Shown: positions 1 to 64,000 of the stretch, piece after piece | Layout of the letters: every line of letters starts with the position of its first letter | Position numbering within the stretch: position 1 is the stretch's first letter | NCBI GenBank assembly: GCA_040954595.2 | Contig: CM082587.2 | Span: forward strand, 4,668,093-4,732,092 | Direction: 5' to 3' | Length of the DNA: 64,000 nucleotides | Origin: Balanoglossus misakiensis | Taxonomy: Eukaryota > Animalia > Hemichordata | Translations under genes and position numbers: made by a program | The notes under the pieces: generated by a model | What the model saw: only the letters and a program-made list of their open reading frames with translations | Databases searched by the model: none | What the model was told of the DNA's origin: nothing

Positions 1-65
1 GTATTGTATTGTATTGTATTGTATTGTATTGTATTGTATTGTATTGTATTGTATTGTATTGTATT
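1..65. repeat. (GTATT)n microsatellite, intronic
   Basis: 13 perfect GTATT units at the window start. Confidence 0.98.
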
Positions 66-236
66 AATAAGACCAGCAGTTCAATTGTCGTTTCTAATCA
101 GTTTTAACTGTGAAAAGGGACAATTTATGGTTCGAACATCCTTGGTTCTTATTGAGACCATGCACTAAATCAGCAACCAGGTTCATTTGTAACAGATGAT
201 CATGTCAAGCTTATCCAATGTTTTTTCTCTTTCAAG

Positions 237-3179
237 CCCACCAATTATCCATCTTGACGTCACACCAGCAAATATCCTGCTAGATGAATTCTTCAACGCA
301 AGACTTGGAGATGTTGGTTTTTGCCATGATAAAAAAACTGTGGATAGTGATCCTTTGAAAATTCATGCCGTATTCTCTCCTGGTACACCCGGATACCAAG
401 ATCCTTCTCTGTTGGAGGATTGGTCCTTCCAGCCGACAAATGATGTGTTCAGTCTAGGTGTTGGTAAGAATCCAGAGTTTTGTTCTGACGTGTGCTTGTG
501 CGATCGGAGGTTTAATTTAGACAGACTGTCAGTACATGGTTTGAGGTTTGACACCTGTAAAATGTCTCACTTTAGCATAATTTGCATGTAATAGTGCCCA
601 TGTCCACATAGAGCTCTACGCAGTATCATTTTTAAAACCAATTACTTTTGTTTTGGTTTGTATAATGTGCTGTGTTGTGTTGTGTTGTGTTGTGTTGTGT
701 TGTGTTGTGTTGTGTTGTGTTGTGTTGTGTTGTGTTGTGCTATGTTGTGCTGTGTTTTACAATTACAGTGATGCTGCGAATGTTGACTGGAATGCCAGCA
801 CTCGTCAATGATGTACAAAAACCACCACTGTCCTTGCATGCGCATCTCCGAAAGCAAGATTGTTTCAAAGACATACAGAAGCTGTTCCAAAAAGTCATCA
901 GGGTATAGAATTAATAATGTTTATTTTGAATTTTGGCCACTTGAACATGCGCAGGGACGTCTCATCTTAAACCAATTGGGGCAAAATAGATGACATTTTT
1001 TTTCAATGTTTTAAGGTTACATAATTATTTAGGCAATGAACAGATATAATAATCATGCATTCAGTGTATCAATACATTGGAAAGATTTGTTTAATTATGC
1101 CATTTCTTTAATCTTTTTTCCCTGCAGTGTGTGTGGCTTTCTGATGAGAACAAAACAAATGCTAAAGCATTTGCAGAACTTATGTGCAAGTGCATTAAAC
1201 CAGCGTCGGAAGAGAGAATTTCAATGGCAGAACTCCACAAACAAATGAAGGTAAAGAGTTTTTGTGCTTAATAAATGGCGACAAAAATTGCATCTATGAT
1301 GAACAGATCACATGATATTATATGGAAAAATTCGATTCAGATTGCATAATGCTGCTTGTTTTAAAGTCGTACTCTTTTTTGTATTCATGGTTTGCATACA
1401 GGACCTGGTTCTTGACCACCTCTTCCATAAATCAGTGGATGGGACTGCAGAGGAACTGTGTGTCTTTTGCCATTTAAACCCAATTGGTAAGAAATATAAA
1501 AAGGTGTAATTTTTCAGCATATTCACATGATGTTTATCATCAAACAAATATATGTGATGTCGGGGATGTTTTGTCTCACGCTTGCCAGTGACCCATTGTA
1601 AGACAAAAGTCCCCAACTTGTGTAAGGTATATCTACCGGTAATCCCAGATAATTTAGGACGTGTGATTCACTTTATTCACTCTTTAATTTCAGTGCGTGA
1701 TCTCCACTTAATCAGCAAACAATGTACTGATACATGTGATGTAGCGTGTGTACAGTGTCTGATAGATTCCAAGACAAATCCGTTGGTATGCCCTGAGCAC
1801 GGGCCAGCACAGCCACCCATTGGTGAGTTACTGAGATTGGAATCATGAGTGTTTTCCAGAATCATTCTCTGATTCACTTGTGGCAGCACAAAATGTACCT
1901 TACATTAGTGCATCCAATTGCAATAATCCACAGGAAAGTTTCTTTACTCATCAATACTTAAAACGTGCACACATATGGATCTTTGTATTTCTGACAGATG
2001 TACACTTTTTCAAGGTTCATTTGTAAAATTACTAAACTACATGGTGTTTTGTATGAGGAAATGCAGGTCGATATGGCACAGGGTGGGGGGGGGGGGTACT
2101 ATTATCATACCCGGATGTATGGCCCAAGTTCATAGAGGCACATACCTGTACATTTATGGTAATTTTCGTAAGATAGGAGACACTCATTTTACATATACCG
2201 TACTACAGTGACATGGTGAAATGTAATCTTTTTTTTTGTCTGAAGGACATTCTATGAGTTTTGGTATATTCATTGGAGCAACAGGCTCAGACGATTTCTG
2301 TCTCGATGCAGAAGGATTATGTGAGGTGTTCACTGATCCCAATATTGGAGCAATAAGGTCAGTTTGTATACAAAATAAAGTCTGCATATAAAAATAATTG
2401 TTAATTCTAGCATGTAAAAATTATGATTTTTACCGATAATCGTACAATTCTGAATTCATACACAAACCGTGCCCCTATAGACTATTGTGTTTCAGAACTT
2501 TTGTGTCATTGGGGCAGTGATCCAGGAGAATTAAGATTCATTATTGTTAGCAGTTTGCCATGAAAGCTCATATACATACAAATCTACCCTTGGTGGATGT
2601 GAATAAGGCTGTTGGGCAATACACTTTTGGAAAATTCTGTGATTCTCATCTATTTCTACTTCCAATTCGAGATAAACCCAGATAAATGTAAGCCGTCACT
2701 GATGCACCAGGATTGTTTGAGGGTCATGCAGTGTACTGTCAGTCTAGATTTTAATGTTGGTAGATGTAACACAAAACAAGTACTGCATGATATAGAAGCT
2801 GTCTTCTGTGTCATTTTCCACACAGAAAGGAGAATGCTATTTTGATGACTTCAAAGTCAGAAGAAAATTTGCAGCCAACTGCAAAGAATATTTTGGAACA
2901 GTTGAAGAATATTAAGGACAAAATGACATGCGAAGAGGAATCAAGCTTGATCTTCTACTTCTCTGGGCATGGTTTCAACAAGGGTTCACGTGTACGTTGC
3001 TGTGAGGAAGACGAATTAGAATCATCACAACTACAATCAGAAATCCATAGCATGAACTTTACCCAACTTCTTCTTATTCTCGACTGTTGTTACGCTGCCA
3101 AAAATGGCCCAATGCAAGTAGGACTTGTGAGGTGTTTTGGTCCTGGCCAAGAAGTGATTTTAAAGAAAGCAATGGGGAG

Positions 3180-3222
<43 letters not shown>

Positions 3223-3669
3223 AAACTTCTTGAGGACAGTGGTATCCCAGTTTTATACAAAAAAGAAGTTGCTGACGTCATCGAGAAGTCTCTTCCAACG
3301 TTGACACAGCTGTCATCAAAGTACAGCGTAATCCAATGGTCATCCAGCATGCATGATGAGCAATCTGTAGGTTACAAAGGTGGACCCTCCGTCTTCACAA
3401 CGCATATCATCGCAGGGCTCCGTGCAGCAAAGATATGCAAGCTCGGTAGATCACCTAAAGGTTGTCAAGAATCCAAGACGTGCGAGAGATGCTCCAGATA
3501 CAGACAGAAAATGCAGAGTCAGTCATGCATATCGTTCTGTGAGCTCAGTGAGTATGTTTTTCATCATGTGAAGGAGCAGCTTTCCAGATATAAAGTATAC
3601 AATCAGACTCCTCACACTGTGGCCAAAGAAAATATTCGTGTGAACAGAAAAATAGCATATTGCTGTTAA
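237..3669 (+). CDS. 5'-truncated multi-exon gene: IRAK/Pelle-like kinase C-lobe + Cys/His zinc-finger-like segment + C14 (metacaspase-like) peptidase
   Basis: Phase-consistent GT-AG exons 237-463, 769-902, 1128-1250, 1402-1486, 1694-1822, 2246-2357, 2826-3669 (stop), about 550 aa visible. Kinase motifs: IIHLDVTPANILLD, ARLGDVG, GTPGYQDP, DVFSLGVVMLRMLTG, C..ERISM. Finger: CVFC..H..C..C..CVQC..CPEH. Protease motifs: FGIFIG, PTAKNI, FYFSGHG, LILDCCYA, QTP. Confidence 0.85.
674..738. repeat. (TTGTG)n microsatellite in an intron of gene A
   Basis: Direct pentamer array; it explains spurious ORFs 642-890 and the start of 672-908. Confidence 0.97.
2246..3669 (+). other. Peptidase C14 caspase-like domain (metacaspase/orthocaspase type) within gene A
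   Basis: Catalytic His in FYFSGHG and Cys in LILDCCYAA. The small-subunit-like part has QWSSS..EQS, SVFTTHIIAGL, ELSEYV and QTP, in the order expected for bacterial C14 and metacaspase domains. Confidence 0.85.
3181..3219 (+). repeat. Coding (GAT)13 microsatellite encoding poly-Asp
   Basis: In-frame run of 13 Asp inside the last exon of gene A. Confidence 0.95.
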
Positions 3670-6345
3670 GCTGAAGGATAGACAGATAGAGACTATCTTG
3701 TGTGTGTGTGTATGTACATGTATGTATGTATGTGCACAGCATGAAACTTATATCCTGAGTACAGCCCTTTCTTATGACTGCGGTGACTGGTTTTTAAGCC
3801 ATTTGATGGAAATCGGCTCCATGACAGGTCTAAGACCAGTGTTAAATGTGTGGTTTTAGTTTATTAAACTATATATTCTTGTCATTTTGTTGATTGAAAA
3901 AAAAATGTTGCATAATATTTTCCTGTAAACAGATTGCCTTGGTTGTACCTGTAAACCTTAATTAGTCAAAACTGGTCAATTGAAATGTCTTAATGGAAAA
4001 TGAAAAGCCTGCCAAAAAAAAGAAAGAAAAAAGAAAAAAGCCACAAATAAATACATCTGTACACATTTGATTCTAGGTACATTTAATGCTCTGTTGTTTT
4101 ATTTTTTGTACATCTAAAAGCCATGTAAGCATCATTTCAGAAAAAAAAACCAAGCAAAACAGGTTTTCATTGTTACTGAGAAAATGTTCAATAGAATTGA
4201 TTGTTACAATTTTTACATTAGTTCAGAAAGAATGTAACCGACATTACCGGTATGTACAGTAAAGGCACTATATATACAAGTACAAAAAGTCTTGTTTTCA
4301 GCTGCAGTTCACTGAACTTTTAGGAGTTAGCATAAAAATACACACTATGGTTATCTTACATGTGTCCATTAATGATATAATACAAGAGTATTTCCTTTTT
4401 GAGTTTGTTTAATCAAAATTCGTGTATACATGTTGCTAGTATACATGGGAATTAATGACAGAAAGTTTATTACATTGGTTTGGTTTTGATGGAATCCTTC
4501 AGTGAGAATTACTGCTGACTTTAAAATAGTTCTAGAAAAATTTGGTGGTTAAAAATGTTATCCTCTTTAAAACCGTTTTCGAACATCAATTTTATTGCAT
4601 GTATATTATCATAAAACATTTTGTATATGCAAAACATGTCTGCAAATATGCTAACATTCTCTTGTCTCTGAAAATGTTCTTTCCGATTCCTACTCTCCAT
4701 GTACAACCCAGTTGACACCAGAGTTAAATGCAAAATATGTTACTTTAAGTAATACATGTACTTTGATGATGTTCTGCAGCTGTTGGTTACAGAGACAACA
4801 ATTCAAAGCAGAACTCTGCAGGACAACTGGCATTCATGTATTTGTATTGAAAAATATTTCAGTTGCACAAAATCAAATTTTGGTTAATTGGCATTATTTC
4901 CTTATGTAATAGCTATGATGTTTGACACCAGACAATTAAGTAGTCACTTGTGATAACACACACAGCTCAGACTCTTAAATTTAAATTACTTCAATCCGAG
5001 CAAACAGTTTCACACAAGTGTTCTCTCACACATTCTGACGCCAAGGAAGAACTTCAGGAATGTGTGGAACAAGCACATTGGCAGACAATAGGTTTTGCAT
5101 GGTCAAGGTGAACCTGAGACATCTCTCATATTATTTTGGCCTGCATTATGATACAAAAATACTGTAAAATAGACACAAGTATTTCAGTACTTACAAAAGT
5201 TTGTTAATTAAAAGTGTACTCTGATTCTTGAAAAATTAAGGTATCTTTTATGCCCCTTAACCTCATTGAAATGATTAAAATGGACATGATTATTTCAATA
5301 CTGACATGTACAAAGTTCATTCATTTTGTTGACATAATTTAAAAAGACATGCAAGTCTTATTGTACTTATATAGTTCATTTGTTTAAAAAATATCCTGTG
5401 ATTATTCAACCAAGTAAGGCATCTCCTACATTGTCCCTTTACCCTTGTTGATAACTTCGACAGCATCAAAGAAAGGCACATGAAAGTTCCAACATGTGGG
5501 AATGCGTTGTATGCTCACTCAATAATATGTCGGTTAATTTAGTCACGTTACTGCTGCAGTGAAAGCTGATTGCAGTGGCATACTGGAGCAACAACAGTTG
5601 CAGTTTCTGTAGGGAACTTTGATGCACCATCCTTAATTGCTGCCATTACAGTAATACCGGTAATAATTATGGAAAATGATTGTTGTCTTGTTTAAATGAC
5701 TACTGGCTTGGCCCGGCACCATTCCCCTAATAGTAAACCCCTCATTATGAGGGGAGGGTTAGTTTCAAAGTCCTGCACTTGATTTTAGAAAGCTTTGATT
5801 ATCCTACAAACAATTCATGTCTAGAAATACATTGCCAATAGAAATATGATCATTGTACTTCATTTAAAGTATAAAAATCTCTTTACAGACTGGATCGTCA
5901 TCTTCAGGAGATATGATTTTCCAAAGCTTTGAGCCAAACTTAAATCTACCTGGTTATTTGCCAATTTGTTATCATCCAGTCACAATTCACAAATATCCTT
6001 AGCCTGAAAAATTTCCATCTTCTCACAGCTGCTATGTCGTTCCCAGAATGGTTCTGATTACACGAAGAAAGTCTGAGAACATGATTTTAAGAGTCCTGCT
6101 TATTTCCTTCCATTTTTGGCACAATGTCAATCATCGTTTAAAATATTCATGAAGCACACGCATATATATTTTCTAAGTTGTGACTCCTAACGCCGGATCG
6201 ACGAGGACGCGAAATCTGCATCAGGGAGGAGCATAATTTGACAACCTTCATCTTTTCACCATTTGCATACAACGTACCGGTAGTGTATTCAATAGCGGTG
6301 GGCAGTTAACTGAAGTCCCCGTGTACACCACTTTGATCCGAATCA

Positions 6346-9300
6346 TCACAGCATATCAGCAATCACTGGCATTTCCAACTCCACCAGCAAGTCGTACAGA
6401 TACCCCACAGTGGAATCGTCTTTGACCTCCCAGTAACTGAAAACTTCTGTCATTGGTAGAGACCTCTGCTGCTGTCTATAATACTGGATAGTCATATTAT
6501 CGATACCAAGCCTGGAAGCCACCATTCTCCAGTCGTGTAAACCTTCAAATGAAAAGAATCAGAAATGTTTTCATCCTTCCAGATTGCATCGCACGAATGT
6601 AAGCTAAGGAGTCACAGTGGCATTGAATGTTTTCGGAGGTTACGGTGCAGTTACTGAATTATGAGAAGGCGAAAATTTATCCTCACGTAACAGTTGCCTC
6701 TTTTGATATCATGACAATTTCCTCTCGCGAAAATAACCAATTTTACAGTACATACACATACAGACAGACTGACAACGGATGCAAGACAAAAACCGATCCC
6801 ATAAGCTAGCTATAGACTATCTCGTCTATCATAGCTAAAAATGCATCATGGCCAAAGGACCGTGATGGACACTTACCATCTGGGGATTCAACACTCAATT
6901 GTGTGCTTATTTTCTGCCTGTGTTCAAATTTCATGCTCCTTACTCTCATATTCTCAGGAAGTCTTGGACCTGAGAGAGAGAGAGGGGAGAGAGAGAGTTT
7001 TAGTATTAATTTCACTGAGCAGCATACTATGTCGACATTTTTGCCCCAATTTCTCATTCAAGCGTAATAGGAAGACGCACACATTTCAAAGTTGGTAGTG
7101 GGACAGGTTTACTTCTTATAAGTATGTATATACCTGCTTTTCCTGCTGGGAGGAACTCCCTCAGCATATTTCCAACATCCTCCCTCTTTAGTTTTTTCTC
7201 AATGACTTGGACTAATCTTCTCTCAGTACACCTGGGATCCATGTCTTGCCAGTATTCCAGAAATCTCCACACACAATACTTGTTCTGAGGAAAACGAAAA
7301 TGAAAAAATATTAACCAATGGCTACCAATCTCTGTGTTAACTCTACTAAGGAAGAAAATCAAAGTAGTGATTTTTACGAATACAAGATGGTGAATATATT
7401 ACTAGTATCTTCTTTGTTTTCAAAAAGACTTGTCAAACACTTCAAATGATATCTATACACCACCCTTTAATTCATAGTCATGCTGTTACCTCACCAATAT
7501 CTTGATCGGTCATGTGTAGCTGTTGAACCAGTTTTTGAAATTCCTCAACTGTGAAATCCTTCAACTCTCTAAAACTGTCAATCGCACCTCGTTTAAACAG
7601 ACCACCCAAGAGAGGGTTGCGGTATGTCGGTGCCAGCTGTTGGTAGGAGTGAGGTGGAGGGGGGTAAACATCGTAGGGTTGTGCAGGTGCAGCGTGAAGG
7701 CTAGGTGTTGGTTGGATACCGTAGGGTAGTTCAGAAGACATTGATTCTGGTGACATCACTCCAAAACCGTGGGGCTGGTGACCATGTGTTGGATGAGACA
7801 TGCCGATAGGTGCAGCCTGTGGTAGAGCAGCTGCAGCTGGAGACGAAACAAGTGAATAAGAGAAACCCCTCGCTAAGTGTGACATCGTAGAGATCATATC
7901 TTGGCCACCAAAGAACCAGGTCTGAATCTCCTACAATTCGTGATATAATGTTCTACACTAAAGAAAAACAAAATAAACAAACGTATCAACATACCTGAAC
8001 CATTACCAACATGCAGCCTCTGAAATTGTTGAATCAGAGCCCCTTCTTGGTTAACTACAGAAAAAATACATCAATTCATTAATGACAAAATGCGTTTAAT
8101 TTTGAGATGAAATGTCACGGTTTTGCCCATAGAAATATCATTGATAGAAAATGAGTCAGCACTTTTCTATTTCCAGCTACTTGTGCTCTACAATTACACA
8201 TTTTGACTTACTGTATCCCTTCTCTACCAAATGCTGGTGTAAACTTTCTGCTGCTTCTTTGCAACCATTTTCTTCAAGTGCACTCCTCAAACAGTCCAGG
8301 GTTGCAGATTTCTGTCTACATGCACATAATATCTGGAACTTCTTTGTATTTGCATCATATGGGTTATTGTGCATTACTGTGTCAAAGTCCACCTCTCTGA
8401 GATGAAGGTCACGGCCAACTGCCATACACTGAGCAACTGTTATTTCCTTGTAAACAAAATTGATGGCGGCGTCAACAACATCAACTGCAGAGACAAAAGT
8501 CAGAAATCAACACCACTGGCACAAAAGTCAATACCAATATATGGAGGTGTTTAAGTTTGGCGCAAATAAAAAAATTACCATGGTTTATAATGAGCAAATA
8601 GGCAATTGGTCCATTGCGGATTAAAAGCTATACATGAATTTCCATCAGTTTTGAAGAGCGTCCTCTTTAGGCGATTCCACATTTGTCTGACTCTGAATAT
8701 TAAAAATTGTTGAAAATGTAGTCGTGCACCTCTCTCTGTTGTCAATAACATATCAGAGCTTTCAGATGACCTTCTGCCGCAGTAAATATTTAATGCCAGT
8801 AAAAATACCACAGCTCTATACCTCTGCATGGATGTCTCTCTGAAGATGTTATACTCACTCTGTTGAGTGGCCGTGCTTGGGACCATACCAGTTGTTGTCA
8901 TGGCAGCCTGTGCTGTTGAGGTAAGTGGCATGCCACTTTGTTCTCTGAGTTGCCGTGCAATGTCTGGATACTGCCTATCACAAAATTCTACAAACCTAGG
9001 GAAGGCTGTGGGACCCTTTCGCAAGAGCATGTCTATAAATTTCCTCGTTTTATCAATATCTGTTAGCAAAGGATGTTTGATCTGCTGTTCTTCTTCGATG
9101 GAAAAGATCTAATGGGGAAAAATAGATAATGATAGAACTCCTAATATTAAATTTAAGTGACACTCATGTTTTGCAAAATATTTTTACAAACACTATTTCA
9201 CTGCAGATGGTCTCAGTAATGATAAATCTACCTTTGCGTGGAGTCGAATGTAGGATGTGTGAAGCAGAGACGTCTTTTTAGTAGAAAACATCAGGAGGCG

Positions 9301-9683
9301 ATCTGACGTACGTGTGCCTCCGTTGAGTGGGCGTGGCGTTTTTAGACACCAAGCGTGCGTGCGGTTCTGCAAGTTTGCCTCCGTACAGCCGATACTTTCA
9401 GCTGCCCGTTTAAAGTAACTGTAACTTGTCCAAAGGAAAACTCTCAACACTCACTTCCACTAGTGCAAGTGTTGGAATAGCTTTGCTTGTTACGGACAAC
9501 TCAATGTACATATACGTGCAAATCGTGGAATGTCACATATGTACAAGGAAGTTGTTAAAAAAAATATTTACTTGCCTCTGACATGAATTCGATCGCACAA
9601 ACGACATCCAAACGCTCGGCAATATAACGTTTTAGACCTCTGAGTATATCCCTGTGCGATTGCTGCATGCCTATTTCCGACAT
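6346..9683 (-). CDS. Death-fold adaptor: N-terminal CARD + three death domains (492 aa, 8 exons)
   Basis: Exons 9683-9576, 9108-8859, 8484-8212, 8054-7995, 7836-7490, 7284-7134, 6969-6877, 6542-6346, all phase-compatible. CARD: MQQSHRDILR..KFIDMLLRKGPTAFPRFVEFC. DD1: AVGRDLHLREVD..ATLDCLRSALEENG. DD2: FLEYW..LKREDVGNML. DD3: LSVESPDGLHDWRMVASRLGI..VFSYWE..TVGYLYDLLVEL. Confidence 0.85.
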
Positions 9684-10145
9684 AGCGTATTTTGTCGTTA
9701 GGGAAACCCCCAAGTCCAGCAACGTTTCTTCACATACGCGTACGTACGTGTCGAAAGCGAGGTTGGGAAAGCCCTAACGGGGAATTCGCAAACTGTCGTT
9801 CGTGGGTCAGCGTTAACCCAACATTTTTACAGTATCATCCGTTTCTGCCATACATGATAATTTCGATTCATAAATTGGATATTAATCGCATGTGCAATAT
9901 TTTGCTGGATTTAACCTGCAGATACAATAATTGACTGCGCTTTATAACGCGTATATTTTTTTGTACACGTACAAGATTTACGATCGAAGCCGCGTTCTGT
10001 TAATAGAGAGCTTGACTGAATTCGTGTGTGAGGGATTGCCTGCGATAACTGGTATCTAAAACGGTCGCGATGTGAACTGTGCATTTTTTACGTCGACCAG
10101 ATTTCCAGAAATGTCGCCGAACATGGTGTTTGCACTCGAAGAACA
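9684..10145. promoter_or_regulatory. Putative bidirectional promoter between gene B and raw, with clustered NF-kB/Rel-like sites
   Basis: 462-bp head-to-head gap, visibly CpG-rich compared with both gene bodies. GGGAAACCCC 9701-9710 fits GGGRNWYYCC; GGGAAAGCCC 9765-9774 and GGGAATTCGC 9780-9789 are near matches. Confidence 0.55.
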
Positions 10146-13100
10146 ATGTCTGCCCTTTCGTTCGTCTGGCGATCTTTATTTTGCACAGGAAAACACAGTC
10201 GGCCGGACACGGTGAATTTGTTGCGGCGGCCAGTGTATGGACTCGTAACCAGGTGAGAGCCGAATAAAAGGTGCAGTGCCTTCTCACTAGAATCTTGAGG
10301 GCACCTGGTGGGCTTACCGGATACCTTCTTATAAGTTGTGATTCATGTCATCTGCTTACGAAGCACATAGTCAGGGATTGTGAAACAAATCTGTGAATAA
10401 TGCGCACCACTGTTTCAGTGTTTAGTCATCTATTTTTAGTAACGTGGTCACCACCCATCATAATACATGTAGTGGCGTCTGCTTGGATTTTCAATCATGT
10501 CTTGTTGTGGAGACCCGGCAAATAGTGTTGGAATTGTTAATTCGTAAGTACAACAGATCATTCCATGTAACGTGTATGCGGTAAAAATCATGCCCCACTC
10601 CCTTAATTATAAATGAATGTGTTTTTGTGATGTGTCTTTATGTGCACACATGGAAACTGATGACATATCGTTTGAATCACATTCACAAAGCTTTAGCTGT
10701 CAGGTCATAGCTTACAATAGAGTAACTCATATTCTTTTGTGAAGCGGTCAGGGGGAGGGGCGGGTGTTTACCAAAACAGGGTCACTGACCTTTTCCTATT
10801 TATCATAATCTAAATTAAGATATTAACAAAACCCTCTCTTTAAATTTGCTTGTTCTGCAGGGAACTCTTTCAATTATTTGAGCACTATAAGTCTGAGAGT
10901 GGAAAATTGGCTCCGGCAGAAGTTTTGCAAGCTCTTCACCAGATTCAGTTGTACCCTTCCAAGTCTCAAGGTAAGAATTTTGTTCAGCCTGGCATTAAAG
11001 TCTTAAAGAATTGAAGACGTGTCTTTAACCAAACCTTGCCTAATCAGATCTGGACGTTTTCTGTATGCCGAACACCCTTTCCATTGATTATTCTAGAAAT
11101 TGAAACAACCCCCAATATTTCTCCTCACACAGTACGTATACTGTTAGAGAGTGCAAGGGACTGTTCATCTGACAAGATCAAAACTAAACTGACGTTCGGA
11201 GAATTCTGCGTCTTAGTCTCTGAACTCAGGGAAAGGAAATACAGACAGTCTTGCATGTACCGGTAAGCACATATTTCTTGTACATGTAATTATCCATGCA
11301 TGTAAAATGTACCTATTCATTCTTTACATCACATTTAGTGTGATACTTTTGAAGTCATCTCTGGAATCTTGGAGGCATGATTGGCATGCCTGGAGTGTTG
11401 TCTATAATGTCTATCTACATTATCTCTGTTTCAGAAATACAGATTACAAAAAAATTCCAATTCTTCTTGTTAGAATTCCTTATAATTGAACAGAAAATAA
11501 ATTAGCATAATTAGCTAAAGAGTCAGGTTCAATTTGACCCTTCTGAGTGTGCCCAGCTAAGGACTGGATTGTAACTGACAAATGCAGCTCAGTTTCCATT
11601 GGTCGTTTTAACTGTCACAGTCAGATATGTCTGTTTCAAGTGTTTGTCTGAAATGGACAGTTGGAGAGAATTCAAGACAGCTATTTCGACACCATTGTGC
11701 CAGCCCATTGTTAGCCCAGAGTTAACACAATGGAAAAGATTGCTTTGATCTGTGATGTACAGTCATGCAAATATGTCCACACTATCACCACAGGGGTCTG
11801 CACCAGTCCAACCTATGTTGGATCATGTATCACGTATCATGCGTCTAATCAAAAACTACCATGCATTAAAATCTGATATCGATGTTTAATAGCATCTTGC
11901 ATATCACAGAACCACTTGTTATTAGATTACAGTCGGAAATCCAAGCCCAGAAAAAAACTTGCGCAGCGACACAGTGGGTTACTGCACATTGTTGGCTAGA
12001 CATGGTACATCTTAATATATGTACTAATTAATCAATAACTCTTTTCACTGCCACAGTACAGTCTCGTGTCATTGTTGACATTTTTCCACTGCTAATGTAC
12101 ACAATTAATAATACGCAAGTTTACTTTTTGAAATGTTAATATTTTATATAAAATAAAAGAGTACATGTGATGTATGTGCATTTTGAATAATCAACAATTG
12201 TGAACAAATGCAGTTCAACAAGTTCCTAATGAAAAGTAATTCTGTAAGCGATTTATTTCCACCCTGACTCCATTGTTTAACAAGGTCGGTGTTTAAATTC
12301 TCAGCCTAGGGATAATTACTTTCTGACTTAAATTGAAATGAACTTCACCGGGGTAGAGAGAGCACACGAACATGTACAGGGCATCCCTTTTCTCGAGATA
12401 TGCCAGACACTAATTGCTGTTTTATCTCTGCTCTTTTCCACTGCAGGCAGACTAAGATGGGATGTGTTCACGGGTAAGTAGTGGCCTTTGTTAATACATG
12501 AGTCAATTATAGTTGCTATGGTTACAGGCGTAGATTGCAGTCCGTCCACTGGGAATATGCGGGTGCGCTGATGATTGTATACATTACAGGTACATGTACT
12601 TGTAAAATAATCTGATAATGTGTGAAAGGATTCTGTTATCGTGTGTTTTTTTTTTCATCCAATACGGTAGTACTGTAACGGTGAAGAGTTAGGGTCTGTG
12701 ACACAAATGCATACACATGTATATGTAGCCACTCGACTGAATCCGCTTCAGCCAAACAATTTAATGATCTCATTATCTCCACCTCTGGAAAGAAAATAAT
12801 CATCAAGTAAAATTGGAACTGTGAATTTTGATGGAAATTGTCCTGTCTGACACGTAATGGATCAGTTTATGATTTGGGGCTTTGGAGAAATCCAATTGAG
12901 TTGAAATTTTCAGAAGCGAAGCGACTAATCTCCGAACGTCTGCAACCTTTTGGCCTCTGTGTGACAGAGATGAATGGCAGGCTTCTGACAAGCCAATGCA
13001 ATCATCAGAAAATGAAGTCAGCGTACTGTTACCAGGCGTTGCATGTAGATGCATGAATTAGTTATAGGGCAGTTGGCAAGGTTGTGTATCTATTAGTCTG

Positions 13101-16100
13101 TTTGTGAGGGTGTGTGTGTATTTGGGGGTACAAATGTAAATACTGATTTCAACACTCGACAGTTTTCTGATTAAAGGTTACCTTGAAACGGAAAAGGTAA
13201 TGAAATCATATGAATCATGGTGCATGACAGGAAATTTAATTTTTAAATTTACAAAATTTGTTTCTTAGTGGAAAGACAGAGACCTTAACTGGTTAAAATG
13301 AAAAAAAGAAAAGAACTCACATGAAACCATGATACAAGATACAAAAATCATTATTACAGTATTGGTTGTCAGGGTTACTAATGGAACGGCCAATGTTTGA
13401 AGTGAAATACTTGGTGGTTGCTAAGTAAGTTGTCGATGACAAATTGATGTATCATCGCACCGATGAACAAAGACCGAATGCACGGCCTTGCAAATCGGGC
13501 AATCCAGACGTTTAATTATTCATCCAATGGGGAACCGCTGTCAATGACAGTCATCTGTACGTTTAATGCAAAAGTCAGGATTGTTCACACTCTTTGCTGT
13601 ACTGTACCGGGTATGACTGTTCGTAACGTGCTTTGTATTGGGAAACCTCTGCTCCTTCAATCCGGAGTCTGTCTACAAATTACAAGGGAAGGGAATTTCT
13701 ACTTCCTTAGCATTCCAGATGTTCTTTTTAAGGTCGGTGAGTTGTTGTTAATTGTCGCAGGGCATCCCGAATCATTTTCACAGAATTAAGTCCTCATGTC
13801 CTGAAGCAAATCAATGTGTCAGAGTTTTTTTATGGATATCACAGCATTTCCAGAAGCTGGTAATCGTGCCTACACTTCTGTGAAATAGAGTTTTAAAATG
13901 TCTCACAAATGATATATACATGTACATGTATGTACCAGTAGTCAGCAATATACATTGTACTGTCGATAAAAAAATCTGCCATTGAAGTCATGTACATACA
14001 AGTATGTTAATTGAAATCACCAAGCCCAAGTATGATTCATGTCATGATTATAGGTCAGAGACTTCTGACTGCAAGGCTATAGGAAAAAAAACAAAATCCT
14101 CAGAGACTATCATTTGAATGCTGACGACGCCTTCATATTAGATCAAGGTTGAGCGTAATATATTCCTGGGATGTACAGTAACCTTTTCGTGTCCGATTGC
14201 TGTGGATCAGTTTCCATGGCAATGGCAAATGTAATCAGTGGCTTGATCCAGCGTGTGTTAAGTGTGATCAGAGCACTACACTCCTATGACCTCAAAGGAT
14301 TATTCAATGTTTAGGCTATCAGAGAATGCAAGGAACTACTGTCAATGGATGAAAATCAGAAATATAGAGTTACTCACTTGATATGAAGGTTGGCTTCATA
14401 TGTGACGTTCCAGACAATCTGTGATTTATCATATATGTACCAGAGTAGGCTAAGCTCATATTTCCCAGATAGAGAAAACGAAACAAATGGTTTGAAAGGT
14501 TTCAATTCTTGGAAATGGGGAATCTGTTCCTGAGAAATTCACCTAGAAAAGAAAAGTAAACTGATGTGTTTGTTTGCACATTACATGCAATGTATATTGT
14601 GTGTGTGTGTTGCTGGTATGCATGATTCCATGTATGCACTTGCGAGGAGGTTGGTTGGTCTTTCTGTTTAGTGTCTTTGTCTGTCTGTCTGTCTGTCTGT
14701 GTTTCTCTGTCTGTTTGGACAAAAGACAGTATGCTGAGGAAGTGAAAGTGTATGAAATTAGGCAAAGTTTTCAGATGTATTTCCTGGTTGCATGACTAGT
14801 GGCAGTAAACATAAAATGCAAAATTTGACGTAGTTCTTCTATTTCTCCCTAATACCTTTCAGAGGTCCAGTTACACCCACTGCAAGACAAATAAGTAGCA
14901 CTCGTGTGAATGGATCAGCCAAGAGTACAGCCTCTTCAAAAAGGAGTGGCCTGCATACAGCAAAATTTGAAGGTAACATTTACTGACAATTGGTGTTTGA
15001 ACCTGTAAATACATGTATTTTTGAAATTACGGAACACAGTGTGTTTTACATTTCTGATGATTTATTCTTTTCCGTCAGTATTTTTAGGTGGTGCTTGCAA
15101 CCCGACCACATGGAGGCAGGACACGGCTATACCAATGTTGAGAGAATACGGAATCACGTTCTATAACCCAGTAAGTTTATCTTGGTATATAGGGGCAGAA
15201 CTTTCAAGAAAAAATCGAAACAGATATTGATACCAATTCATCCCATTGCTTGAATACATGCATGTAATTGGCATTAACGTTAAAACTCTGACGGTAAAAA
15301 GGGTAAAATATTTGATAAATTTCCAAATTTGTAATTAATGCAAACTGGCATGAACTGATTTGCTTTGGTTGATTTTACAGCAAGTGTCCGAATGGAGCCA
15401 AGACCTGATTGAAATCGAAGAACACGCCAAGCAGTCAGCCAAGCTGCTCTTGTTTGTTTTCGAGGAAGAGACGAGAGGAATTGCATCCTTGGTAGAGGCT
15501 GCCTTCCTGTCAGGTATGGCAACACTTCGCAAATGTGATTATTTTCTGCAAGATTTCAGCATGTCGGATTTTTGATGTGAACCATTTCAGCACATTGCAG
15601 TGTATCCAAATTGTAATAAAATATTAACAGGTGACTTTTTTGCCTTTTGCTTTATAATTTTAGGTGCAGATCGTCTTGTATTTGTTGTAATGCTTGGTGT
15701 TCCCAGACTCAACTGTGATTTGAATGGAGAAGTTGTTAGTGAAAGGTAAGATTTCTAAGAAACATTTGTGTGTATATTTTGCCACATCGTACTTAACAAG
15801 TCGTATAAAATGCATACCAAGAGAAGCTTGAATTAAGGCTAATCCTACATGTAATTTATTTTTGATCAGGTGTCATGATATTTAACCCTTTGCACTCTGA
15901 CCCCCCAGTGACCTATGACATCATCACTCAGTCAAGAGTTAATTGGTCAATCTGCCTACTTTCTGACGCCCATTTCTCCTTCTTTCTGTCATTTCACAGT
16001 GAATGCGAAGATTTGGAGAGAGGGCAAGCCTTCCTCTGCGACTTGGTGGAGAGGCAAGGGTTGCCTGTCTTCGAAGACATTCCAACAGCGTTGTCGTGTG

Positions 16101-18607
16101 CCAACAAAGTACTTAAACAGGGTATCGAAGTGTCGGACCTGTCGCCGGGCGACGGTGTCCAGCCAATCAAACAGCCCCACAGCAGACCAGGTGATAGGCT
16201 GATGTAAGTGAACACGGTCTAAGTGACACCTGGGTACATTTATACACAGACTTGGTTCAAGATGGTGAATAAAAAAATAAAGTAATTTGCAACTGCTTGT
16301 ATAGGTCACTTTATACCTCACAAAGACTACCCGGTATATGATTATTGGTGTGTGAATATTTTCTTGTATGTGCAGTTTATGTACCCCAAGGCAACAGACT
16401 GGAGTTTGTACAGTAAGATCTATCTGCCCCAATTCCCCGTGTCTAACATTAACAATGTACCTCGCGACCTTGTCATTCTTTCAGTGCTTTACAAGAAATT
16501 TTTAATACTTATGATCAAAAGAAGAGCGGACAAATCAGTGTGGATGATGTAAGTAGCTGAATTTTTTTCCCTCACTTTAACTTCACTCGTTATTCTGTAT
16601 TTATGGCAGTTTACATCATATCAGTAATGTTCAATAACATTAAGCCATGTTCCTGTATTCTTCATACTTAGATTTACCTAGCAGTGAAATCGGCAACAGG
16701 TCGCGACGACCTCTCAGCAGCTGACTTTGACTGCATCCGCAGTAAATGTTCGTGTCGGGGCGACAGTGGCACCATTCAAGAAATCAACAGTCTTTCATTC
16801 GACGAATTCTGCTGCCTAGTAACAGAGTACAGCCGCACGTGGCCATCTTTTCACGGAAGGGGGTGTCTGGCACACTACGTGGAATCGATCAAGGAAACCG
16901 CAAGAGAATTATGCCGTGAGTTGTTTCCTCAGCCGATCGGTTACTATGGTAATTTGGTGATTTGCTGAGAACTGCTCCTTGTGAAGTAGGAGCACACTCA
17001 GTGTGTTTGTTCCTCAGTTGTTCCTGACACAAAGACAGACATCACACCAGGATGTTCATGTTGACTGTCTGTCTGTCGGAACCATTCAAGCATCCTGTCA
17101 TCTGTGGATGCAAAATGATCAAATTTTACAACTCTGTTGATTCAGTGACTCATTTCGTAGTGAAAAACCTGTGACTATTTACATGGCTTCATAATAGCAA
17201 TCATCAAATTTTATTTTGAGTATTATGTTACCTTTTTCTTTGAAGCTATAAAATTGACCAGTAATTTCAATGGCCCTTTGGTATTTTTTTGTGAAATACC
17301 CAATGTTTCACTTCATTTTGCCAATATAGTTTTGACAGGACACTCAATTAATTATGCTCTGTAGTCATCACCGTTTTAGTAATTTTTTGTGTGATGAGTG
17401 TACTGGTGATTAACTGCCGTGGTGTGAAACTTTCATTTCTTTGATCCAGGCTGGTTGTACAGTAACCAGAGCAACGGCGAAATTTACGAGGACTTCTCGC
17501 CGATGAAGCGAGATGTCTTTCTCGGGGGCAGCTGTAGTGACAGTACGTGGAGAGAGGACATCGCCATTCCTTTACTAAGGTATTGATTTCTGTCAAACAT
17601 TGGCTGTTTAAGTAGTGAATTCAAATAATATAATGCATTGACAGAAATTTGACAAAATGTACTAATTTGGAGACCATCCCTAACTTTGTTTCAGGAAAAG
17701 AGGAATGTCTTACTACAATCCAAGGAAGGCAAAATGGAGTATCAGATTCATCCCTCTGGAACACGAAGCAAAAGAATACTGCAGGTGGTTGCTCTATGTC
17801 ATTACGGCGACAACGCGGGGCGTGGGGTCCTTAGTCGAGGTAGGTGTGAAATTTGGAATATAGTGCCACCAAGTGGTGGTTTGTAACACCGGATGTACAA
17901 ACAAGACATCTCGTCTAAACAGTAAACACCACATTGTAAAAAGTTGTTTCCCCTGCATCTCCTCAGTTTGGTACCTCCATGTTGTTTTCGGTGCTGTGGT
18001 CAGACCCATATACAGGCCCGTAGGGGTGGAAGGGTAATAAAATGTGTTTATAATTCCTCATAGGCGGCTCATTACATCGGACAGGGCAGGAAGGTTGTGG
18101 TGTGTTTGCAAGAACTGTCCGAGTCAACAGTCGTCAAGGGGGAAAAGGTGAGTGTGAACTGATCACAAGTGATCATCAAGTTCGAGGTTTAATAGTGACT
18201 CGTTTATATAAGTCCAGTAACTCTGTGCGTAGATCATACTCACACGTACATCCCTCTGTCAGTGCCAGCCAAAGCCTTGATTCAGACTAATATGTGTTCT
18301 GTATCATTCTGTCTGTGTGGTACAACACAAGAACACTCCATCTCTTCTTAATGCTAATTTGCAGAGTCTATAGAGATCACAGCCTCAGATTTTTCACATG
18401 CTGCACAAACTTTGATGAACCTCTACACTTCTACACTGACTCTTTTCCACTTTTTTGCCTCAGTTGACAAATAAAGCTGTGAGGGATTACAACAGAGGCA
18501 GAAAATACCTGGCTGACTTGGCCAACAGACACGGTGTACCCATCTTTGATGACTTAACTGAGTCATTGGAATGTGTCATGAAGAAGATCCAGTCAGAAAC
18601 TCAGTAG
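10146..18607 (+). CDS. raw: Raw/OLRN-1 family protein: tandem (EF-hand-like + NDT-like) x2, about 592 aa, 14 exons
   Basis: Exons 10146-10252, 10861-10970, 11133-11262, 14863-14972, 15079-15170, 15381-15513, 15664-15745, 16000-16203, 16485-16548, 16672-16915, 17450-17579, 17695-17839, 18064-18147, 18464-18607. Repeated signatures VFLGGACNPTTWRQDTAIPML..FYNPQ..SLVEAA and VFLGGSCSDSTWREDIAIPLL..YYNP..SLVEAAHYIG..DYNRGRKYLADLA. The first exon is the least certain. Confidence 0.88.
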
Positions 18608-21215
18608 AGGCTGTGATGGACCTGTACACCCCTATAAAACTCAAGACATTGAGTGTTCCGTCTCGAAATTGATAATACTGTTTAGAAAATGAAAATGAAA
18701 GAAATCACAGCTGTGTTGACAGTGGGTATTTTTTCTCAGGTACAGATAGATTTTTTAACGAATTGAACTGCATATTTTCTGGTGTTAAATTTCGTTTTTT
18801 TTTTAAACTTAAAAAAGTGTTCTCTATGGTACCATGTTGTTTCTGTGTCTTCCATTTTTAGCTGCCGCCCGTAAGATCTCCTTACTAGACTACAATGTGC
18901 AATCTCTGAGTGTGAAATGCTTATTTCAACATGGACAGTTTTATTTTTGTGCCTCTATGAAGACTGCCGCTGCAATTTTATATAATAAATGTGCGTCTAG
19001 ATGTTATTGTGTTTCTCCATTGGACTTCTGAAATAATTTGTCAACATGCACAACTACATGTAGGCCTTAATTTGTCACACAATCACTCAATCACTGTGCA
19101 AGGAAATGTAACAGCTCATGAAAGTGTAGTGGGAATTGCTAAAAAACATCACTTGTACTATTTCATTAATGGGCATGAGATGGAGAGCTGTCTACTTTAA
19201 TTTACATGTGTGTAAAACTGAAAATACTGGGAAAAAATGCAACCAAAGCCTTGATGTGCCAATTTTGGTTATTTACATTTTAAAGTAGTATTTAAACTTG
19301 CAGAGCAAACTTTAAGAAACGTGAATATTTTTTGTGTATTTTTATTTTAAAATAGACGTCTGTACCATAAAACACCATGCATTTCAAGACATACTGAATG
19401 TGCATCATTACGTTGTGAGATAAGAACAGGAATGTTTCAATATTCAACAGAGTAAAGAATAAGGAACTGTCAGATATTCATAGGAAGAGTAACAGACAAA
19501 AATATCGCTGCTTACTTTACTTGGAGTTTTCATGTTGGTGAGATGTTAGAGCTTGTTTCTGTTAATGTTTTGTTATCAGATTAGATGTGCATGTCCATGT
19601 TAGATATTTAAGTCTGTAAATTAATTAATGAAGTACTGAACAGGCCCCATTGAGGGCATGTACTGAAATTTATCTTTGTTTTCTAGCTGTTTGACTACTA
19701 GAACGACAAAAACCAATCAGAGTGCTGTACTCAATTTATTAACCAATGGAAATAAGGCAAAAGGCTTCTTCCTTATCCCCTTTTGTAAGACGATCACTGA
19801 TTGGTAAGTGGACGATTCTTACGATGTCTAGTTTGGGATACCATGTTTCTGAGACCATTCAAATCTGCCATGCTGTGTCAGTATCATATACAGTTGCCTT
19901 GAACTCTTGGTCTCTGCCATTCTGGATGACCCCACACCACAAGAAAATACCCAGGTACAGGTCACTTAGGGGTCACACAAGTGACCTTGGCATTGAAGCA
20001 CTTTGCCAAAGGGCTTTAATTGGTACAGACGTATTCTATGGATTTATTGTATATATTTGGCACAATCATAGATTTTTATATAAACTGTAACATTTCTGTG
20101 CCTTATACTTGGAATGTGATATTTCCTAGAGCTTGCCCATACGTGCATGTAAATGTGAGAATTTCTGTGTGAATCATTTACCAGTAATTGTACATGTTAG
20201 ATGTTGTACCCGATGCTTTTTTAAAGGAAATAAAACATTTAAAGACAAAACTATTGCTTTTTAAATTTGTGCGTAGTGGCTGTGCGATTAACTTCTTCAC
20301 GTTTACCAGCTGAAGCGTATTAAGATCAAACTTTAGACAAGACGTTTTCAAATACATAATTTATTATACCCAATATAAAGTACATGTACACGTAAATAAA
20401 AATCTATAATATGCTGATTCTCAACACAGGCTAGTATTGCTCCAGTGCAGAATGAAGAGAATTAAGGACATTTCACGTGCAATTACTCATGGCTGTAATC
20501 AAGCATTATTGTTTGAAACTATAAGAAATTTATCTTCTGGGCATTGTAGGGTATTTACATGCATATAATGTAACTGATTACACTCGTTTTATTTCTTCTT
20601 TTATAATATTTTACAGCATATTCATACAATGGACTTATGACAGTCAACATGGTGACATAAACACACAATGACAACCGTGACAAGACATTCTCTGCTCAGA
20701 GGTAAATCAAATGTAAAACTATACAATGTATGTATGTATGCAATATGTATGTACGCATGACAAAATACATTTTTTGTAAATGTACAGACACCTGAATACT
20801 ACGTGCCATACCTCAGTGTTAAATGTCCATCCATTGTTATGAGGAATGAATATTTGATGCTGGACGGAATGGTTAAAGGCAGACAGACAAATACATCAAG
20901 TTGATGTATTAAACTAATTGTGTCAATATCTTTTGCTAGGTAACTTCCGGCTAATTTATTCACGCAGTACAGTTCTGGGCACCCTGGCACCCATGTAAAG
21001 AATTTTGTTAATATTAGAAATTGTCAAAACGTTTGAAAAACCAATATTTATCTACATGTTTACAGTTATAAAATATATTACATTTGACTCTCGCAGATGA
21101 TTATTTGCGTGATCATGATGCTATGAAAAGAGAGAGAGAGAGAGAGAGAGAGAGATTAGTACATGTCAAAACCATTGACTATCTTGTCCTGAAAGTTGAT
21201 CGAAAAATGTATGTT

Positions 21216-22418
21216 TTAAACAATCTTAATAGTCACATGTCTTGTGGTCTTTGTTCTGATTTTCTGTCCAATTGTTGTTGAAATTCCTGGTAAAATAGTT
21301 TCAAAGAATTGCCTTGGTATTTGTCGTTTTTTCGGTAGTTAAAAAACAGCATAATGGACTAGCTGCCTGTGCTGGGTATCTATTCACTGCGATCGTATAA
21401 AAACAAAAGTCGGGATATCTTACCAGTCTCTTGCTCGTAGAGGGCGCCGACTTCTTCCAAGGACAATTCCCGGTAGAATATTTGAAGATCGCTCATCCCG
21501 GCGTTGCCACGTTTCGAGGTGTCCATCATGGCGCTGTTAGAGCCACCTATAATCAAGACTGTGGAGGGGGAAGGAAATCCCAAAGGTAGAATTAACACGA
21601 TAAGGAATGCAATGAATTTAAAGTCCGGACTAAAAAATAGCCAAAAGTTTTAGTTTCTGGGAAAGTACTTACTTGTATCTGTGAAAGTGGTAGACGGGTA
21701 TGTGTCTGTCTCTTCTATATGCGTTTGTGGCAATCCATCGACGTACATGTTCCCCGTGCTGGGTGCCCTGAATGTCGCCACAAAATGAAACCACGTGTTT
21801 TGTGGGAACCCGTCGATGGCGAACATGCGCCTGTACAAAGCTGTGCTGTTCTTGGGAACCTGCGCGGCCCACACCAGCAAGGGGGTGGCGCCGTCCACTG
21901 TCCAAATGGCAAACCCCCTCCCGTTCATGGTCTGTCCGCCAGACGTCAAGTGGTAACGAATGGTCGGGTTCTGGCCCATGTCGATGTTCATCCACACGGC
22001 CACGGTGGCACCCTCGCCGCACAGGGCGGCGTCTGCCAAGCACTCGCCGTCGAAGTCCGGGAAACTGACGATATTGCCCGTGTCGTAGTGTGTGGCGCAC
22101 GTGTGCACGGCCAGTTTCGGCACCGGCGCCGGGGTGAGTGGTATGTCGGCCCAAGTGGGGAGAAAGACGAAGATGTCACCGCCTCTACCCTGCATCACTT
22201 CGTATACCGTTGGAGCCGGTGATGCCGGTGACGCGCACACGTTTCCAAGGCAATCAGCGGGTTCTGGGTCAGATGCTGCGCATTTGCCAGAGAGTTCCCA
22301 GTGGTACGTTGGTCTTAAATCTGTTGGTTGAACAAAATGGGATCTTATAATACGTGCAGCCGCAGTATATGTCCAACAAACGACCAGGGTAGATTAATGA
22401 AGCCTGTATTTTGTGTTC

Positions 22419-22502
<84 letters not shown>

Positions 22503-25500
22503 TAGTCACCGAATATTGCAAATTAGGGATGGATTTCAAATCGTCCCAAAATATATACGTGTATCTTTACTACATTAGAAGGCCCATGCCATTATATACG
22601 GACACAAGTGGACACGTACCGTAGCATGAAGGAGCTACATCACTCCAGATCCCGTTGGTACACGTTAGATTACTCGCCCCATACAAGTAATAGTTCACGA
22701 CACAGGAGTAGGACAACGATTCTCCGTGGTGAGTGCCTCCTGTGCGGCTGCCGTCGTCGGGTGTGCCAGGGTCACTGCAGTCCGCTGGAATTATACAGTA
22801 ACAGAATGTGAGATAGATAGACAGACATACATGCGCACAGAGAGACAGACAGAGAGACAGACAGATACATACATACATAACATGTTTCCTGGGCGCGCTA
22901 GCTTAAAACCAGAACATTTCCTACTGGTAACTGAAATTGTTTTTATTTATTTGGACCTTGTCTTTCCAGATAGTATTTTTGTATATCCATTCTTTAGGGA
23001 CGATATGATCATCCTAAATTGTTCTCTAGATTCTGGAGGAGGCATACAAGCCGTCCTCAAACATTTTGCGATAATTTTTTTTTCTCATATACCGTGAAAG
23101 GAACTCATTATAATGGAGCATTCAGTGGCACGGTTATGACTTGTATTTTGTTAACGTCTTTAATATATTATTTGTCACAGAATCCTTCTGCAAGTGAAAG
23201 AATAGTTAACATTTGAGTTGAAGACTGGGAAATGAAAGCTCGCTGCTGATTGGTTCAAGTCACCTGGACCACCTGAACATGGAAATTGCGTCTTGTCATC
23301 CGGGCATTTTCGTAAAAGACGGCCATGCTGCTGGTACCGTGCATGTAGCCTGCGTTTAGTTGCGGATGCGATGAACTCAATTCAACAACAGAGTTTCTCT
23401 GATGTTTATTTTGCTGCAAAGAGGCGGTAAGTAAAATAACAGGAGTATACAGTTACTCAATTTTCGACCGGACTCGTATGTCTTATTGTGGCGAGTTACG
23501 GACTAAAAAGTCAGACTTCGACGTTTCTCCGACTACCACTGAGATGAAACAGCGTGCTGGCTATCGTCAGACAACGCCCATTGTTTTGTTTACTTCCGCC
23601 TCGTACTTTGAAAGCGACCCATTTTCATTGGCATTGAGCGGATTGGTTTATCACTTGTGTTTTTGTTAACTTCTTGTACGGTGATCACGGTAGAAATTTT
23701 GTTTCATGTTGACTGATAGACATTCACTTCGTTTGCTTGTTCTGCAGATCCAAAGGCCAGATGTACTGATAATGATGTCCAGCAACCAAGCTGACCAGTT
23801 GTTCCTTCCCGCCATGCATCTGTGACTGGTGCTCGTACGTTCAACGCGGATGCTATGATGTTACAAGCATGATGTCAGAGTAAGCGGTATCAGCCAAGTT
23901 TTTTTTGGCAATTTTTAAGATCTTTCAACGATTCTGACTGGTGCCGGTAGCCAGTTCAGCGAACCGATTTTGCACAAATCTGAAGAATGCAACAATACGG
24001 ATGCCATATGTGGATGTCATTACAGTTTTGAAACCAACATGACTACATGCTCGGTGCATGGGTCATTTTTGTTACGGCACCAACAAGTTCCTCGGCTTTG
24101 AATGCTTCGAAAGGTGCTTGTTGTTGTAAGTGTGTGTGTGTGCATGTGTGTGTCACGGTAAGTTGTACGGTATATTTGGGCCATGCAACTGTAGTCTACA
24201 ATGAGGTGAGCGTTTGTATGTTCCATGGCTGAATGAAGACCAGTGGATGGTATGAAGTTTCATAACAAGTAAGTTATATAGACATAAATAAAATCCCCGG
24301 TGCGGGTGGGTCCCATCCCTCAGACAGTCGGTTAATACTTAATACAGGTTTTTTGAGCTTTGTCATCGTTCGTCTTTATTCAATAAAAAATATTAAAAAC
24401 ATCCACGTACTGCTAAAACTGGGAGTGGATTATTCCCGTACCGAACATCTTCGCGCGTGCGTATATAGATAGTACAAGTTCTTTGAGATTTATAATCTTT
24501 CGTCATTATTCAATAAAAAAATGTTAAAAACATACACGCACTCATAATACTGGGAGTGGTTTATTTCCGTACCGATCATCTTCGCGCGTGCGTATTTAAT
24601 ACAAGTTCTTTGAGATTTGTGAGCTTTCGTCATTTTTCAATAAAAATTTATCTAAAAAATGCATGCACTGATAAAAATGGGAGTGGTTTATTTCCGTACC
24701 GATCATTTTCCCTAACTCCATGTACGATGATAAAATTGAAGGTATTGTCATTCCTTTAATTTGTTATATCTCTACATGTATGTACAGAGTTTGACATAAG
24801 CCAGGAAGTATTAGTGAGGATGGGTATATTTTAGGTGTTTAATTGCTTGAGAAATGACTTGTATTTTGATCATGAGTCACTGGATATTCATGTCAAAATC
24901 TTTCAATACAATACGTTGTCCACTTACCAAAACATAACGGTGGTACATTGCTCCACACGCCATCGCTGCAAGTGACCATACTATCTCCAACCATTGTGAA
25001 CTCTGAATTACACACATAATTCATGACGGTTCCGTGTGTCAGTGTGCCAAAGCGTTGTCCGTTAACTGGCGTCCCGGGGTCCGTACAGTCAGCTGGAATG
25101 ATAAGACAAGCACATTTCCTTCAGCTAGACAGATTTTCAGAAAATGATATATAATTCTCCAAGCATTTCAAATATATGACATATTAAAACAATGAAGAAT
25201 GCGTAGTGTTCACCGTCTTGTTTCATAAAAATCGATCTTTTATATTTTCTCCATATAATTAACATAGAGGTGACGGCCGCCATTTTGAATTTCAAATTTG
25301 AGACCCCTTAATTTTCATTCGCAATCTTTAAGAAATTATCTAAAGTTACTGGAGTAAAATATGACAAAAAGTTCCATCATAGCCTAACATCATTTGCGGG
25401 CACCCGTGCGCCCTTACCGTAGCATGTTCCCGGACTGTCGCTCCACGTCCCGTCGCTGCAGGTAGACGTGCTATTTCCGACCAAGGTGTAGCCTCCATCA

Positions 25501-28500
25501 CAGCTGAAAACAACTCCGTTGCCATGGAAACTGCTTCCCGCGACATTACCGTTGGCCGGAGACGCCGGCATTGTGCAGTCGGCTGAGATGTAAAACAAAG
25601 GACATGGTAATTTTACCCCATTCATTATAAATAATGAACCTAAAGTTTAGACACCAAAACTCATCTGGTCCATCTATCATGACTCCTAATCTATCAAGAT
25701 ATTATCTAGCATGGGTCGAAATCAGTCAAACTAAAATTGACACTCCAGGGCTCAAAACACTTCTGCTACGCCGAAATACTAGTACATGTTAATCTCTAAT
25801 TTATGACAAAATAATATTGTGGTGATTTTTGATAAATACCAGTCCTCGCTGGTTAATCTCACTGCAAACTAAATGTTAATGATGTTGTAAAGATCGTGCA
25901 AGTAATAATTAGTTGACAAAGTTTACCGTAACAGGTTGGCGCCGTGCCAATCCAGCCTCCGTCTTGACATACAATGAACTGGTTGCCAGTCAGTGAATAG
26001 CCGACATTGCAAATGAACGTCACGATATCTCCATGGCCTGAAGTGCCGGTAGCGACGCCGTTCGCCGGCGATGAAGCCGGCACGCAGTTTTCTGAGAGGG
26101 GGAGAGAGAAAGAGAGGGAGAGAAAAAGAGAGACAAAAGAGAGAGAAATCAGTCGACGGGGCTTTTCACGAAATCACGGTTTCCGTTTATTCTCGCGGAA
26201 CGCGGACACGCCACCTACTCACGCCTCGTAGCGTTCTTCGAGGAGAAACATTTTCATCATTCCTGGAATTGTGCATGAGTGCTGTTTACCCGTGGCCATT
26301 GTAACGTCACGAAATGTCTTTGATGCAAGGTTTGATTTGTGCAGAAGCGTGTGTACACCAAATCGCAGTGACCTGCATGCTTGCATGCTAGTACTGTCAA
26401 TGGGATCTGAAGTACACTATACAGAATGAAAGAAAGTAAACCGAATATCTTGGAAAAGGAACGTGTTGTTGTTCTTTTGTGATACATATTCCAAGAAAGG
26501 GAGTTATCGATTTCTGGTAGTATTTCAGAATAGACAGTAATCAGAGAACCGGCGTTCTGTGTTTGAATTCATATATTCATTTACTGTATCTTGTCTGCTT
26601 CACATTGTGCGTTCACGTGTCATTTGTAGTAACCCTGGCTTGTCTATTTACACTGTAAAAGGAAGGCGTGGGCACAAAGTATACATGTTTTTCATTTTTT
26701 TTTCTTTTTACATTGTGAGCATTTTTAGAAAGACCAGACTAAAAGACCGATAGTAAGGTTTAAACGGAAGGAAGGTCTGACTAAGTACGTCAGCACCGCG
26801 TTTGCTACTACGCAGACAGAAATCTAATATTCGAGATTTTGTAGACCAACAGAGTGGCGATAACATCCGGGATATATACTTACGATGGCATGATGGGATG
26901 GGTTGGCTCCACACGCCGGCTGTGCACACAGTCGCGGCAGACCCTACCAGGGTGTGGCCAAGATTGCAGGTGTATTGGAGAGTAGCGCCATCAGTGAATA
27001 AACCGCTCTGGGTGCCATTCGGCAAAGGACCCGGATCAGAGCAATCGGAGGCTGCTGCAATAAAAGTAGAAAAAGATCAAAATTATGTAAAGTCACCAAA
27101 CACTTGTATCTATCAAAAAATAAACACACACCATCAGACATCAAGTACTCATTTATTTACCTGGTGGAGTGCCTGTCGTACAGGCGCCCTCGTCGTCACT
27201 GTTCGGACAGTCTCTAAACCCGTCGCACAACCTGACTGCTTGCAAGCAGGTGCCGTCGTCGCAAACGAAGTCGCCACCGGCGCACGCGCAGCCCATCTCG
27301 TCATCTCGTCCGGGGCAGTCGGCGAAGTAGTCGCAGCGCAGTGACGCTGGTATGCAGCTGTTGTCGTTGCATTGGTACTCTCCAACCGAACAATCTGAAA
27401 GACAGCAAAGTATGTTAGTATACTGCGCATGACATGTGTGTGCGCGGTTTTACTTTAGGGACAGTGTAGTAGACTCTCAAATCTGGTCAAAACCTGTACA
27501 ATGGTAATTTTCAGCGCCTACAACAAGCACAGCCAGATACGCACGTCTCTGTGGACCGCATACACATTACGTTTCCGCGCTGGTAATATTGCGAACATTT
27601 TTCACTCTTGCATTATCAGAAATTGAAATACGCATTACGATGATAAAAAGCTTCACGTGGTCCACAGACGAGTAATAAATTCTAGGTCTTGAAAAGTAAA
27701 ATAATAATTCAGCGGCCTTCGCATTGTTTGTGGTGACGACTGCAGATAAACAGGTCTATACGAATGCAATTTAGACTTCGCACGGTTCTTCATTCATCAT
27801 GTCTGAATCCCGTTTTCCATTATCCAAGCCTGATGCATGTTTTACAAATTGGTAGTGAAACGTTTGTAGCAAGGTGTCTTATATCAAAGACCACCGTTTC
27901 GTGCAGGCTATTATATAAAGTTTAGACTTTTGATTTATGTGTTGCCATGGTCACTGTTTTCTCGAACCATAAACCGGATGATCACCCGATTACAAAACAC
28001 CGCGATTGCAATGCAGGATTTTTTTACGTGATGGAAGTTTCTCGTAAGATCGTGAGAATTTTAAATATAACTGGCTTATTACGTGACGGAAACTTAAGTT
28101 TAATGACTTTTAAACGTGCAATAACTGAATAGCATTGCTTCAATAGACATTCATCTAAGCTTGCATTGATTTTACGATTTGCAGGGTTAAGAGACCATTT
28201 TATGGAGGCTGAACTCGCGCGTGTTTAGGTGATCTTTAATCTTAATTTACCAGTGGTAGCTTTATCGTTTCCGACGGTTTGATAATCTTCAAAGAAACAC
28301 ACGCTATAGTTAGCGTAATCATTTAATCTTTAGGATATTCTGTATTACTGCATTAAACATAGAAGGCACCTTTGCTTAAATTTGACTTCAAGCACTTATT
28401 AGTAAGTTCCCGTTTGCGGTTATTGCGGCGAGCTTTGGCATCGAAAATAATTCCGCTATATAGTTTTGTCTTCAATTCTACTACATAAAACTGATTTCAT

Positions 28501-31500
28501 TTAGAACCTGAAAATTAGCATTGGGAAAGAGACATTTCAAGTTTTTAGAGATAAATACTGCGTAGGTTGTTAAATTTCGATACATAAAGTGGTTGCTAAG
28601 CCTCTGACGTAATTTATACGTGTTTTTTTTTCGCGTAATAATACGAAGTCTGATTTCTGTTGTGATAATGACGTCGTTGGGTCATTGGCCTGTTTGAGAT
28701 TCAGCAAGGCACATGTGTGAGGTGGTCCGATATGTACATTTGACCGTGGTTTGCTATAAGCTGTAGGCTTCAGCGAGCCCTGGAATGTTTACAGATTGGT
28801 TTTCAATGAGCAGGTGCTGATTACACACACGGTTGGCAGTGATCGATTGGACAGCGTGCCCGCGTATATACTAGTATGAGGCCTTAGCTATAGATATGCA
28901 AGGAACGCTCGGTATCAACGACGAGGCATATTCTTTAATGGGGAAATCAACTCGAAATACTTGCAATAAAATCAAATGGAGGAAATCGTACGGCCGGACC
29001 ACAGCGGGTTGTTAGCATCCGCCGATCGATTTTGCTTACATTCGGCTGTCGCGATGGAAGGTGTGAAGCTAGCACATTGCTTGGCTATAAAAGGATCCAC
29101 CAGAGATCATTTCAATTAAAATTGGCCAGGTGCATCAATTACGGCGTACCTATATCTACACGGCTTTCGTTACGTTTATCTTCTGAGCATGCGTAGTCTG
29201 ATACACCGTAGATGTACATGTATTACACCTTATTGCTTGTGTTCCTTGCCCGGTGATAGGGTGATAGTGAAACGTTTATAGATTAGATGCAGATAACACG
29301 AATATTTCTAATATCTTTCAATTATTGCTGCATGCTATAATAAATGATCTCGCTCATCCCTTACTTCGAAAAAAGTGATTATACGTACATTTGCAGTGAT
29401 TCATGTGTTTTTCTTAATATATATTTTTAGTCGTACAATATCCGCACAGTCCTATACCGAAAAGTCGATGAATGTACTTTCGTTCGCGACAATATTCTAT
29501 TATTCAAAAATGAGGTCATGTACATACCATAAATTTTATTACAGCAGCGGTCGTTTTGTAAATACCTAGTTATTAACTTCTACCGACCTTTTCCATTTAT
29601 TCGTAGAGATTACTCGATTTAATTCCCTCTTCCATGAAGTCTTTCATGCAAATTTACGATGCCCGAATTTCGATGAAATGACTTGGGGCCAGTCGAAGAT
29701 AGCAACTTTTCCCCCTAGGATGAACGTTTCCTCTTTTCGCAATAGAGAAAGGACGATTATATCCGAAATGTCTTAACCGTTGCATGTTTAAAAGATTAAT
29801 GTTCCTGTTCTAAACGCCTTGAAATTTAAACGCTAGTGAATAAATCCACGGTCTACGGGAAAACAAACATGGAAATGAATTCCACTCGTGTTCCCGAGTT
29901 TTCCAATCCATGGAGCTCTTAAGCCCGGGAAAGCCCCATAAATCCACCGCTCAATCGGATACAGATCGTTTTAGCTGAGCATGCTCCGGCGGAGAAACGT
30001 GGCGATCATGCCGACGTTGCACAACATCAGTCGGATGCCCTACGGCGCTACCCTTTCAGACCGAACCATAAGGCGTCCGAATGAGTTTATAAGCCTCTTT
30101 ACGGAAGTATACGTCATAGAGAAGAATTAGTTTTCCTGGCCTACTCTCGTAATTTTAATGACACTAATGCATTTACCCTATGACGTTTGCCTTGTAGTCA
30201 GGGTTCTCTATTCATGATCTCACACGACTGTATTCCGGTCGAAACGTTTGTAAAAGGACACTGACTTGACGAGGAAAGCGTGCCTTTTTATTCTCGATGC
30301 GTACATGTGTACATTGTAATTACCCGAGCTTCCTTGTTTTCGCACTGATTTTATACTTCGCGTAAACCGATCAATGTTCATACATCATATTTGATATTTG
30401 ACCGGATTTCGTTCAAAGGTGAGCGGGAATGCGTAAAATAAAGAAAATGTATTTTTGTGATCGCGATGATACAGAGATTTCATGTTAAAAGCGTAGCAGT
30501 AAACAGGATGTGACGATTTTGAAAGTCAGTCAGGAGAAGTTTGGATTTTTGTCACGTAGAGGTGAGCTATCAATATGGCGGCCTGACATTTATACCGCGA
30601 CAGCAAATTCAGAGAAGCAGGCACGGTTACGTGTATACGTCTAGCCACACTCAGCCTTGAGTGCCATACAATGACACCGATTTGCACGCCAGAAAAAAAG
30701 AGGCCGGTGATCGCATGCCCGCATTATTGGTAATCTGGCCCAGGGACCATCAACATGAAATTTACTGCCCGTCGAACAAGCCCAAGTGCACGTGATATAA
30801 CGATTAATCTTACGGCACAGAGGAGTTGCTATTGAAAAACCCCGACTGGATTGAGCTCTCCAAAGGTCTTTCACTCACTAAAATCGTTCTTGGTAATTCA
30901 AATTATCACTGCACGCGAGACAGCAATATTACGAAATGCAAAGTAAGTCGTAAAACCGTCACAAGAAATCATATGCAGTTTAGAATTGTGGATCACTATG
31001 CTTGTGCATGCTCGGTGCGTTCTGCCATTATCGTTAACTAAGACAACTGATACGAAAAGACAAAATCTTAGGCAATCTGCCGGCTTTATTGACATTCACA
31101 GCAATCACCACCGAACATTACTAAGATCCGACTGTATCAAACGACTCGGGTATTTTCGCTACAGGTGGCAACACGCCAAGCAATTTGCAGCATTCCTGGG
31201 ACTCAACAACTGTCAAATTCCATCACATTGTCAATTATACCTGCTGACAATTGATCTTTCAGGGTGTAATCTGAAAGCAATTTACCATACGACTGGGGTA
31301 TCGCATGCTGTGTAAAACGGAGACGATGAAACTACTCTACAAACGCTAGATATGTTGATGAACATCGTTTTCAGACGATCCTTACTTCTAACGTAGATTA
31401 AGAAAAAACATTTGCAACAGGAATGCATGCATGTCTTTGTGGGAAGACTGAAAGAACTTCGATCGCATTCATTCGCGGCTGTCTTTATTTTCTTCGAGCA

Positions 31501-34500
31501 CATCGTCAGAAATCTGTTTGCATCAAACCCGACCTTTCCTCGTTGTACGCGCAACAAACCTGTCGTCATGGTTGTGAAATATGAAATGTTTTGGCGGGTG
31601 ACGAAAATCGTGGAAAAACTCCATCGGAAATTGATCAACCTCCACAATAGGTGAAGAAAACCTCTTTCAGATAAATCGCTGCGGGGCACGCGTTATTCAG
31701 TTGCCAATATTCGCTGTGTGAACAAATCCTACGTGTGCCATCTGGTACCTGTCACTTAATACATATAAGTGTTGCAATTCTTCGCAGGGAGATTCGTCAG
31801 ATTTCAGAATTTAGCAACGTCCCCATGTCTTGCAGGCAAACAGACCCGTGCTAATAATCATACACCAACTCAAGGCTAAGGCGATTTGAAAAAAAACCTC
31901 GCACATGAGTTTATATCATGATTAATTAGATTCTACTTTACTCTGCCTCGTTTTTTCTTTACTTTGAGAATATCGATGAAATGTAAATGTTAGATTAAGG
32001 CTAATACTGAAAAATGAGTGTGTACTGAACTTTCGTTAAATCGGAGATTATCTCTTTGCCTGCATAAATCAAACAACCTGCCCCAAGCTCATCAGAAAAG
32101 ATATCATCCCGGCTTCACTTAATATAATGCTGGATTAAAATCGAAATTAATTTTAACATTTTTTCTGAGCTTGCTAATAGAACGTTTTCGGTATTTTTTG
32201 CATGGATTTTAATTTGTTTTCTCTTTCGCGTATTTTCCGTTACGCTGCTTCCACGTATGTTTTTATCAATCAAATACAATTCAATTCGTTATTTATTTTC
32301 AAGCTTGGATTGGTGCATACCAAGCGCCTATTTATCGAGCTATTTTGGCCCTTTCAATTACCAGATTATAGGGTTTCAATGACACTTCTGCTGTGATTTG
32401 CTCGCCGTTCAAATTTCTAGGTCACACATACCTTTACCAAAAGCCAGTGTTTCCACATATGAAACATGCTCGAAACGAGGAATTTGTAATTCCAATCTTT
32501 TGACAGTTTTCGAACCACTGATTCGCTTATGAGATACTGACATAAAAACCAACCTTCCAATATGCGATATGTCGTAAATGATCAGGTATCGTTGCTTAAT
32601 TAAATAGCGAAATGTCGGTGTTTTGATACCTTCGCACGTAAAACAGTGGGCCTGTTCTCATATTCATTCTCAAAGAAATACAACAAAAACTTCGACCTTT
32701 ATTGATTTTTGAAAGTTATCCTTAGCAACCGTTCTTCTCAGTGAGCATCCTTCAGCATTGCATGACGTCATGTGAGTCACATGTGCGACAAATCACACTT
32801 TTTTTCAACATCGAATTCTGAGATGAAGCATTGTGCATTTTGAAACTCACGTTACTCAAAGTTCATAAATTGTTAGATACGCGACGCACGCGTGTAATAA
32901 GTTATGTCTGCCTGTCAACTGTGACGATGCTATCCGAAAGATTCATGCAAGTGAGTATAGTTAATTGACATCGTCAATTCAAAGATATTAAATTGTAGCA
33001 GAGATCCATGCATTATTTAAATTAATATACGGGTAACGAAGCGAGCTTCACGAATGCGTCACGAATAAAAGCCTAGTAATTTTAACATACGTACTTCACT
33101 TTTTTAAAAGCCAGAGTATCACAAAAAACAAAAAAACTATTTTGCTGAGCCCCAACATCTGTGCCTTTAATACGGACTGTTTACAAAGAACTGATTTGCG
33201 GCCCTGATGGGCCAATAATTGCGACAAATGTCGGTGTGCCAAATGGCTGTTCATTCTAATTGATTGCGGGATCAAGGCACGAGATGATTAAACAGAGAAT
33301 TGGAACAGTTGAATCACCAGAGAGAGATTGCGCACCACGTTGATGGAATGTCACCCGAAAATACAACCTCAATAACGACTACGAATGCGCCGTAATAACG
33401 GTGATAAAAATAACCGAAAGCCATTACAGCTCATAAAGGACACCACTGTGCCGTGCTAAGATGGGCAAAAAGCAATATCTAATAGATGTTAGATTTTATT
33501 AACAGTTCGGGCATGAAATTCAACCCGATACAGGCGTGGCTGTTGATGACGGTTCATTGAAACGTTCAAGTTGGCCCATTACGATTTCAATTGGTCAATT
33601 ATCGCGCCAGATAGACAAGAACATTAAAAAAGTCTGTCACTTCTGCCAATAGGAGCGCTCAACCGACATGGACGGTGTTGGCTCGGTATAGTCTGACCGC
33701 AGTCTGTCTCCATCTCTGACTGGATACATATCCTTAATTTAAATCCAAAACAAATCCGCAGTAAAGGCAACACGTAACAACAATTTCCCTGATCTTCTTG
33801 CATATAAATTCCGGTGGGAGCCTGATCCCCTTTCGCGCCGATTTGAGTGCCCACACACCCTTTATTTCTCTTTTACTACAATTTCAATTTTACTGACTAC
33901 GATTTTATGGCTGACGTTTTTGCATTACCCCGATAAGAAAACAGGTCAGGAGATAAATCAGAAATCCAGGAAAGTGTCTACACTTTTTTTCCGGATTTTA
34001 TACATGAATAGACTAAATGGAGAAAACCATATCTTTTAAATCTTAATGCAAGTCTAATTTGAATCTGAAATCACCGTTCCAGAGAATCGACGGTGTTTAT
34101 AATTTACGTTCATCTATTATTGAGTTTGCCAGTGTTTGTGTCTCTGTTACGAAAAATATTTTTGAACATTTGATTTTAGTCCGTGCGTGCGCGTGACAGT
34201 GAAATGAAAATTAAGATCATCTCTACGTGAAGTTCATAACGCGTATTTCATTTCAACAAAAAGCCTTTTTGATTGTCTGATTGTCATGGCGTTCCATCTG
34301 GTATGTCATGAATATTTCACACTACAAGAAAAGTTGTGTCCCATGATCGTGAAACTCCGTGATGTACACCCAAGAAAAATTGTTTGCAATAAACGGATGG
34401 ACCAGCGACCATCCATCATTATGGGCAGAAAGTGTTAACAGCCGTCCTGCCGCTAAAACACAGGCAAAGTGCTCGGGAACGTGTTAACACATCCCGTCGG

Positions 34501-37500
34501 GGTGGCGCCGTTTGTATACGTAAACGTAATCTCAAATCACTTCAATCTTTCCACTGTTGTAGCAACACCTATATGTTTATACTACCCTTTTGTTTTTATC
34601 GCTCAATATTAGTAAATTTTCACACCAATGCACAGTAATCATATCTTATCTCTTTTAGCAAATCGTCACGCGGCAGAAACAGATTTGTCAGGAAGTGCGC
34701 CATTGATGGTGAAATCTATGAATTCAAAATGGCTAGGCAAGGAAAATTGTCCCAATCATTGAAAATGCTGTTATATTCTAGTTTAATGAGAAATGCTATG
34801 GGACAATTTAAATCGAGAAGCAAGTTTACCTAAGAGTTGTAGGATTAAGTCAAGTTCTGATAACTGTGTAATAATGTATTGATATTGTTGAGGGATATTT
34901 GAAATTGTCAAATCTTAGCGAGAAGCAATATCCAATAGAAAAATTACATATAAATTGAAGTTACATACAGCGATGACAGACTGAAATTCGATCTCAAAAA
35001 TGAATACAGAATTGTATCTAACACGACTTAAAGTCCCCTAATTTGGATTCATTCAAGTACTTTCATCCGACAATTGAAGGCTGACAGAAAAAAAATCAAA
35101 TAATAGAAATACATGTTGGTTTGATGAAGATGCCAAACCCGAAATTAAGTCGTTGAAGAGACTTTTCGTTCAATCCATTCCCGTTATAATTGCTCTCGTT
35201 ACTTTAGAGGAGGCAAATAAAAGATGGCGTGTCGTTGGTACTTGAGTTACACATTTCCGGGATAACTGCTCTCTGATTACTGAGTAATGAAACTTTTCAA
35301 GGCGATCAAAGCCATCTTCTGCTCTTAAAGGACTCCCAGAATGCACCTTTTAGTGCCTTTCCATTCTCGCCACGATATCATTGTTGATATGCAACGAGAA
35401 CCCGCGCCCATCGAATAGAATCTCTTGAATGCGACGTGATGTCTACCCCTAATGTGACATCGGAGATGTTGTTGAAAGAAAGCCCGGTTGTTATACAGTT
35501 CTTGCGCCGTTTCTGTCAATTATCATAAAATTATATCGGTTTACTTTTAACAATCACGGTGTTAAGCACGACGACTGCTATTCAATGGAGATATTTTGTC
35601 GGCGTCCTTTTCCCGCCCGTCATGTCAAAGATGACGCTGACGGTAGGAGGAAGACACCTGGGTTACATCACGGCAACCGTTTTCTGATGAAAAAATATTT
35701 CGCCATTGTAGACACGTGACACCGCGGCCATTTTCCTTTTTTGAACTCACCGCAAAATCCCGACCTGTCCACGGCAGGTTTTGCTTTCAATTGCAATTGC
35801 GACATGTTTTCATTAGGTTCTACAGTAAGAAAAATATCAAATATTACCGTTCAAGTTCGATATGATAATATTACTTTTAAATTTACCAAAATACAACTCA
35901 TTTGTTTTGCCCCCCCCCCCCTCCAGTGTTATAATAAATTATGCCTAACTGTCTAAAAATTGGATCGGGACTCTTACAGTCGAATAGCATTTTTACGATC
36001 ACTATTTACGTTTGATCATTTCATTTTTCAATAAAGATATCCAATAAAACGAAGACTTTTAACAACGTGGTGGTCCAAAATGCTCTCTCATTAACCTACA
36101 CAAAGCGAATTTTTGACTATTTCCTATCTAGCAGATATCGGCATGGTATATTTGAACGCAGATTGTTTTATGTAGGCTCGTAAACATATGGTCCATTCGT
36201 CTGATCCTTTTTTCAGCTCAGGGTGCATAGAATGGTTGTCTAAATGTTAAATCATGCCGCCGGGTATAGTGTAATCGAATAAAGTAAGCGTGTTTGACAG
36301 ATCAGTGTGCCGCAGTCCAGGATTTTTTTTATCTATGTGTACCAGGCAACGTTGGTATTGTGCTATTAGTATATTGTCCAGGTTCTATTTTTGGTGTCGT
36401 GTACGGGCAAGCGCCGCAGGGTTCTTGTTAGTCTTGCTCCAAGACTGTGTGATACTGAAAATGAAATGCGCGTCTGCGTTACGTATAGAACGTCCTGTGG
36501 ACGCGACGCTAATCACACAGTCTTGCCGATTCTGTAAACGCCCTCAAGTGGTTTTACCAGATTTTGGTAAGTAGCGGAGAACATTCGAACCTCATGTGTC
36601 TGTCAATCAAATTAGCGTCGCGTCAACATGAGTTCTATATGCGTACATATCAGGTACAGAATACGCATTTTTGGGCGTTATCGCGAGCTTTGTGCGCTTC
36701 TAGATGTTCTACATGCAAATTAACGCCGCTCATGAATATTCATATCAAATATATGTGTGCAGAAACGTACAGTCGCTTTGCCTGGCGGCGCGTCGTACGA
36801 AAGTTCCATTCCTTATCGACAGGCACAGCGACTGCCATAGAGTCTAGGTTCTTGTTAGCGCACTCATATGAGTTGTTTAGTATTATGACATTATAATCAT
36901 TCTGTATTAACGATGTAAAATGTGCTATAGAGTGCTCCTCCAAACAAGGCAAAGGATGTATACACAGTGTACATGTATACAAACTGTTATTTAAAGGCAT
37001 TTATGTAAAGCTCGCGCAAAGCTGGTTGTATATTAATGAATGCTAAATAGCGTAGGAATTCATTTCCTGGTTATACTCTGTATATGAACATTCTGAGGAT
37101 AGATGTGACTTTACAGACCAAATGACATCGAGGAAAAAAATAACGCAATTCAACAAAGTGCTTGCGTTATTTTTCTTCCGAATTGGCCAAAACTCATTGA
37201 CTTGAGAGAAAACGTAAAAAAATCTACCAACTAAATTTCAAGTTAGTTTAATCTTTTTGCGTGGTTAAAAAAATACATATAAATGAACCTGGACAGGCTG
37301 ACGTAACAAAGACATTTTGTCAAAACTACCTTTGTAACCAAAATTCATTTCTCTTGAAAAAATAAATACTTCCGGGGCTTTGTTAAAATCGGTTTCTCTT
37401 GAAAGTTATGAATTGATGTTCAACACTTAAAATGAAACATCTATTTTCTTACAAAACATGCAAAATACAAGAGCTAGGATAAGCACTCCTGAAAACATAG

Positions 37501-40500
37501 CCAAAGAAAGGATCCCTATATTGTAGCGACTCAGATCTTAATTAGGCTTTTCAGTGACGCAAAAGTAAACAACGTCTTGTTTAAAGCATAGGTTTCTTAC
37601 AATGTAAGCATATTCTGTTCGGTATTAAATTCTGTCCGATAATTGATTTCTCAGGGAAATGGATACGTGTACAATACGCCATCTACACGATATTCTTAAC
37701 GTGGCAAAATTGGCCATAACAACAGCTGACACAAGTTTCCGCTGGAAAAATCCAAACATCACGATTATTGCCTGCAAGAAATCCCTTTGTCCGCTTTTAA
37801 GGTTTACCACGGGGCTATTCATAATGGTGATTAACTTTCCGTAATTTAATGAACGGTAAACACGATTACTGAGATGTGTAGGAGCGTGTAAACATCTAAA
37901 AGCACGTAGCCCACAAGTTTATCTTTGTTCAAAATTGAATCATCCGACCCGTTCACATTTCCCCTTCAAAGCGAACACAGAAATATTCCGTCAGAACGAA
38001 GCTTAATGACTCTCAGCGCGCTTAGTATACCCTAAAGGTGTTATCGTGAATACGGAAACGAAGTCAAGGGAAGGGAATAGACCCTGAAGGAAAGAAACGC
38101 GGATTCGGTCATCGTGTGACTTCATCTAATACACCATATCCCGGATTATTCATTTTTTACATTTCCACAAAGCAGAAAATCCAGTTACAAGGTGAAAATA
38201 AAAGATACCTTTGTAGGCCTATAGCGCGTATGAAGTTTTTTGTCAACGGATCTTTTCATTCAAACCTTGTCAACATTCTATGTATCAGGGGTCGATTTTA
38301 CAGCTCTCGCGGGGAATTCTGACGTCCTTGCTTTCATCACTCCAGAACGAGATAAAATTCACAGACTTCTTTATCGACTACTTTCTTTTAGTGTTACTAG
38401 GGTTGGGACTTATGTCAAGAATTCCTGTTGCGCACATTTCAATGGAAAAAGTGGCTTAACTTCTTTTCAAAAACAAGCTGACAGGTGAAATAACGTTTTA
38501 GTTTACTCAGAAATAAGATGAAAACGTCGAAGTTCCAGACAAACTCCAGAATATGTTTGTATAACTGTGGGCGGAAATATAAGTACATTTGTCTACAAAC
38601 AAGTGACTTGGCTTCGATCGTTGATGGTTGTCCAATCTTATTTTTATTTAATATGGCGTGTTGCCTGCATGTCTATGTACTTTCTATAGTTGATCAGGAT
38701 AGAAATCACGTAATACCTATACATGTGTACCCGTTCTGTATATAGCAACGCTTGACATAGCACACTTAATACTGGATGCCATTTCGCAGACCCAGGCTAC
38801 TCGTATACGTCATATCGCCCGTGTGGCAAAAAATATATACATAATCAAAAAAAATTCTTCGTGAAGAACATCATCAAGATTGGTTAGTAGTACATGCGCA
38901 AGAAAGTAGTCCCGGTCAATGTCCAAGAACACGCGGCCCTTCGCCAATAAAGCCCTTGACTTAACACCCATTTTATGTACACGTTGATGGCCGATCGTCT
39001 GTAAATGTATTTTGCCTTATCGGATTAAGGTCGACATAACCTCACATAAAAAGCAATCGCACGGATTGTCTCAACCCATAACCGGTCATAATTTTGTGCC
39101 GCACAATCAGGGATAGTATCTGAGTTTTAACAATGTTCCTTTGAAGACAGGATCCGCATCTGCTTGTACTTGGAATATATTCCCACGACTTCCGCAATAA
39201 ATGGGCCCCCGTATTGGTCTAGATCTGTCTGCGACTAAAATGTTCAAACAGGAACTGTGCATTGCCAAATGGATTTCTTTAATGGGTGTTTATCGACTAT
39301 TATCCAGAAAAGAAAGAATCAAAGAAAGATCCATTTGGTGTTTTGCTATCTATGATGGCAATTGCAATTGTTATCGAACGCTGGTGTCAGCAATCCGTGC
39401 ATTTAAGGATCTCCCTGTTTTGAACGAGAAATCACTTCTACGTTATATCAATAGGAAGGTGCACTTTGTTTAATAGAGCCTCATACCCCTAGGGAGTATA
39501 CACAGTAGATTCCATGCCTGTATGAATCATGCGTTGCATATCCGCTCTGCTTTTTCAAATGTCACGAATGACATCAACAAGGAGTTGACTCTGGAGAAAA
39601 ACTAACCGTGTTTCATAATAACGCATAAACTCAAAGATAATGTGTACAGAAATATGCCTATTCAGGGCTTCTTCCTCGGCGTATTGGCGTTTGTCTGTGA
39701 CTTAACGATCACAAATTGCACGTCCGCGTGGCTTTTGTTAGAGATCGCACTTAACACGATGTGTGTGTTTCCTTTTAAGTTCCAGAAACTGGCGATTGTG
39801 ATGGAAAGCCTTGGGGTATGCCGAAATTCTTGAGGTTTTGAAATTGTCGGGGGGGGGGGGGGATCTCACAAATGGGCGCTTCATTTTGTGACGGTGGCGA
39901 TGAAACTAGAAACGGATATTACACAAGAAATTTATCGCGAATATTTCTGCTTTTGAGAACGCGTTTTCTTTACATGCTATTGAATCGAATTGAATTGAAT
40001 TGAATGGTCTATGTGTTGTTTGCCCTATGTCAAATCAGAATGTCTTCCCATGTAAACTGCCCGGCCACGCTAGATCACGCGGACTTCGGAAAAGGGTCTA
40101 TTACCCAAGAATATCGGTGGCACTGTTCTGGTGTATTATGTACATAGACCATTTAACTCGATTGGCCTCGTTGTTAAGTGCGTTATATTGATAGGCTGTT
40201 CTTTTCGTAATAATTTGTTGATGCAGTACATTGTGTTACAAGTAATGGAGAATAATAACGCTCGCGGAATAAACCATTAGCCTAACACGGGGATATTGAA
40301 AACAACGTGGAAGCAACAACACCGATGATATATGAAGGGAGGAGAGACTATGTCTGCAATTAACTTTATATATGTTTCTCCCATTGTGATTTGTATTTGA
40401 TATTTGTTTTCCCTCGGATGACTATCAATCATAAAAGTGTAATATCGGGTGACTATGTCCGGGCAAGTTTGAGCCTAGATGCCGTTTACTAGTAAAACCA

Positions 40501-41123
40501 TCCGCCTACATTAATTTAGCAGTTGCGCAAATCATGCTAAACAATATCGTAAATAGTTAACCTATACTGCACCCAATCTGGCTTCCAATTTCAAACGTAT
40601 ATTTTTGCAATTTCGCCTTGACTTAGAACGGCATTGAATTTAGTGGTTCGATTGACAGGCGCCTAAAGAGGTTTCTTTAACCGAGTTCCGCTTGGTAGTC
40701 CGAACGGGATGTTGATAGAATAGGACGCAATTGGTAAAAAATGCTATTTAGTCACACAATATTCAGTTTTGAAGAATGACTTCACCGCTGCAACGACGAT
40801 TTTCCCCTTTTCTGCAGTGAAAATTATCGTCGACCTGAAGTGACCCATCGTCAGAGTACAGTCAACTAACATTACCTTACATGAAATAAACCCTGTTACT
40901 TACTGGTGGATGACGTTGCTGTTTGGCAAATTTTCCCGGTGAAACCAGGTGAACACAGACAAATATAGCCTTCCGGGCCACAGTCTGGCGCGCAAAGGCC
41001 CCCGTTGAGACATGGATTGACGCCGGGGCAGTTACAACTTGCCAATATCGTCTGCCACAATGTCACTGAGTGAATGAACAAACTGAGTGTTTCTCGATAT
41101 CGATGCGAGACCGCTGTTTTCAT
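21216..41123 (-). CDS. Secreted mosaic protein: signal peptide-EGF-LDLa x2-sushi/CCP x5-LamG/pentraxin-like domain
   Basis: Exons 41123-40904 (signal + [22 protein letters not shown]), 27394-27161 (2 LDLa), CCP exons ~27054-26884, 26091-25927, 25582-25418, 25092-24928, 22784-22620 (all phase 1, mostly 165 nt), 22320-21673 and 21558-21424 (LamG-like: [33 protein letters not shown]). The link across the 13.5-kb intron and the terminal exon (21286-21216) are inferred. Confidence 0.7.
22419..22501. repeat. (GAT)n microsatellite, intronic
   Basis: About 27 trinucleotide units; source of the poly-His pseudo-ORF. Confidence 0.97.
24340..24710. repeat. Three diverged tandem copies of a ~130-bp unit
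   Basis: Recurring blocks TACAAGTTCTTTGAG..TTCGTC..TTCAATAAAAA..TGGGAGTGG.TTATT.CCGTACCGA.CAT starting near 24340, 24472 and 24598. Confidence 0.9.
25272..25304 (+). repeat. Dispersed repeat fragment (possible MITE-like element end)
   Basis: GCCATTTTGAATTTCAAATTTGAGAC recurs as its reverse complement at ~57360-57385. Confidence 0.55.
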
Positions 41124-43141
41124 GCTTCGTTTAATTGTCGCTGATGTAACGCCGAAAGTTATTTCCAAGTCATTTACGGCGCAGGCGCTCCCTCTATTCA
41201 CAAGAAGGAGTCCGCGGCGACCTTGTCCAAAAGGCAAATTCTGTCCCGCGGGTTTTGTTAACAGTCACCTCTCCAGGGCTAGTCGACCATCACACCGAAA
41301 CTTGTGTCGAAACAAACTTAAGTAAAACTTAACTTGAACTTGTGAAAAATTGTTGTACAATAACCTCGACCGATGGCCGCACCTACGTTGGCCAAAAGTG
41401 GAAATCACGACTTTCTACGAGTGCCTATTGTCGGGCTGTCAAGAAAAGATAGGGCCTTGTACTATAGGAAACCGCTCAGACGACGCGATGCGAGAGTGCT
41501 GGCGTGGCGTGGCGACCGAAGAGTTATCTGTCAACACGCGACTCTTGAGTTGTAGTGGCTGAACCGAGTGCACTCCCCCGAGCGACGTCGGCAACAAAAC
41601 GACACGTCGTCTTGATTGACATCACGACAATACCGCGTTCACAGCGATAACTTTATCTCGTGGCCGTCGAATGCTTTGCAGCTCGCTTCACCGCGCGCGC
41701 TCCTGGCACATGCGCATAGCTGTGATAAGTCTGCACCATTCCCCGTTTCCCTGTGCGCGTGGGATAAGGTAGCCATGGAAACAGTGCCAGTGTGATTCAA
41801 AATGCTAAGCAAGGGCAAGATGGTACAGTTTTTTCCCCAATCTGTGATTGATCACAACAATTAAGAGGATTATTTAATGATCTCGGTGATGCATGGAAAT
41901 TCACTCATGATTGCTGACCATACGGCGTATTATTCCCAGGCAAACGTAATAAATATCCCACCCGTATCTTTTACTGTGACATAATTATAATTAAATCATT
42001 TTAATGGATTGCGCCGGTCTCTCGCTTATTTCTATAATTTCACCTTACCCCTATTGAGCATTGCCATTTGTCAGCGGACATGGCAGTTTCGGTTACGTCA
42101 CTCTAAACACTGCAGTTTAAACTTTTCTGGGCACTTCGTTTGAGCAGGACTCGAAAATAAATGTTACGTGTACTCGCGATCGATGGAGGAGCCAGTACAC
42201 TTCCCTGCAGCATCCATGCCACGAAAGAGATGGAACTGCTGGCGTAGATGGCGTGTACTGATCAAGATTTATTTAAAGTATGCAGATTCCGCGAGATAGT
42301 ACATTTTGACTTTATGATTGAAAATGCTATTCGAAGAATAGGGATGCAGAAATGAAGGAAGCTTGGGAGGAGAACACGTGTACATACTGTCCCGCCCTTT
42401 ATTTCGCGATAAAAAATTCATCGAGCAGACAAAAGGTCTGAGACAATGGCAATAGATTTTCTGATAAATAATCGCACACGAATCAAATGTCAATTTAAGT
42501 CGATAAGAGTATATGTCTCATTATCTGTGCCTTTTCTATTCCGTTATCATGCATTTGTTGTTTATGAATGGTAGTTATGTTACTGTTAGGTTTTCATTCT
42601 CCCAGTAAGGCAATCCGTAATGGATGTTTATTTTAAATTCTTAAGGTAGGGTATTATCACGACATGAAAGAGTGTCCGATAAAAAAACGCATGAGAGATG
42701 TCTCCATCCAGTGTTGCCGCCAAAATGGCGACTCTCGTTCCTCTAGAATACTTCATCTAAATTGAGACACCACGCTGCCTGCATCGTCAAGTATATTAAT
42801 CTCTGTTCTCTGCGTTCGTTCGGTATAGCGTGTTCAATAACGCATTACGTTCAGCACGAACCCCTGCTATCATTAGAGGGATTTCGAACAATGAAATGTA
42901 ACTGTGCAAGGTTTATAGATTGATAAATTGAGCTATTTCCTGTTTGTCTGCCGGCTATTTCACTCATTACCTTTGCACGTTTCATTGCATCATCCCACTT
43001 AGTGGGTCTTGTCTGAGGTTTTACGACGCGCAATCGCGGGGATTCGGTCGACATTGCTGAATAAGGCATTCGGGGTTGCGACCCCTTCGTGTATGCGGCA
43101 GATTTATATCCAGCGTGTGATCTCGGTGGCAACAGAACACG

Positions 43142-43211
43142 TCTTCGTCGTCATCATCGTCGTCATCATCGTCGTCGTCGTCATCATCATCCATCCACAC
43201 AAGTACATACG

Positions 43212-43253
<42 letters not shown>

Positions 43254-43281
43254 CAGACAAACACACAGATAGACAGACAGA
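43142..43281. repeat. Compound microsatellite (GTC/ATC)n, (CA)n, (AGAC)-like
   Basis: Direct inspection. Confidence 0.93.
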
Positions 43282-44806
43282 TAAACAGCGTGGGTTGTCA
43301 GTAGAAACTCCAGTCAAGTTTTCCAAGATCGATTGTCAAAAGTTATATTTCCGGGTAATGGCTTTACCGCGAGCTGGCAGGTCCAATCAAATAAACCAAC
43401 ACGCGTCATGTATCTCAGTAATGATTTTACCACGGGATCAAACCAGTCCAAAACCAATCAAAATATTTCATACCGTTTGAGGTAATTGCGTTGCCTATTT
43501 GTACGCACTGATGTCCCCGTAAATGTCTAACCATTAAATGACGTAGGCAGGCGAATTGAAGCCCGAAACCGCAAATGATTGTGGACAAATTGTTGTGAAT
43601 TTGCCAAATCGTACTATTCCTGTTGTTTGCGACTCCAACTCATTGAGCGCGTGACCATCTTCTGAACGGAACTAGATTGGAATATTTCGAGACAATTGCA
43701 CGTAGATAAATGGGTTCACGTACTTTTCTTCGCTTGATGCTGAATGCATCTTGTGGGGTCACGATCGATTCAGACAATGGACAGAGGTGCCAGTTGTAGA
43801 GATACGAGTATATCTCCACCTTCGTCGATCAATATCATCCCCAATTAAAATGGCAGAGGCGGTGTGATATGGCCACTCAGCGCCTACCACTAATTACAGT
43901 CTTTCGTGCACTCATTCTGTGATGGTGCCACCTTTCCAGTCGTTCGCTCCATTGTCGACGACAGAACCGTATATCCTCACCGCATTTCCTTTTGTCCTGA
44001 AAATGGATTGGGATATTATTTTCACGCACCGCGGACCTCATAAATACGAAACACCTGTTAAGTATTGAGGTCATACGGCATTATTTGAATATGGCTTGCT
44101 TTACACGAAGGAAAAAAAACATGTAATTCAATTCTCACCAAACACCTCTTATGAGCTGTGCTCCGATATCCAGTGTACAGTGTGTCAACACTGGCTAACC
44201 TTCATTATACGAAACACGAAGAAAGCAGGATGACGTGATTACAACAACTTTTTTTCGCATTAGAGGAATACACAGCCCCAGCTGCCCTTCCCTGTACATG
44301 CTAAAATTAGACATGCCTTGTGAATAGCGGTGGAGCCTGGAATTCAAAGGGATGGGTTTATGTGATAAAAGAAAACCACAAATTGAAACGAAGACAAAGA
44401 CCTGTTATCAGATTTCCCGCGGGAGTTGGAGAAACTCTGTATGTGTTAAACAAAATTATCCCAAACGGGTGCTGGAAACTTTATCTTAGGTAGTTGGTGT
44501 GTGTGTGTTCGCCTCGCCGTTTCGCATGTTTGTTTAGTAACCTGTCCGCGTCTTACGCCCATGGAACATTCTCGCCAGGTTCGAAATGGTAAACGCTTCG
44601 TTTTTGTGTTCCTTTGACTTCTGCGCGCACTACGCTCGAAATTCCAGTGAATAATTTCGACCGCGTCGTGTGTTCCACAAAATCGTTATCTTTGTGAAGT
44701 TGGTCGACGGTTCTTGACAATTTGTCATGCTCTTTCGGCAGTGAAACCAATTTTCTGTAGACGCGCTGCGAGGTATTTTCCACACAATAGTATTACCAAC
44801 GATATT

Positions 44807-46867
44807 ATGTCACAAAGTTCGGACGGCTCAAACAGGATCTCATTACTAACCGAAGACCTCATAAGCTTGAATGTTACAAGCCCAAGCGACTGTAAGCTTA
44901 CCAGTGGAGACGAAGAAAAAATCGCCCCACTTGGCATATATGGAGCAGATGTCGACTCCTTGCCTAGAAGAATTCACCACCCACGGAAAAACAGGCCATC
45001 GTTGCGAAGCTACTCAGAGCAACGCTTCTGCAGCCGAGTAGGGAGGCGACAGGATTGGCTGAAGTCGCTCAAAGAAGTCAGTTCACGGCCCGATAGCGCT
45101 GGCGTAACCCTAGAATACCTGGATCATTCAGAAAGCTCTGGTGATAATGGGGGAGACAGCGATCCGATTCACGGCGCACAGGAAATTTCTCTCCGTGAAT
45201 CTGATCAACCGGTAAACCACGGAAATACGTCAAGGACAATTGGATATCAATCGAAACAGAAGTGGCGAGCGATTTATGCCAGGCGAAAGCACGCGTCATT
45301 CAGGAAGCAACAGGCCGTGGCGAAACCGACGAGGGACGGATACGGAAATTATGAGAGGGGTCGATGCAGAGAGGTTGACCGGGCTTATCATTGCCAAAGT
45401 AGCAAGTCGCCTAAGTACCCCTCCCAAGACGCCAGAAACAGAACGTACAAAGTGGGCCAGCAGCAGCAGCGCCAATATTGCGGCAACTTTGCTCACGGCC
45501 AACGCAACAACCACTACAGAAACGGAAACTACCCGAAGAAGGGTGCCACCAACGGTCAAAGCCACAGGGAGGACAAAAAGCCGTACGGCGGTGTTCCTGG
45601 TGACAGGTGGTGTAAGCAAAACCGGCCGAACCAAGACAGGCGCGGACGAGGAGGCGCCCGCAACAGTGTTTACATCCATTTCCGAGAAGATGACGACGAC
45701 ATCATCCGCGAACACGCAGAGCCTTGGTGGCACGAGTACGAGGAGACGCCCGACAGTAGGCCTAACTGCGACAAAAACCACCGTGACGTCATCATGAACA
45801 AGACAAGACGACCCTCGCGGCCGCAGCCTGCAAACAAGAGCCAAAACCACAAGTTTTGGCCACCATCGAGAGAAGCGGGTCATCACCAAGCTAATGCGTC
45901 TCCGCACGGACGTACCGATGCACGTTCAACCGACAGAAGGACAGAAGACCGGCGGGCGACGCCAAGATCACTCGATCGGAATCAAAGGTACACAAGGTAT
46001 TCACCGAAGAGAAACGGTAACTTCGAGAGAAGCAAGACAGCCACAAGAAGGTGGACGGATGACCGTCAAAGAGAGCGTTCCTTCGGGCACGCTGTGCGCG
46101 GAAATTGCACAAAGCATTGGGATAAATTCGACGAACCTAGAAACCGACAGGAGGAAAGTGACAAACATCGCCACTCCAAAACCAATAATAGCGTTAACAG
46201 CAGGCAAACGCAGTGTCAAATGCCCAGACAACGTCAGGCTTACCGTGGCCAGCCAATACATGGAGGAAAGACAGGTAGTCCGCACGAAAGAAAAGTCACC
46301 AGTAAAAATCAGCAAACGACACCCAGAAAACATCAGAATAATCGAACAAACGGCCACTATAACAGAAATCGCCAGACGTACGTGTCAAACGACAAGCCAA
46401 CACCCGATGCTGTCGAGCAATGCTCGAAGTGCCGCCCGTGCGATCTCCACAGACAGATCGCAGCGCCACCGCGTGGCGGCTATGGTCGCAGAGAATCGAG
46501 AGAGAGCGCCCACCCGCGTCCCAGTCCGTGCGCATCTAAAGTCAGGAGAAACAATCGGGTACCACCAGCAAAAAAGAAGATGACAAGAAGAGTTTGGGTT
46601 CCTAATTATCCCACTAGAAATTTCGAGAAATCTCACGAAAATATGATCAGGCGGCAGGTGGGTCTGCATCGGCAACACCAAGGGAGCTCAGTTCAACGCC
46701 TGCGCACAAGTGATGAAGACAGGCCTGCAGATTTGGTCACTTTGCGAGCACCCGAAGTAGATTGCTCTGACGAAGACACATCTGAGTGGTCTTTGTCGCC
46801 ATACAGTATCTATGACAGCGAAGACACATTCCGAGCTGACTCACCTTCTTTGATGCATAACGATTAG
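44807..46867 (+). CDS. Intronless 686-aa Arg/Asn/Gln/Ser-rich, probably disordered hypothetical protein
   Basis: 2.1-kb stop-free frame (ORF track 44714-46867; first ATG at 44807), with ATTAAA ~47093 and AATAAA 47274 downstream; no recognisable domain. Confidence 0.65.
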   Translation: MSQSSDGSNRISLLTEDLISLNVTSPSDCKLTSGDEEKIAPLGIYGADVDSLPRRIHHPRKNRPSLRSYSEQRFCSRVGRRQDWLKSLKEVSSRPDSAGVTLEYLDHSESSGDNGGDSDPIHGAQEISLRESDQPVNHGNTSRTIGYQSKQKWRAIYARRKHASFRKQQAVAKPTRDGYGNYERGRCREVDRAYHCQSSKSPKYPSQDARNRTYKVGQQQQRQYCGNFAHGQRNNHYRNGNYPKKGATNGQSHREDKKPYGGVPGDRWCKQNRPNQDRRGRGGARNSVYIHFREDDDDIIREHAEPWWHEYEETPDSRPNCDKNHRDVIMNKTRRPSRPQPANKSQNHKFWPPSREAGHHQANASPHGRTDARSTDRRTEDRRATPRSLDRNQRYTRYSPKRNGNFERSKTATRRWTDDRQRERSFGHAVRGNCTKHWDKFDEPRNRQEESDKHRHSKTNNSVNSRQTQCQMPRQRQAYRGQPIHGGKTGSPHERKVTSKNQQTTPRKHQNNRTNGHYNRNRQTYVSNDKPTPDAVEQCSKCRPCDLHRQIAAPPRGGYGRRESRESAHPRPSPCASKVRRNNRVPPAKKKMTRRVWVPNYPTRNFEKSHENMIRRQVGLHRQHQGSSVQRLRTSDEDRPADLVTLRAPEVDCSDEDTSEWSLSPYSIYDSEDTFRADSPSLMHND

Positions 46868-47345
46868 ACACTGTTTGCATTGAATTATAAATTATATATC
46901 CGTACCAACCAACCAACGCAGGGACACAGATGTACACGTACTCGCGTACGTCAAATGCACGAATGTGACTTTATTGACTTGATTTACAAAATACAAATGT
47001 ACATGGTTGATATGTTTTGGTTAATAGGCATACCATAAATAGCCTGCCAATCAACAGGTGCCTTTTGAACTGCGTGTGGTTTGATACGTGCAATTAAAAA
47101 GTTAAAAGTTAGCGCCTATCCCTCGGAATGAATAACACATATCAGTAATTTAAAATCCACAAGCAGACTTTACACGTCATCGATGATAGCTGCTAAATCA
47201 GATGATACGACTATCTTAGTATAAAGGCAGAGTTCGGGATAATAGTAAAACAATTATAACAGTAGAAATGTTCAATAAATTATCAATATCAATAATGCTA
47301 TAAGTGTACGTGACCGTTGGGAGTATAAAGTGTTCAGTGAATAAT

Positions 47346-47867
47346 TCACTGCGTGATCACATGATTCGAATCCACTTTCTTGGCGGGAAGTTCCAAACTC
47401 CCCAAGGCCGTTTCAACGAGTCTCGTCACTAGAACTCCATACGCTCTGATGTCTTTGCTGAACGCCAACCGCTTGACGCTGAACCTTCGCTCGATGTACT
47501 TTGACTTACTCATGTCGGAGAGGAAAGCTTGTTTTATGGACCCCTGTGGAAACGGGAAGAACAGCAACACAAAGTTAGCAAACGAAACGAAACGAGGCGA
47601 ACGTTTACAGAACTTGAAATTGTGGCGTTCTTGTTTAAGAAATCAGAGGAACACTCACGTCGTTATTCCGTATGATCAGGATATTTTCTTCTCGCACTTG
47701 ATTGTGCAAGGTGTCTTGTCTGTGTAGGAACTCCAGGGCGGACGCGACGTCGGCAGCCACCGTGTGGACATCTGTGATCTTCAATCCTTGAACACGCGTG
47801 TTGATGTGGACGGACAGCGGTATGTACGTGTACGGTGGCAATGGGATCATGCGACTCACAGGCATTT
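47346..47867 (-). other. Degenerate protein-kinase C-lobe in the GPCR cytoplasmic tail
   Basis: [45 protein letters not shown] aligns by eye to kinase subdomains VIa, VIb, VII and IX. Confidence 0.75.
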
Positions 47868-50800
47868 CTTCGTGTAAGAATGAAACTGTGAGGAGAAAAA
47901 ACAACAACAGTATTCATTAGCGACTGGGTTTTTTGTTTTTCCGAAAAGACATAATACACAGACCTGTCTATCTATTCTACGGCTGTATAGTGGGACGTCT
48001 TTGCATTCACCATGCAATATTGATTAGAACATACATATGTTTTAATATAGAATCTATACCTGTAGGGTTTATTGCAGATTCGGAGTTCTCCGCATTCTTG
48101 GTTCTGGATTTTCTGTTGCCGTTGATCGTAGAGATGGTATACAGGATGGGGTTCGCTGCCGAGTTGACTGGCAAGAGAAACACCGCCGTCCAGGCGTACA
48201 CTGTGCCGGGAATGGTGACTGCGTCCGCCAAGGCCAGCATCGCCATCGCCGTGATGGGTACCCAGCAACAGAAATCGGTCAACACGATCAACGTCATGCG
48301 CTTGGCAATTGCCGCCTCCTTGGATCTCCTGTGCGACTGTCTCCCGGCCACCGCCTTACTGGTGCGCACGACGTCGACGTACATGATCAGGTAGCACACC
48401 AGGATGACCACGAAGGACAGGAAATTCAGGAACAGAAGCGTGACCGAGTACTCCCAGCCGGGCGTGGTCTCGTTGGTCAGGTACAGCGACAGGCACACCG
48501 GGGAGCGCCCGTAGTAGCTGTCGCCGAAGTACGGGATGCTCATCAGCGGCAGGGCGCTGAGCACCGCGGACACCAGCCAGCCGAGAACGGCCACGACGAC
48601 CGCGTGTCGATACTTCGAGGTCATGAACCGCAAGGGGAACACGATCTTCAGGAATCTCTCCACCGTTATTGCCGTCAGAGCGAACACGGACACCTCGCTC
48701 GACAGAGTGGCGATGAAGCCGGCGAAGTGGCACAGGTGCGACGCGCGCCACGACTGGTCGTATCTGACGTAGACACCGCGATAGTACATGTCCGCCGAGG
48801 CCACGATGAACAGGTACACCCCCATCAGACAGTCCGACATGGCCAGGTTCCAGATCAGAAACGTCGACATCTGCTTCATGTCGCTCTGCTTCGTCCGCCA
48901 GACTATGACAAAGGCGTTGCCCACCAAAGCGAAGGATCCCAGAATCCAGACGAAAACCCGCAACACCGAGTTGGCCATCAGATCTTCGCAGGAGGAGAAG
49001 GCGTCGCCCGGCGGTGTACACAGCTCGACCTCGGTGTTCTTAGAAACCATACAACAGTACATGAATGCTTCTGTGTATCTGTGTGGATTGGAAAGCAGAA
49101 GAGAGAGCATGTTTGATATCGCGAGATTGCTGTTTTCATAATAACACACCGATGTGTCGATAAGGTCGATTGTCCGTTTATGTATTATCAGCATTTGCTC
49201 CTAATTTACATTTTAAAGTCAAGACAAGGGAAACAGCTGTCTACGGAGTGGTACCTACATTTGACGCAGGTTAACCAGCGGACGAAAGAGCGCATCGCTC
49301 TCCACAGAAAACCGGTTGCCCGTTAAATCCCTGTAAGAAACCAGAAAAAATGTTGCTCCCATCTATATCTGCCAGTTTGACTGTCGACTGCTCCCCATCT
49401 CTCTCTCACTCTCTCTTTATTTAGTTTTGAAACCACGGAAAATACGCTCATGAAATAGTAAAGTTCTCTTTGACTTACAAGACTTGAAGATTGTCAAGAC
49501 CTTCAAAAGCACCATCAGATATCCGTGTGATCCTATTATTCGATAAGGCACTGCAAGTGGACAAGACAAACAGAAGAATTCCATTAACACGTATACAACA
49601 TACATTTGTCCTGGTCGTGTCAAAATTCATGCTTTCTAAAGAATATGAGGTGTGCTGTGTCATTGTGACAGAAATGTTATAGTTATACAAATGTAGTTAC
49701 AGAATGAGAGATAACTCACAGTTGGCGCAAACGCTGTAGTCCAACAAACGTATACGCATCCAGATGGTCTATGTTGTTTCCGCTGAGTTGTCTGGAAGGT
49801 GACGATAACGAAGAATGTTAGTGGCATGTCCTTCATGTGAGATGAGCTGTTACAGTAGTTTTTTATTATCAGAAACATCTTCAAACATTCTTGAGTGATT
49901 TCATTTCCATGTAATAGCTATGCACTTGTACATTGTACTTACAAAATGTACATGTTGCTGAGAAATCGGAACTTCATCACCGGAATGTCAGCTATAGCGT
50001 TGTTGGATAAATCGCTGTGAAAACAAAACGAGATGACGAATACATAGATTGTTAACTGAGGTTACAATAAATTACTAACCAGTACAATACAAATACATAT
50101 ATGGTTTGAAAGCATATTTTGGGGGAAAGCCCATACACTACGTCAATACTTACAGCTCTGCCAAGAATTGAAAGATAGTGAAGTCAGCCTGTGAGATGTT
50201 TACGTTGTTACCCGTCAGGTTCCTGTAGAGAATTATGATAATTGATAATGAAATATTTGATCTTTTCGATATGAGAACGATCAAAGAAAGAGGCAGAGAA
50301 TGAATTAAATGTTCAAAGTGTTCAGTATAGTAACATTGTATTTTGAACAACTACTTACAATTTCCTAACTTCGAAAATATTTGACGGCATCTCTTCGATG
50401 TTATTATTTTCGCAATCAATCACATAACCGTTGCAACGACAACCAGTCGGACAGCTGATACCTATAGACAGAGAAAGGAAAGATGACATTTTATATGTCT
50501 GGCTGATTAATATATGCTTATGTACAGTATTTCGATTTTTAAGACCTGTCTCTGACAGGTACACCAAGATGTAAAATATCTATGCCTACCGCAGGCGAGT
50601 TCATCGTCTCCACGAGGACACTGTTTTATACCATCACACCTCTGAGCCAGTGGAACACACTGCTTCGTGTCGTGGCAGCGAAAATAGCCAGGACAGGTGA
50701 AAGAGTCTGGAAAAAAAGGGGCGTAAAAATTAGAAATTAGAAAGGTGAGGCTGTTACTGTGCTGGCCAATTTTAAAACGGTTTGAAGGATCAAGACTTAC

Positions 50801-53800
50801 CACAATCTCGTTCGTCGTGGCCATTCGGGCAGTCTGAAGTCCCGTCACAACGCCGATGCAACGGTATACAGTACGAGTCGGGACATTTGAACATTCCACC
50901 GGGACAGTTAAACTGGGCTGATGAGTAGGAGAAAAAGAGATTCAGTAGATCAAGGTGGATGACATACGTGTCTGACAGCTAAACTTCATCGTCAATAATT
51001 AAAAAGTGGCTTTTACACATTGCGTAAAATATACTTTCATCCAACGTCACCTATGGAATGAGCGTAACCGCCATTGACATTTCCTTGTGCCGTGTTTAAT
51101 AGTTGACCTTGACCTACCACATGATGTGAGGTGGGTGACATCGCGACACCCAACCTGGTAGCCGTACTGGTCGAAATCGTAGATGCACATCAGCGTACGG
51201 TTGATGCAGAGACCGTTGTGGCATTGAAACTCATGGTCGCCGCAGTTCTGTGCGTCGTCGTCAATGGTGACGTCACAGCGTATCTCGTCCTCCCGCTCGT
51301 TTCCCGCGCAGTCTTTTCTGCCGTCGCATTGCACGTGACTGGGTAGACAGTCCCCGTTGTAGCACTGGAACCCTTTACAGACATCTTGTGGAGAGAAACG
51401 TTGTAGAATTAATAATAAAACGTTTCTCAAAATGACAATAGATCCATAATCAATAAGGAAGCTAGGTAGGCTAATTGCAGAAGGACAAAAGTACAATCAT
51501 CAATGCATGAAAAAATTAAACTAAAACTTACCACATGCCACTTCGTCAGACCCATCTTGACAATCTGGTATTAAGTCACATCTCTTAGATTGAGGCAGAC
51601 ATTGTCCATTATCACATCTATATTGAGTTGTTGTACAGTTAGGATAGACTGTAACAAATCACAGAGAATCAAAATCAAAACATGCAGTTGGTCATCATAA
51701 TTACATAGTTACACAAAATTATTAAGGCTCTAGATTGCACACATGGTTGGTTTATAGTACATGTATATATCCCTTGAGCATATTCAACCAAAGACGTATA
51801 CATACCACAAAATCTTTCATCACTGTTGTCACCACAGTCGTCGACGAAATCGCAATAGAATGTCATGGATACGCACTCCCCGTTTGCACACTGAAAAGTG
51901 TTGGTCGGACAGAGATTGTCCATTGCTGAAGGGAAAAACGAGAAATAGCGTCAGAAGCACATATTATTGAAGTGGGACCCGTTTTTTATGTTGAAGTTCC
52001 AGGCCATTTCGGTCTAGAAAGTAATGGCCGTCATCGACTTCGATGTTCCAAATATGGCGTCCAAATATGTCACGTGACAGTTCCCTTAACTCACCACAGT
52101 TTTCTTCATCGGACCCGTCTAAACAGTCTTCAGTGCCGTCACACACACGCACTTCATGAATGCAAACGTTGTCACCGCACTTAAAATTGTAGTCACCGCA
52201 GTCCAGTTGATTCACTGTTGAGAACGTGAAAAACAAACAGAATCGTGAGCGATGTCCTAAACTACGTGCTATCAACACTCTTTTAAGAAAAGTATATCTT
52301 ACCCATTGCCTGACTGTTACAAAGTTCGTACTCGGTCATACATTCTTGTAAGCCCCAGCTCCATCCTTCCGTGTGCAGAACCAGACAAGTGTCAGATTTA
52401 TTCAAATCCGTTGCCATGGTGCTGTTTTGTCCAGCTCGGCAGGAAATCCCACATCCTTGCTCAACCATGTCAACTACTTCCTCCGTCACGTTACTTTGTA
52501 CTGCAATATAGCCAGTCGTTGGTACGGCCCAGATGTTGTTTACGTAGTATGCAAATAGTTCCAGTTCGTAGTCTGAGACAGGACTTGGGAACGTCTTCTC
52601 ATTTTCTTGACAAGAATCCCGAGCGTTGGTCTGTACTAGTTTGAAACATACACCGCCGTATCTTCCCCAAGACAGGTCACCACATGCTAGAAAGCAAAGA
52701 ATATGCAAATTCGCATAAAGTACGTCATATAAAACCTGTCCCTTATAAACAAATACCATTCGGTGCTATATACACTTGAATTTTTTCTGACCACTTTGTT
52801 GGTTGTTTGTACCGGACTTACCATAACGTGCCACGCCATTGTATGGTGGATCAGCTTGGTGCCCGACATACAATGCCGGTTTCTTGCAGATGAACTGTTT
52901 GACGTAATCCGCTGCACATGGTATGTCGTGCCAGTGATTGGTGTTATGCACGTTTGTCATTGATATGACCGTGCAGCGTTCAAAGCTCGCGCCGTCGGGC
53001 TGGTCGTATTCATCTCGGCTTTCTGCTCTAGCCCTGAAATAAATGGACACTTACAAATTAAGTAAGAAGAAGTCAATCCACTAAAGGAATCGCCTCAGAG
53101 TGTCCCAGAAGTTCAAAAACAACATTTGGGTACTCAAATCTCCTTGATGTTGGTATACTGTATGACTTACCAAGCGGTGAAACTCATGGGATTGCCGTCT
53201 GACCATCTGTGTTGATGTTTCCCCGGCTCCAGCATAAGACCTACCAGATCAATGAAAACTTGAACGTTAATAGTCTTACTTGCCTATCAACCGAACCCAA
53301 GAAAGCTTCAACTTACAACTACCATTTACTGCTTAAGGTGAAGATGGACAACTTACCTATATAGGCGGTCGCGTCGCCGTTCCACCACATTCTGGCAAAA
53401 GCATACGTGACAAACTGGGATTCGTCTGAATCCAGTATACTGACAAGGTGAGCGCCATCTTCGGCGCACCTGGACTCAGCCTCGACCGAAGTCAACGTAC
53501 GGTTTTGCGAATGAAACCTGTAGCACTCTTTGCGAAATCCATCCCAACCGTCTTCCTGGCAAACGTAGTCTGAATAGTGGAGAATGAAGGAGAAATCATA
53601 AACATTTGATAGCTTGGAAATAGTGTTTTCGTGCCGGTATCATGATTGTGAAAAGGATTGTAATGTGAATACTCACCCAGATTTAGAGTAATATTTATTT
53701 GCAGGTTGGATTCGTAAGGAACAGCAAAATACTTCGCTAAGAAGCCAGAACCGCCTCCTGCGTCCAGCCCTCGGAACTCGACAAACATTTCGGAACTGGC

Positions 53801-55444
53801 CGATATCACTCTACTCGGACGACTACTGCAGAAAGTGCCGTAGAGGAAGGCCTCGTCCGGACTCTCCGAGTTGTAGACTTTCAAGTAGTTGTTGACGCAG
53901 TCGGGATCCAGGGAATGGCCGACGTTGAAGTCGAGGAACGTCAGCTCTATAACGTCCCCTACTGGCACCTTGATGCTCCAAGTCGACGCGCAGTCGGGAG
54001 GGTTCGGGAACGGGTAACCGACAGACTGGAAATAGCCGCACCTCGTTTCCATGTTGAAGTGTTGGCCGCAGTTTGAGAACCCCATGCCGTAAGCCGGACA
54101 GTCTGAAACGAAGAGAGGAGGACGATTTCTCTTCATTTGTCATACAAAAGTGATATTTTTCTGCAAATAAATATACTATTCATATAATTTAAGATATACA
54201 TTTCGCGACCATGCACCAAGGACAGCTTGCTTGATAGGCTACAGACTCGCCCTATCATTTCTATCTTATTCGCGCACAGATAAGTAATTTCAGACACAAA
54301 GCCGTGCAGTCGTACCTGTGGTGTAATAATGAGCGGTGAACCCTCTACCAGTGACGACTTCTCCGGACGAAAAGACAACCGTCATAACATTTGACGTCGA
54401 TGATATGAGAGGAATCTCCGAGCCACAGAACTTGGACACCAGTGTGGCGTCGTTGGTCGCCGTGTCGTTGTACAACGCCACGTAGTTCTGGCAGATGGAA
54501 TTCCCCGTGGCTTCAGATTCGGGCAGATCGAAGGTGTCAAAGACGAGGTGTATGAAGCGGTCTCCCGCGGTAGATATCACCCATCTACATTTGCTGTTCG
54601 GGTAAAAACTGGCAGATCCCGTCACGAAGTTCATCGTTGAGAAGCTGCCCTCGGCCGCTGTTAGTCTGGCCGGCGCCCCGCACCCTGAACACTCGTGCTC
54701 TTGCGGATCACAGTCTGCAAAATGGACGGTGTTTGTCAAACGGCGAAATCTGTTTGTGTGTGTCAATGAAATGTCCATGAATCTATACAATAGTGAGTCT
54801 TACAATCACTTACATTTTTGCAGCTCAGCGACGACAGGAATCCTGTATGCACCGGCCACAGTTTCTACGTGGAAAATCTCTCCTATTCCAGTAGCGCCTG
54901 GTGTGTGTGACACCATTAGATTCTTACCCTTGCACAAGGAGCAGTCGTAACACCCTACGCGTTTTAGGACGCGGCATTTGTTTTGGCAGTATATACCTAG
55001 AAATTAAATTTGAAATAAAAAATGACCAATCAGCAAATTCGTATTAAAGGAAAAATCTTCAAAGATGCTGCACACCATTGAAAAGGAATTTTCTGATGTG
55101 ATACTGACCTACAAAATCTCCAGGTTGAAATGACAGGCGATCATCAGGAGAAACATCGACAGTGAAGACACTACCAAGTTCCCTTGGTATCGCAATCTTG
55201 TTTTGACCTATCATGGTAAACTGGGTCCTGTGACTGCGACGGTAAATGCCCGGATAGAGATACTCCTGCCCGTCTTCCACCACGTCGGATTTGAACTGCC
55301 ACTGCCTGATTTTCCCCGCACAGGGCAACTTCATCGTCTGATCAATAATGATCACAGGGCCGTCCATCTCGGTGGTGGTGTCATTGTTGAGGTTGCTGTT
55401 CCCGATTGATGTCGGACAGTCCAATATGCCTAGCGAACAACAAT

Positions 55445-55497
<53 letters not shown>

Positions 55498-58400
55498 GTT
55501 AAAAGTGTCACGTTCCGAGAAAACACTGCTATGTGTTTGCTTACTAACAATATGTGCAAAAAAACGCCAAACTAAAATTTCGATCCTGGCGTTTGTTTAG
55601 TATTGAAATGTATGCACCAACCTGTCGGTACTATTACAAGTTGAAAGATGTTCAAGAGATAAACCTCGTGTTTGGTAAACTTGACGACCATAGCCTGGTT
55701 GCTGCTGTAGACGGCCTGAAAACCATAAACGGGCAAAGGTGAATTAATATATAGGAGAAATGTCGAACTATGAGCATTCAAGTTGTAAATACAGAATAAT
55801 GGTGGTGGTGTGGTGGTTATTATGATGGCAGAAACAGTGGCCATTAAAATGGAGTATAAAAAAGACGAAAATATATCAAACCTTCTACGATTTTCTCTTA
55901 CCTTGGGATACTGTCGGTCGATCCCACAGACGAGCGCAAGTTGATCATAGTCGTTGTCTACTATCTCCAGATAGTCAATAACGCATTGCGGCTGTATGCA
56001 ATCACCGACTTGGTTGTAGAACTCAATGAACAGTGTAATTGTGTATCCTGCAGGTGGAAATTCGAACTTGTAAACTTAGCAACCAAATCACAAAACCAGT
56101 CGGTCAAGCTCTAAACTTAGTCAGGTATGGGCAAGTGTACGCGACCTTCTAACATCGTTGAGTGGAAATAGGACAGATACACGCGACCATACACCACAAG
56201 TGCACAACAAAGCAATTTTAGACCAAAAGAATATTTTCAACCCCGCAATATGAAATCATTTTGAACTTAACAGGTCGTAGTAATACATACCACGCGGCAC
56301 AGTAACCCTCCAGTAACAGTTTAACATTTCCCGCGGTCTGAAACTTATCACACCAATGTCATTTTCCGAGAGTATCAAAAATTCATCGATGCTGCAGACC
56401 TCGGAGTACACTGTCAGAGAGAACATAATATTTTAGCTATTAGTATAGTACGCAAGATTGCTTTGCCACTGATTCAACCGAACTAGGCTTAATTCCACCG
56501 TTTAATGCACGGCCTGTGCTATTAATTTTTCGTAATAGATGCAAGGAAGGTTGATACTTACGTAGACATGTGTCGGATTCGGGGTCTGCATTGTTGACAA
56601 CAGTCGAGTCGATTCTTTGGATACATTGGTCACTGCAGCCATCACTCTTGGTGCCCGAACCAATACAGGATTCTAGTCCTGTACGAGTAAATATTCAGAC
56701 GTTTTACTCATTTCTATCTCCAGCGTTAGTCATTCCCAACAAGAAAGTTGTGAGTTACTGTAGGCCTACATATCATACTGTGTATTTGTGGTTCTGTTAC
56801 TCATCGTTTATTGTGTAAGGGACTATTTTGTCACTGACCTGCGCAGCGATCTTGTCTTGTTTCGTGATACTGGTACATGTAGTTTCTTGAGAAGCACGGA
56901 CATATCAGGTGTCCAAGACTGTGTCGACAGATTCGGTCACAGCCGGTTCCAACAACCGGGAATGCGCAACGGTCCGCTCCTGTAACACAATATAATCTCT
57001 GTCTATTTGTGTGAAATTCCTGGTGTTCGTCGGCCAGGAGTATGTTCAACTTGGTGAAACCCTAGGCAAGGCAGTCATCTACGTTTCAGCCCCCAGAATG
57101 ATGCAATAACTTCTCTGTACGAATTAGACAGGTAACTCATGCGCGTGCGTAATAGCCAAGTGAAGAGCTATGCTATGCTTTATGTATTAGGATAACACAC
57201 TGATTCCTTCACTCCGAGTTATAGACTCCGTCCAAACTATAAATGTCAACTAGTTTTACCTGATTGTTCACAAATGTAGCGCATCTGTATGTCACAGTCA
57301 TCCTCGATCCATTTCAGGTTGTTATCGCTTGCCCTGTTGACCACGAGAGAGCAAAATTTGTCTCAAATTTGAAATTCAAAATGGCCGCCAATCTCTGTGT
57401 CGACATTTTGACTGAGCTGTGGCACTATGGGAGGGGATCGTGCAGTACAAAAAATAGAATTCTTAGAATGTTAGTCCGTCTGTAAAAGTCTTGAGGGCGT
57501 ACACTCTTTTGATTAACTCTCGTGAGGATATGGCGTAGTTCAAAAAATAAAATTCAACCGACAATGAACCGAGATACATTGGTTAATGGCCTACTTCAAA
57601 GTCCTGACGCAGGGACCATTTCCGTTCGGTTCTCCTTCGGGAAACCGGTGGTATTCCGAAAGGGTTCCGTCGGCGAACTGTAATTCCACCGAGTCATCGT
57701 CGAAGTAAACCACCCTGTCGTCCATCCAGAATTTATTGCCGTGATCCGCTTCAATGGTGAACGCCCTGAACTCCGTGTATTTCTGGAAATCGGTGATCTT
57801 CGCCAACATCATGCCGTAACCGTCACAAGTCAGGGAAGCGTCGTAGTTGCTTTTCGACAGCCGGAACGTCACAAATTTTGAGGTGCCTAAAAGGAGGAAG
57901 AAATCGATAATGATCGAAGACGTTTTCTGGCGTATGCACTTTCTTCTGAAGAAATGAGGCGTCTCTTTCGCAGGTGTGATTTTTACTTACGTGTACACAT
58001 TTTGCCGTCTTCGTGCAACCTGTAGCCAGGAAGACATTCACAGAAGTAGGAACCTGGACTGTTGACGCAAATCTGCTCACACGGCGAGTCGCTTTCAAGA
58101 ACTGCACATTCGTCAATGTCTGCAAGGAAACAGAAATTGTTAAAATGTGTCTGTCGATGTCGTTGGTACTCCATGCGCTTGGTTGGGGAGGGGTGTTGGG
58201 GGGGGGGGGGGTGAGAGCGCCCTCGATCGACGGATGAGTCTGACTCTCACCTGTGCATGTACCATTCTCCTCCTGGCGGTAGCCTTCACAACAGTCGCAC
58301 GCTCCTGACTCCGTTGCGTTACACGATGCTACGTCACCATCTGTACAGTTGCTGGTATCTGAAACGTAGAGAATGAATAATAAGCCCGTGATCAATGATG

Positions 58401-61400
58401 ATATGCTATTATAAGCTTTTCTCAAATATGGAGAGATTACAAACAGGCAAAGCTGTGGCCGGACTGGTGGTGACGTCATGCAATCGCCAACTCTGCCGAA
58501 GGATCTGGTCCTATCGTGGATGTGGTACCAGAAATTACATTCTGAAAGTGCGTTTGAACGAAAAAGCTTCCCAGTTAAAAAATAGCACCAACCTCGTCCA
58601 TACACTTCAACCTCACACACATTGAGAATGTCAGATCTTCCGGGGTACTGAACGGTGACGTATCTTCCCAGTGTCTTCTGCTTGCAGTACATGACATGCG
58701 CACCCTCGGCGTGTACGCTGACAGGTTCCCCACAAAGGTAGTTGTCCTGCGGCGAAAGACTATTCCCAGCGCGGACTTCGGCGCCGATAATGCGATCCCC
58801 TGAATAGGAAAATATAATCAAACTTGGATGTCGATGGGGCGTACAAAACAGGGCATCAAAATGGCCGTTCGTGTAAATGTGTTCAGTCGAGAAAGCTAAC
58901 AAAATATACGCGCCTTACAACGTCCAAAGCTTAAGTCGCCAATAGAGTGAATTCAAATTTCAACACGAACGTGATGGATGAGCCAAGAAGGCTGCACATG
59001 TATGGATTCTTTCCCGACAAAGGAAGTTCGACAGGCGCTAAAATGATTTCGATATCACAAAGCTGCGCTCGCTGATACCCTAGCGCATTCTCGTAATTGG
59101 GTGCTTAACTATTGAAACTCGCACAAAGGAACCGTTTCTACGAAAAGTTGAGATATTTTCAGCCAAAGAAAACAAGATTAAAACAGCTCAGCAACCGTTT
59201 ACATTTAACAAGCTTAGATTGCGTACGGATCATGTCGTGATGGGATTAACGGTCCTGTATTTGGGGTATAGGTAAACCGACCTCATTACCCATACTACAA
59301 CCATGGCATGTGTTGGCATATTTCCGTTGAAAATAGGCAGCATCTAGCCTCCAGTTTGATGGTGTACTAACAAAAGAATTAAAGCCATAACTAATGAACA
59401 GAACCGATCACTTACTAAAAGTACCCTTTCTGTTTAAGATGACCACTTTGAAGATGTGAAACTCGCTATGCAAATCAACTCTCCACCACGGTTCATAATC
59501 GTACTGCGTCTGCGCACAAGTATCCAAGAACGGGCCGTTCCGGTTACCGTCGATGGCTTTGCCGGCCGCAGTGTCTTCAACGTATGTGCTGCTCTGTGTG
59601 GCTGTCTTTCCCAGTGCCACGTTTAGTCTGTCACCTGAAAGGGTATATCACATAGATGGCTTTAACAGTTTCAGTAACTTTCGACCCATCCAATTGGAGT
59701 TCATTCGAAAAATGTATGGCATATCTGCTTTGAGGGCATACTTACCTTCACAGTTTATTTCATCGGAGCCGTCTATGCAGTTCTGTTCAAAATCACACAC
59801 GAACGTCAGAGGTATACACGCGCCAGAGCCGCATGTGAATTCATCCTTTGCGCACTCTGAAAGCGAAGAGAAATTTTCCAAAAGACAGAAAGATAATTAT
59901 GTATAATGGCCTCAGTCGAGGAAGATATGACCACGAGACATGCAAACACACCACTCTATGCATACAACTTTTATTGTTGACAAGAATAAGACTTCATCCG
60001 CTGCCGAACTGCTCTGTAAACGCGACATAAAGCTTTCTGATATCAGTTTTTAGCAAGATCGATCCCTCAACAACAATGTATTTACCTCCACAGGATAGCT
60101 CGTCTTCTCCGCCAGGACAATTCGGCCAGTAGTCACAAACCTCCAAATTGCTCACACATGTTCCGTCAGTACACGCATATTGACGGTTCCCACAACCTGT
60201 ATTCAATAGCACATAAACAAATATTTTATAATATTAATATTTAAATTCCATTTTCCGTTGAAATTGTTTGCTTTGATCAATAATGGTTACAGTTACTCAA
60301 ATTACTGCATCGCAGAAGGCTTTTAGTCGCATATTTAATTAATGATTTATAAATGTCTTACCCGCGCACACGTCCTCGTCTTCGCCATTATCACAATCAA
60401 TATTGCCATCACAGACCCAGAAGTTTGGAATGCAGGTCCCGTTACTGCATAGATAACTACGTTTCCCACATACTGTGTGAAGCAAGGACATGTACTTTCA
60501 GATGCATATATACGTAGATTTTCATTTCCGAGCTAATCAGTTTGTTTTCCCTATACAACAGTGATCAAGTTCTCTTGATGTTCGAACTACTGTTACTGCT
60601 GTCGCTTCCAGTTTTCCTGTTGTCTTGAGATAGGGCTGGTTTAGTCGCACCCCTACCCCCCCCCCCCCCCCCACGTCACCCCAGAAATTGCTGCAAAGAT
60701 TACATGCTTACTTGCGCATCCCTGCTCATCTTCGCCCTCTGCGCAGTCGACGTAGTTATCACACATATAGGTTTCGGGAATGCATGTACCATCATGGCAG
60801 CTGTGCTCGCAAACTGTGTCACAAAATTTACGAGATGCTTAATTAACCCGAAAAACTCGTAAAGAAACTACTTCGTTTTGTACAGACATCTATATTGAGC
60901 TACATATACATGCAGAGAGAACAGAATGATAAAATACGTAAAGTGGATAATTTTTGTTTCGTGTAGGAAGATGGCCATATCGTACCCATTTCGATCATAT
61001 CTTCATCACTTTGAAAGTACAGTCTACCCCGACGTTTAAAAATTAGTTTCTAGAAATTAGGACAATTCTTTACCTTGACACGTTTTTCCATCTTCTTGTA
61101 ACTGGTGTCCCTCAAGACACTCGCAGTAAAAAGATCCAATCGTGTTCACACATGTGTGCTGACAGCCGCCATTGTCATTCGTGTCACATTCATCAATATC
61201 TGAAAATATTGAAATACTGCTTTAAAGGGACATTAGCTATACTCTTTGGCTTTATTCTAGTAACCGTGTCATAAATTAATGATATTGAAAGTGACATTAA
61301 GGTGACAGCTTCTCGCTTTGAAATGCCGCACATCTCACCTTCACACGCGTGTTCACTCAGCAAAGGCGTGAATCCAGAAGGACACGCGCAGACGTGCTCC

Positions 61401-62299
61401 TTGTACGGGCCTATCTCCCATTTGACGTCGCATGGCGCTGGCTCGTACACGACTTGGGTCTGCAGATGAAAGTAGCATACAAAACAATTGACACATATCG
61501 CATATTTCGATGACTATGCTCAAAAGTAAATGTTGAATCAAAACCAAGCGAACAATCGCGCAGTTTAACTATACTTTTGAACGTGTGTTGTTGGCGAAAA
61601 CGGGGATGGTAAAATTAAAGCAATCGTCACGGGTTATTTTACTCAATTTAACAATTGAGATACAAGCGCCTGCACAGTGTATGTATAGATTGTTCGTCAT
61701 AATTCCTGACAGCTCACGATTCCATGCTTCAAAGCCTCGCGTGAAGTTTTTGTCGATATAGACATTGAAAGGACAAGATTCCTGCTTGTTGTCTTCCGTC
61801 CCCTGAGGAGGAAATTAAATGGACCGGGGAATGGAATATTCTCGACAGGCAAAGCAGTTAGAAGTCGACTGCGTTGTTTCTATTCGATGACACAGTAGAC
61901 GAACGTGCTTGCATGCACGGTAAAAGTTGGACACTTCTTTGACAAATTGAGCCCCCCCCCATCAATTGATTTCCCGTTAAGATGCTTTCGCAGAAACTAA
62001 TGCGACCAACTTTGATTGATACCTCCGGCATGCATCGTTTCAGTACTCCTTCATCGTTCATTGTTTCGCGATAAAAGATTTGCAAACACAACAGAGTGGA
62101 ACTGCACCGGTTCTCGGTAATCAACTACTGAGCCGTCCGCCGATTTCAGAAAGACTGCACTTAACAACCTCAACCAAGGGTGTCGATAGTGTTTCTCGCC
62201 TTCCATGTCTTAAATGGGAAACATCTGAAATACAGATCTTACCTTGCTCAGAGTAATGGACAGATACAATAAAACCAAACAACAACGAATCACTTCCAT
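47346..62299 (-). CDS. GRL101-like (LGR type C) LDLa/LRR G-protein coupled receptor with a giant mosaic ectodomain and a C-terminal pseudokinase C-lobe
   Basis: More than 35 exons: signal (62299-62243 or 63385-63320), EGF, cbEGF (DIDEC), 4 LDLa (60.8-59.7 kb), fucolectin (59.6-58.6 kb), EGFs, CTL, CUB, unknown domain, 2 CUB, CTL, degenerate CTL, 7 LDLa (52.2-50.6 kb), LRRNT + five ~72-nt LRR exons (50.5-49.3 kb), 7TM exon 49078-48060, tail exons 47867-47659 and 47543-47346. A few internal junctions (57.6-55.6 kb) are not resolved. Confidence 0.88.
48060..49078 (-). other. Hinge + rhodopsin-type 7TM exon of gene F
   Basis: [13 protein letters not shown] hinge, [44 protein letters not shown]: LGR/RXFP/GRL101 hallmarks. 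Confidence 0.95.
55436..55497. repeat. (AAC)n microsatellite, intronic, next to a splice acceptor
   Basis: About 20 units; source of the poly-Cys and poly-Asn pseudo-ORFs. Confidence 0.97.
57360..57390 (-). repeat. Second copy of the dispersed repeat fragment at 25272
   Basis: GTCTCAAATTTGAAATTCAAAATGGC is the exact reverse complement of the 25.3-kb core. Confidence 0.55.
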
Positions 62300-63319
62300 A
62301 GTGGTCTTTGTCGAAATTTTGGCCGATGTTCCGTCACACACTTATAGGGCCCGTATTTGTGTGATCAGTCCTTTTGTTCAGAATCCGCGTATAAGAATGA
62401 ATGCGGTATGTTTTAGTACGCAAGAGATGATTTCAGTAATTGTATTTTTGTAGATTATCGAAGTCCTACCCCCACAAACGAATACATAATTACATTAGTT
62501 GTGCAGTGATCACGTGACAGGCATTTCCACGAACCTTCGAAAAAAAAACAATTTTGTCAAATCTTGATAAACCCTCCATTAATGTACTTTTGATGTATGC
62601 GCCCAAAGTCATATTTAGATAGTTTTGACGATTCTACAGGCTTGTTCAGGGAGAGTGTCATGGCTTCGAGGGTTGTGGGTACGGTACGTGTGCTGTCAAA
62701 CGTACGCGGGGTGTCAGAGTTGTCAAATGCGACTACGAGAGTTGTGAAAGTGCGATTCCAAATAAACAACGGGAGGTCGTGAGATGAAAATGCGGGTACA
62801 CTGACCTTGATAAATCGCCATCTAATTACAAATTATCGTCTTTAGTAGGAAAGTACGCCATTGACTTCGATTGTCAAATTACGTTCAAAAGGTCCAGTGT
62901 CGCTCAAAGCACAAAGGTGTGTTCTTCTCTTGTTATTCCGATAATTTACAGTTAAACATGTTGGCTTATAGCCGATCCAAGTTAAGTGGACAATGTACTT
63001 GGCCCCTGAGAGAGCGCGTTTTGATTACAAATTAAAGGAGTATTAAGATGGCAAACAGGCAATTGTCATTCTCGATTTTTACTGTAAAAAGGATGATATC
63101 GCATCTATGACCAGTCACCTCTTCAATCAGATTTGGTTGTGATAGCCCGGCCGCAAAATTCCCGTTCCGCACAAGTAACGCGCATTGCACTAATCGTCCG
63201 ATGAGTTACCGTTCTCACAAGAGTTCAGTCATCATGTATCCGGCAGCGTCCATGCAAATGACCAGCATCAGTAGTAAGCGCTTGCATTAATTAAGGAAAG
63301 TCTAAAATCCAAGTCTTAC

Positions 63320-63385
63320 CTTGCACGGGGCAAATAACAAACTCAGCTGGAGCAGAATTAAACCAAATATTGCACGTTTACCCAT
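63320..63385 (-). CDS. Candidate alternative first (signal-peptide) exon of gene F
   Basis: MGKRAIFGLILLQLSLLFAPCK ending AAG|gtaaga, phase 0, compatible with the exon starting at 61459. Confidence 0.5.
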
Positions 63386-64000
63386 GCTAATTTCTGCCCA
63401 TGTTCATCTTTGAAATCATTCCCAGGCCCGACTTTGCGCAGACTTTATAGAGCGACAGGTTAGTCTGCAATAATAGTCGCAGGTGGTAAATTATGGAATG
63501 TACGGTCGAATAGGCTGACGAAAATACCCCTGGGTGTTATTTGAAGAGCGCATTGAGAGACCATCTTTGCAGTAATACCTTGCTATTTGTTACATATTTC
63601 ACGCAAGTGGGTATTAACGAAAGCACACGCCTCCAGATATGTTGTTCACAAGTGCTTTGATAGATTTTTTTCGCTCGAAGGAATAACGCACTCTCCATTC
63701 GACATATCATTCACAAAATGTTGTTGCCGAATATTGGTCAACCCACGTATGTAGAGCCAACAAAAGCACTTATGTTGTTTTGAGATTACAGTTTTTCGAG
63801 GAATAGTATATTTTGTACATTTTTGCCAAAGGGTCTATTCGTAAGATAATAATTACCGCTTTCTCTGCTTCGTATCGCACAAAGCTCGACCGATTCTTTG
63901 TAAGCTATATTTGTGACACCATAGTGCATTTTATTCGAGTTGTGTTGCCCGCCCCCCTCCCCCTCTCCCCCGTTCATCCCAAAGTATACGGTAAACCTGA

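Follow-up and report, generated by a model that had tools for sequence, protein, structure and literature searches.

Can a single animal gene encode, on one chain, a signaling kinase, a zinc finger and a caspase-like protease that is not a caspase? The question is raised by positions 237-3669 of a 64,000-nucleotide stretch of the genome of the acorn worm Balanoglossus misakiensis (the whole stretch is here called the window), where an initial annotation had proposed an IRAK/Pelle-like kinase joined to a zinc finger and a metacaspase-type protease. Passages in reviews describe metacaspases as absent from animals and displaced there by paracaspases (PMC4357240, PMC5756287, PMC3417536). The annotation took the same view, which has a published exception, as metacaspase-type genes are reported in bdelloid rotifers in a passage of PMC11258130.

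The gene and its splice model

The predicted splice model has seven exons on the forward strand, with an AG acceptor at all of them and a GT donor at all six donor sites. Joined, the exons encode 550 amino acids with the terminal stop only, and the remaining two frames have 46 and 30 stops; the phase-compatible exons and the intact FYFSGHG and LILDCCYA motifs first noted in the annotation are all in this frame. Pfam reports Pkinase for the ORF of the first exon (E 4.4e-8) and Peptidase_C14 for the last exon (E 5e-9), both above the curated cut-off.

The order in the protein is kinase C-lobe, Cys/His finger, and C14 protease with an intact His-Cys dyad. Exon a, the first within the window (237-463), carries kinase subdomains VIb-IX, with the catalytic loop HLDVTPAN (Asp codon at 256, Thr instead of Lys at codon 262) and DVG replacing DFG. 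The kinase C-lobe continues in exon b (769-902; 43-47% to relatives by tblastn) and ends with subdomain XI in exon c (1128-1250). Exon d (1402-1486) encodes a linker and then, from 1459, the first CxxC of the RING-like finger, the remainder of which is in exon e (1694-1822; 63-68% to relatives) and ends at 1800. Exon f (2246-2357) provides C14 strand 1 and helix 1, including a conserved helix-1 Asp. Exon g (2826-3669) covers the C14 catalytic core through strand 6 and the stop: FYFSGHG with its His codon at 2968, LILDCCYA with its Cys codon at 3088, an acidic linker that includes a 14-Asp run (3181-3222), strand 5 at 3328, a Cys3-His insert (Cys 3436, CxxC 3481-3492, His 3565), and QxP at 3604 followed by strand 6. 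The gene is 5′-incomplete, and the kinase N-lobe and any adaptor domains would lie upstream of the window. A CARD/Death adaptor gene neighbors the kinase-finger-C14 gene.

When compared to acorn-worm RefSeq proteins, the joined protein gives one local alignment over residues 1-549. Three acorn-worm genes are matched end to end, at 50.7% (P0001), 47.7% (P0004) and 48.3% (P0002/P0003) identity. Because this single alignment crosses all six junctions, the splice model is not due to chance, and the proposed single chain of kinase, finger and non-caspase C14 domain is supported.

The kinase and the finger

The PDB structures closest to the kinase are plant receptor kinases and IRAK4, and by Foldseek IRAK1. 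These all fall within IRAK/Pelle/RLK, and the matches place the family kinase closer to IRAK/Pelle than to RIPK2. At the alignment column that we take to be the kinase gatekeeper, 7 of 9 relatives have a Tyr; for the Balanoglossus copy this site is outside the window. A Tyr gatekeeper is a trait of IRAK/Pelle kinases (PMC3498205). The kinase is non-RD in 7 of 10 relatives, a property tied to innate immunity in a passage of PMC8463890. Judged by these sequence features and best matches, the kinase is IRAK/Pelle-like, in agreement with the initial annotation. It differs from IRAK/Pelle kinases in continuing into a C-terminal finger and protease.

The catalytic-loop Lys is found in all 10 relatives where the motif could be located, and it is Thr in the Balanoglossus copy. 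Because of this change, the Balanoglossus kinase is probably more scaffold than enzyme. Across the family the DFG position reads DVG, DPG, DPS, DHG or DAG, so that kinase activity is not assured for any member.

The Cys/His segment has the spacing C-x2-C-x15-C-x3-C-x3-C-x2-C-x10-C-x2-H, in which ligand 4 is Cys and ligand 8 is His, and the eight-ligand pattern is present in 12 of 14 proteins checked. The Pfam scan reports no RING family, nor any other match, for the finger, and an Atlas feature search with it gave no usable match. In an Atlas structure search, RING models make up 9 of the 10 rows, 8-9 of them at TM 0.50-0.59, all below the naming bar. The zinc finger originally proposed can thus be refined to a predicted RING-like finger on the basis of its spacing and these models. 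In every complete family member, the finger passes directly into C14 strand 1.

A C14 protease that is neither caspase nor MALT1

The protease matches Peptidase_C14 (PF00656) at 36.6 bits (cut-off 21.4) with the His-Cys dyad present. The catalytic Cys is found in 39/39 family rows and the His in 36/39 (the other 3 are gaps). An Asp two residues ahead of the Cys is also present in 39/39 rows, and the helix-1 Asp in all 21 rows with a letter at that column. With the last exon as query, PDB sequences gave no significant match, and the family profile gave weak PDB matches only (GPI transamidase and metacaspases, E 0.07-0.5).

An AlphaFold model from 4 sequences had pLDDT 40 and was not used. The model of P0001 (pLDDT 77, pTM 0.75; residues 380-431 at low confidence) has six core strands. 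Its best structural match is metacaspase 4, at Z 22.8; other matches include legumain and metacaspase 9 (both 20.7), Yca1 (19.3), a caspase (19.0), GSU0716 (3bij, 18.6), MALT1 (18.0) and T. brucei MCA2 (14.6). The lead of metacaspase over caspase is small (22.8 vs. 19.0), and legumain is level with metacaspase 9.

How does this domain compare with the known C14 classes? The caspase (C14A) catalytic motif is QACxG, with a Gln two residues before the Cys, where the family lacks Gln and always has Asp. Caspases also have a basic S1 pocket with two Arg; at the columns that we presume to be equivalent, the Balanoglossus copy has Ser and Gly, and the six most frequent letters of each column do not include Arg. 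The six-stranded core of the P0001 model is shared with caspases, as it is with paracaspases and legumain. A parallel in domain content is caspase-8/10 and the FADD-RIPK1-cIAP-caspase-8 complex, a signaling unit in which DEDs in tandem come together with a kinase, a RING and a C14 protease; in the family such a set is on one chain. MALT1, like the family, is an animal protein, led by a death fold, with a six-strand C14 domain and Asp two residues before the Cys. It has, however, Death and Ig domains around the protease, whereas Pfam finds no Ig in any fused family member, the Balanoglossus copy stops at strand 6, and the family adds kinase and RING-like domains. The type 1 paracaspase motif is given as DxCR in a passage of PMC5756287, and in the family the residue that follows the Cys is Tyr or Phe in 30/39 rows and Arg in 2/39. 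By motif and architecture, as read from sequence, the protease is neither a canonical caspase nor MALT1, as had been suspected.

The metacaspase label stands in part. With metacaspases (C14B; Arabidopsis MC4 6w8r and MC9 8a53, yeast Yca1 4f6p, T. brucei MCA2 4af8) the family shares SGH, D-x-C, the helix-1 Asp, the best structural scores and, in some members, a long linker after the Cys. On the other hand, at the column that we take to hold the second S1 Cys of metacaspases, three residues ahead of the helix-1 Asp, the family is aromatic (Phe/Tyr in 19/21 rows, Cys in 2), and bacterial-type rows have Cys in 4/17. That second Cys is C92 in TbMC2 and C29 in AtMC9, as given in part of PMC5756287. 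The metacaspase sheet has eight strands, with 7 and 8 between strands 4 and 5, according to a passage of PMC4357240, whereas the P0001 model has six, without strands 7/8 (the low-confidence residues being 380-431). The family also differs in its animal hosts, in its kinase, finger and death-fold fusions, and in the Cys3-His insert, which is family-specific (34/39 family rows vs. 1/17 bacterial-type rows). We therefore call the protease metacaspase-like, yet not a textbook metacaspase.

Bacterial C14 proteins (orthocaspases, GSU0716, and the EACC1-associated caspases, NF047832) resemble the family in motifs, fold and signaling-domain fusions; they differ in identity (about 25-35%), lie on the opposite side of the tree, rarely have the insert pattern, and the family has introns. 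Finally, a passage of PMC11463336 describes kinase-prodomain caspases in Macrostomum and Eisenia, with the kinase ahead of the caspase fold; that description sets them apart, as species-specific P20+P10 proteins within caspase trees.

Distribution of the family

The gene is not a one-off. Five phyla (hemichordates, amphioxus, annelid, brachiopod, mollusc) have proteins with the kinase-finger-C14 order, from seven named species in all, mostly on the evidence of gene models. Kinase and C14 are on a single chain in Ptychodera (P0001, P0004), Glandiceps (P0002/3), Saccoglossus (P0014/P0048), Branchiostoma belcheri (P0049), Owenia (P0006, P0032), Lingula (P0009, P0037), Gigantopelta (P0022), and an 871-aa ENA protein (P0033). 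This is a multi-copy, intron-bearing family in animals, and we found no description of its architecture in the literature, which agrees with the novelty first claimed for it.

An N-terminal Death domain, as IRAK/Pelle kinases have, had been suggested for the missing 5′ part. The relatives begin otherwise: two DEDs in P0002 and P0009, CARD and DED in P0022, ankyrin in P0032, DED and a weak TIR (E 0.057) in P0006, and no Pfam adaptor domain in P0004, P0048 and P0049, three full-length-looking relatives.

Proposed function and alternative explanations

Our preferred explanation, which we consider somewhat better than even, is that the seven exons at this locus are the 3′ part of a gene for a one-chain IRAK/Pelle-like kinase, predicted RING-like finger and C14 protease. 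The protein would likely serve as a switch in immunity or cell death, activated by proximity and cutting after Arg/Lys. Family members in general would likely act as such all-in-one switches. The N-terminal DED, CARD, TIR-like or ankyrin part would bring the protein to a platform of receptors or adaptors; clustering would bring kinase and protease domains together and turn the protease on, as in caspase-8 and MALT1; and the finger may ubiquitylate the protein itself or its partners, so that the signal is tuned or ended. Proximity activation fits the six-strand core of the P0001 model. Caspases and paracaspases are activated through dimerization, as passages of PMC4357240 and PMC5756287 state. 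Modeling two copies of the P0001 protease domain as a complex gave 0.00, 0.56 and 0.00 in three runs (the alignment was not used), which we count neither for nor against dimerization. A basic P1 is probable by analogy, as all characterized non-caspase C14 enzymes prefer Arg/Lys in the accounts excerpted from the same two reviews. The S1 pocket is unlike that of known Arg-cutters, with Phe/Tyr at one position and, at a column where 10/17 bacterial-type rows have Glu/Asp, Gly/Ala in 23/39 family rows, so specificity could be something else.

Could the enzyme instead work as a monomer in the manner of metacaspases, activated by calcium or by cutting itself in the acidic linker, while kinase and finger regulate or localize it and clustering plays no part? 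Type II metacaspases are the top structural matches, and the linker after the catalytic Cys (82 aa, 20 of them acidic, in the Balanoglossus copy; 65-121 aa in several relatives) occupies the position that the linker has in type II enzymes, as described in part of PMC4357240. We consider this unlikely, since the same linker is just 18-26 aa in 16/38 family rows and hence is not a conserved regulatory element, the model has no extra strands 7/8, and the death-fold N-termini point to recruitment. Quite improbable, in our view, is a protein that is mainly a scaffold or ubiquitin ligase, its kinase-like and caspase-like domains acting as binding platforms (like IRAK2/3 and cFLIP), with ubiquitylation as output and little proteolysis. 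The conserved RING-like finger, the unusual DFG, the catalytic-loop Lys lost in the Balanoglossus copy, and the bulky residue near the S1 pocket would all suit it, and an intact dyad is no proof of activity, as a passage of PMC5756287 notes; yet across five phyla the dyad and the two acidic residues of the S1 pocket hardly vary, and pseudo-enzymes rarely keep such residues.

The fusion itself might be an artifact, two adjacent genes falsely joined by splice prediction, and many family matches are indeed protease-only fragments. However, of the 25 examined, 19 contain neither strand 1 nor helix 1 and resemble single-exon ORF calls, and six junctions without a stop or frame break, the single alignment over all of them, and the finger adjoining strand 1 make a false join very improbable. 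Hardly any weight is left for a recent bacterial gene moved into the acorn-worm lineage and fused there. In its favor, the nearest Atlas clusters (the Atlas holds clusters of at least 50 members only) are all bacterial C14 proteins, and a bacterial EACC1-type caspase model is matched by 40/43 aligned proteins, and is best-ranked, far below cut-off, for P0001. Against it, the fusion is common to five phyla, the best plasmid matches have only 23-34% identity over part of the C14 domain, and a tree separates the family from bacterial-type rows at 98/94 support, with a protein of the glaucophyte Cyanophora, flagged for composition, within the family. That tree covers family and bacterial-type rows: it is midpoint-rooted, seeded from family queries, contains no caspases, paracaspases or true metacaspases, and shows only the family/bacterial-type split (P0003, P0046, P0047 and P0048 were left out as near-duplicates, P0037 and P0044 as shorter than 150 aa). 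A related-locus search of prokaryote genomes found no relative, and a viral fold search found giant-virus C14 proteins at 10-15% identity and no donor. The glaucophyte member and the lack of a close bacterial donor leave recent transfer unsupported, and a family that spans five phyla of animals as well as a glaucophyte favors an older origin. Between the two origins first offered, ancient retention or horizontal transfer, the old one is thus favored and a recent bacterial transfer is largely refuted; an ancient transfer of a bacterial C14 gene could lie behind it. As part of our preferred explanation, and with the same confidence, the protease belongs to an old eukaryotic C14 lineage of its own, whose fusion to kinase and finger predates the deuterostome/spiralian split.

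Outlook

The account of metacaspase absence would need revision in the light of an intron-bearing, multi-copy metacaspase-like family spread over hemichordates, amphioxus, annelids, brachiopods and molluscs. A fixed kinase-finger-protease core with swappable adaptors is the layout of an immune signaling hub, and would offer a candidate caspase-independent proteolytic pathway in invertebrates, with a natural one-chain coupling of kinase to protease. We tentatively go further, to a conjecture that we hold at somewhat less than even: this may be a third, overlooked animal C14 lineage beside caspases and MALT1, recognizable by an insert that binds zinc and present in a glaucophyte too. Since the bilaterian ancestor it would have been part of a one-chain signalosome for death and immunity, made up of a DED/CARD adaptor, an IRAK-like kinase, a RING ligase and an Arg/Lys protease. 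If true, it would do on one polypeptide what FADD, RIPK1, cIAP and caspase-8 jointly do in vertebrates.

A kinase, a finger and a protease in one reading frame

The first bases of the window fall within an intron, and the gene continues on the + strand through seven exons (237-463, 769-902, 1128-1250, 1402-1486, 1694-1822, 2246-2357 and 2826-3669) with AG acceptors and GT donors, which join into 550 aa with the terminal stop as the only one. Pfam finds Pkinase in the open reading frame of the first exon (E 4.4e-8) and Peptidase_C14 in that of the last (E 5e-9). The kinase, Cys/His segment and C14 protease that the initial annotation had read on the joined exons are borne out. Contigs of one sample span the gene, and part of them are identical to the window; the sample is perhaps the assembly's own source, and thus the contigs are not independent support. 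They also carry a second, more divergent version (runs X1-X3, window 237-3675), either the other allele or a paralogue. Its exonic indels, among the 12 of 28 indel rows listed, keep the frame (+3 at 2282-2289, -6 at 3298, -3 at 3582, +1/-1 at 3592/3597), its intron at 1829-2239 is shorter, and the differences listed touch 17 codons, altering the residue in 11 and introducing no stop. We have very little doubt that the fusion is real.

When the last exon was compared to longer proteins, 3 of 1175 candidates matched: Ptychodera flava XP_070532870.1 (P0001) and two isoforms of Glandiceps talaboti LOC144435020 (P0002/3). Another Ptychodera protein, P0004, was found afterwards, and residues 1-549 of the joined protein align to all of these at 48-51% identity. 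From N- to C-terminus, the Glandiceps protein has two DEDs, a low-complexity stretch, a complete kinase, a Cys-rich segment and the C14 domain. A phmmer search of the last exon against 1.84 billion representatives gave 44 matches, 41 of them new; the 20 of these that were looked up include Saccoglossus, Ptychodera, Glandiceps, Owenia (two), Lingula (two), Gigantopelta and Cyanophora paradoxa. When longer proteins were searched with a profile, Branchiostoma belcheri came out at the top, with ten bacterial-type proteins behind. Altogether, a single chain carries both kinase and C14 in seven named species, which represent five phyla. The C14 of the two Owenia proteins is uncalled by Pfam and is detected by phmmer and the family profile.

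The N-termini carry two DEDs in Glandiceps and Lingula, CARD+DED in Gigantopelta, and DED with a weak TIR match (P0006) or ankyrin repeats (P0032) in Owenia; the domain search recognised nothing at the N-termini of P0004, P0048 (Saccoglossus) and P0049 (Branchiostoma). At the other end, P0006, P0032, P0009 (Lingula), P0015, P0033 (an 871-aa ENA protein) and many short matches have a conserved C-terminal domain beyond the protease with no Pfam name; the window's clade stops at strand 6, without it.

Kinase and finger

Compared with PDB sequences, P0002 matches plant receptor kinases best (E 1e-29 to 1e-24), followed by IRAK4 (1e-23), which scores better than RIPK2 (5e-20). Foldseek also places IRAK1 high, and the proposed IRAK likeness holds. 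In the column that we take to be the gatekeeper, 7/9 relatives have Tyr. A Tyr gatekeeper is an IRAK trait according to passages of PMC3498205. Seven of 10 relatives are non-RD kinases, and the catalytic-loop Lys is kept in all 10 in which the loop was found (12 checked). The window kinase has Thr in its place, a codon with no variation among the listed differences of the sample's contigs. Because kinases without this Lys are usually impaired in phosphotransfer, the kinase of the window copy may be weak, or a pseudo-kinase.

What had been annotated simply as a zinc finger is RING-like. The spacing C-x2-C-x15-C-x3-C-x3-C-x2-C-x10-C-x2-H is found in the window and its three closest relatives, an eight-ligand pattern occurs in 12/14 proteins checked, and 9/10 rows of an Atlas structure search are RING (zf-C3HC4_3) models (TM 0.50-0.59, all below the naming bar). 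The finger might act as a ubiquitin ligase. In Saccoglossus P0014 it is doubled in tandem between kinase and protease.

A protease that most resembles metacaspases

In the family of C14 proteins aligned with the window protease, the catalytic Cys is present in 39/39 rows and the His in 36/39 (3 gaps), an Asp stands two residues ahead of the Cys in 39/39, and a helix-1 Asp is found in 21/21 rows with a letter there. QACxG occurs at no catalytic site of the 39 rows. An AlphaFold model of P0001 (43 sequences; pLDDT 77, pTM 0.75) shows a core of six strands, with an acidic linker (380-431) modelled at low confidence. Using VIA-align against 48,161 chains, metacaspase 4 comes first (Z 22.8, rmsd 2.6, 214 aligned), then legumain and metacaspase 9 (both 20.7), plant asparaginyl ligase (20.1), Yca1 and GPI transamidase (both 19.3), a caspase (4jj7; 19.0), GSU0716 (18.6), caspase-9 (18.3) and MALT1 (18.0). 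Metacaspases rank first in Foldseek as well, and from these rankings the modelled protease appears closest to metacaspases, by a modest margin. The metacaspase-type label stands for overall fold, but not throughout: the metacaspases' extra strands are not in the P0001 model, the linker is as short as 18-26 aa in 16/38 rows, and Phe/Tyr stands at the column presumed to hold the metacaspase pocket Cys.

At columns that we presume equivalent to S1 of known enzymes, two acidic positions are conserved, and Gly/Ala stands where bacterial rows commonly have an acidic residue. Since the two acidic positions are kept, the sequence favours Arg/Lys at P1, with the Phe/Tyr and Gly/Ala changes leaving other choices. 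The family is marked by an insert after helix 4, probably a structural zinc site, which has Cys in 37/39 rows, CxxC in 36 and 34, and a later His in 35; a pattern written for it matches 34/39 family rows versus 1/17 bacterial-type rows. The Cys3-His insert is present, and the kinase absent, in P0018, a non-animal member ascribed to Cyanophora paradoxa, and in P0016 and P0028.

Origin

Ancient retention and horizontal transfer had both been proposed. In a midpoint-rooted tree of 54 rows (38 family, 16 bacterial-type; without caspases, paracaspases or true metacaspases), seeded from family queries and omitting P0003, P0037, P0044, P0046, P0047 and P0048, family and bacterial-type rows split at 98/94. 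The window protein groups with P0001 at 99/89, and the Cyanophora protein, flagged for composition, clusters with two others within the family (98/96). A recent bacterial transfer is unsupported given this split and plasmid matches of only 23-34% identity over part of the C14 domain (10 of 13 records listed), which leaves an early transfer, or else retention since a unicellular ancestor, as the candidate origins. Of 25 hand-picked short proteins, 19 lack both strand 1 and helix 1, and about five have alignments that begin at the column where the last junction of the window falls, a hint that the intron there is old and shared.

As background, passages of PMC4357240 and PMC5756287 describe metacaspases as absent from animals, and of PMC3417536 as displaced by paracaspases; PMC11258130 reports a horizontally gained metacaspase and C14 expansion in bdelloids.

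Proposed mechanism

The death-fold adaptor part is swappable and the kinase-finger-protease core is fixed. Because variable adaptors precede a constant core, we infer, beyond the domain anatomy, that the adaptors would recruit the protein to a signalling platform, where clustering would activate the protease by analogy with initiator caspases and MALT1 (passages of PMC4357240 and PMC11121540), and the finger would add ubiquitin control. We rate this the best mechanism overall, at somewhat better than even chances.

Tail-to-tail with the window gene, 2.7 kb off, lies a multi-exon gene (6346-9684, - strand) with CARD (E 2.6e-9) and Death (E 1.9e-7 and 9.5e-4) by Pfam and a third Death-like stretch by eye, a putative CRADD-like multi-death-fold adaptor and candidate partner. 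One of its introns holds a high-copy interspersed repeat (6670-6760; contig depth >10,000). Elsewhere, Laminin G, Sushi and EGF exons (21650-41264, - strand) form an extracellular multidomain protein; CUB, LDL-receptor class A and rhodopsin-type 7TM exons (48007-54799, - strand) are probably one receptor gene, which we presume to be GRL101-like; and a 738-aa open frame in an A-skewed region (44651-46867, + strand) has no Pfam match.

Relation to described architectures

No publication on a kinase-finger-C14 architecture was found in the full text of PMC and bioRxiv, mostly open-access papers, in line with the initial view that it is uncharacterised. Kinase-prodomain caspases differ in being species-specific and having P20 and P10 (passages of PMC11463336), and those bacterial and TRADD-N fusions that include kinases or caspases have a layout other than that of the window protein (passages of PMC8195603). 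Portions of PMC5978004 treat paracaspase types, and of PMC7836458 the p10-less caspases of bivalves; the word caspase is absent from the main text of PMC4729200. The fusion is real and conserved, and apparently undescribed. Each of its components belongs to a known kind; what is new is how they are combined, along with the lineage of the protease.

What the first reader, a model, noticed from the sequence alone, without database searches (positions are those of the whole stretch)
237..18607. Compact three-gene cluster that reads like an immune/cell-death module
Seen: the kinase-protease gene is tail-to-tail with a CARD-3xDD adaptor, which is head-to-head (462 bp) with raw, and kB-like sites lie in the shared gap. 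Established: IRAKs are recruited through death domains and caspases through CARD/DD adaptors; Drosophila Raw restrains JNK signalling, C. elegans OLRN-1 restrains p38 immune signalling, and NDT-like domains share a fold with TIR domains. Inference: adaptor, effector protease and nucleotide-processing regulator may be co-regulated parts of one undescribed pathway. Adjacency alone is weak evidence in animals.
Basis: inference. Interest (0 to 1): 0.72.

Follow-up and report, generated by a model that had tools for sequence, protein, structure and literature searches.

The report
Kinase-metacaspase gene in loose immune neighbourhood
Three intact genes of a likely acorn worm sit side by side, but they are likely neighbours rather than one pathway; the surprise is the first gene, which joins an immune-type kinase to a predicted protease of the plant, fungal and bacterial metacaspase type that reviews say animals lack.

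Summary
The layout is real. Gene A (kinase, Cys/His finger, C14 protease) is tail-to-tail with gene B (CARD plus three death-type domains). B is head-to-head with raw, 462 bp ATG to ATG. Three kB-like sites lie in the gap, more than shuffles give (2 of 3000), but all three are on B's side.

The pathway reading is weak. In Ptychodera flava, the closest relative found, all three homologues share a contig and A and B have consecutive accessions. In Glandiceps the A homologue is on another contig, and B and raw are 1,097 accessions apart. The A homologue starts with tandem DEDs, not a death domain, so B has no like-for-like handle on it. Raw is now a published cADPR hydrolase that works with SARM1 (PMC13455253).

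Best reading: inherited local gene order, a likely NF-kB-responsive adaptor, and raw as promoter neighbour (0.6). Full three-gene module: 0.1. The more notable item is gene A, a DED-DED / IRAK-like kinase / finger / metacaspase-type fusion that six literature searches did not turn up.

The parts
237..3669 (+). Gene A, 3' part (exons 237-463, 769-902, 1128-1250, 1402-1486, 1694-1822, 2246-2357, 2826-3669); 5' exons lie outside the window
   Evidence: Open 550-aa spliced frame; 51% to P. flava and 48% to Glandiceps homologues
237..1250 (+). IRAK/Pelle/RLK-like kinase C-lobe; the catalytic-loop Lys is Thr here (HLDVTP against HLDVKP in both homologues)
   Evidence: Pfam; best PDB sequence hits of the homologue are plant RLKs and IRAK4; motif check
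1402..1822 (+). Cys/His finger with seven Cys and one His at identical spacing in three species; predicted RING-like zinc binder
   Evidence: no Pfam name; the RING likeness is inference
2246..3669 (+). Caspase-haemoglobinase-fold protease of metacaspase type (His in SGHG, Cys in DCCY, no QACxG)
   Evidence: Pfam C14; motifs; fold searches rank metacaspases first; nearest Atlas clusters bacterial
6346..9683 (-). Gene B, 492 aa: CARD, DD1, Pro-rich linker, divergent DD-like domain, DD3 (exons 9683-9576, 9108-8859, 8484-8212, 8054-7995, 7836-7490, 7284-7134, 6969-6877, 6542-6346)
   Evidence: DD1 Fas/FADD-like and DD3 MyD88-like; model of the Glandiceps orthologue, mean pLDDT 75
9684..10145 (.). 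462-bp divergent gap, CpG-rich (observed/expected 1.65 against 0.44 and 0.54 in the flanking genes); likely shared promoter
9701..9788 (.). Three kB-like sites (9701 perfect; 9765 and 9779 with one mismatch), all in the B-proximal half of the gap
10146..18607 (+). Gene C, raw/olrn-1 orthologue, 15 exons, 624 aa, two NDT/TIR-fold domains and two EF-hand-like domains
   Evidence: 8 of 8 published conserved residues at the published spacing

Best explanation
The three genes are intact neighbours whose order is likely inherited from the common ancestor with Ptychodera rather than held together as one pathway. Each likely acts separately. B is likely an NF-kB-inducible scaffold: its MyD88-like DD3 would join receptor/IRAK complexes, its Fas/FADD-like DD1 a FADD-type adaptor, and its CARD a CARD caspase (inferred from fold matches). 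Raw likely hydrolyses the cADPR made by SARM1 and so damps ASK1/JNK, as shown in fly and worm; it shares B's promoter DNA and may be co-transcribed passively. A is predicted to be recruited through tandem DEDs (seen in the Glandiceps homologue only) to a DED-bearing adaptor, where clustering would switch on a protease predicted to cut after Arg/Lys. Any A-B link would need a FADD-like third protein. Shown: gene structures, domains, motifs, contig sharing. Inferred: regulation, partners, activities, and physical distances in the other genomes.
For: Linkage falls off with distance. The window's raw groups with P. flava (SH-aLRT 96, quick tree, 21 of the stored raw homologues). There raw is XP_070532847-850, B is XP_070532868-869 and A is XP_070532870, all on the 40,999,305-bp contig. 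In Glandiceps raw (XP_077986085) and B (XP_077987182-183) share the 25,083,287-bp contig but are 1,097 accessions apart, and the A homologue is on a 28,985,948-bp contig. Hemichordates keep local linkages well (PMC4729200, passages), while P. flava and Schizocardium show no apparent microsynteny (PMC11175523, supplementary legend in the main text). That is the pattern seen here. A's homologue has DED-DED and B has no recognised DED. Raw's activity and partner are published (PMC13455253, abstract and sections 5, 7, 11) and its key residues are kept. All 3 kB-like sites are on B's side.
Against: All three homologues lie within 24 accession numbers in P. flava although raw differs by about a quarter of its residues, so the neighbourhood has lasted a long time. 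B and raw stay on one contig in Glandiceps. The gap meets two marks of selected co-regulated pairs (5'-5' and under 1 kb; PMC3514665 passages). The Glandiceps A homologue may be a paralogue: only proteins of 491-2000 aa were searched. Accession order as a stand-in for position is my recalled assumption and was not tested. I had no control showing that other neighbours in the window are equally conserved in P. flava.
Confidence: 0.6

Rival explanations
1. B and raw are a selected co-regulated pair. NF-kB would fire a bidirectional promoter and raise the adaptor together with a cADPR-clearing brake on SARM1/ASK1/JNK signalling. A is a bystander.
For: Head-to-head at 462 bp, CpG-rich, kB-like cluster beyond shuffles; same contig in both other species; raw restrains JNK through cADPR (PMC13455253).
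Against: 17 records lie between raw and B in P. flava, where A and B are consecutive, and 1,097 accessions separate them in Glandiceps. The sites are all B-proximal. Same-chromosome retention is expected from macrosynteny alone.
Confidence: 0.17
2. A and B act in one death-fold complex, B bridging to A's tandem DEDs through a FADD-like protein, and their tail-to-tail linkage is functional. Raw is the bystander.
For: Consecutive accessions in P. flava; DD1 is Fas/FADD-like (E 5e-09; Z 15.7, rmsd 1.8 over 96 residues); among named records, B and A homologues were found only in acorn worms.
Against: Different contigs in Glandiceps; tail-to-tail genes do not share a promoter; death-fold genes are common in such genomes, so two can meet by chance (31 of 86 earlier notes on this genome fit 'death domain', unchecked AI notes).
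Confidence: 0.13
3. First reader's module: adaptor, kinase-protease and Raw are co-regulated parts of one undescribed pathway.
For: All three are near each other in two species; all three have immune or cell-death-type domains; kB-like cluster.
Against: Broken in Glandiceps; A's promoter lies outside the window, on the far side from the kB-like sites; no like-for-like fold between B and A; raw is far older and wider than A or B (616 homologues).
Confidence: 0.1

Closest known systems
Raw / OLRN-1 cADPR hydrolases (PMC13455253; abstract and sections 5, 7, 11 read)
   Same: Two TIR/NDT-fold domains with two dimerisation domains; F, C, E, E of TIR1 and D, R, Y, D of TIR2 all at the published spacing.
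   Different: Nothing substantial; no link to death-fold adaptors appears in the sections read.
Metacaspases and orthocaspases, MEROPS C14B (Yca1, AtMC4, TbMCA2, GSU0716; bacterial EACC1-type caspases)
   Same: His-Cys dyad, Asp before the catalytic Cys, an Asp on the first helix; top fold matches (Yca1 Z 15.0, rmsd 4.2, 168 aligned; the first 20 listed-or-skipped Foldseek ranks show only metacaspases); weak EACC1 profile hit (3.8e-07, far under its cut-off).
   Different: Intron-containing animal gene; DCCY instead of DxCH; fused behind DEDs, a kinase and a finger; extra C-terminal Cys cluster; no significant sequence relative in PDB, prokaryote genomes or plasmids.
Caspase-8/FADD/RIPK1 complexes and IRAK4/Pelle kinases (recalled)
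   Same: Tandem DED prodomain (Glandiceps homologue), IRAK-like kinase and clan CD protease: the parts of a ripoptosome-like complex.
   Different: All in one chain; the protease lacks QACxG; the kinase has DEDs, not a death domain.
RAIDD/CRADD, MyD88, FADD adaptors; amphioxus shuffled death-fold genes (PMC2575513, passages)
   Same: B is a catalytically empty death-fold scaffold with CARD and DDs.
   Different: Four death folds in one chain, no TIR; the amphioxus hybrid caspases in that paper keep QACXG.
Conserved ancestral microsyntenic pairs (PMC3514665, passages)
   Same: 5'-5' orientation and a gap under 1 kb for B and raw.
   Different: No evidence of conservation beyond one close relative.

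Membership tests
Raw/OLRN-1 | Two NDT/TIR-fold domains plus dimerisation domains; orthology | tested here: met
   Pfam PF15891 on two exons and two stretches in the Glandiceps orthologue; tree; insect relatives named raw
Raw/OLRN-1 | Catalytic glutamates and TIR2 D-R-Y-D residues | tested here: met
Raw/OLRN-1 | cADPR hydrolase activity | not testable with these tools
   Needs an enzyme assay
IRAK/Pelle kinases (gene A) | IRAK/RLK-type kinase domain | tested here: met
   Best PDB sequence hits of P0001 are RLKs and IRAK4, E 1e-13 to 2e-10; no kinase tree was built
IRAK/Pelle kinases (gene A) | N-terminal death domain | tested here: not met
   The only full-length homologue has two DEDs and no DD; the window's own N-terminus is out of range and the P. 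flava model starts mid-kinase
Caspases C14A (gene A) | QACxG active-site motif | tested here: not met
   DCCY in 3 of 3 sequences
Metacaspases C14B (gene A) | His-Cys dyad with Asp before Cys and an Asp on helix 1 | tested here: met
   3 of 3 sequences; matching the helix-1 Asp to TbMCA2 Asp95 (PMC4357240 passage) is by position only
Metacaspases C14B (gene A) | DxCH motif | tested here: not met
   DCCY; PMC5756287 section 4 says the motif is not strictly diagnostic
Metacaspases C14B (gene A) | Fold closer to metacaspases than to caspases, with a p10-like part | tested here: inconclusive
   Z 15.0 and 13.6 against 12.9 legumain, 10.9 best caspase and 10.3 MALT1; model mean pLDDT only 38.9, p10 region under 50
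Metacaspases C14B (gene A) | Arg/Lys specificity and calcium dependence | not testable with these tools
   Needs an enzyme assay
Type 1 paracaspase (MALT1) (gene A) | DD and Ig domains, DxCR motif | tested here: not met
   No DD or Ig by Pfam; DCCY. Descent from a type 2 paracaspase was not tested
Death-fold adaptors (gene B) | CARD and death domains, no catalytic domain | tested here: met
Death-fold adaptors (gene B) | A DED able to pair with A's DEDs | tested here: inconclusive
   The middle domain aligns in register with DDs but weakly (hhalign probability 6% to DD, 4% to DED); Atlas lead is Death; it was not folded alone
Selected co-regulated gene cluster | 5'-5' orientation with gap under 1 kb | tested here: met
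   B and raw only, 462 bp
Selected co-regulated gene cluster | Linkage kept across distant relatives | tested here: inconclusive
   Kept in P. flava, apparently broken in Glandiceps, judged from contig lengths and accession numbers only
Selected co-regulated gene cluster | Correlated expression | not testable with these tools
   No expression data reached

The most novel reading that the evidence does not exclude
Acorn worms have a compact NF-kB-driven module in which a four-death-fold adaptor channels Toll/MyD88 signals, through FADD, to a single-chain DED-DED / IRAK-like kinase / RING-like / metacaspase effector of bacterial type, while co-induced Raw clears cADPR to cap SARM1-JNK signalling. 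The narrower claim, that gene A is an active animal metacaspase-type protease fused to an IRAK-like kinase, I put at about 0.6.
Probability: 0.1. Interest if true: 0.8.

Novelty: new variant of a known kind. Interest (0 to 1): 0.42.

Why it matters
As a cluster it likely matters little. Gene A matters more: a review states that metacaspases are absent in animals (PMC5756287, section 4), and here a metacaspase-type domain with an intact dyad sits in a spliced gene of three acorn worms, behind caspase-8-like DEDs (in Glandiceps) and an IRAK-like kinase. If active, it is an animal signalling protease with non-caspase specificity that puts kinase and protease steps in one chain, and it can be tested by simple expression. 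If the module were real, it would tie cADPR turnover to NF-kB in a deuterostome.

Tried and rejected
No whole genome is held, so A's 5' end and its paralogues could not be read. No RNA holder was listed for 760-10700; this says nothing on expression. Complex prediction of Glandiceps B with the Glandiceps A tandem DEDs gave no answer (score 0.00, both chains folded without alignments). Scans for related loci found none: prokaryote genomes with the protease alignment (114 pattern matches, 0 confirmed), metagenomes with a raw exon (493, 0 confirmed), plasmids by tblastn. A first guess for B's first exon (ATG at 9291) was dropped: the exon at 9683-9576 with a GC donor matches both orthologues. A micro-exon in B's middle domain was dropped because Glandiceps has the same short junction. 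Reading the middle domain as a DED came from a weak BLAST hit (E 0.017) and was not borne out; the fold search rows were filled by the other three domains. Of 8 hits to B's DD1, 2 are full orthologues, 1 is a Saccoglossus DD-DD model without CARD, 3 are other DD proteins and 2 are spurious repeats. The Saccoglossus poly(I:C) study (PMC10210618; passages and one supplementary file) gave no hit for the Saccoglossus B-like gene or the domains; its gene tables are in an outside repository that I could not see and may bear on induction. PMC11108557 on paracaspases is not held. Literature searches that showed no description of A's or B's architecture or of the cluster, seen at listing level. Passages were read from PMC8195603, PMC2575513 and PMC5978004. 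Earlier-findings look-ups by place, sequence, words and relatives were empty.
Full report
Observation. Splicing by coordinates gave three open frames with canonical sites, apart from one GC-AG intron in B: A 237-3669 (+, 550 aa, 5'-partial), B 9683-6346 (-, 492 aa) and C 10146-18607 (+, 624 aa). The ATGs of B and C are 462 bp apart and the stops of A and B 2,676 bp apart. Homologues confirm all three models. No RNA evidence was obtained. The closest relatives are acorn worms, and the raw tree places the window with Ptychodera flava (support 96, quick tree of 21 rows chosen from the named raw hits).

Gene A. A search with the last exon among proteins of 491-2000 aa found 3 of 1175 candidates: one P. 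flava model and two Glandiceps isoforms. The Glandiceps protein reads DED, DED, long linker, kinase, finger, C14. The P. flava model begins mid-kinase, so DEDs are seen in one species only. The kinase is closest to plant RLKs and IRAK4 among solved structures. The window has Thr where both homologues have the catalytic-loop Lys, which may weaken it (inference). The finger keeps seven Cys and one His at identical spacing in 3 of 3 sequences. The protease has SGHG and DCCY, 39 residues apart, and no QACxG. A low-confidence model of the P. flava protein (mean pLDDT 38.9; ten-residue blocks of 55-84 over residues 241-360) matched yeast Yca1 best (Z 15.0, rmsd 4.2, 168 aligned), then Arabidopsis MC4 (13.6) and legumain (12.9), ahead of caspases (10.9 or less) and MALT1 (10.3). 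Foldseek also ranked metacaspases first. The Atlas clusters shown were all bacterial C14-type or unnamed bacterial proteins; the tool warns that this is no sign of gene transfer, and no sequence-level prokaryotic relative was found. PMC5756287 section 4 says metacaspases are absent in animals and that type 2 paracaspases exist in early animals, so descent from the latter stays open.

Gene B. A full scan with DD1 gave 8 hits, among them orthologues in P. flava and Glandiceps with the same four-domain order and a Saccoglossus DD-DD model. DD3 matches the MyD88 DD (E 4.6e-09), DD1 the Fas DD (5e-09) and the CARD ICEBERG (8e-05). The fold search agrees: caspase-9 CARD Z 15.9, FADD DD 15.7, MyD88 DD 12.5. 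The middle domain is a confident six-helix unit that is likely a divergent DD.

Gene C. It is raw: 76% to P. flava and 68% to Glandiceps over aligned columns, with 616 homologues including Trichoplax, insects, molluscs, echinoderms and amphioxus. PMC13455253 (abstract, sections 5, 7, 11) shows that fly Raw and worm OLRN-1 hydrolyse cADPR made by SARM1 and so modulate ASK1/JNK. All 8 conserved residues are present at the published spacing.

The gap. It is CpG-rich (1.65 against 0.44 and 0.54 in the flanks). The kB-like trio exceeds shuffles (1 to 11 of 3000 by consensus used) and is the tightest cluster in the window, but the region was chosen after the fact and all three sites lie within 105 bp of B's ATG. 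They argue for NF-kB control of B more than of raw, and say nothing on A, whose promoter is outside the window.

Linkage. No eukaryote genome could be read, so I used contig length and RefSeq accession order; that order tracks position is my recalled assumption. P. flava: raw 847-850, B 868-869, A 870 (XP_070532...), one contig, with 17 records between raw and B. Glandiceps: raw and B on one contig, 1,097 accessions apart; the A homologue on another. This is what ordinary inheritance predicts, given high linkage retention in hemichordates (PMC4729200 passages) and no apparent microsynteny between P. flava and Schizocardium (PMC11175523 passage). Against this reading: the neighbourhood has survived substantial protein divergence, the Glandiceps A may be a paralogue, and I had no control from other neighbours.

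Mechanism and verdict. Most likely (0.6) three separately acting genes: an NF-kB-inducible death-fold scaffold, a housekeeping cADPR hydrolase sharing its promoter DNA, and a DED-recruited kinase-protease. Selected B-raw co-regulation 0.17; an A-B complex through FADD 0.13; the full module 0.1. The cluster is probably ordinary. Gene A's architecture, and to a lesser degree B's, did not appear in six searches (listings only, most subscription papers not covered) and carries most of the interest score.

Noticed in passing
window 237-463: Gene A's kinase has Thr in place of the catalytic-loop Lys kept in both homologues; possibly a weakened kinase in this species.
   Followed up: partly
window 9576-9569 (-): GC-AG first intron in gene B; the exon matches both orthologues.
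   Followed up: yes
window 3178-3221: A GAT repeat encodes a run of 14 Asp in the p20-p10 linker of A; shorter acidic runs occur in the homologues.
   Followed up: no
window 11097-11132: The raw model has a 12-residue insert absent from six aligned homologues; the true acceptor may lie 36 bp further on.
   Followed up: no
window about 21600-41300 (-): Exons with LamG, sushi and EGF domains, likely one large extracellular protein.
   Followed up: partly
window 44651-46867 (+): A 738-codon open frame, Arg/Asn/Gln-rich, with strong AT skew and no Pfam hit.
   Followed up: partly
window about 48000-58900 (-): A rhodopsin-family 7TM exon downstream of LDLa and CUB exons; looks like a GRL101-type receptor (name recalled).
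   Followed up: partly
P0150 (Saccoglossus XP_006818426.2): A DD-DD model resembling B's DD1 and DD3 without CARD or middle domain; a shorter relative or an incomplete model.
   Followed up: partly

Follow-up and report, generated by a model that had tools for sequence, protein, structure and literature searches.

A kinase-derived, catalytically dead tail on a type C LGR of Balanoglossus misakiensis, with a proposed docking role

We describe a multi-exon receptor gene on the minus strand of a stretch of Balanoglossus misakiensis DNA (64,000 nucleotides in all, termed the window), in which a rhodopsin-class 7TM is followed, at the 3' end of the gene, by exons predicted to encode a kinase-like tail. 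The tail is probably a non-catalytic docking module, with the 7TM probably still signalling via G proteins. Put more broadly, and at a likelihood that we place a little below even, an ancient bilaterian branch of relaxin-receptor-like GPCRs, absent among the vertebrate and insect receptors compared, would possess in its autonomous mini C-lobe a folded effector-docking output, in addition to G proteins and arrestins.

The textbook view gives rhodopsin-class receptors short or disordered tails, read by GRKs and arrestins. If the proposal is true, a folded kinase-derived tail ranging from acorn worms to ticks would extend GPCR-kinase fusions to bilaterians, and would show that a kinase C-lobe core can exist without its N-lobe. 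The tail is conserved and apparently unpublished, and no Pfam family describes the domain as such. It is nearly invisible to annotation, a kinase Pfam family being annotated in one of the 120 matches of the 7TM search and in none of the 20 matches of a second search.

Gene architecture and splice sites

Spliced alignment to a Glandiceps receptor (LOC144437958, P0001) gave a collinear model of 27 exons and 1,766 aa, free of stop codons and inclusive of both tail exons, with 51.6% identity to P0001 over about 1,750 aa. The elements of the gene, from its 5' side to its 3' side, are as follows.

57261..61460, minus strand: candidate extra 5' exons with EGF-Ca, F5/8 type C, four LDLa and lectin-like modules
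54814..56410, minus strand: five more ectodomain exons, collinear with residues ~37-323 of P0001
53677..54714, minus strand: two CUB exons (Pfam CUB, E 7e-16 and 2e-16)
52387..53569, minus strand: four C-type-lectin-like exons, from the spliced alignment (Lectin_C weak, E 0.0054, below the cut-off)
50590..52214, minus strand: six exons, holding some seven LDLa repeats (Pfam Ldl_recept_a on two exons)
49259..50461, minus strand: six exons of the LRR region, with lengths of 103, 69 and four times 72 nt, in phase 2 and collinear with P0001
48060..49078, minus strand: single 7TM exon with the hinge end, the rhodopsin-class 7TM and the start of the cytoplasmic tail (Pfam 7tm_1, E 8.3e-36)
47886..48059, minus strand: predicted phase-1 GT-AG intron of 174 nt with a weak donor
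47659..47885, minus strand: tail exon 1 with linker, hinge, alphaD, alphaE, the dead catalytic loop HNQVREEN and beta7 (Pfam PF07714 above the cut-off)
47544..47658, minus strand: phase-0 GT-AG intron of 115 nt, positioned in the beta7-beta8 loop
47346..47543, minus strand: last exon with beta8, DMS (the DFG equivalent), a short activation segment without APE, alphaF and a short free end
46970..46975, minus strand: candidate polyadenylation signal AATAAA, 370 nt past the stop

In tail exon 1, a Gln of the HNQVREEN loop (47700-47698) replaces the catalytic Asp, while in the last exon the DMS Asp codon lies at 47516-47514, the alphaF Asp codon at 47453 and the TGA stop at 47348-47346. The motifs ERF, CCWVP and NPILY are intact in the 7TM exon. 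A rhodopsin-class 7TM and an LRR ectodomain with LDLa modules before it mark the product as a type C LGR, and the best 7TM matches among those listed were GRL101-like and RXFP receptors. P0001 itself carries LRR_8/LRR_4 and PF00059. On the two frames scanned, no Pfam family was detected in the ectodomain exons at 54814..56410. Exon 1 of the model (57049-56941), with its poor acceptor, is doubtful; the exons at 57261..61460 may be part of the receptor gene, and no start codon of the gene was found, these candidate exons included.

Splice sites were scored with matrices trained on the other sites of the gene (24 acceptors, minimum 3.8; 23 donors, minimum 2.5). A sequence-only reading of the region had joined 48060 to 47867, with two tail exons adding about 135 aa. 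The introns do have compatible phases (1, then 0) and GT-AG ends, but the first acceptor is better placed at 47885, by which the tail exons add 142 aa (136 with 47867). Acceptor 47885 scored 12.1 against 2.8 for 47867, a value under the training minimum, and use of 47885 gives the better alignment with the Glandiceps orthologue (123 bits and 5 gaps, as compared with 114 bits and 11 gaps). Both acceptors are in frame and 47885 is the likelier one. At the second intron, the acceptor scored 9.9 and the donor 4.9.

The donor after 48060 scored -0.1, lower than any of the 23 others in the gene, and owing to this weakness a short tail-less form is possible, in which reading past 48060 adds 17 codons before the stop at 48009-48007. 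That the 7TM exon simply runs to the stop at 48007 in this species, leaving the tail exons unused or confined to a minor isoform, is nevertheless hardly credible. The acceptors of the tail exons are strong (12.1 and 9.9), their open frames are matched in phase and their GC3 of 0.64-0.65 is coding-like, the two introns having 0.32-0.33. The orthologue has the same joined tail, and the read-through stretch, dissimilar to the orthologue sequence, has an AT-rich composition (intron GC 0.34).

Kinase homology and predicted fold of the tail

Tail exon 1 matched Pfam PK_Tyr_Ser-Thr at E 4.3e-6 (26.7 bits; cut-off 23.1), and the solved sequences that it matched were kinases. The joined tail found the tail of the Glandiceps orthologue at E 1.7e-27 (among 120 proteins), the two being 43% identical over 157 aligned residues from NPILY onward. 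With a profile of 24 tail rows, RAF kinases were matched at E down to 7e-9, plus two-domain JAK chains. An origin from JAK JH2 was suggested by the initial alignment, with which JH2 came first, and was not upheld by a broader one, with which RAF came first among single domains; since the rank changes with the alignment, no donor kinase family is fixed.

Folds were predicted for the tails of Ptychodera and of the Glandiceps orthologue, and the Balanoglossus tail was placed by alignment to them. The AF2 model of the Ptychodera tail (pLDDT 87.5, pTM 0.76) comprises alphaD, alphaE, beta7, beta8 and alphaF; that of the Glandiceps tail has the same core (pLDDT 76.5), its residues 1-15 lying under 50. 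With a relative's tail as the query, all matches listed by Foldseek were kinase domains (probability 1.00, query TM at most 0.60), and each of the 50 matches listed by VIA-align was a kinase fold, aligned from the hinge to alphaF (top Z 12.1, with an rmsd of 2.7 A across 97 residues). By structure, the ESM Atlas returned kinase rows for the tail; it gave no usable feature match for the receptor. A homodimer prediction of the tail, run without an alignment, scored 0.01, which speaks neither for nor against dimerisation.

The models of these two relatives support the reading of the tail as an alphaD-alphaE-beta7-beta8-alphaF kinase C-lobe core of about 100 residues, which likely folds on its own. 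The sequence-only reading had proposed a kinase half-domain with C-lobe order, and had looked to fold comparison to support it. Both expectations were borne out, as the alphaE, catalytic-loop, DMS and alphaF motifs that it named are all present on the minus strand where it had put them, and protein kinases alone occur among the listed Foldseek and VIA matches. The extent that it gave to the half-domain, a C-lobe with no N-lobe and no APE, needs amending in that alphaD is present and alphaG-alphaI are missing as well. A remnant of the N-lobe within the linker was also considered, in view of a Pfam match of E 0.026 in one member, yet both models leave the linker disordered and no such remnant is claimed.

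Residues lost, kept and resurfaced

Residues were counted in 40 aligned tails, with isoforms dropped, and 78 intact kinase domains served as the reference. The catalytic Asp, for which Gln stands here, occurs in 0 of the 40 tails, which upholds the earlier description of the domain as catalytically dead, and the HRD Arg, the catalytic-loop Lys and the DFG Gly occur in one tail of 40 each. The DFG-Asp (23/40) and the catalytic-loop Asn (12/40) are partly kept. Well retained are the alphaD Leu (40/40), the alphaE His (35/40), the alphaF Asp (34/40) and the alphaF Gly (33/40), together with the hydrophobic pattern of beta7 and beta8. The N-lobe (Gly-loop, beta3 Lys, alphaC Glu), the catalytic Asp, DFG, APE and alphaG-alphaI that characterize an active kinase are all wanting. 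The Gly-loop, beta3 Lys and alphaC are N-lobe parts of kinases, and because they sit in the missing lobe, the tail is unable to bind ATP as kinases do; nor can it phosphorylate.

The spacing of the landmarks is in keeping with a trimmed domain. The median distance from the DFG-Asp to the alphaF-Asp is 18 residues in 34 tails and 41 in the 78 intact domains. Between NPxxY and alphaD lie 48-79 residues (32 tails), with no N-lobe among them, and this region is disordered in both the Ptychodera and the Glandiceps model. From the alphaF Asp to the protein end, 13-41 residues remain in 27 of 33 tails.

Positions +6 and +9 of alphaF are polar in 20/34 and 23/34 tails, against 2/78 and 0/78 intact kinases, in which they are hydrophobic in 72/78 and 70/78 cases. 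Position +2 is polar-shifted too, although in the kinases it was fixed by the search pattern used to collect them. From the polar positions we infer that the alphaF face once covered by alphaG-I has been resurfaced, which would make the truncation old and the core adapted to standing alone.

Distribution and origin of the tail

The nearest proteins among the matches listed were three Glandiceps talaboti receptors, with 62-64% identity in the 7TM exon. Of the 120 proteins that the 7TM search listed, nine have the tail and a tenth breaks off within it. When 1.84 billion representatives were searched with the tail profile, the best 150 matches included 146 new proteins; in 20 of these an LGR 7TM stands directly before the domain, seven more are pieces of genes of that kind, and the others, so far as they were inspected, are kinases of the ordinary or multi-domain sort. 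All 20 matches of the second search have 7TM plus tail. At least 15 bits on the tail profile were scored by 49 of 165 7TM proteins, a set that is query-enriched and includes isoforms. Wherever it was met in the proteins inspected, the domain either stood behind an LGR 7TM or lay on a fragment of such a gene.

The tail occurs in hemichordates (Glandiceps, Ptychodera, Saccoglossus), sea urchins (Strongylocentrotus, Lytechinus, Diadema), Haliotis (abalone), Lineus (nemertean), Priapulus (priapulid), the myriapods Strigamia and Chamberlinius, and the chelicerates Nymphon, Stegodyphus, Oedothorax, Dermacentor, Leptotrombidium and Dinothrombium, spiders, a tick and mites included. None of the vertebrate, insect, crustacean, annelid and cnidarian LGRs compared, few for some groups, scored on the tail profile. 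The tail is thus no one-off of a single receptor, and its bearers make up a conserved family of deuterostomes and protostomes. Single ORFs in Logan/ENA/JGI contigs (P0142, P0156, P0173, P0199, P0220 and P0252, and further P0283, P0284 and P0288-P0290) hold the 7TM and the tail in one frame, which argues that the fusion is not a gene-model artefact. A metagenome scan with the related protein P0290 found no locus.

In a tail tree of 102 columns, the 40 tails fall together on one side of a branch, with 30 intact kinases on the other (SH-aLRT 100). The 30 were drawn at random from 55 parsed kinases; intact kinases had been collected by their motifs, and such picking pulls them together. Within the tree, 23 protostome-type rows group together (89). 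A single origin of the tail fits best with these sequence comparisons. In the 7TM tree the tail label needs five changes, at least four of them forced by starred branches, which would require that the tail was lost several times or that some models are truncated; Diadema P0033, for one, is without a tail next to near-identical sisters with it. Mean column identity across the family is 24%, and relatives are 10-31% identical to the first row. Hemichordate, echinoid and protostome tails differ much, the echinoid copies being the most eroded. Read-through protein fragments (P0129, P0216/P0257, P0294 and P0181) suggest that the beta7-beta8 loop intron is also present in echinoid, myriapod and mite-type copies.

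Placement within the type C LGRs

A quick 7TM tree was made of 67 rows, with five short fragments left out. The receptor falls into a hemichordate clade of six rows (99), all of them tail-labelled, one (P0002) being a partial model cut inside the tail. The GRL101 clade of 13 rows (Lymnaea, Patiria, Haliotis and Cherax GRL101; SH-aLRT 97) has no tail and does not contain the receptor, and the quick tree leaves the backbone between clades without resolution. By this placement the receptor is a GRL101-like paralogue and not GRL101 itself. In the survey of GRL101-like proteins that the sequence-only reading had advised, the tail turned up on LGRs of several phyla and not in the GRL101 clade. The tail is absent from many type-C LGRs, for example the annelid rows and the GRL101 clade, and is therefore dispensable in the wider family.

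GRL101 and the type C2 LGRs, arthropod LGR5 among them, likewise have several LDLa modules, LRRs and orphan status, with a 7TM about 48-52% identical; GRL101 orthologues are without the tail, whereas the receptor described here adds CUB and lectin-like modules. IGF is proposed as the ligand for true GRL101 in the available part of PMC8286064 and need not be the ligand of the present paralogue. RXFP1/2 and LGR3/LGR4 (type C1) share the combination of LDLa, LRR and rhodopsin-class 7TM but have one or two LDLa only, in line with the C1/C2 classes of type-C LGRs set out in the accessible text of PMC11863921. The relaxin-receptor rows compared all failed to score with the tail profile.

Proposed function and its alternatives

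In the mechanism proposed here, one TK/TKL-type kinase would have been fused to a type-C LGR before the protostome-deuterostome split and then trimmed to its alphaD-alphaF core, with the buried alphaF face turning polar, which would keep the core soluble. The ectodomain likely binds a ligand outside the cell, the 7TM, judged by ERF, CCWVP and NPILY, likely couples to G proteins, and the tail would recruit a partner or control the access of GRK/arrestin. A protein-binding module is the simplest reading of a domain that appears to be folded, polar-surfaced, catalytically empty, flexibly tethered and retained from the bilaterian ancestor onward. The sequence-only reading had likewise taken the half-kinase for a docking or allosteric module, from which it drew an undescribed mode of GPCR signalling; role and mode alike are putative. 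Conserved surface residues are few across the family and the clades differ much, so that one shared partner is not evident; the low surface conservation between clades, and sister receptors that are often without a tail, speak against a single shared docking function.

A role in cis, with the tail packing on the cytoplasmic face of the receptor or aiding its folding and export as a brake or chaperone, is unlikely. It would suit the distance of the domain from NPxxY, in all 32 tails 48-79 residues, which keeps it within reach of the G-protein site, and its confinement to LGR 7TMs among the inspected proteins; the linker is however poorly conserved and predicted to be disordered (pLDDT under 50), and sister receptors work without a tail. 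Quite unlikely is a completion in trans, by which the alphaE-beta7-beta8 surface, bare here and covered by the N-lobe in ordinary kinases, would bind an N-lobe-like partner, a kinase in the RAF/KSR style, Hsp90-Cdc37 or a second tail, the last of these dimerising the receptor. Cdc37 and RAF dimers use the alphaE-beta7-beta8 region of kinases, the Leu-His end of alphaE is the best kept sequence feature of the tails, and RAF, KSR and JAK domains come nearest among the solved sequences. That His is also a structural residue, though, and the RAF/JAK matches span alphaD to beta7 only and shift in rank with the alignment, for which reasons they name no partner.

The low identity between clades, the absence of the tail from many type-C LGRs and the erosion of the echinoid copies could also be the marks of a decaying remnant of an ancestral GPCR-kinase fusion, without a present function. 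We consider this highly unlikely, given that the boundaries of the domain, its hydrophobic core and the alphaF Asp and Gly persist across lineages split at the bilaterian base, that the polar turn of the alphaF face suggests adaptation, and that the Balanoglossus and Glandiceps tails have remained similar over their 157 aligned residues. For the docking module that we favour, partners can be sought directly, since the domain is small, predicted to be soluble and easy to express, and occurs in animals as tractable as sea urchin, Saccoglossus, ticks and mites.

Relation to known GPCR-kinase fusions and kinase folds

JAK JH2, KSR, VRK3, STRAD and STK40 are dead kinase folds that serve regulation or scaffolding. 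The group is found among the sequence and fold matches of the tail; its members are two-lobed pseudokinases, whereas the tail is one partial lobe.

GPCR-kinase fusions as such are in print outside bilaterians. The available text of PMC12716839 describes them from oomycetes, amoebozoans, choanoflagellates and sponges, with no functional study of any, and limits TK-type fusions to choanoflagellates and early-branching animals; by the portions available of PMC12716839 and PMC6033456, fusions were not found in metazoans beyond sponges. The oomycete bigrams are treated in PMC6033456, which, in its accessible part, has an inactive-domain model among its speculations. Like the present receptor, GPCR-TK/TKL fusions join a 7TM, in one chain, to a kinase-fold domain at its cytoplasmic end. 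As described in these partial sources they are full, predicted-catalytic kinases on other 7TM families, whereas the Balanoglossus tail is a dead fragment of about 100 residues on a rhodopsin-class LGR.

Several TK-clade GPCR-kinases in sea urchins and cats are reported in the available part of PMC10463195, and these may overlap the tail family. The pipeline described there rests on Pfam kinase matches, and most members of the tail family are without such a match. In the literature searched, in which subscription journals are thinly covered, no kinase-derived tail on LGRs was described, and the earlier claim that kinase-fold tails are undescribed for rhodopsin-class receptors holds to that extent.

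As for the truncation itself, the accessible text of PMC7864929 describes PRPK/Bud32 and Rio2 with a C-lobe that has no activation loop, alphaF being the last element equivalent to PKA and exposed on one side. By that account both are active and retain the N-lobe and the K/E/D/D residues, and their likeness to the tail is one of fold only. By analogy, a C-lobe that has no activation loop and stops near alphaF can be a viable unit, as PRPK/Bud32 shows.

Possible extent and alternative forms of the receptor gene

Upstream of the modelled receptor exons and on the same strand lies a run of extracellular-type module exons, and relatives of the receptor reach lengths of 2,800–3,400 aa against the 1,766 aa of the spliced model, because of which the full receptor may be much longer than modelled. 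At the 3' end of the 7TM exon, splice-site scoring of the first tail intron returned a weak donor, followed by an in-frame stop 17 codons inside the intron, and this segment is a possible switch between tail-bearing and tail-less receptor forms.

57261–61460 (−): exons encoding EGF-Ca, F5/8 type C and LDLa modules, together with lectin-like exons
48059–48007 (−): weak donor and in-frame stop, candidate isoform switch

Tail-bearing relatives

Several tail-bearing paralogues are present in hemichordates, spread over at least three 7TM groups in the 7TM tree (related proteins P0001–P0003, P0133, P0145, P0149, P0279, P0293, P0130, P0004, P0137, P0144 and P0204). In members P0187, P0199, P0220, P0224 and P0291, the beta7-beta8 loop of the tail carries acidic or Ser-rich inserts of 20–50 residues, which could possibly serve as a phosphorylation or binding loop.

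Other features in the window

A low-complexity open frame is oriented toward the 3' end of the receptor gene, and a Pfam search of it returned zero families at E 0.01. Two of the remaining features belong to genes different from the receptor, and the microsatellite runs are visible as low-complexity frames.

44651–46867 (+): open frame of 738 codons, rich in Arg, Gln, Asn and Ser
27159–27449 (−): distinct cluster of LDLa-like repeats, different gene
40896–41264 (−): EGF-like exon, different gene (Pfam EGF E 7e-4, below cut-off)
about 43100–43260 and 55400–55480: microsatellite runs
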